64,000 nucleotides of DNA from Mustelus asterias (taxonomy: Eukaryota), in contig NC_135830.1 of the NCBI RefSeq assembly GCF_964213995.1, positions 12,462,001-12,526,000 on the forward strand, in the 5' to 3' direction. Both the position numbers and the translations under genes were made by a program. The notes beneath the pieces were generated by a model, which saw only the letters and a program-made list of their open reading frames with translations, was not told where the DNA came from and did no database searches. This document shows, piece after piece, positions 1 through 64,000 of the stretch; the stretch's first letter is position 1; each line of letters opens with the position of its first letter.

Positions 1-985
1 TCTGCTCACCCTTACCCTCAAACTGCGACACTTAGTTCTGGACTCTCCCATCATCGGGAAAATTCTTTCGGAATCTATTCTGTCGAATCCTAGAGAGGGA
101 GCATAGCAAAGGTTTAACAGGCTGATTCCTGGGATGGCAAGTTTATCAGATGAAGAGAGACTAAATCGGTTAGGATTGTATTCACGAGTTTAGAAGAGTG
201 GGAGGGATCTCATATAAACTTATAAAATTCTAACAGGGTTAGGCAGGGTAGATTCAGAAAGAATGCTCCCAGTGATGGGGGAGTCCAGAACTAGGTGTCA
301 TAGTTTGAGGAAAAAGGGTAAGCCTGTTAGAACTAAGGTGGGAAGAAATTTCTTCATTCAGAAGGTGGTGAATGTATAGAATTCACTACCACAGAATGTA
401 TTTGAGGCCAAAGCGTTTTCTGATTTCAAGAAGAAATTAGATATAACTCTTGGGACTAAAGGGACCAAAGCGTATGAGAGGAAGGGGGAATCAGCATATT
501 AAGTTTGATGATCAACCATGATCAAAATGAATGGCGGAGCAGGCTCGATGGGCCGAATGGCTTATTCCTGCTTCTAGCTTCTATGTGTCTATGTCATCCT
601 CTTAGAATTTTATCAGTTTCAATGAGATCTCCTCTCACTCTTTTGAACTCCAATGAATATGATTCTAACTGATTTATTCTCTACTGAAATGACAAACCTA
701 ACATCCCAAGCAACAGCCTGGAAAACCTTTTCTGTGCTCCCTCTATAGCAAGGACGTCCTTTCTCGTATAAGGACGTCAAAGCTACACACAATATTCCGG
801 GTGTGGCCCCAACAATGCCCGATAGAATTGCAGCAAAACATCCCTATTCCTATGCTCAAATCCTCTTGCTATGAAGGCTAGCATATCATTTTTCTTCTTT
901 ACTGCCTGCTGTAACTGCACGTTTACTTTCAGCGACTGATGCACGAGGACACCAGGCTCTCGCTGAGTATCCATCTCGCACATGC
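1..985. mobile_element. Cluster of CR1-type LINE 3' fragments (minus ~1-91, plus ~92-592, minus ~593-985)
   Basis: CR1 ORF2 C-terminal motifs (e.g. AFIARGFEHRNRDVLLQFYRALLGPHPEYCV in ORF 783..983 -) and CR1 3' end (ggccgaatggcttattcctgcttctagcttctatg). Confidence 0.85.
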
Positions 986-989
986 TTTA

Positions 990-1124
990 TCACTTTGGAG
1001 GGATAACAAACTGCAAGCCCTAATGTTGAGATCAAAGTTTCGTAAAACTACCAAGATTACCGAGTTAACGATTAGCAAAGTCCTGATCTCCGACACAGCT
1101 GTGTATTTCAGTGCCATGAGTCCC
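990..1124 (+). pseudogene. TRAV/DV: TCR alpha/delta V segment remnant (3' half only)
   Basis: Encodes ...TELTISKVLISDTAVYFSAMSP; second Cys codon is AGT (Ser); 5' half replaced by a CR1 fragment; followed by an RSS-like sequence. Confidence 0.8.
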
Positions 1125-1164
1125 CACACTGCTCCAGAGATGTCGCGGGTCCCTGTCAAAATCC
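1125..1164 (+). other. Degenerate 23-RSS
   Basis: CACACTG (1125-1131), 23-24 nt spacer, (G)TCAAAATCC nonamer-like. Confidence 0.65.
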
Positions 1165-1669
1165 CACAGCGACAATTCCAGTGACTACGCAGCAGAGGGC
1201 GCTCTCACACTGCTGAACAGCAGCAATAATTCACTCAGCGGTGTGAGAGCCAGAGGGATATTTCTCAACCTGCAAATAATACAAAGCACAACAATAGATC
1301 GCGAGATCCACTCGTAGAACTATATTACTTTACGATTTAAATTCGCAACATATTAAAAGTAGACTCCACAAGTACATCTGTGGAGCCTTAATTGGTTACA
1401 TGTTAATTGTCCTTGTTCCTTTCAATTTATTTTCCCACTCTGTTCCTTCCCACCTCTAGTTTCCACTTTTCACCCGTAAATTCTTTACTTGCTCCCAATA
1501 TTTAGTTTAACGATTCAGAACCTAATTTTCTGCGCGGCATCTTAAATCAGTCCGGCAAATATCCACTGAGCCACCAAAGGAAACTGTCAGGCGGGGCCAA
1601 TGAATAATCAAAGATTCTCTCCCCTTCTGTCCATCGCCATCGGAACACTTCTCAGAATAGGCATCAGTG

Positions 1670-1922
1670 GGCGGCACGGTGGCACTGCTGCCTCACAGCG
1701 CCAGGGCCTCTGGTCACTGCCTATGTGGAGTTTGCACGTTCTCGTCTGGGTGCTCCGGTTTCCTCCCACAGTCCAAAGTTAGGTTGATTGGCCATACTAA
1801 ATTGTCCCTTAGTGTTAGCAGGACTAATCGGATCAATAGATGGGATTATAAGGGTAGGGCCTCTTTGGGATTGTGGAGGGTGCAGACTTGATGGGCCAAA
1901 TAGCCTCCTTCTGCACTGTGTG
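1670..1922 (+). mobile_element. tRNA-derived elasmobranch SINE (HE1-like)
   Basis: gggcggcacggtggcactgctgcctcacagcgccaggg...tgtggagtttgcacgttctc...ggtttcctcccacagtccaaag; related copies at 39035, 53183, 63570. Confidence 0.8.
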
Positions 1923-3163
1923 CACTGATAATTTAAATGCTTGAACCCAATTTGCCTCAATGTTTTGAAGAAGATAAAGTGGTCAATAATCATTACAAAA
2001 ACATCCCCATGAAGAAGGATTGGGGCCTGATATTGTTCACAGGCCAGAGCGAGTGAGAGAAGGTGTGTCTGATGTGGAAAAGGATGTGAGAAAATGAATG
2101 AAAAACCTACAATGATAGCTGAAATCTGAATTATTATACTGTAATCATTGCTATTATGTTCATTTCTCTTATGAATAGAAGTGATACTGAAAGGTTTTCC
2201 TAGCCGGCTGGTATTGAATTATAGGTAATGAGGACAAGCTTTACATATCCTCTGGGGACTGTAAATCGGCTGTCTCAACTTTGCTCTCGCGTTTTGAACA
2301 CATGATTGTCGAGTTACTGGAAGCGCTGACATTAATATCTCTTAAACAAATTCCAAACTTCGAGGGTCGTGGCTCATTGAATATACCATAACTAACCCGA
2401 TTTAAGTTAATAATTTTAAACAGAGGTGTCATTGAGAGAAATCCTGCGCACATTAGTGGAAATGTTTATCGTTCAAGGTTGTTCCACGGAACGTATAGTG
2501 ACAGCCAGTACCTTTGCTCCAAAGCGGCAGGTATACTTTTTAAGCATATCGTCACAAAAACATGTCCCTACCTTTTAACTATGGTGGGAAGGATTCCATA
2601 GCTGATTATCAGACAGCTGAACGGCGGTATAACCGCTCCTTCCTTCACCAACAGATCCTCGCTTTAGCCTTGAATTATGAGTTTCTCTTCAAGCGGCAGG
2701 GACGCTGGCAATGTGGTGAGTCAATCAGCCACTCCGACATAAAATGCAATAATTGGTCAATAATTGCCTCAGTGCTTCATGAGGAAAATCTCGCAGTCAT
2801 GGTTGAGCCACTCCCCCGATGGTAAGGCTTAAACGGACTGATCCTGAATGAACCAAATCCGGGACCAAGCTTGAGTTTGACGCCCACAATGATCAGAATC
2901 GGGTTTAAATGTCACCATCTGCTGTGGAAAGCTGAAATATTCCTCCCATAAAGCACTGATTGTGACGCAGCTCTGAGTGTTTCCAATCATTGGCAATCAG
3001 CCAATGACAGCCAGCTCACCAGCCTGCCTATTCTCAATGTCACTGGGAACGTCAGAAAGCGAAGTGAAAACATCCTGAGACTCACAGCAGATTACTGAGG
3101 GCGGGGTTTAGAACGGGTGTCTTCAGAATCCCCAACTCCTCTTCGACAGAGCGGACAGAGACA

Positions 3164-3625
3164 ATGCGGCTGCTCAGGATCTGGGTTGTGTGGGCAATAT
3201 TTCTGACAGGTAAATGTGGGCCAAACACATTTCAACTTTTTTTTTACATTTTGAAACATGGTGTAAAACAAAATTTTCAACAGTCGCCGGTCAGATATTT
3301 TTATATTTGTTTTTTCAGATCTGATTCATGGAGATTCTGTCACTCAGTCGCCGTCCTCAGATGTTAGGACAGAAGGAGAAGCGGTGACTTTAAATTGTAA
3401 ATATGATACTGAAGCGAACTACTACTATCTATACTGGTACCGGCAGCACCCGGACTCACAGCCTCAGTTTATACTTTCGAAATACTATAGCGGCGCTGAA
3501 GACAAAGCCGATTTTGCCAAAAGCCGTTTCTCTGTTGAGCTCCAGACGGAGAATAAATTCAGCACTTTAACCATCTCGGGTCTGAAGCTGGCTGACGCCG
3601 TCGTATATTACTGCGCTTTCAGACT
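3164..3625 (+). CDS. TRAV/DV: TCR alpha/delta V gene, apparently functional (leader 3164-3209, V exon 3319-3625)
   Basis: Leader MRLLRIWVVWAIFLT, GT-AG phase-1 intron, open exon DSVTQSPSSDVRTEGEAVTLNCKYDTEANYYYLYWYRQHPDSQPQFIL...RFSVEL...LTISGLKLADAVVYYCAFR with both Cys and Trp. Confidence 0.95.
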
Positions 3626-3664
3626 CACAGTGACAGAAAACAAGCTCAGCCCTGTACAAAAACT
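3626..3664 (+). other. 23-RSS
   Basis: CACAGTG + 23 nt + ACAAAAACT. Confidence 0.97.
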
Positions 3665-4479
3665 GCCTATTAATACAGAATGCAGCTCCTGTCTGTTGTG
3701 GCTTGTGTAAAATCGCGGTAGATGTAGCCACAATGTACAGCAAAAGGAAACCAAGCCAACCTCGAATGAAACTGTTCCCAGGAGCAACGACACAAACAAA
3801 CTGCCGATTTCAATCCGACAAACAGATAAGCACAGAGTCATATTTGAAGATACCCGTTCTAATCCCCGCCTTTAATAATTTGTTCTCTACCCTGGGGATG
3901 TTCATGCCTCACTTCCCTATGTGACTCTGGTTCTGTGAGACCACTTGGTGGCGATCTGGTGCTGACATGGAAAGAAAAGCGTCCGAGCCTGGCTACAGTC
4001 AGTGTCTTGATAGGGGAACGGGCGCACTTTCAGAGACTGGGGGAGATGGAAGAGGTGGGCGGGGAATGTAATCCTGGTCTGTATATTATCATCAGAAAAA
4101 TTTGGATTGTTAGTGCTGACAGAAACCACACCAGCCTCCAGGAAACATTCTGAAGCTCAGTGGGCACGAGGGAAAATTTACTTGGGGTTGGTTTAAAGAT
4201 CACAGTCACCACTTTGCGAAATCTGTTCAATGTGTATAAGTTTTCTTTGATTCGGAACGTACTCTGTTTAAATAAACTGTGTGAGCAGGCCGCGGTCAAA
4301 GGCTCCAGGAAACTGGGAGGGGATATGGAGAGAGGGTTGTTCAATGTTACAGTCACGGAAATGTTTGTGGCTCAAAACTGGGTAGGAGCGCTGTTGGACA
4401 TTTCTCATTAAGCGTGTGCGAAGTTTGTATGATTTAAGTTCATTACGCAACATTACACGAATCTCGATGTAACATCAAT

Positions 4480-5035
4480 TCAAATGCTTTCAGGAATATC
4501 AGAAATGCTGTACCTTAGGACGCAATGTCAGGAAATAAATGTTTGTACACATTCGCAACTCGTTCAGTCCACAACAGTATTTAATGGATTTATATAGATG
4601 GAGACTAACATATGTAATCGCCATCTGAAACATGTCTAATGGTATTGTGGGCCCTAAGACATAGACACAAGCAAAACTGTAAGTGAACTAGAGGAAATGG
4701 CGCACAATTTCCATAAGTATTTTTTAAAAATTGTCCTTCATGATAAAGAATTAGGAAAAACCACTCAGGCAGATGAGGAAATCGTGGATCAGTGCGGACC
4801 TGCTGGGCCTCCTGTAGATGAACGAGATTTCAGCGCCAGAATGATTCACACAGAGAAAAAAGAGGGATCAAGTATAACTAACAGGTCATTTTTCAATCTG
4901 TTCCCTTGAAACATGTTTGATTTTGTTTAAAAGATGACTGGTCAATCTCAAATAAGCACCATGGGATGTCTATTATCCAGTGACTCGATTTCTTTTGTTG
5001 GTCAGTCATGTTTGCAATTCAATGTTGTATATTTC
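4480..5035 (+). repeat. Dispersed duplicated segment (paralog at ~22900-23470)
   Basis: Collinear shared blocks gcaactcgttcagtccacaaca, gaggaaatggcgcaca, cagatgaggaaatcg, tcaagtataactaacag, cagtgactcgatttct. Confidence 0.85.
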
Positions 5036-5104
5036 AGAGAGGACATCTGTGTTAAATACATGTATTGATCTTAAATGTTGAATAATGACACATGCTGGAT
5101 ATAA

Positions 5105-5835
5105 TTGCTTGAAATTATTCGACAGAAGACGAGAATGATGCATTAAATCATTGCTCCCTTCGACATTTGCCGGACGAACGCTTTTAAATTTTGAAATTCT
5201 GGATTAGTTGAGACACCAGGTTGAAAGCAGCGGTTGTTTTATTATATTGAGTTAAATTGAACTCTCAGTCTAACCCTGAGAACCTGCAGTAACCGAGCTG
5301 AGTTGAACAATGCAGACAGACCAACTGCACATTCCAGAGATATTAAATTCAGAATTAAGACATATGTATTAAATAAATGGATTAATACCAAGTATCGAAA
5401 GAAGATGCGCAGGTTAGGTGGATTGGGTATGCTAAGTTGCCCCTTGCGTTAGATAGATTTGCCAAAGGAAAGGAGTAGTGCTACGGAGATAGGATGGGGG
5501 AAAGGGCCTGGTTTCGATACTCTGGGGTCGCTGCAAATTCGTTGGGCCGAATGGCTTTTACAGCACTGTAGGGATTCTATGAGTCCATGAAACAAATACT
5601 GAGTATAATTCGTTGAAATTATTCGCAGGAAGATAAGAATGAAGCATTAATGCTTGTGCAGAAATGATTGCTCCTTTTGACATTTGCCGGACGAACGCTT
5701 TTTAATTTTGAAGTACAACATAAGCTGAGATGTCAGGTTGAAAGTAACGGATGTGTTCTTGTATTGAATGACATGGGCTCTCAATCTCACCATTAGAACC
5801 TGCAGCAATACAGTTGAGTGGAACATTGCAGCCAG
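5105..5835 (+). repeat. Local duplication of ~220 bp (5105-5325 / 5610-5835) separated by a SINE 3' fragment (~5400-5590)
   Basis: gacatttgccggacgaacgctttt and gaacctgcag occur in both copies. Confidence 0.8.
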
Positions 5836-5863
5836 GCCAGTTGCCAGCGCTATGCTGTCACTT

Positions 5864-5936
5864 CTTTCTGTCTTGAAGTGGTTGTCACATTCGCTGAACA
5901 TGCGGGCGCTTCCCGGTTCGTAACCAGGAAGAAACA
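5864..5936 (+). pseudogene. Degenerate tRNA-Val(AAC)-like sequence
   Basis: 73 nt aligning by eye to vertebrate tRNA-Val (AGTGGTTGTCACATTCGC..AAC..CCCGGTTCGTAACC..GAAACA) with stem mismatches. Confidence 0.75.
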
Positions 5937-6266
5937 TTTATTTAGCTTTCTCATGTAGGGTGAGAGAAACCTGAATGATTTCAGTTTCTTGCCGAACATT
6001 ATCCGATTCTCCATGTTACAGCCATATTATATTTGCTCTGACCTCGACCTCAAATGCTTTCTGTAAAATCAGAAATGCTGAATTTTATGGCGCAAATTTA
6101 CAAAATTGTGTAAATTCTCTGAGACATTTTGAATTATGTCCAGAGTATTTCTCCAGAGAAGCTGACTAAAGTTTGTCGGCATTGATCTGAATGGGTCTAA
6201 AATCATTGAAGGCATTTTTTATCGAAGGTAACATGGAATTTGCGAACTTATTTTAAAAGCTTACAC

Positions 6267-6339
6267 GGAACCAGCCAGGAGGCGAATCGGGAACCGTCTG
6301 ATCCGTAGTCAGACACGTTATCCATTGCGCCACTGGCCC
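6267..6339 (-). pseudogene. tRNA-Arg(ACG)-like gene, probably pseudogene
   Basis: Minus strand GGGCCAGTGGCGCAATGGATAACGTGTCTGACTACGGATCAGACGGTTCCCGATTCGCCTCCTGGCTGGTT matches vertebrate tRNA-Arg-ACG; T-arm/B-box altered. Confidence 0.85.
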
Positions 6340-6772
6340 ACATGCTAGCTTGCTGCGGTTGTTACATATTGGTCCTATGGTTCGAAATCGGGCAGAAATT
6401 TTGTCAGAAACTCTGCGTTTACTTGTGAGACAAAGTTCCATCATTGAGATTGTCTTTATTCATTTACAATCATCCCTGATTGCCTTTGAATTGAGTTGCT
6501 GATTTAACCTGCCGTGTTGGAATTCAAACTGCTGTCTAAAGACTACCCAAATACTTCCCATTCTCCTCGGTGAATCAACTAACCAATATTACTTAAATTA
6601 AATATTTTCCATGCATATGACATTAACTCTACATTTTCCACAATATGCATTCAGTAAAAAAGAAACAAAAGTGCTGAAAATTCTCTGCACACTGAGCAGG
6701 ACAAGCGATTTTGACTCAGCATGCATTTTATCAGTTCGTGCAGTGGCTAAAAGAATAGGTCAGAGGCTGGGA

Positions 6773-8910
6773 ATTTGATTTGAACTGTTTTATTATTGTC
6801 ACATGCATTAACATACAGTGAAAATATTGTTTCTTGCGGGTTATACAGACAAAAAGTACCTTCATAGAGAAGGAAACGAGATGGTGCAGAATGTAGCGTT
6901 ACAGTCATAGCTAGGTGTAGAGAAAGATCAACTTAATGCAAGGTAAGTCCATTCAAAATTCTGACAGCAGCAGGGAAGAAGCTGTTCTTGAGTCGTATGG
7001 TACACGATCTCAGATTTTTGTATCATTTTCCCGACGGAAGAAGGTGGAAGAGAGAATGTCCGGGCTGCGTAGTGTTCTTATTGATGCTGGCTGCTTTGTT
7101 GAGGCTGCGGAAAATATAGGCAGAGTCAATGGATGGGAAGCTGGTTTGCGTACTGGATTGAGCTACATTAACGACCTTTTGTAGTTACTTGCGGCCTTGG
7201 GCAGAGCAGGAGCCATACCAAGCTGTGCTACAACCAGAAAGAATGCTTTCTATGGTGCATCTGTTAACGTTGGTGAGAGTCGTAGCTGACATGCCAAATT
7301 TTCCTTAGTCTTCTGAGAAAGTAGAGGCGTTGCTGGGCTCTCTTAACTATAGTGTCGGCATGGGGGACCAGGACAGGTTGTTGGTGATCTGGAAACCTAA
7401 AAACTTGAATCTCGACCCTTTCTACTTCGTCCCCGTTGATGTAGACAGGGACATGTTTTCCTTTACGCTCCCTGAAGTCGATGACAATCTCCTTCGTTTT
7501 GTTGACATTGAGGGAGAGATTATTGTTGCCGCATCAGTTCACCAGATTCTCTATCTCAGTAGACTGGGGCAATACTCATTGGAATTCAGAAGAATGAGGG
7601 GAGATCTTATAGAAACATATAGGATTATGAAGAGAATAGATAAGATAGAAGCAGGGAAGTTGTTTCCACTGGCGGGTGAAACTAGAACGAGGGGGAATAT
7701 CCTCAAAATAAGGGGAAGCAGGTTTAGGACTGAGTTGAGGAGGAACCGCTTCACAGAAAGGATTGTGAATCTGTGGCATTCCCTACCCAGTGAAGCAGTT
7801 GAGGCTACCTCATTGAATGTTTCTTAAGGCAAGGATAGATACATTTTTGAACAGGAAAGGAATTAAGGGTTATGATGAGAGGGCGGGTAAGTGGAGCTGA
7901 GTCCACAAAAAGATCAGCCATGATCTTATTGAATGGCGGAGCAGGCTCGAGGGGCCTGATGTCCTACTCCTGCTCCTAGTTCTTATGTTCTTGTTCTTAT
8001 GTTCTTATTCCTGAACTCTGTCTCATCATTGTTTGAGATCCGACCCGCGACGGTGGTGTCGTCAGCAAACTTGAAAATCGAATTGGAGGGGAATTTGGCC
8101 ACACAGTCATAGGTGTATACGGAGTTATAGTAGGGGGCTGAGAACACAGCGCTGTGGAACACCAGTGTTGAGGGTGATCGGGGAGGATGTGTTGTTGCCT
8201 ATTCTTACTGATTGTGGTCTATGAGTTAAGAAGTTCAGGATCCAATCGCAGAGGGAGGTGTCAAGGCCCAGGCCACGGAGTTTGGAGGTGACTTTCGTGG
8301 GAATAATAGTGTTGAAGGCTGAACTGTGGTCAACAAATCGGAGTGTATCATAGGTGTCCTTGTTATCTAGGTGTTCCAGAGTTGAGTGCAGGGCCAGGCA
8401 GATGCCGTCTGCTGTGGACCTGTTGCGGCGGTAGGTAAACTGTAGTGGATCCAGGTAGTCCGCGAGGCTGGAATTGGTTCATGCCATGACTAGCCTTTCG
8501 AAGCACTTCATAATGATGGCTGTCAGAGCCACCGGCCGATAGTCATTAAGACACACAGCTTGGTTTTTCTTAGGTACCGAGGTGATGGTCGTTATCTTGA
8601 AGCAGATAGGGACCTCTGATTATTGGAAAGAGAGGTTGAAGATGTCTGTGAATACCTCCGTCAGCTGATCCGCGCAGGATCTGTGTGCTCGTCCGGGTAC
8701 CCCAGTCGGTTTCCATGGGTTGACCTTCGAGAAGGCTACTCTGACATCTGCAATGGTGACCCCAGATACAGGTTCATCCAGGGCTTCCAGGGTAGAGGGC
8801 ATGCTCACGCTGACCTCTTGCCCAAAACGGGCGTAGAATGCATTGAGCTCATCAGGGAGGGGTGCGTTGGAGCCGACGATTTTACATGCCTTCTATTTGT
8901 ATCCTGCAGC
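6773..8910 (-). mobile_element. Rex1/Babar-like non-LTR retrotransposon, degenerate, interrupted by a CR1
   Basis: Minus-strand RT-associated motif PTGVPGRAHRSCADQLTEVFTDIFNLS (ORF 8620..8808) followed by ..[11 protein letters not shown]..; short-repeat tail near 6773. Confidence 0.7.
7556..8008 (+). mobile_element. CR1 LINE 3' fragment nested in the Rex1-like element
   Basis: YSLEFRRMRGDLIETYRIMK...RIVNLWHSLP; (ttcttatg)n tail. Confidence 0.9.
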
Positions 8911-8914
8911 GAGT

Positions 8915-9328
8915 AACTCACCTGATTCCCCAAAATCTATCCACCATCTGCATGGCATAATTCAAGAGTGTGAGTGAATACTCCCCACTTACGTGGATGA
9001 TGCAGGAGCTCACCAAAGGCACCTTGGGCAGCATCCAAGACCGCTAACACCTGGAAGTTCTCTTCCAAGCCAATCACCATCCTGACTTGGAAATATATCG
9101 CTGTTCCTTTTCGGTCTCTGGGACAAGGTCCTGGAATAACTAACCCCCCCCCCCACTCTCCACCCCACCGGCCCCACCCCCTGCAACAGCACAATGAATG
9201 TACCTACACTCATAGACTTCAGCGGTTCATGAAGGCAGTTCACCACCACCTTCTCAAGGGAAATTACTGATGGGTAATAATTGCCGGTCGAGCCAGTGAC
9301 ACCCACATCTCGTTAATGAATAAAAAGA
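8915..9328 (+). mobile_element. LINE 3' fragment (CR1/L2-class; related copies 12380-13034 -, 63170-63385 +)
   Basis: cctgacttggaaatatatcgctgttcctt...caccaccaccttctcaaggg...cacatc...aatgaataaaaa 3' end. Confidence 0.7.
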
Positions 9329-10314
9329 AAGATCCAGCCAGCTGCCTGAACGGACAATCATGGGATCCCCTGAACAGGTGAATGGTGACGAAATGAATGT
9401 CCGCTTACATAGTCAACCCTTTTGAAAATATTTTTCCAGCGAGCGTGCTGTGCTGATGGATTCTCTGCAGTTTCTGCACAGGTTCTCAAACCAAATCCTA
9501 TGTGAAACAATCCCGCCGGATGCACCGGAAAGAAATGAGCAAAAACTGCGAATTAGGCAATAGGAAACAACATCATAGGGCTCGTTCGGGATTTCTCGCA
9601 CACTTGACCTCAAATATCCAAAGCGTGAATCATACCCCAAGACCAACGAGCCTTCACTTTGGGTCCTTTCATCGACATAAAATTCATTTGTTTGTATCCA
9701 AAGCAGCTTAGATACCTCTGGTAAAAGCCGAAATTGTTGAAAAAGCTCAGCACGTCCGCATTTGTGGACCGAAAGCTCCAGGAAAACATCCGCCCAATAT
9801 TGCTAACTCGACTGTTTGGCACTGGGCGCTTTTGTGAATAAAGTACACATATTACCCGCTGCAGGACACAAACAATGCCGAGTGCCTTCAATGAATGTGA
9901 ATATTTTCAGCATTCCAACAGCTTTGACAACTCATAACATATCTCGTGAAACAACGTACGTTTGCTATCAGTGCTAATATACTCTTTCTGTTTCGACATT
10001 TGTCCTTTTAATTACATTTTTTTCATTTGGTTCATTGGCCATGCTAAATGCCCCTAGTGTCAGGGGTATTAGCGCGGTGTGGTTACGGGAATACTGGGTG
10101 GGATTGTTACCGGTACAGACTCGATAGGCCGAATATCCTCCTTCTGTACTGTTGAGATTCTATGATTCTGTGAGTCTGTGAATATTGTTGCTGGTCGCTG
10201 TTGCGAGTCAGGAATTCGGCCCGACACTTCCCTCTGCTGGCGGCCACGTGGCACTACAAAGTGCAGCATTCTACCACCTGTGAGTCTTCAGGACTCAAGT
10301 TTGTGTTCAAACAT

Positions 10315-11141
10315 TTGGATGCAAAGCTGGGCTGAAAAATGGCAGATGGAGTTGAACCCTGATAAATGTGAGGTGATTCATTTTGGTAGGACAAATTTAA
10401 ATGTGGATTACAGGGTCAAAGTTAGGGTTCTGAAGCCTGTGGAAGAACAGAGAGATCTTGGGGTTCATATCCACAGATCACTGAAGGTTGCCACTCAAGT
10501 GGATAGAGCTGTGAAGAAGGCCTATAGTGTATCAGCTTTTATTAACAGGGGTTTGGAGTTTAAGAGCCGTGGGGTTATGCTGCAACTGTACAGGACCTTG
10601 GTGAGACCACATTTGGAATAATGTGTGCAGTTCTGGTCACCTCACTATAAGAAGGATGTGGAAGCGCTGGAAGGAGTGCAAAGGAGATTTACCAGGATGC
10701 TGCCTGGTTTGGCGAGTAGGTCTTATGAGGAAAGGTTGAGGGAGCTAGGACTGTTCTCTCTGGAGCGAAGGACGTTGAGGGGAGACTTAATAGAGGTTTA
10801 TAAAATGATGAAGGGGATAGATAGAGTGAACGTTCAAAGGCTATTTCCTCGGGTGGATGGAGCTATTACAAGGGGGCATAACTATAGGGTTCATGGTTGG
10901 AGATATAGGAAGGATGTCCGATGTAGGTTCTTTACTCAGAGAGTGGTTGGGGTGTGGAATGGACTGCCTGCAGTGATAGTGGAGTCAGACACTTTAGGAG
11001 CATTTAAGCGGTTATTGGATAGGAACATGGAGCACACCAGGATGATAGGGAGTGGGATAGCTTGAACTTGGTTTCAGATAAAGCTCGGCACAGCATCGTG
11101 GGCCGAAGGGCCTGTACTGTGCTGTACTGTTCTATGTTCTA
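10315..11141 (+). mobile_element. CR1 LINE, 5'-truncated
   Basis: WAEKWQMELNPDKCEVIHFG...LERRTLRGDLIEVYK...FFTQRVVGVWNGLP; ttctatg tail. Confidence 0.93.
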
Positions 11142-11439
11142 TAAACCCTGAATCCACTCAACATCAAAATCTGAGCGTGCAATTAAAATGCGTTTGCTGA
11201 CAAGACTGCGCCAAATTCAAACCCCAGTGTCATAACTTAAACCTGTATGGATGGTAGGCTTGTGAGGTCACGATGGATTCCTCCCCCGCCCCCCCCCCCC
11301 CCACCCCCCGCCCCCTCTCTCTCTCTCTCACACAGACACACACACACACATTCACTGCAATCAGCTGAACCAAGCCCGGGTTTCTTTCTCAATCTCTGAC
11401 TCATTCCATTCCGATTCACTTAAAGCGATTCAGTCAGAC

Positions 11440-11919
11440 ATGTTTCTGGCGACGCTCTTGTACAGTGAGTACTGGAAAACGTTCACCAAGCCAGATAAAC
11501 ATATTGATGGCAACTTAATTAACAATCTGAAATATCCATGTGATGCGTAGAATAGGTTCCTCAAACTATCGCAGATACAAACACATTTACATTGACTCTT
11601 GACATTTAATTCCTCTATCTTCACAGGCGGACGTCGCGCCGATCCAGTAACTCAGTAACCAGTGACAATAACCGCATCAGAAGGAGGTTCGGTAAAGTTA
11701 GATTGTAACCATGCAGACAAGGATATGTACAGCATGCAACGGTATCAGCAGAAACCGGCACAACCACCGACATGGATTATTTCTAAAATATTAGCAATGA
11801 AGGATGATGAAGTTTCAGGACGATACCTGGCGGCTGCTGACAAGTCTAAGCAGAATGGTTACCTCACTATAAGCGCCCTCAATGTGGAGGACGGGGCGGC
11901 ATATTACTGCGCAGTGAGG
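11440..11919 (+). pseudogene. TRAV/DV: TCR alpha/delta V pseudogene (leader ~11440-11464, exon 11627-11919)
   Basis: DPVTQ*PVTITASEGGSVKLDC...MQRYQQKP...LTISALNVEDGAAYYCAVR: TAA at 11656-11658 and conserved Trp changed to Arg. Confidence 0.9.
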
Positions 11920-11957
11920 CACAGCGTTCGATTCCAGCTAAACCCCGTACAAAAACC
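11920..11957 (+). other. RSS with 22-nt spacer
   Basis: CACAGCG + 22 nt + ACAAAAACC. Confidence 0.9.
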
Positions 11958-12379
11958 TCAGCGAGTATTTACAGCTCCACTAAGTTTCCTCCTGCGCGAA
12001 TGCAGTCAGGTCTATTTACCGGGTATTTTGTCCTGATTGCGATCGGCAGAGAAGCGGTTTGGGAAAACTGGATGCAAATCTCCATGCCGCGATTTATGTA
12101 GTAAACAGAAACAATGAGTATCTCGCTACCAGCTGAAGGATGCACTTAGAAGTGGAGTTAATATGGCAGAAATTTGCAGGCTGTTCTTTCTGAATTGTTA
12201 GCTCAACTAAGCCCACGGACACCTGTAACAAAATGCAGAACGGATAAAAATCTACTGTCATATTTAACAAATGAGAGGTCGAATAGCCGCCACAGAGACT
12301 CACCCAGCAACACGACTATTATTATAACTCTGGGACACAGAAACTCACCCAACAACACGAAGATAGTCGAGCGTATTGT

Positions 12380-13034
12380 GTGGTGGTGAGCTGCCTTCCT
12401 GAAGCTCTGCGGTCCCTGAGGTGCAGGTACACCCACTGTGCTGTTAGTGAGGGAGTTCCAGGGTTTGACCCAGTGACGGTGAAGGAACAGCGATATATTT
12501 CCAAGAAAGGATGTGGAATAACTTGGAAGGGAACCTCTAGGTGGCGATGTTTCCATGTGCCTGCTGCCCTTGTCCTCCTAAATGGCAGTGGTCGTGTGTT
12601 TGGATTGTGCAGCCTAAAAAAAGTTTAGTGAGTTGCTGCAGTGTTTCTTGTAGATGATGCACACGGCTGCCACTGTTCGTCGGTGGTGGCAGGAATGGAT
12701 GTTTACGGAATGGTGAGCAATCAAGCGGACTGCTTTGTCCTGTATCGTGTCGAGTTTATTGAGTTCTTGGAGCGACACTGATCCACGTAAGTAGGGAGCA
12801 TTCCATTTACACTCCTGACTTGTACCTTGTAGATGGTGGATAGGCTTTGGGGAGTCACAAGACGAGTTACTCATCGCAGGATTCCTAACCTTTGACCTGC
12901 TCCGGTAGCCACGGTCCTGGGTCCAGTTCAGTTTTCAGGCAACTCCCAGGATGTTGATGGGGTGGGGTGTGGAGAGAGGGGGGGGCGGGGTGGGGGGGGG
13001 TGGATTCAGCGATGACAATGCCATTGAATGTCAA
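12380..13034 (-). mobile_element. LINE fragment (same family as 8915-9328)
   Basis: Minus-strand KLDTIQDKAVRLI...HHRRTVAAVCIIYK motif (ORF 12614..12874). Confidence 0.75.
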
Positions 13035-13925
13035 GGGGCTTGGTTATGAGGAGAGATTGGGGAAACTGGGGTTGTTCTCCTTGGAAAGACGGAGGATGAG
13101 GGGAGACTTAATAGAGGTGTATAAAATTATGAAAGGCATAGATAGGGTGAACGGTGGGAAGCTTTTCCCCGGGTCGGTGGTGACGTTCACGAGGGGTCAT
13201 AGGTTAAAGGTGAAGGGGGGGAGGTTTAACACAGATATCAGAAGGACATATTTCACACAGAGGGTCGTGGGGGCCTGGAATGTGTTGCCGGGCAAGGTGG
13301 TGGAGGCGGACACACTGGGAACGTTTAAGACTTATCTAGACAGCTATATGAACGGAGTGGGAATGGAGGGATACAAAAGAGTGGTCTAGTTTGGACCAGG
13401 GAGCGGCGCGGGCTAATTGTTCCTGGTTTCTCGTGTCAAGGCTTCATTCTATGATCATCTTGCTGGTGCCAGTACAGAGCGAGACTGCGGATAGTTGGGA
13501 ACCTGTCACGGGGGCAGGGAATTCATATGGTGTTCGTGGAAGTGGAAATGACTAGGGTTGGGAAGCATTTTCCGATCAGGGCCATTGTGATCTCCTGGAC
13601 TCGTTTCGATCGCCTCAGGGGGTCGGAGACGAATTTCCCAGATTTTTTTTTTCCCCATATTGGCCCTGGGGTTTTTCACTCTGGGTTTTCGCCTCTCCCT
13701 GGAGATCACATGGTCTGGAATGGGGGGGGGTAGGGGTGAGTTAATGAACAAAGCATCGTAGCTGTGAGGGACAGCTCGGTGGATAGGATATTGGTATGTA
13801 GATAGGCTGGAAAATTGGGCGGGGATCCTGGATTCAGGATTCAATCCTGGACCGGGGAGCGGCGCGGGCTTGGAGGGCCGGAGGGCCTGTTCCTGTGCTG
13901 TATTGTTCTTTGTTCTTTGTTCTTT
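13035..13925 (+). mobile_element. Young CR1 copy with extended 3' UTR
   Basis: Near-identical to 18740-19165 and 21720-22157 but with ~456 extra nt associated with 23-bp direct repeats. Confidence 0.9.
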
Positions 13926-14324
13926 GAAAGTTGGTTAGATCCTCTCTTTTTAGAGATGGTCAATGCCTGGAACTTGTGGGACGTGAATAGTGTTTGCACT
14001 TATCGGGCCAAACCTAAGTATTGTTCAGGTCTTGCTGCAGTTGGGCATAGACCAAATGTCTCATTCGAGACAGTGGAGTGTCATCCTGAAATTGAAGAAT
14101 TTGAATGATTTCCTCACCAGAAAGCCCACTCTCACTGAGTGAATGTTTCTTCATTCGGATAGGTTATGCCCTGACTGTCAATATGTCTGAGCAAAGTCGC
14201 TGTCAGGAATTGCAAAGCCCAGGGCAACCTCGCTCACATGCTTCATTTCCTGCTCTCGTTCTGACATGTCTTGCCTGCAGTCTGCTATTTGTTTGATCGC
14301 TGTAGCAACTGTAAACAGGTGTGA

Positions 14325-14363
14325 GGTTTTTGTACAGTGACTGCCGTATTTCCTCTCAGTGTG
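14325..14363 (-). other. 23-RSS
   Basis: Minus strand CACACTG + 23 nt + ACAAAAACC. Confidence 0.9.
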
Positions 14364-14769
14364 GGCATTAATGCACAGCAGTATCCACGCTCTCCGTGTC
14401 TTCAGTAATCAACTGACCCAATTTGCCCGCAGTGGAAAGTTTCAACTCCAATCAGGCATTTTCTCTTTGCCATCCGAGAATCTGCTTATTATCCACTTAC
14501 GTCCCTGATCGGGTTTTTTGCCTGTGCCAATACATTCCACAAATACTGGACATGCCATAGCTGCAATTTATCTGTGCCGAATCCCCGCTCTGGACTGTTT
14601 TCGCTGTGTGAGTTTGTGAAACTTGGTCCGAGTGACATCGACCTATGAAAACATTCAGACAATGAAGCAGTGGAGCAAAATTAGTATAAATATACAGATT
14701 CACAAGTTATAGAACAAGCATCCTGCACTTAAAAGTTAGCATCACCAGAATGACAAGGAATAGATTCAT
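14364..14769 (-). pseudogene. TRAV/DV: Inverted TCR V pseudogene (leader ~14733-14769, exon 14364-14642)
   Basis: Leader MNLFLVILVMLT with donor GT changed to TT; exon SDQVSQTHTAKTVQSGDSAQINCSY...MYWHRQK then frameshifts, ending ..YCCALMP. Confidence 0.85.
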
Positions 14770-16664
14770 TTGCACCGTGTGATACAAAAGCATTGTCAAT
14801 AGGAATACGGGGCACAGCTCACAGCAGAAGGGCACGAAGTGAATCAACATCTTCAATATTCCGCTAATGTAAGATGCATCAGATAAAGTTCCAGACACTC
14901 GGTTTCTCTGCAGTTTGATGGGCTGGAATCAGATTCTGCTCGTCCGTTGTAAGGATGTGGGTTGTTGATCCGCTGCTGCTTCTCTTTCGGGTCACGTGTG
15001 AACAGGTCAATTGTCTATAAACCAGGACGCTACTTTACTGCAGTAACTGTAAATTATAAAAGTGGTTAAGGATTAACTGTTCACCAATGAAGGCATTGAT
15101 TTCAAACTGAGTTTTGCCCTCATTTTAAAGTTATATATGATAAATGCATAATCAATGATATGTTGGAAATATTTTACCTGATTTACTTTTGCAAATTTAA
15201 TTGATTCTCCTTGGTTTCAAACAGTGCCATTTCCTCAAATCTCCGAGTCCCTCCTCATTTCATTTCTATTTGTGTAACTTGGACAGCAGCTGTTCAAGTC
15301 AGCAGCTCAGTGCCACATTCTCATGAGCAAATAGGGATCCCCTTTTTCCCACAATCAGTAACAATATCCCCACTTTAAGTCTCTAACGGACCAATATTAC
15401 TCCTGATCACCTTCTTTCCCTTTATGTAACTAATATTTCCTGATTGATCTCGATCTGCTTTGCAAGTTTCATTTCATAATCCATTTTACTAGCTCTTCTA
15501 TGTTGCTTCATAGACCTTTGCAGGTCTTTGGGCTTTTCGGAGGTGGTTGAATTATCACTCTTGCTTTATTAGTGCGAGAGCGCATATTTGTGACATTAAC
15601 TGGAACTTTCGATGTGCAATGTTGTACCGAATCCGGTGTGTCTCGGCAGCAATTTGGGGTTAAGGCACAGAAATAGCGGGAGCGGATATGAGAGCTTTTT
15701 ATATCATTAATTCTTTAATGTCTGCTGCTTTACTAAGTATAGAAGCGTATTGCTGTGTAAAGCCGGGGTTCCGCTTTGCTTTCCCTCCACAGAGCTGAAA
15801 CACAGACTGTAGAAATGCCCATGTTCTATTTGTACCGAACACATAAGGACTTGGTTTGTTTACAGGATGGAATTTGTGGTAAAATGATCCCCCTCTTCAA
15901 CCATCATTTTAGGCATCGACTCCTCCGTTGACCTGGATAATGAATATTTATCACTACATCAGCATTTGTTAAATAAAAATGTTTGGGATACGGCAGCCGG
16001 GTGAGGGCGGGGCACTAAGGAGAGTTCATTTTACTGGGAAACATCTACTTAATCTGAAGTGATATAACAATTAGTGGTCTGCGATACTTCCACAGGATGT
16101 TCCCTATATCTTCGCAATTTGTGAAATTCTCTGTCAGGGTAGCAATATAAACCCCTCTCCATTGGACTGCGGATCCAAACAATGACAAACATAGAAAATT
16201 GGCAGCAATATCTCCAATAAAACAGGACAGGTGAGAAGGGTCAGTGTGAGAACAGCACAGGACAGTCTGGGCAGTGTTTTCACAGGTAGGATTTATCTAC
16301 AAGGAACTGAACTCAGTAACAAAGCAACATTGAAAAATTACATAACGTTGCCTCTCTGTAGCAAGTGTCGCTAACCTTCATTCCATTCTGCCGACCAATA
16401 GTTTCGTACCAACTTTGTTAGAGTCAGTAAATTATTCAATCCTCAACGAAATCTTCATCAAGCGCCTCACAAAAATCTTGCGTTGATTTTCCCGCTTGTA
16501 TATCTTTGAGATCCAGCTGCCTACACTCAGAAACCTTATTCTCTGATGAGCGGGATATGGCATTAATGTTTGCGTTCCCCCATATAAACACGTAGCCCTG
16601 GTTAAGAAACATTAGAGTGTGAGGGGCAACTCCCAGAGCTCCATCCGTGTGATATGCTGCAGGA

Positions 16665-16674
16665 AGTGACATCA
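16665..16674 (+). promoter_or_regulatory. TCR-V promoter decamer / CRE-like site
   Basis: AGTGACATCA ~100 nt upstream of the leader ATG at 16771; matches the CRE-like TCR V decamer; the paralog has TGTGAGGTCA at ~27115. Confidence 0.5.
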
Positions 16675-16770
16675 GAAATGTGGCTGCTCTGAGTCTGTGT
16701 TGTCCTGCAGGAGGTGACATTTGCTGTTTTACAATTCTATATTCTGCACCTTTCTGACACAGCAGCAGCG

Positions 16771-17779
16771 ATGCGGATCCCCATTCTCGCTGTGCTCTGG
16801 GCAGCTTTCTGTGTCGGTGAGAAATTTAAAACTTTTAAATGAAGATTAATTTCAGAGAATTAGATTTGAAAAGTAAATCGTCTATTTATCACTTGTATCG
16901 AAACTTGGTCAGACCACATGAGGAGTGTTAGGAAATAATGTCAGGGCACAGGAGAAAATGAGAAAAAAATCTTTAAGAAGGTGATACCGCAATTGGCATG
17001 AGCGAGCTATCAGCAATAATTGTGCTGGTTGAGGTTATTTGATCTCGCAAAGCGAGGTTGGAGGGACAGCCAGACAGAGGTCTTCAAATGTGATTGAAAG
17101 GTGGTTAATAGGTTAGTGCTGCAGAGTACTTTTCACTTCTGGATCATTGATTATGATAAATGCAATGATTCAAAGAGATGCAAAAGGGCATTGTGGACAG
17201 GCCTCCATACACAAAGTGTGTTTATAATCTGTACATCACTACCACAAGGGAAGCGAAATAAAGAGATGATGGAGAAAGAAATGGATGGAAATTCTGAGAG
17301 ATTGAGACGAAGTAAGGCGAATTACGCTCTCTAGGATTTAAAACAGACAGATCAATTTTGTAGAAAGCTTATTTTTCGAAGGTCTGTACTCCAACTTTTT
17401 GTATGTAATACTAACCACTAATTGTCACATTTCAGTTCAGTTGATTATTTGCACTTTTTAAACTGTGTGTTCCAGATCAGAGCGATGGAGATTCTGTTAC
17501 TCAGCGGGAATCCTCACTCACACCGCCAGAGGGAAAATATGTCACTTTAAGCTGCATCTTTACCGACGATGCTGATTATTTATTCTGGTACCGTCATTAC
17601 CCAGGCAGACAGCCCGAGTTTGCCGTCCGCCGGGACCCGAGCAACAGTTATGAATTCAAGGCCGATTTCGCACGGACCCGGTTTTCCGATAGAGTCCAGC
17701 AGTCAGACAAGTTGTACCGATTGACAATCTCGGAGCTGCGGTTGTCTGACACCGCGGTCTATTACTGTGCCCAGAGTCT
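16771..17779 (+). CDS. TRAV/DV: TCR alpha/delta V gene, apparently functional (leader 16771-16816, exon 17476-17779)
   Basis: Leader MRIPILAVLWAAFCV; open exon DSVTQRESSLTPPEGKYVTLSCIFTDDADYLFWYRHYPGRQPEFAVRR...RFSDRVQQSDKLYRLTISELRLSDTAVYYCAQS. Absent from the ORF track. Confidence 0.93.
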
Positions 17780-17818
17780 CACAGTGATGAGAACGAGTGA
17801 GATTCTCGTACAAAAACT
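17780..17818 (+). other. 23-RSS
   Basis: CACAGTG + 23 nt + ACAAAAACT. Confidence 0.97.
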
Positions 17819-18032
17819 GCCGCAGGTTTCTGGGTCACAGCTGCTGTCTGCTGAGGACTTTTTACAACAGCCAGTCACACACTGACACTGGAAAAGATTC
17901 CTGTGCACAAAGACCCAGAGAACAATCAGCAGAAACACCATCAGAAACGGTACAAACCGAACATTCTTTCTGCCTGATTATTGCCTTCAAGTCGTGGCTG
18001 CAAAACTGGCTGCCCGCCATTCACAACACAAA

Positions 18033-19167
18033 CTCCCTCATGGTAGGCTGGTGAAAAAGGTTGGATCTCATGGGATAAAGGGGGAGGTGGCTAGATGGGT
18101 GGAGAACTGGCTTGGTCACAGAAGACAGAGGGTGGTAGTGGAGGGTCTTTTTCCGAATGGAGTCCTGTGACTAGTGGTGTTCCGCAGGGCTCTGTATTGG
18201 GACCTCTGCTGTTTGTGATTTATATAAACGATCTGGAAGAAGGTGTAACTGGGGTGATCAGTAAGTTTACAGACGACACAAAATTGGCAGGACTTGCAGA
18301 TACTGAGGAGCATTGTCAGAAGCTACAGAAGGATATAGATAGGCTGGAAATTTGGGCAAAGAAATGGCAGATGGAGTTCAATCCTGATGAATGCGAAGTG
18401 ATGCATTTTGGTAGAAATATTGTAGGGAGGAGCTATACGATAAATGGCAGAACCATAAAGGGTGTAGATACGCAGAGGGACCTGGGTGTGCAAGTCCACA
18501 GATCCTTGAAGGTGACGTCACAGGTGGAGAAGGTGGTGAAGAAGGCATATGGCATGCTTGCCTTTATAGGACGTGGCACAGAGTATAAAAGTTGGGGTCT
18601 GATGTTGCAGATGTATAGAACGTTGGTTCGGCCGCATGTGGAATACTGCGTCCAGTTCTGGTCGCCACACGACCAGAAGGACGTGGAGGCTTTGGAGAGA
18701 GTACAGAGGAAGTTTACCAGGATGTTGCCTGGTATGGAGGGGCTTAGTTATGAGGAGAGATTGGGTAAACTGGAGTTGTTCTCCCTGGAAAGACGGAGAA
18801 TGAGGGGAGACTTAATAGAGGTGTATAAAATTATGAAAGGCATAGATAGGGTGAACGGTGGGAAGCTTTTCCCCAGGTCGGCGGTGACGTTCACGAGGGG
18901 TCATAGGTTCAAGGTGAAGGGGGGGAGGTTTAACACAGATATCAGAAGGACATATTTTACACAGAGGGTGGTGGGGGCCTGGAATGCGCTGCCAGGCAAG
19001 GTGGTGGAGGCGGACACACTGGGAACGTTTAAGACTTATCTAGACAGCCATATGAACGGATTGGGAATGGAGGGATACAAAAGAATGGTCTAGTTTGGAC
19101 CAGGGAGCGGCGCGGGCTTGGAGGGCCGAAGGGCCTGTTCCTGTGCTGTATTGTTCTTTGTTCTTTG
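18033..19167 (+). mobile_element. CR1 LINE, 5'-truncated, RT C-terminal frame open
   Basis: [21 protein letters not shown]...KFTDDTK...RGDLIEVYK (ORF 18095..19093); (ttctttg)n tail. Confidence 0.95.
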
Positions 19168-19919
19168 TTGCAGTTGGTTCCCTGAAACGAGCTCTGTCGA
19201 TGCAGTGAAATAGGGTAAACGGAAAGTAAGATAACACTGTTTAAAATATCAGTCTGCAATGTAGACAGGCTTACGCCAGGTCAAAATGTTGATAATTAAA
19301 TGAAACGTGTTAATTGTCCCTCACTGTTACAGAGATGTGGAAATTTTAACCGAACGGACCGCTACAATATCAGTAGGTTCTGAGTGTTGCTGCCACCTTG
19401 TGGGAGAGTTCAGAATTTCTACCTGTAATGTTCAGTTCCATTCAGAGCATGATTGTTCAGGAATTATTTTTACAAGAAATTCAAAAGCTTACACCAAACT
19501 ACCTTGTCAGTAAATTTTGCGTTGTTCGGTGTAAATGCTGTACTGAACTTTACTCTATGCTCTATATTTCCTATTGTAACCTTAAACTATGTTTCCTGTA
19601 TTCATTTATGAGACAATCTCCTTGTTTCGATTACAGCAGGATGGTTAACAACTGCCCAGACCGTATTTCTTCTCACAGGGCACAAACTAGTGTCTCAACT
19701 AATACTACACTGATCCCACATATCTGTTCATATTTCACTGGATCCAGTGCCTGTTTACATGATACTGGCGCTGTCTCCTTCCTTCAACTTTATTTGGCGT
19801 GTAATCCATTAGAGACGTTGTCGGTTGTTACTGGTCTGAGACCATGTCCATGTTTATATCGCAAATTTTTCCAACGTGTCTAAATTCTCTAAGACATTTT
19901 GAATTAGATTTGAATTCAG

Positions 19920-20240
19920 ATTATGACCTGAATGGCTGTAAATTGGGACAGGGGAGTGTGCAGTGGGACCTGGGTGTCCTTGTGCACCAGTCACTGAAGG
20001 TAAGCATGCAGGTGCATCAGGCAGAAAAGAGGGCAATTGGTATGTTGGCCTTCATTGCGAGAGGTTTCGAGTACAGGAGCGGGGATATGTTGTTGCAACT
20101 ATACAGGGCCTTGATGAGGCCACGGTTAGAGTATTGTGTGCAGTTTTGGTCTCCCTTTCTGAGGAAGGATGTTCTTGCTCTCGAGGGAGTGCAACAAAGG
20201 TTTACCAGGCTGATTCCGGGGATGGCGGGACTGATGTAAG
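19920..20240 (+). mobile_element. CR1 fragment
   Basis: DLGVLVHQSLK...LEYCVQFWSP...FTRLIPGM. Confidence 0.9.
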
Positions 20241-21186
20241 AGGTAAGAACAGACTGTTCCGAAAGCAAGTGGCTTTTGCTACCAAATAAACCAGTTGGAC
20301 TTTAACTTGGTGTTGTTAGACGTCTTAGGAAGTTGAAACAGCCAAAGGGATGTAATGAAGTCGAAAGTGACTCCGCCTCTCCGCCCATTTTTAAATCTTC
20401 AAACAATCGTGTCCTCTGGAAGGGGATCATGAACTTTCATAGGTGATCAGAGAGTTCCCTCCCGTGGATAGCACTGCCGCATATTGAAAACAGATACGCA
20501 CACAGGGCCACCTGCAAAGACTTACACACACACAGATATATAACCATATAGATATGTGCCCAGACACTGACATTAATTCTAACATTCCCTATTATGAATC
20601 CAGAATTAATCTGTTGATTTCTGACACAGATTAGTCTGAGTTGCTAACCATGATAATCCATAAATAACTCCGCCTCCGTTTTCACCAGAAGCCACGTATA
20701 CCGCACAGAATCAACACCAACACACGTACAGAGACAAGTGATAGATCCCCAAAACCGATCGACTCAAACATAGACACACAGACAATCACTAAGGAAGATA
20801 AACAAACAGATTAACATACAAAAGAGAAATGCAACCATTGATAAGGTCAAAATCGTGCTAGCTCCAGAGCAAACTTCCTGAACTGGAATTCCCTGGATTC
20901 ATGTCAGTGCGGCAATATTGATGGAACTGTCCATTTTAACAACAGGAACAGACAGAAAACTGTTTCTCATCAACGGTGATCATTGATTGACGCGAGACAG
21001 TGCACCCTTTTGGAGAATAAGTAATAATGGATGGATTTATTTTTTACAGCCAAGCATATTCTGGATGTGTCCATGACATGCGTGAGGTCGGTGCGGGGAA
21101 CACAGATTTCCCACTCATTGTGGAATCAGATGTTCGGGACACAGGAGGACAACAGAAGAAGACTGCTTCAGGTGTAGATGATTCAT

Positions 21187-22157
21187 ACTGTTTGTGATTT
21201 ATGTTAACGATCTGGAAGAAGGTGTAACTGGGGTGATCAGTATGTTTGCGGACGACACGAAAATAGCTGGACTTGCAGATAGTGAGGAACATTGTCAGAG
21301 GCTACAGAAGGATATAGATAGGCTGGACATTTGGGCAAAGAAATGGCAGATGGAGTTCAATCCTGATGAATGCGAAGTGATGCGTTTTGGTAGAACTAAC
21401 GTAGGGGGGAGCTATACGATAAATGGCAGAACCATAAAGGGTGCAGATACGCAGAGGGACCTGGGTGTGCAAGTCCACAGATCCTTGAAGGTGACGTCAC
21501 AGGTAGAGAAGGTAGTGAATAAGGCATATGGCATGCTTGCCTTTATAGGATGGGGCATAGAGTATAAAAGTTGGGGTCTGATGTTGCAGTTGTATAGAAC
21601 GTTGGTTCGGCCGCATTTGGAATACTGCGCCTACTTCTGGTCGCCACACTACCGGAAGGACGTGGAGGCTTTAGAGAGAGTGCAGAGGATGTTTACCAGG
21701 ATGTTGCCTAGTATGGAAGGGCATAGTTATGAGGAGAGATTGGGTAAACTGGGGTTGTTCTCACTGGAAAGACGGAGGATAAGGGGAGACCTAATAGAGG
21801 TGTATAAAACTATGAAAGGCATAGATAGAGTGAACGGCGGGAAGCTTTTTCCCAGATCGGTGGTGACGTTCATGAGGGGTCATAGGTTCAAGGTGAGGTG
21901 GGGGGGCGGGGGGGAGGTTTAACACGGACATCTGAAGGACGTATTTTACACAGAGGGTGGTGGGTGCCTGGAATGCGCTGCCGGGCAAGGTGGTGGAGGC
22001 GGACACACTGGGAACTTTTAAGACTTATCTAGATAGCCACATGAACGGTGTGGGAATGGAGTGATACAAAAGAATGGTCTAGTTTGGACCAGGGAGCGGC
22101 GCGGGCTTGGACGGCCGAAGGGCCTGTTCCTGTGCTGTATTGTTCTTTGTTCTTTGT
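21187..22157 (+). mobile_element. CR1 LINE, 5'-truncated (same subfamily as 18033)
   Basis: IYVNDLEEGVTGVISMFADDTK...; same 3' end. Confidence 0.95.
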
Positions 22158-22736
22158 TCTATTCTCCTCTGTTATATTTCATACCCAGTGGAAAGTTGCG
22201 GAGTGAATGTAGTTTCATTATATACAATTCAGAAATTATGTGGAGATGCTTCATCCGATTTAAAATCGTTGTGTAAATTCGATATGAAATCAATTGCATA
22301 AATAAATACATGTTTACATTGAAAACTATATCAGAAGCTAAATCCAATACCTCCTGCCACTGATTTAGGGAAACTTTTTTACATAAAGCACACTGTGCAT
22401 GGTTTCCACAGAAACTCCTTCTTCAAATGGGGAGTGGATAATGACTTGAAAGGAAGAAAAATCAGCTTCATGGAATGAGAGGAGGAAATTGAGATTATTA
22501 CAAAGAATAGGACTGCACAGGAGCAGGCCCTTCAGCCCACTAAGCCCGCACCGACACATTAGTTGCTTAGCTCCTCATAAAATAATTGGAATAGACCTGA
22601 TGGGTCGAAGGGCCTCTTATCGTTCTCTGCTATTGTCAACCATTGTCAATCATTGTTAGATCAATATGTCCACAGCATTCTTAATGCGTGTTGTAACATT
22701 TCAAGACAGGGCCATTGGGCTCCATGGATGCCAACA

Positions 22737-22810
22737 GTTTACATAGTGTTGTGGCGATTGCATTCACCTCACGCATGAAAGATCCCCTGTACAAAAACAA
22801 CCAGTAAACT
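22737..22810 (+). pseudogene. Highly degenerate tRNA-Val(CAC)-like sequence
   Basis: GTTTACATAGTGTTGTGG...TTCACCTCACGCATGAAAGATCCCC...GTAAAC aligns with tRNA-Val; followed by the same spacer as the copy at 5864. Confidence 0.6.
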
Positions 22811-24370
22811 TGAGGGTGAGGGAAGGCTGTGATTTCAGTTCGTTGTTGAACATTATCCGAATCCCGTTGTTGCAGACATATTATCTTTGATCTGAAATCG
22901 GTCTCAAATGCTTTCAGCAAAATCAGAAATCTTGTATGTTTATGACGCAGTGAGAGGAAATAGATGTTTCTATTTGGACGCCGTGCAAATATCAGCAACT
23001 CGTTCAGTCCACAACATAATCTAATGGTTTTACAGTTGAAGACTAATGTAGTTAATCACCATCTGAAACATGTTTAACAGTAGTGTGTGCTCAAAAAGAC
23101 AGGCACAAGTGAAACTGTAACTGAACAAGAGGAAATGGCGCACATTTTCCAGAAGCATCTTTTAAAATCGTTCATCGTATTAAAGAAATAGGAAAAAAAA
23201 CACTCATACAGATGAGGAAATCGAGACTCACTGCGGGATCTATTGGACTTTCCTCGAGATGAACGGGATTCAGACGCCAGAATGTTTCACACCCAGAATA
23301 AAGAGTGATCAAGTATAACTAACAGATCATTCTTAAATCCTTTCCCTTTAAATATACTTGATTTTGTTCAAAATGTCAATCTCAAATAAGTACCATGGCA
23401 TGTGTATTACCCAGTGACTCGATTTCTGTTGTTGGTCTGTCATGTTTGCGATTCAATGTTGCATATTACACAGATATTCAATTCAGAATGAGGACTTATG
23501 TAATTAATAAAACTGAATTCATATCAAACATTGAACAGCGAACAAGTACTGGGTGAAGGTGGGAAAGTCGTACGGAACCAATAGAAATGGCAGAGGTACT
23601 TAATGAGTATTTTGCCTCCGTTTTCACAGAAGAGAAGGACCTGGGTGGATGTACTGCGGGCTTGCGGTGGACTGAAAAGATTGAGTAGGTGGACTTTAAG
23701 AAATAAGTTGTGCTGGAATCTTTGAATGGCATCAAGATAGATAAGTCGCCGGGTCTGGATGGGATGTACCTCAGGTTGCTGTGGGAGGCGAGGGAAGAGA
23801 TTACAGAGCCTCTGGCGATGAACTTTGCGTCGTCGATGGAGACGGGAGAGGTGCCGGAGGATTGGAGGATTGCGGATGTGGTTTCTATTTTCAAGAAGGG
23901 GAATAGGGATAGCCCAGGAAATTACCGACCGGTGAGTCTAACCTCAGTGGTTGGTAAGCTGATGGAGAAGATCCTGAGGGACAAGATTCATGAGCATTTA
24001 GATAGGTTTAGTATGCTCAAGAATACTCAGCATGGCTTTGTCAAAGGCAGATCGTGCCTCTTGACTCTTCCACCATGGGAAAAAGCTTCTGACTATCCAC
24101 TCTGTCCATGCCTATCATAATCTTGCAGACTTCTATCAGGTCACCCCTCAACCTCCGTTGCGCCAGTGAGAACAAACCAAGTTTAGAACATAGAACAGTA
24201 CAGCACAGAACAGGCCCTTCGACCCACGATGTTGTGCCGAGCTTTCTCCAACCTCTCCTCATAACTAATGCCCTCCATACCAGGCAACATCCTGGTAAAT
24301 CTTTTCTGCACCCTCTCCAAAGCCTCCACATCCTTCTGGTAGTGTGGTGACCAGAATTGAGCAGATATCC

Positions 24371-24504
24371 CACTCACCTGATGAAGGAGCAGCGCTCCGA
24401 AAGCTAGTGGCTTTTGCTACCAAATAAACCTGTTGGACTTTAACTTGGTGCTTTGAGACTTCTTACTGTGTTTACCCCAGTCCAACGCCAGCATCTCCAC
24501 ATCA
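24371..24504 (+). mobile_element. Short Penelope-like element (pseudo-LTR unit) with hammerhead core
   Basis: cactcacctgatgaaggagcagcgctccgaaagctagtgg...aataaacctgttggacttt...ccccagtccaacgccagcatctccacatca; recurs at ~20258, 30418, 31180, 50813. Confidence 0.75.
24375..24409 (+). ncRNA. Minimal type I hammerhead ribozyme motif
   Basis: CAC-CTGATGA-A-GGAGC(agc)GCTCC-GAAA-GC-TA-GTG: both core boxes, stem II, palindromic AGCT stem III, UH site, CAC/GTG stem I. Confidence 0.75.
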
Positions 24505-26366
24505 TGACCTCCTCTGTAGCCAGTGAGGATACAAAGATTTCTCTCAAGGCCCCAGAAATTTCCTCCTTTGCCTCTCTTAGTATTTTGGGGTATATCCCAT
24601 CAGGCCCTGGGGACTTGTCTACCTTACTATTTCTCAAGAACCCCAATACCTCCTGCTTTTTGATCACAACATGACTCAAACTATGTGCACATCCTTTCCC
24701 AGACTCATCATCCACCATATCCTTCTCTTTGGTGAATACTGACGCAAAGTGCTCATTTAATACCTCACCCATTTCCTCTGGCTCCACGCATAGATTCCCT
24801 CCCTTGTCCTTGAGTGGGCTAACCCTCTCCCTGGCTACACTCTTGCTCTTTATATGTGGCTAAACAGCCTTGGGACTTCCCTTAATCCTGCTGGCCGATG
24901 TTTTTTCATGACCCCTTTTCGCCCTTCTTACTCCTTGCTTAAGTTTCTTTCCACTTTCCTTGTATTCCACACTTGCTTAGAATATGGAAGATAGAACATA
25001 GAACAGTACAGCACAGTACAGGCCCTTCGGCCCACGATGTTGTGCCGAATCTTTTCCGAAACCAAGATCAAGCTATCCCACTCCCTATCATTCTAGTGTC
25101 CTCCAAATGCCGATCCAATAACCGCTTGAAAGTTCCTAAAGTGTCCGACTGCACTATCACAGCAGGCAGTCCATTCTACACCCCAACCACTCTCTGAGTA
25201 AAGAACCTACCTCGTACATCCCTCCTATATCTTCCACCACGAACCTTTTAGTTATGTACCCTAGTAACAGCTACATCCACCCGAGGAAATAGTCTCTGAA
25301 CGTTCACTCTATCTATCCCCCTCATCATCTTATAAACCTCGATTAAGTCTCCTCTCAAACCCCTCCTCTCTAAAGGGAAAAGCCCTAGCTCCCTCAATCT
25401 TTCCTCATAAGACCTACCCTCCAAATCAGGCAGCATTCTGGTAAATCTCCTTTGCACTCTTTCCAGTGCTTCCACATCCTTCTTATGGTGAGGTGAGCAG
25501 ACTGCACACAATATTCCAAATGTGGTCTCACCAAGGTCCTGTACAGTTGCAGCATAACCCCACGGCTCTTAAGCTCAACCCCCCTGTTAAGAAACGCTCA
25601 CACACTATTGGCCTTCTTGACGGTGTTCCCAGCCTCCGAGGTTGCCAAATGTTTCCTTTTTCTCTTTGACTAGGCTCACAATATCTCTCGTTATCCAAGG
25701 TTCCCAAAACCTGCCTTTAAAATGGACCAATAATGCTACATTTTACTCTCTGAAAAGGGCAATATTCTGAACACGTCAATTAAGTCGCTTTTTATACATT
25801 CTTAGTCATAAGCAAAATAAGGCAAATTTTGTTAATCCCTGACACAATTCTGATTTGCAACCTCCGCAGTTACGCTGAAGTATGGGCGTTCTTCAGATTT
25901 CGTCGTACCCAAGATTTGAACAGCGCACTCCAGCCTTGATTTTCAAAGATTTAGCATCATTTTCCCAAATAATTATTAACAATAACAAAAACAGTATCTA
26001 AAGAGCCCCAATTTAGATTTTTCGGCAGCATGTGTGTCTTGGTATGTATTGCAGTAAGGAATCCAGTCAGCAGGCAACCTCCAGCGTGCGGAACCCACCA
26101 TCAGAGGGCGCCACATTCTCGCCTGGGCACCAGCAACTCACGTGATATTATCACGAAAACCTGCCTGGATGGCAGCCTTGTGAGTTCACAATAGATCCCC
26201 CCCGCCCCCCCACCACCCCAACACACACATAAACTCACACGAACCCACGCACATAGACACTCTCACACACCCTCGCTGCAATCATTTGAACAGAGCCTTG
26301 GTTTCCTCTCTCCTTCTGAATCTCTGACTCATTCCGTTCCCATTCACTGAGTGAGATTCACTCGGC

Positions 26367-26896
26367 ATGTGTCTGATCACAGTGGCGGCGCTCTTTCACA
26401 GTAAGTATTGGGAAATGATCATCAAGCCAGTTAATATATTAATACACACAGATGGTAATATGATTAACCACCAGAAATATCCACGTGAGGCGCATATGGG
26501 AGGCACCACAAACTATCACAGATACAGGGAATTTTAAATTAACTCTTGATACTTAATTCCTCTACCTTCACAGACAGACTTGCGCAGATCCAGTAACTCA
26601 GTCACTGGTGACAATAACCGCATCAGAAGGCGGTTTGGTGCAGTTACATTGTAAATGTGCAGACAAGGATATTTACAGCATGCAGTGGTATCAGCAGAAA
26701 CCGGCACAGCCACTGAGATGGATTATTAGCAATGCTGAGGGAACATGAAGTTTCAGGACGATATCTGGCGGCTGATGACGACTCTAAACAGAACGGTGAT
26801 CTGAATATAAGCGCCCTCAATATGGAAGACAGGGCGTCTGTTACTGTGCCGTGAGACACAAGCGTTAGATTACTGCTAAAACACCGTACAAAAGCC
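26367..26896 (+). pseudogene. TRAV/DV: TCR V pseudogene paralogous to 11440 (leader 26367-26400, exon from 26574) with degenerate RSS 26857-26896
   Basis: DPVTQSLVTITASEGGLVQLHCK...MQWYQQKPAQP; frameshifts at exon start, CDR2 and before YC; RSS CACAAGC..ACAAAAGCC. Confidence 0.88.
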
Positions 26897-27201
26897 TCAG
26901 AGATAATTCCAGCAACCGTCAGATACCTTCCACGCGAATGGTTTGACACGGGTTCAAGAAGGCAGTATTCTCTATGTAGAACAGAGCGGATGGGATGACT
27001 GGATACCGCCTGATGAGTCTGTCAGGAATAAATCAATTGGCAGATGGTGGTATCCAATCAACTCTTTATTCTCGATCCAGTGATCTCAGCTCTTCTTACC
27101 ATTGGTTCTGCAGGATGTGAGGTCAGACTGGCCTCATCCAATGCTCTCAGCTTTGTCTTGTTCGATATACTGCAGGTGTCGGAGACACAAGCAACAATGC
27201 G

Positions 27202-27449
27202 TGTCCCTGGAGAGGGAGCATGCGGTATCCACGGGCGAGGTTGACGCTTTCCGCGCCCGCTGGGCACCGGAGGGGTTGGGGTGCATTATTGACCCTAATA
27301 ATCACATTTTAATTTGATGTTTTTAAGTTTCCTTTGCACTTTGATTTCTGTTCGGGCTGTTCCCCCTCCTTTTTGGGGAGCTGCCTCTTTTACTTTGTCC
27401 TGATTTAATCTGAGTTTGTTTACTTGGTTTGGTTTGACCTAAAAAGAGG
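27202..27449 (+). mobile_element. 5'-truncated non-LTR retroelement (Tx1-like) with 15-bp TSD
   Basis: ACAAGCAACAATGCG at 27187-27201 and 27450-27464; insert ends an ORF ..EREHAVSTGEVDAFRARWAPEGLGCIIDPNNHILI* followed by a T-rich UTR and short A-rich end. Confidence 0.7.
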
Positions 27450-27459
27450 ACAAGCAACA

Positions 27460-28569
27460 ATGCGGATCTCCGTTCGTGCTGTTTTCTGAGTGACATTCAT
27501 TGTTGGTAAGAAATTTCAATCTTAAAAAAGGAGTAAAAAGGAATTTAATCTATAGAGGCTTAAGTTTGAAAAGCGGGATATTAATCTTAAACAAATATTA
27601 GACCTGCTTTAGAGCACAAATGCATGTTTGTGAGTGGCCTTGTTATTTGGAGAATAGATTCTATAAGCTCACTGTAAAGGCAATTTAGAGAGATTGTACC
27701 AGGATTTACTTTTACTTTATAGAGAGTTTTATGAGAGCTATTAGAAAACAATATAAAGATTATGATTAATTTCTCTCCTGGCGAGAAGACTTACGAGAAA
27801 CCTGACTGATTTCAGTACAGTGAGGATCAAATCAAATCAACTAATAGTAAATCAAATCAAAGAGGTTTAGTGTAGTGGACAGGCAGAGGATGATTCCATT
27901 TGGGAAGGATTCGAAATCTATGTCCCAGAAATCTAAGTGAAACAAAAAGATCAACTGGGAATTACAGATAAAGTTCTTTAGAAAGAGTTCTGTAGAATTT
28001 GACTCACATTGACTTAATGAAGTGTTGAGGAGACGAGAAAAGATGCATTTGAGGCAACCTGGAGAAACCCGCTGAGAGGGCTAGGGACAGAGGCATTTGA
28101 CATGAGGCGAGAGGGAGGATACTCCTGGGGATGGTAAAGGGGGACATAGATCAGTTGGAGCGAATGTGCTAGAATTTAATATCTATTTTCATGTTACACT
28201 CTGATTTTTCACCCTCGGTTCAATTGAACTTTCAATCAATGTTTTTTTTCATATCTGTGTTCCAGATCTGAGCGATGGCGATTCTGTTTCTCAGCAGGAA
28301 TCCTCACTCACTCGAACAGAGGGAGAAGATGTCACTTTAAGCTGCACCTATACCGACGATGCTTATTATTTATTCTGGTACCGTCAATATCCAGGCAGAC
28401 AGCCCGAGTTTGCGGTCCGGAGGGACAAGTACGGCGGTGCTGAATTGAAGACGGATTTCGCTCAGACTCCGTTTTCTGATACGGTCCAGCAGTCTGACAA
28501 GTTGTACCTATTGACCATCTCGGAGCTGCTGCTTTCTGACACCGCGATCTATTATTGTGCAGTGAGTCT
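27460..28569 (+). pseudogene. TRAV/DV: TCR V paralogous to 16771; V exon (28266-28569) open but leader (27460-27505) has a stop
   Basis: Leader MRISVRAVF*VTFIV (TGA 27487-27489 where the paralog has TGG); exon DSVSQQESSLTRTEGEDVTLSCTYTDDAYYLFWYRQYPGRQPEF...[10 protein letters not shown]. Confidence 0.9.
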
Positions 28570-28608
28570 CACAGTGATGGGAACGAGTGTAATCCTCGTC
28601 CAAAAACT
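28570..28608 (+). other. 23-RSS
   Basis: CACAGTG + 23 nt + CCAAAAACT. Confidence 0.93.
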
Positions 28609-29953
28609 GCCGCAGTTTTCTAGGTCACAGCTGTTGTCTGTTGAGGGCTGTTTCTAACAGCGGGTCACACACTGACAAGTCAATACACTCCTGTGACCCC
28701 AGGCACTGAGTATAAACACCATCAAAACCGTTCACATCGAAAACAAATACCGTCTGATTATTACATTCATTGAGCGAGGCTGCTGTTTATTTGCGGATCG
28801 CTGGTAACTCGCCATTCACAGTGAGAATAGAATATGTGGAGTCGCCTGGAACGAGTTATATCTCTTTTCTGATCTTTCAGAAAAAAAACTCACAGCAAAG
28901 GAATAAATAATTTAAGGTTTGAAATATCTGTCAATTGTGTAAACTGAAGCTGGCAGCTGAGGCAGATCAAATATCTCTCATTCTTCCAGCATCATTAAAT
29001 AGTATATATTAAACAAATATTAAAACTTAGAATCCTGAACATAAAAATTACAAAAGTTTATAGAAACATGGAAACTAGAAGCAGGAATAGGTCAGTCTGC
29101 TCTGCCATTCATTTTGATCATGGCTGATCATCAAATTCAATACCCTGATCCAGCAATCCCCCATATACCTTAACCCCAGAAGCTATATTTAATTTCTTCT
29201 TCAAATCACACAATGTTTTGGCCTCAACTACCTTCTGTATTAATGAAGTCTATAGATTCACCACCTCTGGGTGAATAAATTTCTCCTGCATTTTCAGTGC
29301 AAGATTAGAAATCAAAAACAGAAAATGCTGGAAAATCTCAGCAGGATTGACAACATCTGTGGGGAGAGAATAGAGCCAACGTTAAGAAGTAAATGATCTT
29401 TAAGAGCAGGTTTGATGTGTTCTAGGCACTAGGACTGATGGTGAGAAAATCGGCTGAATGCAAAACCCTAATTGAGAAGAGCGTCGGAAAGTTTGTGAAG
29501 CACAGCGAGGGATGCGTAAAAAGTACCGGCCGAGCCAGCGACGCCCACATCCTGGAAAGAAATTTTTTAAAAGTTTGCTGTAATCACCGGAAGTGCTTTG
29601 CGAAATCCGAATCGCTGGATAAGTGTTTCTGCTCAGACAAATACTTCGGTCATTTTCCTCTGCAGTTCCCCCAGAGATCTTCAGCAGTTGCTGCATTTAC
29701 CTGTACTCTGTAAAATATATTGCTGCTCCTAATCTTATATCACGGAGTGAACACAGATCAGTGGTAGCTTCAATTATTGGGAAAGTGAGGGGTGTTTCTT
29801 AGTGCTGCAATTGGCTGGTCTCCCTGAGATGACGTCAGCTCTGGACCAATCACTGTTAAGGTTAATACAGCTGACACTCACCAATAATAGTCCCCCCGGT
29901 TGTGTTTGCCTGGGGGACTCTCTCTGTTGCTCTATCTCACAGCACTCCTTCAC

Positions 29954-30185
29954 TCTCGGCCTTTTGCCTAATATCAAGTGCAAGCGCTCAGGCTGGCGTC
30001 ACCTAATTTTTTTTCACATGCAATTTTTTAAAGCCATCTCGGCCTTTTGGCGACGATGCAGCTCAGATCAAGCCCGGGAGGAAGTCCAATGCCTCATCCT
30101 GTCAGCTTGAATCTTCTTTGATCAAGCCCAAGATGAGATGTGTATTGTTTTCTTGTCAGCTTGGATCTGGTTTGTCCCTCATGTG
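29954..30185 (+). pseudogene. Degenerate U2 snRNA 5'-end-like fragments (2-3 copies)
   Basis: TCTCGGCCTTTTGCCTAATATCAAGTG (29954) and TCTCGGCCTTTTGGC (30038) match the U2 5' end; 30138-30180 resembles the U2 branch-pairing/stem II region. Confidence 0.55.
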
Positions 30186-30417
30186 GTAACTCTGATTGGA
30201 CTTTATTGGTTTTCCTAATGAGGAATAAAGTACTAAAATGTACAAAAAATCACTCATTCTGTCTCTAACTCGGTTTAACTCGCTTTCCTTCGAACTGGAT
30301 GTCTATACTGTTCCTGAGAGAGATCATTCTCTGTAATAAAGGTGAAATATTAAATAAATAATTCTAAATCAGTTTATTAATGAGGGACCATGAACATTAA
30401 TAATTGCTGTTTTCATT

Positions 30418-30640
30418 ATGATGTGGAGTTGCCGGCGTTGGACTGGGGTAGTCACAGTAAGTAGTCTCAGAACACCAGGTTAAAGTCCATCAGGTTTATT
30501 TAGTAGCACGAGCTCTCAGAGGGCCGATCTTTCATCAGGTGAGTGCCTCTAATGAAGGATGAGGAAGCGGCACTCCGAAAGCTCGTGCTATCAAATAAAC
30601 CTGTTGAACTTTAACCTGGTATTGTGAGGCTACATACTGT
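30418..30640. mobile_element. Inverted pair of short Penelope-like units
   Basis: Minus unit 30418-30545 abutting a plus unit ~30555-30640 (ccgaaagctcgtgctatcaaataaacctgttg). Confidence 0.75.
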
Positions 30641-31092
30641 TTTAATTACAGCGGGAAAAGTAATCACCCATCTCCATATCGAGACGCAGTTCTTGTGGGA
30701 TGCTCTTGTGCCGTTAAAGTACTAATTTCAGTCAGTCACTATTTTAAACCCAGAAACTCTGTGACAACTCTGAGTGTGCCTTTGATATAGTGTCACTTTT
30801 AAACCGTGTTCCCTGACAGAGAGGCACATGATACAAAAAGTTTAAATGTACAAATAGATTAAGTTGTTTGCTCGGGAGATCTGCGAGTTGTGTAAATGGG
30901 ATCAGGAAATGATTGAATTTGATCCAGGATTAATCAGAAATGTCAGAGTTCCCAGCAGTGATAATCATTGATCTCACCGAGGGAAAACCACTCACTTGAG
31001 GCTCAATGCCGCGTTCATTATCTGTACCATTTCTATGAAATTCAAACCCATGTGTTTTCCTGACACCGAACACTTTGTTGCCGACCTATCCC

Positions 31093-31131
31093 GGTTTGGG
31101 TATGAGCCCCGCGGGAGCCTCATTCACTGTG
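31093..31131 (-). other. 23-RSS
   Basis: Minus strand CACAGTG + 23 nt + ACCCAAACC. Confidence 0.9.
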
Positions 31132-31854
31132 GGTCTCAGTGCACAGTAATACACGGCGCTGTCTGTCATCTTCAAATACATTAAGAAGTCTCACAACACC
31201 AGGTTGAAGTCCAACAGGTTTATTGGCAGCACGAGCTTTCGAAGTCTCAGGCTCCTTCATCAGGTGAATGACTCACTCGCTCACTCACCTGATGAAGGAG
31301 CCTGAGACTCCAAAAGTTAGTGCTGCCAAGTAAACCTGTTGGACATTAGCTTGGTGTTGTGAGACTTCTTACTGTGCTTACCCCAGTCCAACGCCGGCAT
31401 CTCCACATCACCTTCAAATACTTCATGGACAAGTGAAAAGTACTTCGTTTCTGGTTGTGATTCCCGCTGAACGTTTCGAAGCCGGGAGCTGTCTTCTTAT
31501 ATCCATTCCTATCGGCTCTGAGCAGATACTGAGGAGCTTGTTGTGGATACTGGTGATACCAGAACAGGTCATATTCTCTAGCTGAACTCCGTACAGAGTA
31601 ACTGCAACGTGTTGCTGAATCTTCACCCTCAGCTGCTTCAACTCCTGGTTCTGACTGGGCCACTGAGGCACCGTTACTCATCTCTGAAAATAAGCAACGG
31701 GCACACAGTACGTGAGGAGTAAGAGGAAGGGTATAATCACCCAGAGAGGGGAAAAGGAAACTGCACAGGAATCGCAATATATTCTAAGAAGATTCCAGTT
31801 TCACTGACCTGTGTTCAGGATAAAAACCAAAGTCAGGAATATTTTGACCACCAT
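31132..31854 (-). pseudogene. TRAV/DV: Inverted TCR V gene disrupted by an insertion in FR3 (leader 31809-31854, exon 31132-31683)
   Basis: Leader MVVKIFLTLVFILNT; exon ASVAQSEPGVEAAEGEDSATRCSYSV...LFWYHQYPQQAPQYLL...FHLSMKYLK[insert]MTDSAVYYCALR; open if the insert and one TSD copy are removed. Confidence 0.92.
31180..31411. mobile_element. Palindromic Penelope-like insertion with 10-bp TSD and hammerhead core
   Basis: TSD CTTCAAATAC at 31170-31179 and 31412-31421; two inverted units; the minus-strand copy has intact CAC-CTGATGA-AGGAGcctgagaCTTC-GAAA-GC-TC-GTG. Confidence 0.85.
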
Positions 31855-32169
31855 GGCTCCAGGCTGAAATCCAGAAGCAGAAACAACAATCTCTGTCTGT
31901 ACCGGACCTGAAAATTGAAAGAGCCAAGAAGATGTAATGCGATAGGTTGGGATTTATTTTCCCCGTAGATTTTTATATCTGCAAATAGTCAGCTTCTGCA
32001 GAACGAGATCATAATGTTTGCTCAGTGATCAAAGAGCGCCCTCCCGTGGATAGTACAACCGTATCGGGAACAGACACATAACCAAGAGCCCAGATATATA
32101 CACTCCGAGGAATATAGAGGACCAGAAATATCCAGCACAGCTACAAAACTCGAATAAAGCAGCATCCGC

Positions 32170-35100
32170 ACCACATCCAACCTACTAATACCCCTTAGAG
32201 TCTTAAAGGTTTCAATTAAGTTGCCTGTTACTTTTCTAAACTCCAGTGGATACAAACCTAACATCACCATCCTTTCCTCATAACATAACCCGCTGACACC
32301 TGGTAACCATTTAGTAAACCTGCTCTGATTGTTTTCCAATGCATTAACATTTTTTCTTAAGATAAGAAGACAAGTACTGTACACAATCCTCCAGATGAGG
32401 CCTCACCCATGCCCTGTACAACTGAAGCATATCCGTCTGTTTTTGCAACACATGGAAACGTACAGAAACATAGAAACTAGAAGGAGGAGTAGGTAATTCG
32501 GCCCTTCGAGCCTGCACCGCCAATCATTTTGATCATGGCTGATCATCGAATTAAATATCCTGATTCCCTCTTCCCCCCATATCCCTTGATCTCTTTAGCC
32601 CCAAAAGCTATTTCTAATTTCCTCTTAAAGTCTGACAACGTTTTGGCCTCAACTACTATCTGTGGTAATCAATTCCACACATTCACGACCTTTGGGTGAA
32701 GAAATTTGTCCTCTATTCGGTTCTTAAAGGTTTACCCCTTATCCTCAAACTATGACTGCTATTTCTGGAGTTCCCCAGCATAAGATCGTAAGACCATAAG
32801 ACACAGGAGCAGAATTAGGCCACTTGCCCCATGGGGTCTGCTCCGCCATTCAATCATGGTTGTTTTTTTTTTCCTCATCCCCATTCTTCTGCCTTTTCTC
32901 CATAACCCCTAATCTCCTTACTAATCAAGAACATATCTATCTCTGTCTCAAAGACACTCAATGACCTGGCCTCCACAGCCTTCTGCGGCAAAGCGTTCCA
33001 CAGATTCACCACTCTCTGGCTGAAGAAATTCGCTCTCTTCCCTGCTTTTAAGGATCGGCCCTTTAGTCTGAGGTTGTGCCCTCTGGTTCTAGTTTTTCCT
33101 ACTATTGCGAACATCCTCTCTATGGTCACTCTGTCCACGCATCGCAGTATCCTGTAAGTTTCAATAAGAACCCCCCTCATCTTTCTAAACTCCAAAGAGT
33201 ACAGACCCAGTGTCCTCAACCGTTCCTCATATGACAAGCTCTTCAGTCCAGGGATCATCCTTGTGTATATCCTCTGGACCCTTTCCAAGGCCAGCACATT
33301 CTTCCTCAGACATGGGGCCGAGTACTGCTCACAATACTCCAAATGGGGTCTGACCAGAGCCTTATACAACCTCAGAAGTACATCCCGGCTCTTGTATACT
33401 AGCCCCCTTGGCATTAATGCAAACATTGCACTTGCCTTCCTAACTGCCGACTGAACCTGCACGTTAGCCTCAAGAGACTCTTGAACAATGACTCCCAAGT
33501 CCCTCAGTGTTTCTGATTTTCTAAGCATGTTCCCATTTAGAAAATAACCTCTGACTCCATTCCTACTTCCAAAGTGCATAAGCTCACACTTTTCCACATT
33601 GTATTCCATCTGCCACTTGTTTGCCCACTCTCCTAACTTGTCCAAGTCCTTCTGCAGCCCCCCTTGTTCCTCAATAGTACCTGTCCTTCCACCTTTCTCT
33701 GTATCAACTGCAAACCTAGCAACAGTGCCTTCAGCTCATTCTTCCAAATCGTTAATATATATTGTGAAAAGTTGTGGTCCCAGCACCGACCCCTGAGGCA
33801 CACCACGAGTCACCGGCTGCCATCCTGAAAAAATACCCCTTTACCCCCACTCTCTGCCTTCTGCCAGTCAGCCAATCTTCTATCCATGCCAGGATCTTAC
33901 CCTTAACACCATCGGGAACATTCTTTCTCAGTCTACCCTGTCTAATCCTGTTAGAATTTGAGAGTTTCTATGTAATACTCTCGCACTCTTCTAAACTCCA
34001 ATTAAAATAATCCTAATCAATTTATCTCTACTCAAATGACAGACCTGCCATCCCAGGAATCAGCCTGGTAAACCTTCGGTGTACTCCGTCTATAACAAAT
34101 ATATCCTGCCTCAGATAAGGACACCAACACTGCACACAATATACCAGGGGTGGCCTCACCGACGCACTATAGAATTGCAGCAAATCATCCCTGTCCTTCT
34201 ACTCAAATCCTCTCGCTATGAAGACCCAAATACCATTTGTCTTCTTTACTGCCTGCTGTGCCTGCAAGCTTACTTTCAGCGAGTGATGCACGAGGATTCG
34301 AAGGTCTCACTGTGTATCCACCTCTCCCAATTTAGACCCATTCGAGTAATAACATGCCTTCCTATCATTGCTGCCAAAGTGGATAACCTCACACTTATCC
34401 GCAACAAACTACATCTGCCATTGATATGCACACATTCTCCACCCGTTCAAATCACGCTGATAATATTCTTCGACCTTTTCTTCTTAATTGCTGTACCGAT
34501 ATATTAGCTCCTCGTGTTTCATGCTCCAGGGCTGCCAGAACCCTCTGTACCTCAGAGCTCTGCAATCTCTCACCATTTAGATAGTAAGCCTATTTTATAT
34601 TCTTCTTGCAAAAATGGTCAAGTCCGCACTGGCCCACATAATACACCATTTGCCAGAGCTTTGTTCACTCACTTAACCTATTTATGTCACTTTATAGCCT
34701 CCTTGCGTCATCTTCACAATTTATTTTCTGATCTATATTTGCGTTCTTCGTAAATTTAACGTCGATATATTCACGGTCTTCATCCAGGTCATTTACATCA
34801 ATTGTAAAAATTTCATTCCCCAACATTGAAGTCTGTGGCACACCATTCGTCACATTCTGTACCTTGAGAAAGGCTCACTTATGCTAAATCAGTGTTTTTG
34901 GTTTAATAGCCAATCTTGCATCCTTGCCAGTATGTAACCCCTTACATCATGAGCTATTAATTTATGCAATGATCATCGATGTCACCCCTTATCCAATGCC
35001 TTTGGAAAACCTAAGTACAGTTTACGCATTCAACGACAGCATATGTGACTCCTTCAAAAAACTCTAATAAATGTGTTAAGCATGATGTCCTTTTCACAAA

Positions 35101-36460
35101 ACCATGTTGACCCTGCTGGATTGCCTTGAATTGCGCCCTGCTATAACGTCTTCAATAATCTCTGCTAACATTTTCCCTGTGACGCATGTAATACTTGTTG
35201 CCTCGCGGTTTCCCGCTTTCTGTCCACCTTCCTATTTGAGTTAATATGTTACATCTACGATCATCCAATCCAACAGAAACTTCCCCGAAACTCCAGAATG
35301 TTGGATATTGAAACGAATCAAAAATCTGACCAGCCATTTCTTTCAGAACCTGACGGTGAAAGCCATTCAGACCCCGGAATTTGTCAGCCAGCAGACCCAA
35401 CAATTTGCTCCATACCATTTCCTGCTTATACTGATTTTCCCGAATTCGTCCCTCCATTCCATTTTCTTATTTACAGCTATTTATGGGATGTTACTTGTGT
35501 CCACGATATTGAAGCAAAATGTAAATACCTGTTTAATTAATGCGGCATAGCCCAGCTTTCCATTACCAATTCCCCGGGTGCTCTTTTTAATGGACCAACG
35601 CTCACGTTGTTCTATTCTTAGTTAAACTCGGTAGAAATTCTGACGTCTTGTACTGATATTAATAGCTAGTTGTCCCTCGGACTCCAGTGTTTCCTTACTT
35701 TTCTATAATTCTGCCATTATTTTAAGTGCTTTATGTTCTTTCTAATCTTCTGATGTGCTACTTATCTTTGCACAAATTTGATTTTTCCTTTCACTTAATG
35801 ATGTCTTTAACTTTTTGAAATAACCATTGATGATAGACCTCCATTGCAATTTTTCTTTCTGATTGGAATGTATTATTTTGTGTTCTGAAATATCTATTCA
35901 AATGTCTGCCACTGAACCTCTATTGATCTATCGTTTAAGGACATGTTACAGCTCACTCTGCGCTTTCATGCCCTCATAATTACCCTGATTTAAGTTTAAA
36001 ATAATAGTCTTGGATGCATTCTTCTCTAAGCAAAGGTATTATTCTCGCTGCTTCTAAGAAGTGCTTTCACCAAAAGATTATCAACTGACACTATCTCATT
36101 GCACCATTCCAGGTCTCGAATAGCCTGCTTACAGTTGGCTGCAGAACGCCTTATTCGATGAAACTATCCAGACAAATATCTATTATCTCCTCGTCTATGG
36201 TACTTTTGCCCAGCTGATTTTTCCAAACTATATGTAGATTGAAATGCTCCATGATTATTGCTGTACCAATCTGACAAGCGCCCATTATCTCTTCTTTCTT
36301 AATCTGTCCTACATACAGTTGCATTTAGGGGACAACGCCCACAAATGACTTATTGCCTTCATCATTTTTTACCTCGACCCAAACTGCTTCCATATCATGT
36401 TTTCCTGATCTTAGATCATTCCTCTCTAAAGTGCGAATGTCATCATTATTTATCAGAGAC
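32170..36460 (-). mobile_element. Stack of nested antisense CR1 LINE pieces of different ages
   Basis: ORF 32875..33645 (WANKWQMEYNVEKC...FFSQRVVNLWNALP), several CR1 3' ends, endonuclease-region MEAVWVEVKN..SFVGVV at 36325-36460. Confidence 0.88.
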
Positions 36461-38152
36461 ATAAAACATGGAGAAGGAAAAGATTGTAGCAGTCGGGAGA
36501 CATTTGGAGCACAACGGACATCGAGATCAGTCCATTCTTGACTTTGGTTCAATGATCTCAGTCACTACATTGTGAGATCTGGAATAAAAACCGAAAATGC
36601 TGGATAAGCTCAGCACGTCCGGCAGTTTCTGTGACGAGAGAAAGAGTTAACCTGTCAGAAATAAATGATCTTTCTCCAGAACTAAAGAAATTATATAGTC
36701 GGAAAGGAAGCGGAGGAGGCGGGGCAGAATAGAAAAAAAAACATGGATAGTTCGGCACAGCGTAAATATGGACAAATCTATCCTGGACATAAGACAAAGG
36801 GGAATCCTAATATTGCCATGGAGGGATGAAGAATGTTAATGGTGGCAAAAGGCAAGATAAATAATGATGGAACTTACGAAACAGGGGCAGGTGGCTAAGT
36901 GGGGGGAAGGATTTACTTGTATTGGTGCAGGCCAAGGGAGCGGAAAAACAACAAACAACAATCCAGAAATATTGGGGGTGGGTGTTAAAATTAAGGGTGG
37001 AAGTTTACGAACCATAGTTCTTTAACTCAATATTGAATCCAGTCGGCTGCAGTGTTCTGAAACGGAAGATAAAGTGTTGTTATTCCAATGTGCATTGGAC
37101 ATCAGTAACGCACTGCAGCAGGTCTAGGAAGGTCATGTGAGCATGAGGTCAATTATCTGACATGACTATTTCCCTGTTTATATGATACTCGGTCTTTGCT
37201 CAATTATCAGAACGATCATTTGTTGCTGATGAGCTAGATGCTAATTAATTCCCACGACTGAATTTGTACTTCACTCGACCCTGTCTCTGATATGACTGTA
37301 AGAGGACAATATGTCTTTATATATTCCATCATACTCCATCACACCTTGGTGCTGCTCGCACTTCGTGAGGTTTTCTCTCGGTTACTATTATACTAAAAAT
37401 GTTTATTTCTATATTATGTCAACAGTGTCTCAATTTTCACTGCACTTGGTGCTATTACTTCTAAACTATGTCTCGGTAATTACTTGACCCAACGATAAAT
37501 TAATTTATGTACAGCAGGCCATGTTTCAATTGTTCCTTTACTAGAAATCCTAAATTCATGGTCGGCTATTTGAAAGCCCTTTCAACGTGTGTGGTTTATC
37601 GGAACAACTAAAGTGATGTGGTATTTCCACAGAGCGCAGTATTTGCATGCGCCTCCTGCATCCTCCCATGTTAGCGAATAGTTGCTTCAAATTGTTCCAT
37701 TTTAAATCTGTTTAAATTTTTGTACAACTATAGAGCACGAAACACCAGAAAGCTAAGAAAGAAGCCAAACACGTCAACTGATCCGCCAACTATAAGCACA
37801 TTATGGTAGGATCGGAAGAGATGCTTTTTCATCAGAGATGGGACCTCAGCTCAGTATACAAAACGGGGTTCTGATTGATGGAGATGCCAGGACGGTGTGG
37901 ACTGAGGAGGGACTGCAGATTCTGCAGACAGCAATTCACCCACATCGGCAATGGGTTAATTTGTTACTAATGTAACAAATGAAAGGCATGAAATCATCCT
38001 TTAATCTGTTTGTTCTCCGACCTGTTAATGAAGTGGATGTTGTAATTTAACTGTTCTTCTGGAGACTCTCACCTGGTATAAAGGAGAGTATATTTTGCTC
38101 TTGCGCAGATAGCATGTGCAACTTGCAGAATTCAATTAGTTCCTGAAAGGCA

Positions 38153-40594
38153 ACGCATGGGCCAGAGAATGGACCACTGTATGCTGTTTATTGTCCTATA
38201 CTCGCTGCTATTAGTGTCCCAGGTAAGAGATGAATCCCGCCGAAATTACTCATTTTTCTTGTGGTGAAAAAGTCTCATTTTTTTAGTGAATAAGAGTGCA
38301 TTACTTCCATTTGCATTATGAAATATGACAATACGCAATTCAATATATTGCACTTCACGTTTATAGAAAAACTGGTTACCAGAATGCAGGAATATAAATT
38401 GTAATGGTCACATTGTACACACGCTATGTGGGTGAACCGTTCAACTGAACGAGAGAAATGTATAGAACTCAAGAGTGCTAAATGTTTGATCAAAGAAGTA
38501 CGTTATCTCAATAAATCTCAGATAAAGTAAGAGAGAGAAAAACTGATACGTTGAAGATGCGAATTCCTGAGAATAGGGCCCGGGCATCTAAAATGATAAC
38601 TGCAATGATACATCGTTAATATCTGGAATTAACAGGAGGGCAAATTTAGATGTACGTTACCATCTCAGGTAGTTGTAGGGGTGCTGCATATCACAAGGAT
38701 AGGGAGTGGGGAGGCTGACGAGGTAGTGGATCATTATGGATGGAGTACTGAAATTGAAGTGTAACTAGACAATGGTTCAAAATAGCTCAGCAAGCACAGT
38801 GCTGCTGGGTGAACGGGGTGTGGCGTGAGTAAGAGCATTGGAAACAAATGTTTTGGGTCAGTTGCAGTTCACTGAGAATGCAGGGATGGGCCGCCCAAAA
38901 CCTATTCCGATGGTCATGGGTCTAGATATCAGAAAGGACTTCAGTAGCTGTTACCCTAAGGCACAGTTTGATGATGGGCGACATCACAGGCTATATTAGA
39001 AAGGAAACGTATGCAGCGTCAGTGCTTACTTTGTTCTAAGTTAAAGTTTATTTATTAGTTACATTTAGACTTACATTAACACTGAAATGTAGTTACAGTG
39101 AGAGTCCCCTAGCCACCACACCCTGGCGCCTGTTCCGGTACACAGCGGATGAATCTGGCAAGGCCAGTGCACTGAACCAGCACATATTTCGGAATGTGGG
39201 AGGAAACCAGAGCACGCGGAGGAAAACCACACAGACACGGGGAGAACGTGCAAACTCCGCACAGACAGGTACTCAAGCCTGGAATCGAACTCAGGTCCCT
39301 GACGCTGTGAGGTAGCAGTGCTAGCCACTGTGCTACCGTGCCACTTATGGTCAATATGGGAATGTGGGCATCTGCAACTTTAGTCCACCGCTAAATCAGG
39401 ACATCAATATTGTAAAGAGTTACAAGCCTCAGAGCATGGTTAGACACAGGAATTGAATCAGCTGTCAGAGAGTGGTGTTTGTGACAGGGACTGATTGCTA
39501 TATTCTCTGAATTCACTAATGTTTAATCCAGCAATGGCTGTAGAACAAGTAGCAATGGCTTTGGAATAATTGAAATCTGGAGGTGGTGAAGAGACAGATC
39601 AGGAGGGTTTCAGTCGGGTTTCAGTAACTGATTGGATCAAGGAACAGCTATTTTTTTGCAGTCCACTCGGTAACGTCTTTCTCCTTTTATTCTCTTACAG
39701 CCAACTTTGTGGCGATCATCATCCTATGCCGTGGACGGTGCGGACTCTCCCAGTGGATCACTTACTACCTAGTGGCGATAGCGATGACTGATTTCCTTGT
39801 CATGGTTACCACTGTTATCCTCAACCGCATAGGTGGCGTTTATTTCAGGTACAGTGTCCTATCTACCACCCCCGGATGAGCTGTCAGCACTGTGCTGGTG
39901 TATGCAACCCGGGATGGTTCAGTCTGGCTGACAGTGGCTTTCACCTTAGACCGTTTTGTGGTCATCTGCTGTCAGAAACTAAAGGCCATAAAACTGCGTT
40001 GCTTTTTTCGGACTTGTCTGTACTCCAAGCTACGTGAAGAACATTCCATTTTACTTCACCTCTCAGCCCTTGTACATCCTGGACGGGGTACCCTGTCTGT
40101 GATATTATGTCCAGCTATTACTCTTTGCCCACCTGGCAGGCCTATGACTGGCTGGACCATACAGTAACGCCCTTTCTCCCATTCCTCCTCATTCTGATTC
40201 TCAACGCTCTAACCGTCAAACACATTTTAGTCGGCAGCAGAAACCGCAGGACGCTTCGGAGCACCGAGAATCATGGAGATCCAGAGATGGCAAACCGCAG
40301 GAGATCCATTTTCTTGCTATTCACCATCTTGCTCAGTTTCCTCCTCCTTTGGGTCACCTCGGTCGGGCATTTCCTCGACGTGCGGGTTACGGGTGAGGCT
40401 TACTTCACTGGCCTGGATTTCAATGACCCACACTTCATCCTTCAAGAAACTACAAACATGCTCCAGTTAGTTCCTGCAACAGCAACTTTATCAATGCAGT
40501 AGCCCAAAAGAAGTTCAGAAATGAACTGAAGAAGGTTCTGCTTTTGCCCTTCTCCACTTTCACCAGTTGTTTTCGGTTGGACCGGATTTTATGA
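38153..40594 (+). pseudogene. Two-exon class A GPCR pseudogene (GPR139/142-like family); exon1 38153-38222, exon2 39701-~40594
   Basis: Spliced ..YAVYCPILAAISVP|ANFVAIIILCRGRCGLSQWITYYLVAIAMTDFLV..SVWLTVAFTLDRFVVICCQKLK..PFLLILILNALTVKHIL..DPEMANRRRSIFLLF; likely start reads ACG, TGA at 39877-39879, later frameshifts; AATAAA ~40696. Confidence 0.85.
39035..39343 (-). mobile_element. HE1-like SINE in the GPCR intron
   Basis: Reverse complement begins ggcacggtagcacagtggctagcactgctacctcacagcgtcaggg. Confidence 0.85.
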
Positions 40595-42466
40595 TCCAGA
40601 TAATGACCAGTAATGCTTTGTTTACAGAAGTCAAGTTTGAAACCCTACTTGCTTACTCAGAGGATAACACCACAATGTCTCCCGTTCTTACACAAATAAA
40701 ATAAATGTTGCCATGTAAAGTCAGAAACATAAAGCCATTTACAACATCAATCTCATCCAGCAGCATTCAGAATTAACATATGGTGTATGAGGAGTAACGG
40801 AAGAAAAGTTATCTACAAAACAGTACTGCACATTAAATGGCAGATGGGAACAAGGCAGATCCCATAGGATTTCCATGATTTCAGGTGGATGGTGTCAGAG
40901 AGAACAGAACAGGGAGAGGGGGTCCTTAGGGTGATGCTCAGTGAATTCGGGGAATTAATATCAGGGGGAATGGATCTGATCAGGGAGAAATGCATACGAG
41001 AAACAGAAGGCACTGGGAGACGTTTAATGGCTACAACCAGACAGTCAGTGTGTTTTCTGGACAGTGGAGTCTTTTTTTAAGTCATGGAGCAGTAAGAGAA
41101 AAAATCTGTCTTTGTGTGTTTAACCCAATTGTGAAGCTGAAATATCTGTATCAGAAGGCCCCAGCCTCGGAGAATAAGTAGTTAATTGTATCAAATGGGC
41201 CCCATCTTTTTGAAACTCCTGCGTTTTTTTTTCTCTCTGGTCTATCCCAAAGATCCCAATCTAGTCATAATTTGAAAATTTGTAATCGATGATGTGCTTA
41301 TCTGAAATACGACTGAAGGGGAAAATTATTCACCAATTTACAAGGTTTTTGACAGAATACATAAAACACTACAAAGAAAGAGTTAAATGATTCTTGAACA
41401 AGTATAATAAGGGAATGAAACAAATACTTTACAAATATGTGGCTGCAACAAGAGAATTAAATAAATAAGTATGATTATAAAACATATATGCTCATCTTTT
41501 AATGTAATTTATGTATTGAATGAATTATTGTTCATTTCAACCAAAAGCAAGTCACTGTAAGGTATGATGATGAATCGAAGAGTTGAGAGCCAATGGCCTG
41601 GGAACCTTAGTAGTTGCAGAATTAATATCTGAAAGTTTCTGGCGAGGGAACGCATTTTGCAACTTTATGAATGGGGACATTCAATGTTTAGACATAGAAT
41701 AGACCGTACTGGGACTCAGGAGCACGTGTCTATCCTGTTTTGGAAATGAGCCGGTGGGAATGTTCATTTTGACCTCCTCACACAGAGATACCTGCCTCGT
41801 GAGTTTTATATTGTCTGTAGTTAACGACAGTATTGGTCATCTCAAATTATCCCACAACATTAGTCATAATTTGGAAATTTGCAATCGATTATGTGCTTAT
41901 GTGAAATACACCTCAGTCTCTTGGTTTCACCCCATGGTTTGCACATCTGTTCTGCATGTGTTCTCAATCTAACTTGTGGCTTGGCTGCCTGGGAAGTATT
42001 TCATCGGACGATATATAGAGAGATACACTCTGTTAACCCACGCTGCAGCGACACTGACAGTGTTTTTAAGGGACAGTGTATAGGACACTATCTTCTGCCA
42101 CACACTGTCCTGCATCGGCCTCTAATGAAGGAGCCTTTTGCTCTTTAGAATGACCTGAAACTCGTCAGTGACAGACCAGTTTATGCGTGAAATCACCGCG
42201 GTTCTCCTCATTGTTAATTCATTCTGTATCTGGATTTTATCATAAAAAGGCAGAAATGAAGGTGTATTTACACGGATGGATCACTGGGTGGCGCAGTGAC
42301 TCTTTCACGAAAGGGAATTGAGTTCAACCACATCCCACACACGACTGGGGAAAATCCCTGTCTGGGAAAGAGGGGAAACCGTATAATAGGGAAAATGGGG
42401 CGGAGTTGATGTGTTTTGGAGAACGGAATTAAGCCAAGCCAGAGATGGTTAAAATTTCATTCAATA

Positions 42467-42472
42467 TTTATT
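42467..42472 (-). terminator. Candidate poly(A) signal for membrane IgM transcript
   Basis: AATAAA on the minus strand ~450 nt after the TM2 stop. Confidence 0.5.
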
Positions 42473-42923
42473 TTAATAATTCAGAGAATATTTTACAGCA
42501 ACATTATTTTTTAAAGTTAGAAAAGTGAACATAACGATCGAGCTTCACATTGAGAACAGAACAGATGCACAGGGAATCCGTCAGTATCTGTACATCTGTT
42601 ACATACACCAGAAAGAGAAAACAGGACCTGAATAGAAAGAGGAATTATCAAATGTGAATAAGGAATGAGAAAATTTCTTATTTATACATGATCTTTAAAC
42701 TACGGGGAAACTATTACCCACAATTACATTATAACAAAAAATGCCTCGTACATTTCACACTGAAAACTGATTTAACGTCTATGATTGCCTCAGTTACAGA
42801 TTCAGAATGATAAACTGAGAGAATTTTACTGATAGAGTCACTGAGAGCAGATATTGTATTTGATCCACACAGAGATCTTGATAATCAGCTGAGGGAAATC
42901 TGCAGCTTCCAAAATTCAACCCA

Positions 42924-42932
42924 TCATTTGAT
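42924..42932 (-). CDS. IGHM: IgM TM2 exon (IK*)
   Basis: ttttacag|ATC AAA TGA, phase 0 after TM1. Confidence 0.85.
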   Translation of the reverse strand: MK

Positions 42933-43072
42933 CTGTAAAAGAAAGATACAATAATGAAGCAGATGTTGATGATGCGGGACATTAATGTTCGAGTTTTTAA
43001 TCAGCGAAACATTGAGAATTTTTTCAAATCCATTCTGCCAGTTTGAAATGTGGGTGGATTGAATCATCTCAC

Positions 43073-43200
43073 CTTCACCAGAGTGACTGCAGTGCTGTAG
43101 AAAATGCTCAGGAAGAACAGCACTATGAATGTAGAAGCGGTTGTCCAGATGTTGCTGTTATCATCCTCATTGTCGTCAATCCAGACGCGGTCGGTGGAGT
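43073..43200 (-). CDS. IGHM: IgM TM1 exon
   Basis: DSTDRVWIDDNEDDNSNIWTTASTFIVLFFLSIFYSTAVTLVK with the conserved antigen-receptor TM motif; cctag acceptor, gtgag donor. Confidence 0.95.
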
Positions 43201-43769
43201 CTAGGGGACGGAGACCAGGAACTGAAATTAGATTACTTTATTTATCCAGGTGATCTTATTGTTATTTTTTTGTGCCCCGTTCTCCTTTTTAAGCTGTTCA
43301 TTTAATCTCGAATTTAATTTTCAATGTGTATCTACTGTTAAATTCAGGACACTCAGTAACCGATCTCCGTAACTATTTTCACACCTGATTTTTATTGACA
43401 TTCCTTGGACAGTCCATGTCAGAAAACACTGAAGATGTTTAATTAAGTATCAGTTCATTTTTGAACTGTTTGCCACTATCCCTTATTGAAGAATGTTATG
43501 ACTGATATTGAGAAACGTTCACTGATCAATGATTGTTTTCACAGATGGTTACTGATCTGTAAACTGTAAATGTTGTTGTTTAAGAGTTGGGATGTATTTT
43601 CCGATCTGTGCTTCTTTATGGTGGAAATAGGTCATGAGCTTAATTCAGCTTCTCAATGTGTTTGTCTGTTCATTGTACATTGGGATAGTTAATCTGTGGA
43701 TATGTGCATTAAAAAATCACCTTTAAATTTTACATTCATCATTTGCCTACCGTTTGTATTTAAGATCTT

Positions 43770-44624
43770 GCGTTTGTGTGCGTGTGCATGAGCATGTTCT
43801 GGTCTGCATTAATCTTTGACTTTGAGTTAATATGTGTGCAACAGTGTTAAGGTACGTGTTCATTTGCCTATGGTTGTTGATTTGTGAAGTTGTGTGTCTG
43901 CATCTGTGTGTATATTTTATTCTTGTCTTTGTGTATGTATGACTCTATTATTGTGTGAAGTCTATGAATATTTATTAATGCCATTCTTAATGGGTGCACA
44001 TGTGTTTATGCCTATTGCTATGTGTTAATTTCTGTCGCTCTCGTAATGTTTGTTTCCCTTACTGTGTGCGTCTGTTTCTCCGTGTGTCTGTGTGCATGTC
44101 TGTTAACAGGTCAGTACATGTATATACGTGTTGATAGCTCTTTATAATGGTGAGTTGATGTATGTTTGTGTTTCGATGTGTAGTAATGTGTGCTATGGTG
44201 TTCTGTTCTGTATGAGCATGTTAATGTTTGCGTCTACATGTTTGTGTGTAAATGTTTTGCAGTCTGTTCATCTATATGCAGTCTGCTAATTTGTTTATAT
44301 ATATTTCCATGCATGTTTGTTAATGTGTATAACATTGTGCGTCTTTATATCTATATTTCTGTCAGCGTAAATGTGTGCTAATATATATATATATTTATTT
44401 GAGTCTATGTATGTGCTTGTGTATTTATGTGGGTCTGCATGCGTGTGTATCTGTCTGTATTGTGTCTCTGCATGTATGTGTTTGGGTCTGTGTACCTACT
44501 CACGTGTGTGTCTGTGTATGTACTTGTGTGTTTTATGTGTATATGTGTGCGTTTGTACATATTTGATTATCTACGTATGTTGTTGTTTTAGTGCCTGTTC
44601 GTACAAGCGCGAGTCTATGTATCC

Positions 44625-44693
<69 letters not shown>

Positions 44694-45570
44694 TGTGTGT
44701 GTGCCTATGTATATTTGTGTACGGATGTATTTATGTATGGGTGTATTTTTGTGTGGGTGTATTTGTGTCTGTGTGTATTTGTGTGTGTATTTTTGTTTGT
44801 GCCTGCATTGTCCATGAGTGCATTTGTGTGTGCATTCTTGTTTCTCTGCATGTGTGTTCGTTTGAGCAAGTACTGCATGTACCTATGGTGTGTGAAAGTG
44901 TATCTGTGTGTATGCATGGATCTGTGTGTTTTTGTGCATGTGTATGTGCTGTGTATGTGTGCTTCTATGTCTGTACTTGAATGCGCCTGTCCGTATTTCT
45001 GTATATGTGCATGCATTTGTGTGTGTATTTACATGTGTCTTTCTGCATTTGTGTGCATTTTGTGAGTATGTGTATTTGTGCATTTGTGTCGATGTGTCTG
45101 TGTGTGCTTGTGTGTGTGTGTATGTGTACGCCTATGTGTGTATTTATAATTGTGACAGTTTTGTGCGGTATTGTCAGTGTGTGTATTTTTTAACTGTTGC
45201 TTCAAGTTTCACTGGCAATCATTAACTGAACATGATCCAAACAATATGAATAATGGAGCATATTTTCCGTGTTTGCTGTAGAAATTTCTTTTATGTGAAT
45301 GGCACGGTGATATCAGGAGAGCGAATGAAATAATTCATTGATGCATCTCAGAAACCTCAGTGACAGAACAGTGAAAACCGGGGAGGATTCTATTATTTGT
45401 TTAAATTTGTATCATGGGAAATCAATGCCAGCACATGATTAACAGGAACAAGAGTGTTGAAACATTTTTAAACTATGTTGCATAAGTATATATGTATATA
45501 AGTATACATTCATATATATATATATATATATATAAGTATATATATATAAGTATATGTGTATTATATACTT
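43770..45570. repeat. Degenerate (GT)n/(GA)n/(AT)n microsatellite tract in the Cmu4-TM intron
   Basis: Long TGTG-rich low complexity, pure (GT)n(GA)n at ~44630-44690, (TA)n at ~45480-45570. Confidence 0.9.
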
Positions 45571-46311
45571 CAATGACACTTTGATAATGATAATGATACT
45601 TCAAAGTCTGCAGCAAGTAAACGGAAGCTAATTTGTACTGTTGACAACTGAGTCCTTATAGTCGAGAGCCGTTCCCTTCCAAACACGCTACTTGGGGAGA
45701 GGGAGGAGAGTGAGCTCATAGTTTACCTCTCTCTACCTGGTGAAGCAATGTGCCTGATGGTTCTAACCACTGAGGAGGTGGAGGTGAATGGATTAAATAA
45801 TGCCATTCCTCCTGCTTTCGTTGAGGAAGTGATGGTACATGGGTTAGCTACTGCTCCTCCCCTCTCTTTGTTGGGTGAGTAGGAATCCGGTATGTTAACA
45901 ATTTCACTCTCCCTCTCTCTGATGGGGGGATTGTTGCTCCATGTTTCTGTGTGACCCTCACTTCAGTTCCCAGTGGGTGTGGTGCAGCAGCTTAAATATG
46001 ACATCAATGCGTAAAGGCATGGACAACGAGAGAAGCAGGAACACCGAGATCTAAATGTTGTGTTTGTTTGTCAGAAATGTTGAAATTGTCGGAGTTTTCC
46101 TCAGGGAGGAAAGTCGGTGAAGATATTTTGCAGAATCCTGTAATGAATGCGCTCCACTCTGTCTCTAACACAGGGTCTGTCTGAGCTGGGCGCACTGGTT
46201 CAACAAGACCTGAAAATATCTGAGTCAAACCAAAGATAGCTAATGGAAGTAAAACTGAAAAACAATCAATTAAGCGTTTGGCTATTTCATTTGTTGTTAG
46301 AGGAAAAATAT

Positions 46312-46326
46312 TTTATTATTTTTATT
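46312..46326 (-). terminator. Poly(A) signals for secreted IgM
   Basis: Two AATAAA on the minus strand (46321-46326, 46312-46317) just after the secretory stop. Confidence 0.75.
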
Positions 46327-46353
46327 GAAGTTTTTAATGTTCGCGAATGATTC

Positions 46354-46745
46354 TCATTGACATGAATTAACGGTGTCCATCAGAGCAAGGGAAATGTTCA
46401 CAAAACTGGGTTTACCGCTGGATTTGTCAACTGTTCTGTTGATGATCTTCAAGGGGATGGCTTCATGTCCCACCACACAGGAGTAAGAAGCACCGCTGGA
46501 CCATTCCTCTGCTGCAATGGATAACAGGCTGTACATGAAGAAGGAGCTATTCCCGCTCTCCGCGACCACCTCGGTGTTCTTATAGTTCCCAGGATTCACC
46601 GGCTTGTCGTTGACGGTCCACTTGACGAAGATCTCTCGAGGGGAGAAACGTCTCACTAAGCAGCTGAGGGAGACGAATCTCTGAGCGGAGACTTCTTCTG
46701 CCGAGGGCAAGAGGACAGAGACGAACGGTTCCCGCGGATTTGGAT
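46354..46745 (-). CDS. IGHM: IgM Cmu4 exon plus secretory tailpiece
   Basis: [36 protein letters not shown]...[23 protein letters not shown]|[20 protein letters not shown]; internal donor G|GTAAA at 46416 for TM splicing; penultimate Cys. Confidence 0.97.
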
Positions 46746-47240
46746 CTGCAGAAAATGTACAATAAATGTCAATAAACTGGAGAATTCTGGGGATAATGAA
46801 ACTGCTGGCTAGATATCAGAAAAATGTGCTTCGCTTTCGATTCTAAATGTTTTTATTTTTGACTTCCAGCTTGGAGGAGAGTTGAACGCAATTGTTTTCT
46901 CAAATAACTCAGCGGGTTGGACTGGAAAGTTTCAGAAAGTTTACAGCACTGAATCAGGCTCTTCGGCCCAACTGTTCTGCTTTTTTATTGGTTTTTATGC
47001 TCCACATCAGGCTCCTCCCTCCTTATTCGATCTAAACCCAATAACATCGCCTTCAGTTCACTTTTCATTCATCAACACATCAAATTTCCCCGTAAAAATA
47101 TCTGCAGGACCAGAGTCTTTAGTTAGTGGAGTTTCCACTCAGGGGAGACCATTAATGCACTGAATACTGAATATTGACCAGTCCACTTACACTGGAAATA
47201 GACACAGTGACACATTTATTGCTTCAATCTCTCAGCTCAC

Positions 47241-47549
47241 CTGTTTCCTTGTGGATGGATTTTCTTAAAGGAGTCGGCAGATCCTGATGGCTCACCACGC
47301 AGTCAAACACAGCCGCACTCAGCCAGGCTTGTGTCGAGACGTTTAATTTGCTGACCACGCTGTCAGGATCCGCTCCAGGCTTTTCGGCAATCTCTGATTT
47401 CAAATACTTCCTGTCTCGGATCCAGGATACGTTGACTCCATAAGGAGCATTAGAAATGATGCAGGTTAAGGTCACTGTTGCCTCCAGTAAGACCTGTTCT
47501 ATTGGTGGTGGCTGTATCGTCACTGTGGTATCAGGGCACTGGGGAGGAT
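47241..47549 (-). CDS. IGHM: IgM Cmu3 exon
   Basis: [30 protein letters not shown]...VSW...[22 protein letters not shown]; AG/GT phase 1. Confidence 0.97.
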
Positions 47550-47989
47550 CTGTGAATGAAAAATGAAAATCAACCCTAGTTCCCTCTTCAGAAGCAGGAC
47601 AGCAGTCTTCAGCCTGAAGGAGACGAAGTTGCCTTCGATATATCAACCTCTATCACCTTTCAACCTCTATGGAGGATGGAAAACCAGCCTGCTCTGTGAA
47701 ATTATTCTCTTTTTGTTCAAGTATTTTAGCAGCGGTATCATTCTCATGAATCAACATTGCAGTATTCCCCAACAAATATAGCATTCCTGAACTCAGGAAC
47801 CAAGTACTGGCAGTTAGTTTATAAGTAGGGTGGATGCACTTCCCAATATTTTACCCCTATGCTGTGACCTGTGAAACAGTCCGACACCGACTGTCTCTCC
47901 AAATCTTACCAGCTGTCTCAGGAAAAAGCTGACATCAAGACCACCTCGCTTACTATATTACTTCAAAATGGAAGGGAACACTACTTCAA

Positions 47990-48310
47990 GGGGAGGCAGT
48001 GGCATGGTGGGGTTGCCAATGGTCTTGTAACCCAGGGCACGACTCTGGGGACACAGATTCGAATCTCACCACTGCAGATGGTGAAATTTGAATTTAGTAA
48101 AAATCTATGATTAAAAGTCAAATGATCATCATGAAGCCATTGTTGCAAAAGCCCACCTGGTTCACGAATGCCGTTTAGAAAAGTAAATCTGTTGTCTTTA
48201 TCTGGCCTGGCATGCATGTGACTCCAGATCCACAGTAACGTGGTTGACGCTTAAGTGGCCCCCGGGATGGGCCACAAATGCACATCTCATGAAGGAATAA
48301 CAAAAATTGA
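47990..48310 (+). mobile_element. SINE-like element (related minus copy ~61500-61710)
   Basis: ggaggcagtggcatggtgg...ttcgaatctcacc...atggtgaaatttgaatt...gtgactccagatccacag...cacatctcatgaaggaataa. Confidence 0.65.
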
Positions 48311-48462
48311 TGTTGTGATGAAGTTCTGAATGGGGCACTGTCCCAATGCAGCAAACTACATGACAATAACTTAGAAGTTGTTCTATGCTTTGTATTAACT
48401 TTAATAGATCCCTAATTTCGATTAACAGCGGAATAATTTTTTTCTCGGTTTGAGTCTCTTAC

Positions 48463-48774
48463 CCAGAGATCCGCTGATGTTCTGACTCTGAGTAAATCCT
48501 TGATGAGTGACCTGGCAGGTATAGACCGCTTTGCTGAACCATTCCTGAGCGGAGACTGTCAACCGACTGCTGGCCGAGAAGTTCCCATTCACTTCACAGG
48601 CGGGAGAGGTGACAATTCCTGAATTCATGGGTTGTCCATTCTTCAGCCACTTCACCGTCATTGACTTTGGCTGGAAATCAATGATTGAACAGACGATGGT
48701 TGCAAATTTTCTGCTGGTGATTTCTTCACTGGAACTCACGGTGAGGATAACGGTTGGGGTGATAACGATTGGGC
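48463..48774 (-). CDS. IGHM: IgM Cmu2 exon
   Basis: [47 protein letters not shown]...[20 protein letters not shown]; AG/GT phase 1. Confidence 0.96.
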
Positions 48775-48884
48775 CTTCAACAAACAAATGTTCAGACGTT
48801 ACTTGAAGATTCAATTGACATCAATTAAAATTAGTTCTTTTATTTTAGCACCATAGCTGCCGATTTGAGAATTATATCCATGGT

Positions 48885-49600
48885 TTGGTTGAATTGGCAG
48901 GGAAATGGCGAATGGAATTCAACCGTCAAAAGTGCCATACAATGCATTTGGGGAGGGAAAACAAAGCAAGGCAATAAACTGGAATGTTAAGAGGGATTGA
49001 GGAAATGCAAGACCTTAGAGAGCACGTCCACAGGTCCTGGTAGATGGTAGGGCAGCTGGAAAAGTTGATCAAGAAAGCATATCGGATTAGTTCCTCTGTT
49101 ATGTGAGATATTGAATGCAAAAACAGTGATACAATGATGGAGATGCTTAAAACCGAGTTTGGCCACGTTTGGAGGTTGCTGTACAGTTCTGGTCACCACG
49201 TTGCAGGAATAACGTAATGACTCTGGAGAGAGATGAGGTTTACAAGAATGTTGCCAGGGACTGAAAATTCCCGCCATGAGGCGAGATTGGATAGGCAGGG
49301 TTTGTTCTCTTTAGGAAAAGAGGAGGCTGAGGCGTGACATAATTGTGGTTCACAAAATAATAAGGGACGTAGGCAGAAATAATTCATTCCCCAAGTCGAG
49401 GGCTCAATTACCAGGGAGCATGGTCATTTAAAAGGCATCTGGGTCTGCATCTCAAGTGCTTTAAGCTGCAATGCTACGGAGCAAGGGCTGGAAAATAGGC
49501 TTACTTTGTCAGGCTAGTTTATTTGTTCTCCCTTTTGGCCAGCACAGACATGATGGGCTAAATGGCCTCATTCTGCACAGTAACATTTCTGTTGTTCTTT
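48885..49600 (+). mobile_element. Old CR1 fragment in the Cmu1-Cmu2 intron
   Basis: tggcgaatggaattcaa...cagttctggtcaccac...aggtttacaagaatgttgccaggga; degenerate. Confidence 0.75.
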
Positions 49601-49745
49601 GGTTCTGAGCAACTTTTCAGTCAGGAGGCACTTACCTGGATTTTGCATAATTCAATTTTTCAGAGTGCTACATATCAGTTATAACTAAAGCCTTATACAG
49701 TTCAATCAGAGCGTTCCTGTCTTGCCCAAGTTCCACAACACTTAC

Positions 49746-50045
49746 ATTGCATTCCAATGCTCTTGACTGAGTCGCGGTGTCGAACCTCACACTTGATTTT
49801 GCTGCACTCTCCCTCTGACTGGGTGATGGTTAACTGGCTGCTCAAGGTGTAAGTTCCCTTTGCGTTTCTCACTGATGGATAATTCTTAAATCCAGTGTCG
49901 ATCAGCTGCCCATTTTTCTTCCAAGTCAGTTTGGAGACATCTGGAGAGTAGTCCATCGCCAAACAGCCGTAGGTGATGGAGCCAGCGGAGTTGTGTTGCT
50001 GACAGGAAGAGACGAGGCTGTAGAGAGTGGGCGGAGACGGTGTCG
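49746..50045 (-). CDS. IGHM: IgM Cmu1 exon
   Basis: [46 protein letters not shown]...[17 protein letters not shown]...KCEVRH; typical shark Cmu1; 300 nt, phase 1. Confidence 0.96.
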
Positions 50046-50552
50046 CTGGGAAAGAATAGTCGATTCAACAAGTTAGACTATTACCTGCGTTTATTAATTA
50101 ATCAAACATATTTATACAAGTATGTTTCTATATTAGGTATAGCTCTTGGGGCTAAAGGGATCAGTGGATATGGGTAGTAGGCGGGGTCAGGATATTATTG
50201 AGCCATGATCAAAGTGAATGGTGGAGCAGGGTCAAGGGGCCGAATGGCCTCCTCCTGCTTCTATTTTCTATGTTTCAACGTCACGATTTGACTAGAATTA
50301 TGAACTTAAGTGAATATTTCCCGATTAAAACCTACGCACACCTTTGAGCTGCTGTTACTCCTATCAGTTGGGAATCGCCATTTTTGTAGAAACTCACATC
50401 ACTGTCACCACCTCTATCAGATTGGAAAGACAAAAACATTTTGATGTCATCGTAATGACATACCATTCATTGGATTAACAGAGAAGAGTAAAGACTTTCT
50501 CCATTATTTCAGGCACTACCTATTTCTCAAACAACAGCACGTTGTGATGACG

Positions 50553-50932
50553 TAGGTTCTTTACCCAGAGGGTGGTGAGGGATTGGAATGCCCTGCCAGC
50601 ATCAGTTGTAAATGCGCCTAGTTTGGGGGCGTTTAAGAGATCCGTAGATAGGTTCATGGACGAAAAGAAATTGGTTTAGGTTGGAGGGTCACAGTTTTTT
50701 TTTTAACTGGTCGGTGCAACATCGTGGGCCGAAGGGCCTGTTCTGCGCTGTAATGTTCTATGTTCTATGTTCTATGTTCTATGAAGAAGTTGTCTCTTCA
50801 TTCATATCAGCCACTCACCTGATGAAAGAGCTCCAAAAGTTCGCAATTCCAAATAAGCGTGTTGGACTTTAACCTGGTGTTGTGAGACTCCTTACTGTGC
50901 CCACCCCAACCTAACGCCGGCATCTCCACATT
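50553..50932 (+). mobile_element. CR1 3' end (50553-50782) plus degenerate Penelope-like unit (50813-50932)
   Basis: (ttctatg)n tail; cactcacctgatgaa...cgccggcatctccacat. Confidence 0.8.
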
Positions 50933-51254
50933 GTAATTTTTGGATATTGCCTGTGTTCAAACTGACTGATGCCCCTTCCTCTCTCCAACTCACTGCCTCT
51001 CACTCCACAAAACGAAGATTAGTGACTTTCCTTCAGAAATACCTTCGGAATGAATACTTACTGAATGACCAGGAAACTGGAAATGTGATTACAAATTCAA
51101 AAAATTGCAACATTGACTAATTTAAGGGTCGTACATTAATAGCAAGAGTTGACCATTCGGACCCTGAAGTCTCCTCCATAGTTCACTGAGATTACAGATG
51201 ATCTGATTGTGGTGATAGCTCTATTTTGCACCTCCTCACTCCGCCCGTCGATCA

Positions 51255-51930
51255 CCCACTCTCTGCCCATTTTCCCTGGCTCTCTGCCCTTTCCCCTGGC
51301 TCTCTGCCATTCCCTGTGGCTCCTTTCCCCTTTCACCCGGCTCTCTGCACTTCCACCTGGCTCTCGACACTTCCCTCCAGCTCTGTGCCCTCTCCCCCGG
51401 CTCTCTGCCCTTTCCCTCAGCACCCTACCCTTTCCCCCGGCTCTCTGTCCTCTGTCCCTGCTCACTATTCTCTTTCCCCTTTCCCATGGCTCTCTGTCCT
51501 TTCCCCCGGCTCTCTGCCCTTCCCCCCTGACTCTCTGTCTTTCCCCCTGACTCTCTGCCCTTTCCCCAGGGCTCTTTTGCACTTTTCGTCGGCTCTCTGT
51601 CCTTTCCCCGCCCTCCTTGCCCTTTATCCTGGCTCTCTCCTCTTTCCCTGATCTCTCTGCCATTTCCTCCATCTCGCTGCCTTTTCTCCTGTTTCTCTGC
51701 CCTTTCACCTGGCTCCCTGCCCTTTCCATTGGCGCTCTTTCCCATTTCTCCTGGCTCTCTGCCCTTTCTCCTGGCTCTCTGCCCTTTCCCCCTGCTCTCG
51801 GCCCTTTCCCCAGACTCTGTGCCCTCCCCCCCCCCCCCCCCCCCGCCCCCAGCTCTCCGCCCTTTACCACGCCTCCTGTTCTCCCCGGCTCTTTGCCATT
51901 GTCCTTGGCCCTGAGCCCCCAGGGATTCCC
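51255..51930 (-). repeat. ~20-bp G-rich tandem array in the J-Cmu intron
   Basis: Repeated plus-strand GGCTCTCTGCCCTTTCCCCC (sense strand GGGGGAAAGGGCAGAGAGCC), roughly 30 degenerate units. Confidence 0.9.
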
Positions 51931-52034
51931 TCCAGCTCTCCACATTCCCAGGGCAGCTCCCACATTTGAAGACCAAACTGCTGCTTGAGATCTTTCTTCT
52001 CTCTCATCGCAGACCTCCACACACAGGTTTAGCG

Positions 52035-53180
52035 AGTGTGAGTGAGAGAATGTGAGTGTGTGAGGGTGAGTGATTGAAGGAGTGAAAGTGGATGAGTGAT
52101 GGTGTGTGAGTGATGGAAGGTGGGTAAGTGAGGGTGAGTGATTGAGTGTGAGTGAGTAAGTCTGGGTGAGGGTGAGAGAACGTGAGTAAATGAGGGTGTG
52201 TGAGAGAGGGTGGGTGAGTGAAGGTGGCTGAATGTGTGAGTGAAGGTGGGTGAGTGAGTGTCGGTAAGAGAGAATGAATGAATGAGGGTGAGCGAGTGAG
52301 GATGCGTGAAGGTTACTGAAGGTGGGTGAGTGAGAGCGAGTGAATGAGGGTGAGGAGTGAATGTGACTTAGTAAGTGAGGGTGAGAGAGTGAGTGAGTCA
52401 GGGTGTGTTATTGAGGGTGGTGTGAGAGTGTGTGAGGGAGAATAAATGCGGATGGGTGGATGAGTGAGGGTGAGTGAGTGAAGGTGTTTGAGTGAGGATG
52501 AGTGATTGAGGATCTGTGAGTTAGGGTGGGTGACCTTGAGTGATGGTGAATATGTGAGGGTGTATGAGTGAATGTAGGTGCGTGAGTCTCAGTGAGTTTG
52601 AATGGGTCAGGTGGCGTACGTGAGAGAGAGAGGGTGATTGAGCTTGAGTGTGTGGGGGTGCGTCTGGGTGAGTGAGGGTCGGTAAGTGGGGAGAGTGAGT
52701 GAGGGTGAGTGAGAGTGATTGAGACTGGATAAGTGAGGGAGGGTAAATGCGGTGAGTGAGTGAGAGTGATTGAGACTGGATGAGTGAAGGTGCGTAACTG
52801 GGGTGAGTGAGGGTGAGTGAGAGTGAGTGAGACTGGATAAGTGAGGGTGGGTAAGTAGGGTGAGTGAGTGAGAGTGAGTGAGACTGGGTGAGTGAGGGTG
52901 GGTTAGTGGGATGAGTGAATGAAGGTGACTATGAGTGTTGGTGAGTGACTGAGGCTCTGAGTGAGTGACTGAGGGTTAGTGAGTGAGGTTGAGTGAGTGA
53001 TAGCACGTGATTGTGGGTGGCTGAGTGACAGTGAGTGAATGGGGATGAGTAAGTGAGGATGTGTGAGGGTGAGAGAGTGTGAGTGAGTGCTGGTGAGTGA
53101 ATGAGGGTGTGAGTGTGAGTGAATGAGGGTGAGTGAGTGAATGCGAGTGAGTAAGTGGGGGGGGGGGGGGGGGCGGGGGG
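52035..53180. repeat. (GAGT/GAGGGT)n low-complexity tract ending in poly-G
   Basis: Continuous gagtgagggtgagt-type repeats. Confidence 0.9.
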
Positions 53181-53182
53181 AT

Positions 53183-53490
53183 GGTGGCACGGTGGCACTG
53201 TGATTAGCGCTGCTGCCTCAGAGTTGGATTCCCGACTTGGGTCACTGTCTGTGTGGAGTTTGCAAGTTCCCCCCATGTCTATTTGGGTTTCATTCGGGTG
53301 CTCCTGTTTCCTCCCACAGTCCAAAGATGTGCGGGTTCGGTGGATTAGCCGTGCTAAATTGCGCCTTAGTGTCAGGGTGACTAGTTAGGGTAAATACATG
53401 TGGTTATGGGGATCGGGATTGCTGTTGGTGCAGACTCGATGGGCTGAATGGCCTCCTTCTGCACTGTCGGATCCTATGATTCTATTCTAT
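53183..53490 (+). mobile_element. HE1-like SINE
   Basis: ggtggcacggtggcactgtgattagcgctgctgcctca...ctcccacagtccaaagatgtgcggg...tatgattctattctatg tail. Confidence 0.85.
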
Positions 53491-53519
53491 GATGTCAAGG
53501 ACAGACACTCTGACGTATG

Positions 53520-54780
53520 TGAGATGGAAAGTGTGTGAAAGGGTGTTTGGGTGTGTGTGTGTGAGAGAGAGAGAGAGAGTGAATGTGTGGGAGGGTGCCT
53601 GTGTGTGATAGACTACGTTTGCACGTGTGTAAGACAGTGGGCTGTGCGTGCAAGAGGGGAGAGTGTGTGTGCGAGAAAGGGTGTGTGAGATAATGTGTGT
53701 GTGTGAGAGAGCATGTGTTTGAAGAGTTATTCTTTGTGTGTGATAGTGTGTCTCACCTTGAAAGTGTGTGTGTGGAGGGGCGGGGAGAATGTATGAGAGA
53801 GTACTTCTGTGTGTGATTGAGTGTGTGTTTATGTGAAAAGAAGTGTGTCTATATGAGATACAGGGTGTCTGTGAAAGAGAGTGCGTGTGCTTGAGAAGGA
53901 GGGTCTGTGTGTGGGAGAGAGTGTTGTGTTCATGTGAAAGACAGTGTGTGCGAGAGGGAGTGCCTATTTGAAAGCAAAATAGTAGGTTCATGAGTGTGTG
54001 AAAGTGTGCATGGGATTGCGTGTGAGTGAGAAAGATGTGTACAATGTGTGTGGGTGATAGAAGCAATATTTTTGAGTGTGTGTGTGTGTGTGTGAGCGTG
54101 TGTGTCTGTGACAGAGAGAAAGAGTTTTTGTGTGTGAGAGAGAGGCGTTGTGTGTGGTTTATGTGGGTGAGAGTGTGTCAGACGCATGAGTGCTTTTGCA
54201 CGTGTGTGAGACAGTGGTCTGTGTGTGCAAGAGGAGAGAGTGTGCGTGAGAGAAAGGATATGTGATATCGCGAATGTGTGTGTGTGTGAGAGAGAGTGTG
54301 TGTTTGAAGAGATATTCTTTATGTGTGTGAGAGTGTCTCTGTTCTTCAAAGTGTGTGTGTGCGTGTGTGGAGGGGCGGGGAGAGTGTGAGCGAGAAAAAG
54401 TGTGAAAATTAGACAGAGTGGATGTGTGAGTGTGTGTGAGTGAAATAACGATTGAGAGAAAACGTGTCTGTGATAGGTGGAGTGTTTCAGAGAGATACAT
54501 TGTGTATACATGTGTGTTCGTGTGTGAGAGACGGAGAGAACTGTGGGCGTGTGAGAGAGAGTCTTTGTGAGAGACAGTGTTTGAGAGCAAGATTGTGCGT
54601 ATGTGAGATAATGTGTAAGGGAGTAAGCGTGTGAAAGAGAGAGAAATATGTGCCTGCGTGAGAGAATGCGTGTGGAAGTGTTCGTATGAGAGAGGGAGCA
54701 TGTGAATGAGTGTGAGACGAAGTGAGAGTACGGGAATGTGGGAGGGATAGTGCATGTGTGTGTGTGCGTGTGTGTGTGTG
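53520..54780. repeat. Degenerate (GT)/(GA) microsatellite tract with internal duplication
   Basis: ~53610-53800 recurs at ~54190-54390 (ttgcacgtgtgt..gacagtgg..gtgcaagagg; gtgtggagggcgggggaga-like). Confidence 0.85.
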
Positions 54781-54859
54781 TTTCCTGGCCCCAACACAGT
54801 GACCACGCGCACAGAAACAGAACAGACATAAACGGTGCAACAATCGAGTGCCCAGCAGA

Positions 54860-57800
54860 TAGATCTGTTCAATCTGTCAATTTCATTCAAACTGTTGGAT
54901 TCTAATTGATCAATGGCCAACTTACAACAACAGAAAATTAATAACCTATTTTAAATTAAACTGATATTCATTTCAAAACTCCTTTCGACTGTTAATTATT
55001 CCTCTGTCTCACTTCTCGAAAGCTATGTAAAAATGTAATTTCGCCGAAAATGAGCAATCAAAAATAACAGATTCAGGACAGTTCAATGTCCCTAACAGAG
55101 ATGCGGTGACACAGCAAGAAGTAACCAAATCAAGAAACATTTAGATTGAAAATCATTACCTGATTAGATCTAATTTCTTAATTAAATGTACTCAACAAAT
55201 TAATCAAAGCAAAGCACTTTATCGAGTGAGCACAGCTGAGTAAAGTAATGTTTTGTTTCTGAATACATTTCCGATACAATTGAATATTCTCTAAAACGGA
55301 TTGTATTTTGCACGCCTGTACAATATTCAAGGTAGTTTGTTTTGAATTAATCAGCAGCATTATTATATTTTAAGTTATTGTTAATTACTAGTTAGTTCTC
55401 CTGTCAGCTCATTTGTACTCTGTAATAAAATGGGTTTTCAATCATTCAAAATGTGCTTCTGCCTCCAACATTGTTAAATAATTAGGTTACAATTAAATCT
55501 TAGACAATGTTAAATATAATTTCAAATTACTGAACAGAAACATTCAGACATCTGTCATTCATTTACTTAAATCTAATCACATTGTAATATTTTACTTTTT
55601 CACTTTTACTACAAGTGTCTTATTATAACCTGCAAAAGTGTTAAAATTGCATACTGCTGAATATGTATAGACTGTAACGGCCTGGCAGTTTGAAGTCAAT
55701 AATACTGCTTCCAAGATTTAGTAATTTAGAACATCCATATAACTTAATTACTGAACACATTGTTTAATTAAAGAAGATCTGAATTAAACAGTGCAAACAC
55801 AAAGAGGACAATTGATTCAAATCCTCTGTAACACTAAAACATGATGCAGAATGTAAGTCCAGACTTTTTCTTCATTATAATATTTAATATGAATTAAACA
55901 TAAGGTTCAGATAGAATCAATTCTTCTATTCTGTCATTTATTCTTCCCATAATTCTATCCTGTGTTCAGCAGTAATGGGAGACATGATGTTATTATCAAG
56001 TGCAGAGATAAGATTATTTTTATAGTATTTATAATAGTATAATATTTTTATTTAAATTAATCTTTTTGAATTTCAAGCATTAACTTGTCCATCTCTAGCC
56101 AGTTTCTGTTGACACTTTACTACAATTCAAACACAATTATGTGAACAATTGCATGAGTGTCAGCGAATTCCACCTGTCAGAAAACTCTGTTCGCTCTGTC
56201 AAATTTATTCAAACTGTTTGATTCTAATTGATCTAAGGTCAAATTACAACTGCAAAAAAGTCAATAAAAAATTTAAATTAACCTGATGTTCATTTCAAAA
56301 CTCCCTTCGCCTTTTAACTATCTCTCCCTGTCTGTCTCAAATCATGAAAACTGGGCAAAAATGTATTTTTTCTGAAAATGAGCACCTCAAATATAACAGA
56401 TTCAGGGTAGTGTAATCTCCCTAACAGAGATACAGTGTCTCTGTAAGAATTGTAATTCATGATTTATTTTAATATGTAAGCATCAGTTAACTTGAATAAA
56501 AGTCCAAACATCTAATTATTTTATTTTTCCGAAACCTTTTTCCTTTATCCCTGCAAGAATTTTCAAACGCAGTTTTATTTTCATTTAGCCAGAAAACGTG
56601 TAACCGCTCAGTTTCACAGAGTTGAAACAATACAGAAACAATTGAGAAACACCAAACCATTTCACAAATTTTGAGATGAGATTAGTAATTAATTATCTCG
56701 GTATCCAATTACAAATTACTTGGAAGGAATAATCTGATTGCGACTGCACAGAAAGAAAATGTAATAATCGGATACATAAATTGCCAAAAAGCAACGTCTT
56801 ATTCTGCAAAACTCGTATTCCAGTGAATGCGAACTTAATCTGGGATATAACGACTAATGCAAAGTATCTTGTTGAATTGAGCGCTGCTATGGAAACAGCA
56901 CGTTATCATTGAAATAGTTTCTGGAATTATCACAAAATATTTCCAGCCCAGAAACTTTTCTGGTCATTTTAATTGAACAGAACTATTAGAGGTGATTAAT
57001 GAATAATGATATTAACATAAAAAAATCTTTGGTGAATATGGAGTTATATTGCCGATCAATAATTGTTTGATTTATCTTAATTTCATGATCAAATTGGTTA
57101 ATGAGAAGTTTGTGATTGCAGCAATGACTTAGTGTCCAAGTGAACTTTGTAAGTCATGATTTATTTTAATATTTAAACATTAGTTAAAATTTATAAAAAT
57201 GTTGTGATATCTTGATTTCATTTTTTTCCAAAACCTGCCTGTTTTCTACTACAAGGACTTTCAAACTCAGAGATTCTTTGCATTCAACCAGAAAACGTGT
57301 AACCGCTCAGTGCCGCCGAGTTTAAACAATGCAGAAACAATGCGGAAACACCAAATCACTTCGCAAATTTTAAACTATCATAGAATCTCCTGAACATAAA
57401 CACTCCAAAGCACATCACTGAGGGAATTATTCCGCTTCATGAAGAAGCAGCTCAATTATTCATTCAACATAATAAAATGTAACATTGCAAGAAAATCTCA
57501 ATATCGAATCCAGCAAAACAGCTCTTCACCAAATGTATGAATTATTAAACAAAACAGAAATCTGGAATAATAGCAATAGCATTGTGAAGAGATAGAATAT
57601 ATCCAACACATTAATATGGAAACTTTACCACATTTTATTCATATTGGATCATATTTCAAACATATTTAAACATTTGGATGGTAAAAGCTGCAGCAATCAC
57701 TGAGATTTAACATTGCAGGTTAACCAAATAGTGAATGCAGTGGCAAACTATATTCTGAACAAACTGCGTAAACTGTGATTTAGTTTAACCTGCAATTATC

Positions 57801-58335
57801 AATTATGATTTTCAAAAATGCCAATGGAATAAAGCCTGCCTGATTTCAACATATAATCATGCGTCAAGCAGTTTCAGACGCGAAGACTGTTTGTATTCAA
57901 TCACAAAGTGTGTAACAGCTGTGTCACCGAGATTAAATAATGCAGAATCGCCAAACCATTTCAAAAATTTTACTTATTCAAAGTCACCCAGACCCACAAT
58001 CTCCTCAACAGAAAAAATATATATCACTGAACCCCGCATAATGCAGAAGCAGCTCAATTCTACAAACGCTTTCAATAGAATCAAATGTAACATTGACAGC
58101 AAATCTCAAATTTAAATCCAGCCAATCCGCTCATCACCAAACTAATCAATTATTAAATTAACAGAAATATGTCAGAACCACACCGGCATTGCGAGTAAGC
58201 GGAATATGATCACTCAATTAATACAGAATCTTTAACACATTTTTAAAATATTGGGTTAGATTTCAAATGCGTGTGCAGCAGATGGCACAACCCGCAGCCA
58301 CTAGATGTCACCGAGTTTATACACTGCAGAAACAT
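54860..58335. repeat. Tandem segmental duplications in the J-proximal intron
   Basis: 54880-55130 ~ 56210-56445; cagaaaacgtgtaaccgctcagt block at ~56590 and ~57290 with a third copy ~57900; 57380-57720 ~ 57995-58330. Confidence 0.8.
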
Positions 58336-58634
58336 CGAACTGTTTAACAGAAGTTAGACAGTAACTTTTAAAGTAACCCAGCCACACAATGTCCTCAGCA
58401 GATAAACACCAAAATACAACAACCAAGGATTGAATCCCTCAGCATCGCCTTGTCAATTAACAGTATAATTTTATAACCCCCATTTTCAGCAGAATCACAT
58501 GAAACATTGTTCAGATTTTTAGTACAGAATCCGCCAAACCACATTTCAGTGAACGAATGAATTAATAAAATCGATAAAAAATATAAAACAAAAGCTCAAG
58601 TAAAACAGTTACTAAATAATTGCAAGGTTCTTAC

Positions 58635-58683
58635 CTGCAGTCACCGTCACCATGGTCCCTTGTCCCCAAGTAGTCAAAGTAGT
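58635..58683 (-). CDS. IGHJ: IgH J segment
   Basis: ACTACTTTGACTACTTGGGGACAAGGGACCATGGTGACGGTGACTGCAG|GTAAG; WGQGTMVTVTA; extra T shifts YFDY out of frame. Confidence 0.95.
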
Positions 58684-58722
58684 CACAGTGTCACATTCGC
58701 TTGGCTGGGTCATACAATAACT
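58684..58722 (-). other. J 23-RSS
   Basis: Minus strand AGTTATTGT + 23 nt + CACTGTG. Confidence 0.93.
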
Positions 58723-59048
58723 GGCTCTGCAAAAAATAGACAGAAAAGCCGCCATTATTTTAAATATTCACAAACCTGAGGAAAAGCAAAGTCAATTAAT
58801 ATTCATGAGATTATTATTGTATTTGTGGATACCGTTCGCTCTACATAAATAACCCTTATGTTTTGTATTTCACCGGGTATAACATGAACATGTTATTGAA
58901 AACACCAAATGATAATTGAACAGTTATCATAAATTTTCCATTTGATTCTCGCTGTTTGTACAGAGCTGGGCATAAATAATACAGCACTGCAAATAATGTT
59001 GGATGGTAAAACAGAGCACTGACCCAGTCTCGGTCAATTAGTGCTGAG

Positions 59049-59076
59049 GGTTTTTGTATTGACAGTAACTGATGTG
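59049..59076 (-). other. 12-RSS following the joined VD
   Basis: Minus strand CACATCA + GTTACTGTCAAT (12 nt) + ACAAAAACC. Confidence 0.9.
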
Positions 59077-59567
59077 CCACCCCAGACTCTTGCACAGTAA
59101 TAGATGGCGGTGTCTTCGGTCTTCAGCCTTGTCATCTCCAAAGAGAAGATATTGGTTGAAGTGTCTTTAGACGCAGTAAATCGATCCTTAATTGCTGGGG
59201 CGTAGCTGTTGCTGGATGAAGTACGGTAGTAAACCAGCCACTCCAGCCCCTGCCCGGGAACCTGTCGGATCCAGTACATGTAAGCGCTGCTAAGACTGAA
59301 GCCGCTGGTTTTACAGGTCAGTGTCAGGGAGCCTCCGGGACGCCCTGTCTCTGCCTCTGGCTGAGTCAACACAACCTGCGTCTGGACACCTGTAAAAATA
59401 GATCAAAAAACCCGAGGATTAATCCTGGTGTAATGATTTTTGACTCTGGAATATTACACAGATGGACTAAAACTGAGACAGGAACTGTGGGAGACTTAGA
59501 CAATGAAAAATAACTACTCACCGGATAAGAAAGTCAGCAACAAACTGAGAGAAATCGCCGACCTCAT
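59077..59567 (-). CDS. IGHV: IgM VH gene fused to D (leader 59522-59567, VD exon 59077-59389)
   Basis: Leader [15 protein letters not shown]; exon [48 protein letters not shown]...[32 protein letters not shown] followed by GTCTGGGGTGG and a 12-RSS instead of a 23-RSS. Confidence 0.96.
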
Positions 59568-59658
59568 CCTTCTGGTAAGTTGGGGGAAATGGTTGTGTCA
59601 GGAACTCAATGAACAAACCAACTCCCGGACTGTTGGATTCCGGTCCCAGTGAGCGGCA

Positions 59659-59666
59659 TTTAAATA
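59659..59666 (-). promoter_or_regulatory. VH TATA box
   Basis: TATTTAAA ~92 nt upstream of the ATG; no ATGCAAAT octamer seen nearby. Confidence 0.7.
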
Positions 59667-62584
59667 CCCGGCAGAAGGGGGCGGCTTTCCAGGCACCGTC
59701 GGTTGATTCCCTGCTGGAGGCGGCGACTGGATCCAGGTCCCACCTTCCACACCCCCAACAGAATGGACTTCCAGATTTACAATAGGTTAATATTAAAATG
59801 GACATTTTGTCTGTGTCGGGATATTTGTTTGGCTGAATATGTCCATTGTATTGTCTCCATTATTTCTGATGGTGATATTGCAGTTCATCATTTCTTTATT
59901 TAAAATAACGAATTCCATTGTAAATATGGTGATTTTATTACCACGCCCCCAAGAAGAACACAAATCTAAAAGTGATGAAATTACATTTTTGGAAAATAAA
60001 GAGACCGTCAGTCTATTTTGCAACAATTCCGGGTCTCTGTCATATTACAATAATAAAGCATCATTTATCAGAATAACTTTTACCGATTTCTGTAACTAAA
60101 TGAGGGGGTATGAACAAAGTGATTGCATTTACAGTGTGGATGGCTATCACTGTACAATTTGGGTTTGGAGATGAGAAGAAACTCTCACACAATACAATGT
60201 TTCTCCTTATATTTGTCAAACTGCCCCAATCTCGAAGACAGCTATTTGAAAATAATAAGAATCCTGCCCTCCTGATAATTAAATAGTGAGTTGACAGAGA
60301 AACATAAAGTTCTCCTTCAGCATCCAGATCATTGCAGGTCACTCTATCGGCCACCGGCTGTCTAACATTCGCTGGTATTGCGAACACAAGATATCAGGGC
60401 TTTGCGGCAGATTGCACAATATCACAAGAATAAATGTTTTATCTTCCATTGAATCAGGTTATGAACTGATCATTTCTCCACTTATTGGCAGCTATGATTG
60501 GAACTCTTCAAGAACAGGAATCAGATTATACTGTATAGTAGAATAGGGTGTTAATCAGGTACAAGAGACGCTGCTGTTTAAATGCGATACAGAACGTTCA
60601 GAATATTCCAGGAATTCCCGCTGTTCGTGTCAGTTTTATGATGTTCCCTTAATATGATTTCGATGCATTTTATGCCATTGCACTGATTTCAATTGACTGG
60701 GGAATTGGGACCATCAACATCTCTCTCTCGCATTTCATGAAGTGGTTAATAAACAGACTTTAATTAGTGGAATGACATTTATTTGGAAGTTATTCAAATG
60801 AAAAAGCATCTGGTCACTTTATTGTTTTGCGATACTATTTACTCACATAATGAACAGGCCATTGAATGAAAATATTTGATTAGAATGATTACGATTTAAA
60901 ATGTGTCATTCTTGTGGGAATGAAACATTTATTGTTTAAATGGCTGAATCCCATTTTGTCCGTTTAGGTTCACGCTAATCTGTCCCACAGAGTATTTGGC
61001 AGCAATCCAGCCTTCTGCCAAATGCTCAAAGTTATTGACAGGAAGCATCTGGAGGTGTTGTGCAGCAGAACAAAGATCTGTTTCCTCAGTACTGACCGCT
61101 TGGCTGCAAGCCAACTTAAAACCCTCCACATTGTCAATCAGGCCTATTTATAAATAAATCTACCCAGCAACAGTACTGCAGGCACTTTACTTTTTTTAAG
61201 TTGTAAATCTAGATGAATTTTTCCCATCTCTAAAGAAAGGAATTCCATGCAGCTTCTCTGGCACCCTGTTAGCAACAATGATGATTTTTCCAACACATCA
61301 GGATATGGTGTTAGATGGATAGAAAGAATTACAGGCAAACTGAGAAATGTCTCAGAGAGACGATACATGAACATGTATGTTTGTATTTTCTTTCCCTTTA
61401 TCTTTCCATGGGATGTTTGGATGCAAAGACCGGCACTTTTTGTCTGTCCCAAATTCCCTTGAACTGACTGGTTTTCTCGGCCACTTCTGAAGATATTAAG
61501 AAGTCAGCTATTTTGCTGTCCATCTGGAGTCACATCCTTGTGAGACCAGGTAGCGATGGCAGATTTCACTCATTGGGGAATCAGAGAGGGTCCGATGGTC
61601 GCCATTAGTATCTGTTCCATATTTATTAATTGAATTCAAATTCCACCAGCTGCAATGCTCCGATTTAAATCCCTGTCCCCACATCATTGTCCTGGGCCTC
61701 TGGATCACTGGGCCACTTCAATTAATATTACGTCACCATCTGCGCAAACAATAAATGAATGATTGTGTTGTTGCAGGAATGAATGACCGTTGAATGAATG
61801 ATATGAATATCAGTTGGATGCCTGAATATTTTGATTGAGGAATCAGTGAACGGATTGATGGATGCATTGTTAAATGGTACTGAAAGATGCTGTTCCACAT
61901 TCCCATATTTGTACTTGACTGGTTCATAAATTGAAACAGTTCCTTGATTCCATTTCTGTCAGCCTAATAACTTCAATGCTTCCAGAGGGTCTGGGTGAAA
62001 TCAAACCCGATTTTCGAGGGAGTTAGCAAACTGATCCTCACGAAAAGAAGAGGGCATTTTCCTGCGGCACGGATGGTTCATTTCTCTGCTGATGCTGAAT
62101 ATTCATATCCAAGATCGAAAGAGGGAACATGGTTTGGCTGAGGAGGAAGGATTGTAATATTTGAAACATGTGCAGCAAATCAATCACCATGCCCTCACCC
62201 AAATTAGTGAAGGTAACAAGCTGTAAAATAAATAATGTGGCAACAGATATATTGTGAAACTCACTGGACAACTACAAGTGTTACATTATTTCCCAAAACA
62301 ATGTAATAATGAATCGGGATTTAAAAATTCAGTAAAATCATATTAGGTGCAAGGTAGTGTAATTCATATCATTCCTTTGGAAATCATCACACCAGTTATG
62401 TATCAGGAGTTTAAAGCGCAGAGACTGTTGGGTAGCGACTCATGATCCTCAGTCTGAATTCGTTCAATTTCCCACTGCATTCTGGGACAGATTTTTATCC
62501 TTGTTGACAAAAAGGTCAATACAGTGTCAAGAAATGTTAATATCAATAAATTATTCAAAGCAAAGTTGTACAAAATGAAATACT

Positions 62585-63100
62585 GAAAACAAACAGAAAA
62601 TGCTGGAAAATCTCAGCAGATCTGACAGCATCTGTGGAGACAGAATAGACCCAACGTTTCGAGTCTGGATGACGCTTCAGCAGAGTATTCCTAATGCGTT
62701 GGAGAGATTATCATTGTATCCAACAAGGTGTCAGACAAGCTGCATAACTTTCTTGTGAGATGTGAATAGTTCAAAGAGGCACTGTTTAATTATATGCACT
62801 ATTTCGAGCCACACACAAGTTGCATGAACTTACATACCGATCCCAAATATCATAATCAACTTATCCATGCTAACTGACCAAATCACCGTCTCAATCACTA
62901 ACTATATCCTAAAGAAACTTCCTAATCCCTTTCCACCCTCATCAGTTCCCAATGTCATCGCCCTCTTCAATTTTCTCCAAATAAAAAAAGGGTCATCCTG
63001 ATTCGAAACTTTGACTCTATTCTCTCACCACAGATGCTGTCAGACCTGTTGAGATTTTCAGAATTTATTATTTTTGTTTCAGTTTCCAGAATCCGCAATG
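62585..63100. mobile_element. Second Penelope-like family: inverted terminal units (62585-62690, 62990-63100); related fragments ~29305, ~36580
   Basis: aaaacagaaaatgctggaaaatctcagcag..tgacagcatctgtgg..aacgtttcgagtctggatgac and its reverse complement; degenerate hammerhead-like core (CTGCTGA..GAAACGTT) on minus. Confidence 0.6.
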
Positions 63101-63569
63101 TTTTTCATTTATTAAAATGCTGAATATAATTGGTGAAATAATTGTTTATCTGTATTAATTGATATTAATTGGTGAATTGGAACTACCCCGCCTGGATATT
63201 TCCCTCCAGACGCTCATAAACCTGACTTGGACATATATTACCGCTCCTTTAGCGTCGCTGGGTCGGAGTCCAGGAGAACCCTTCCTAACAGCACTGTGGG
63301 TGTACCTACACTGCAGGTTGTGCAACGGTTCAAGGTGGCGGCTAACTACCAGCTTACCGAATGCACTTCGCAATGTGAAATAAATTACAGCTTAGACAGT
63401 TACCCACCTTCCATAAAGTAATTTTAAATAGACTAACCTTTGTGAATGAATGAGAATTGGTGAATGCATTTATTAAATTGTGAATGGACGGTCATTAGTG
63501 AAAATAATTACTATCTTTCTGAACATTTATGACATTCTCCTTATTTGCTGGAAGATTTAAGGTTTGTAG

Positions 63570-63867
63570 TTAATTTATTAATGTCACAAGTAGGCTTACA
63601 TTAACAGTGCTTTGGAGTCACTGTGAAAATCCCCGAGTCGCCACACTGTAGCGTCTGTTCGGGGACACTGAGGGAGAATTTAGCCTGGCCAGCGCACATT
63701 ACCAGCATGCCTTTTCGGACTGTGCAGGAAACTGGACCACCCAGAAGAAATCCACGCATAAACGGGGAGAATGTACAGACTCCGCACAGACACTGACCCA
63801 CGCCGGAACCAAACCAGTGGCCCTGGCACTGTGAGGCAACAGACCTAACCACTGTGCCACCATGGCA
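63570..63867 (-). mobile_element. HE1-like SINE
   Basis: Reverse complement ggtggcacagtggttagg..tgcctcacagtgccaggg; same subfamily as 39035. Confidence 0.85.
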
Positions 63868-64000
63868 CCCACAATTCCATAAGACATGCATGATTCAAAT
63901 TTATCACACATTTTTGCAAACTAAACCGATGGAAGAGACTGTTACAACTACAGGCATATCTCAGTCATAACATCACGGGAAAGATCTTTGCTGAGGTCAC

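Follow-up and report, generated by a model that had tools for sequence, protein, structure and literature searches.

A probable germline-joined VD exon in an intact IgM heavy-chain cluster of Mustelus asterias, predicted to lie one recombination step from a complete gene

The window, the whole stretch of 64,000 nucleotides analysed here, lies within a 20.4-Mb contig (C71) and carries on its minus strand an intact IgM heavy-chain gene with open leader, V, J, Cμ1 to Cμ4, secretory and membrane exons. A TATA-like element recognised by motif match only (59658..59666) precedes the leader exon (59522..59567; ATG to GT donor, phase 1, from splice and ORF reading), and no octamer was found in the 233 bp scanned upstream of the leader. 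The VH exon up to the joint (59087..59389; Pfam V-set) is 2 nt shorter than the germline V end of unjoined paralogues and shows 71–77% identity to named shark IgM heavy chains. It continues through a junction base T (59086..59086) into the 3' 9 nt of D2 (59077..59085), recognised by comparison with unjoined paralogues, so that V, T and D2 form one VD exon (59389-59077). The JH segment (58635..58683), which has one extra T and a GT donor, is open in its WGQG frame (TTLTTWGQGTMVTVTA). It is followed by Cμ1 (49746..50045; splice and ORF reading, domain search and homology), Cμ2 (48463..48774; splice and ORF reading, with an acceptor common to paralogues), Cμ3 (47241..47549; splice and ORF reading and homology) and Cμ4 with its secretory tail (46354..46745; membrane donor at 46416), for which the best named matches are μ chains. 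TM1 (43073..43221) and the IK-stop exon TM2 (42924..42932; splice and ORF reading) end the gene. With these four Cμ exons, secretory tail and TM exons of its own, the cluster has the make-up of an IgM minicluster. From leader through TM2 all boundaries are GT/AG, the frame is kept and there is one terminal stop; the J–C part shares 90% identity with a named Triakis IgM heavy chain across 448 aa, and 71% with nurse shark μ. No disabling lesion was found in the nine coding segments examined, and inactivation by an exon lesion was thus rejected.

Some details of the constant region vary within the family. TM1 may alternatively use an in-frame acceptor AG located 21 nt deeper (start 43200); the upstream acceptor AG (43221-43200) is found in the window and in one paralogue (L007), while three close paralogues keep only the AG 21 nt downstream. 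The first residues of Cμ2 (48774-48740 in the window) differ in length and sequence among otherwise near-identical clusters. Long purine/pyrimidine-skewed simple repeats occupy 44000-45700 in the Cμ4–TM intron and 50500-55000 in the J–Cμ1 intron.

The interval between V and J is where the gene departs from an ordinary shark cluster. On the minus strand, TGT GCA AGA G (59096-59087) is followed by T (59086), CTGGGGTGG (59085-59077) and the heptamer CACATCA (59076-59070), and after a 12-bp spacer by the consensus nonamer ACAAAAACC (59057-59049). The stretch TCTGGGGTGG therefore comes after the Cys-Ala-Arg codons and a G and before CACATCA (minus strand 59096-59049), exactly as the sequence-only reading had described a joint with a 12-RSS at the VH end. 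The RSS scan placed this D2 3' signal (CACATCA / 12 / ACAAAAACC) at 59049..59076, and the J 23-RSS (CACAGTG / 23 / ACAATAACT) on the plus strand at 58684..58722, where it faces the D2 12-RSS in deletional orientation. The pattern CAC-N16-ACAAAAACC matched once in 54–64 kb, whereas 1,000 mononucleotide shuffles gave 0.003 matches on average. Neither a V 23-RSS nor a free D was found between V and J by the same scan, in agreement with the earlier description, and the distance of about 330 bp to the J signal given there measures 326 bp from nonamer to nonamer, the coding ends being 393 bp apart. From V to J the cluster spans 426 bp, versus about 1,245–1,263 bp in unjoined paralogues. Hence the V and D2 coding ends are fused, the V 23-RSS and the D2 5' RSS are gone, and the D2 3' 12-RSS and the J 23-RSS remain opposite each other, which is the configuration of a VD-J cluster. 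The leader+VD translation is open to ...YYCARVWG.

A DNA search of the window's genome yielded at least 71 matches from the best 40 of 201 candidates, and 39 deduplicated loci were classified: 24 unjoined, ten VD-J, three VD1-D2-J, one V-DD-J and one VDJ. The unjoined clusters show the layout V-23 / 12-D1-22 / 12-D2-12 / 23-J, in line with the known V-23 / 12-D1-22/23 / 12-D2-12 / 22/23-J arrangement of shark IgM clusters. Pattern searches returned at least 54 V segments with an intact 23-RSS, at least seven V-D2 joints (and three divergent ones), at least six V-D1, at least two D2-J and at least one VDJ joint, counts that may be inflated by haplotype duplicates. They are all lower bounds, since one degenerate pattern gave 0 where its own stricter subset gave 7, which was taken as a false negative. 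At least 20 loci are joined, with 15 joint types, versus some 51 further clusters in which the V signal is intact and the D-J parts were only partly checked. In trees, the VD-J state required at least four changes on the starred branches for the V side and five for the D2-J side. Because conversion blurs such trees, one V-side row (L073) is misaligned and four loci (L005, L006, L065, L066) have no normal upstream region, we used them only as support for several origins, and as such they are consistent with VD-J joining having arisen several times in this genome.

Several of the other joined loci deserve mention. One (L028; G000:C166:443077-443136) is a full VDJ reading CARHV..., with D2 barely represented and a P-nucleotide-like GT after an intact V end. 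Another (L007; G000:C91:2457254-2458745) is the V-DD-J cluster, in which 12-RSSs flank a single fused D of 10 nt; collinearity with the window is greatest for this cluster's flanks (41–71 kb), yet its joint is different. Descent of the window's joint from this sister was rejected because the sister's D is without the CT that the joint keeps. L005/L006 and L065/L066 (C1007, C1179, C1012, C325) include both VD-J and unjoined clusters whose V exons are identical, apparently another and very recent join, and their upstream sequence fails to align to the normal leader region. The VDD-J joints of L003 (C91:2408957) and L005/L006 are nearly alike, with two differences in 24 nt, and belong to different J subfamilies; a single event that conversion then spread, or trimming that converged, could account for this likeness. 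In L113/L114 (C143:782244, C971:53272) D2 is joined to J, the V signal is intact, and one joint is found in two contigs.

The 24 unjoined loci allowed the window's joint to be parsed base by base. Their V segments end in one of two ways (...AGAGAC or ...AGACAC), and they carry five D1 types, the commonest being ATACAGCAGTGGGT, and three D2 types, the commonest being ATAACTGGGGTGG, with a D2 length of 13 nt in 16 of the 23 paralogues read. Aligned with them, as had been proposed for a check, the joint parses as V–D2 at both coding ends: 7 nt of V after the Cys codon (a loss of 2 nt), T, and 9 nt of D2 (a loss of 4 nt). An equally short alternative is a join of V and D2 over a common AC that is free of N nucleotides, has the same length and lies one substitution from the observed joint. 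The T may accordingly be one N nucleotide, a later substitution in the AC-overlap join, or a remnant of D1. The claim that D1 is essentially absent held, the best D1 match at the joint being 3 nt at most versus 7–11 nt of D1 kept in four other VD-J joints (L003, L004, L005/6, L084).

Direct pairing of a V 23-RSS with a D2 5' 12-RSS is permitted by the 12/23 rule, and one step is therefore the simplest reading; a single direct V-to-D2 join fits the parsed joint best. Two-step joining in the germ line, V to D1 and then D1 to D2 with D1 trimmed to 1–3 nt, is an alternative to this step only and compatible with all the rest. We consider it unlikely, though worth keeping in mind: T, GT or AGT of the joint do occur in D1, the D1 remnants in the four other loci indicate that two-step joining occurs in this family, and VDD-J is a common somatic intermediate in the nurse shark (PMC2435157). 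It would nevertheless call for two rare events and for at least 11 of the 14 D1 bases to be lost, whereas a one-step join leaves at most one base unexplained. A deletion independent of RAG, by replication slippage or end joining, could exploit the 2-nt AC overlap between V end and D2. This we regard as hardly credible, given that the ends lie within 2 and 4–5 nt of the RSS cleavage sites and that all 15 joint types in the genome sit at segment coding ends.

Homology-guided joins are typical of cells poor in TdT, and the direct V-to-D2 join, made with one added base or over an AC overlap, likewise implies little TdT. The 0–1 N nucleotides at the joint match the little or no N addition of germline joints, those of light chains being described as showing little evidence of TdT (PMC2193156). 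Counting N nucleotides automatically across the joints breaks down wherever D1 has substitutions, and no genome-wide N statistic is therefore claimed.

Whether the joint is inherited or stems from a lymphocyte was judged from its copies in the assembly. A 26-nt pattern spanning the joint matched twice in the genome, in the 20.4-Mb contig C71 and in a 3.0-Mb contig (C87), while the reversed control gave 0 matches. The two copies share a near-identical block (approximately 49587..60587 in the window, from alignment), with 0/512 differences in leader+V and 6/4,187 downstream, all six lying no more than about 450 bp from the D2 signal. Outside about 49.6–60.6 kb the contigs differ at 5–33 positions per 500 bp, and collinearity with C87 does not extend to the window's left, TCR-V-bearing part. 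The copy on C87 may be a paralogue or a structurally different haplotype. Five of the six differences are alleles present in other paralogues, which argues for exchange between paralogues and led us to reject somatic hypermutation as their source. A single lymphocyte clone would not produce two copies with such differences, nor would a collapsed repeat account for them. The joint thus behaves as genomic sequence, multi-copy and exchanged with paralogues, and the comparison of the copies points to inheritance.

A somatic rearrangement or an assembly artefact in the consensus would be favoured by the unknown source tissue, the highly repetitive family and the frequency of VDD-J intermediates in shark thymus (PMC2435157). 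We nevertheless judge it very improbable, both from the two copies and from the character of somatic nurse shark joints, which are described as unique and bearing N/P additions (PMC2435157). Public-run contigs over 58900-59300 (four runs, each with less than half of the stretch's words) included none bridging the joint among the 27 of 146 pieces listed, both unjoined sides being loose ends; such contigs show presence only, and all 20 runs listed, no RNA run among them, held less than half of the stretch's words.

The joint might also have been formed between clusters, with V from one resembling a cluster at 13.53 Mb on C71 and D2-J-C from one resembling the unjoined cluster on C173. The V CDR2 marker is exact in three loci (both joined copies and C71:13.53) and the J marker occurs in four (both joined copies, C91:2.457 and C173), and no unjoined locus with both markers was seen among the loci found. 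On the V side the nearest relative is the unjoined cluster 1 Mb away (15/512 differences), on the D2-J side it is C173, and one interlocus case is described in 58 thymic VDD-J clones (PMC2435157). However, in a control the V-side and D2-J-side nearest neighbours disagreed in 19 of 23 unjoined clusters, so mosaics are the background norm; moreover, the precursor would itself have been consumed by the join. We therefore dropped inter-cluster origin as the lead explanation and consider it improbable.

The ability of the VD exon to complete its assembly depends on the D2 signal and on J. The sequence-only reading had noted that CACATCA keeps CAC and is non-consensus. Scoring of the RSS bears this out, with three departures from consensus, CACA kept and a perfect nonamer, and adds that the deviation is family-wide: of 38 loci, 23 have CACAGCA as the D2 3' heptamer, 11 CACAACA and four CACATCA, the consensus occurs in none, and the nonamer is perfect in 34 of the 38. 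J carries one T more than most paralogues, before WGQG. This T puts YFDY out of frame and changes YFDYW to TTLTTW with the WGQG frame still open, so that the Tyr before Trp, present in six of eight named shark heavy chains, is removed. CACATCA and the extra T co-occur in the two joined copies, in the V-DD-J cluster on C91 and in the unjoined cluster on C173. Their presence in an unjoined cluster implies that they are older than the join or shared by conversion, and comparison across loci identifies CACATCA as an inherited family trait, not decay after joining. The unjoined C173 sister differs from the window at 10/4,186 downstream positions, which suggests that the join is recent or that the region has been homogenised.

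A precise D2-J join would be out of frame and meet a stop, so trimming or addition is needed. In simulated D-J joins under a model of uniform trimming and addition, which indicates feasibility and not rates, 6,400 of 19,250 kept the frame, of which 6,230 had no stop; 6–12 residues lay between Cys and Trp. The earlier claim of an in-frame CARVWG start stands as far as the frame is open; the residues are fixed only where the last join leaves them untrimmed. Use of the D2 3' RSS in this family is on record in the D2-J joint of two loci and the full VDJ of one, joints which do not reveal the heptamer variant used. None of 23 related proteins contained a CARVWG product, a weak test given that the protein set was clustered at 90%.

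The VD joint could be inherited and the gene still be a silent passenger, its completion or use prevented by poor accessibility, the altered J or the weakness of its 12-RSS. The three heptamer mismatches and the extra T in J speak for this, the open frame may reflect just recent origin in clusters that are copied and mosaic, and PMC2193156 reports that earlier work failed to detect expression of the joined H chains of the horn shark. We find it rather unlikely, since CACA and a perfect nonamer are kept, the coding segments are free of lesions, and a family in which not one D2 3' heptamer in 38 loci is consensus evidently works with such sites.

Taken together, the results favour, with a probability of roughly 0.72, an intact IgM cluster in which V and D2 were fused by one ancestral germline RAG act and which is predicted to finish by a single D2-to-J join. 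RAG would have acted on the V 23-RSS and the D2 5' 12-RSS as a direct pair, deleting about 0.84 kb including D1, and the ends would have been joined with one added base, or over the common AC with one substitution later. Unequal crossing-over or gene conversion would then have copied the joint-bearing block of about 11 kb into a second cluster context, and patches of paralogue sequence would later have altered the D2-J spacer. In a B-cell precursor the 12-RSS is predicted to pair with the J 23-RSS. Roughly a third of such joins would keep the frame and yield short CDR3s, CARVWG-(G)-TLTT-W for example, in which one junction varies and not three. The original proposal of a germline-joined VD one step from a full heavy chain is supported and agrees with all tests made, with the joint at RAG coding ends, two genomic copies and open downstream exons. 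A germ-cell RAG origin and low TdT have been described for germline joints (PMC2193156). We offer only as a doubtful extension that germ-cell RAG activity on H clusters is recent and recurrent in this shark lineage, making TdT-poor microhomology joins that include skips of D1, and that conversion spreads the resulting cassettes as working one-junction IgM genes with short, semi-fixed CDR3s used preferentially early in life.

The window also resembles the IgH/TCR alpha-delta complex (PMC12227049) in having TCR alpha/delta-type V exons between IgH clusters; joined IgM clusters are not treated in the part of that paper covered here. These exons, labelled alpha/delta from motifs and PDB matches, lie on the plus strand at 3267-3664, 11590-11958, 17445-17818, 26557-26896 and 28205-28608 and on the minus strand at 31093-31460. 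They have RSSs with spacers of 22–24 bp, and 12–40 kb separate them from the IgM TM exons. Three of them are open (ends at 3626, 17780 and 28570) and three contain stops (ends at 11920, 26857 and 31131). A good 23-RSS (CACACTG / ACAAAAACC; 14325-14363, minus strand) and a weaker 12-RSS (22389-22416, plus strand) were also seen; neither has a recognisable V frame within 330 bp upstream. The V of the IgM cluster is not a TAILV, a free IgH-like V with its own RSS and without IgH D-J-C, as its 23-RSS is absent and it has its own J and Cμ. Having lost this signal, it should be barred from the usual route of joining to TCR delta D segments.

Partially germline-joined IgM clusters were reportedly found in the horn shark by Kokubu et al. 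in 1988. Published accounts credit the horn shark with the first description of such elasmobranch clusters, and describe many shark IgM clusters as partly (VD-J, VD-DJ) or fully germline-joined through germ-cell RAG, with a suggested advantage early in life (PMC5192425, PMC4279169). The half-joined VD-J IgM class is thus long known, and it is common in this genome. A literature search, confined to main texts and including few subscription journals, returned no paper that describes a germline V joined directly to D2 or a genome census of joined H chains.

Among nurse shark genes, IgM1gj is likewise a germline-joined IgM-type heavy chain, but it is a fully joined VDJ without Cμ2 (PMC5192425, PMC4279169), whereas the gene in the window is only half joined, its C domains number four and its V is 62% identical to IgM1gj; identity with IgM1gj was rejected since D2 and J are unjoined and Cμ2 is present and open. 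The somatic VDD-J intermediates of nurse shark lymphocytes share the configuration and size class but are unique to clones and carry N/P additions, in contrast to the multi-copy genomic joint with 0–1 N (PMC2435157), and for these two reasons this identity was rejected as well. The NS4 light chains offer a parallel in several independent joins among close paralogues, with trimming and little TdT; they are, however, fully joined VJ light chains with demonstrated neonatal expression, while the window gene is a half-joined H chain (PMC2193156).

The closest likeness is to the horn shark VD-J class, in which V and D are fused, the V 23-RSS and free D are gone, a 12/23 pair leads to J, the cluster has its own Cμ, and joined clusters are mixed with unjoined ones in one genome. 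The differences are that D1 was apparently skipped and that the joint is present twice here. Near-identical unjoined sisters, moreover, made it possible to parse the joint base by base, whereas horn shark H joints are described as hard to dissect (PMC2193156). The same source recounts that the horn shark work left completion and expression of partly joined H genes in doubt, and that the importance of H genes joined in whole or in part came into question. The window gene provides material for such a test: it is intact, its unjoined sisters can serve as controls, and its private V variants, CARVWG prefix and extra T in J form a barcode by which its products could be identified. Beside it, the 15 joint types of this genome constitute a natural series on the behaviour of germ-cell RAG at H-chain genes.
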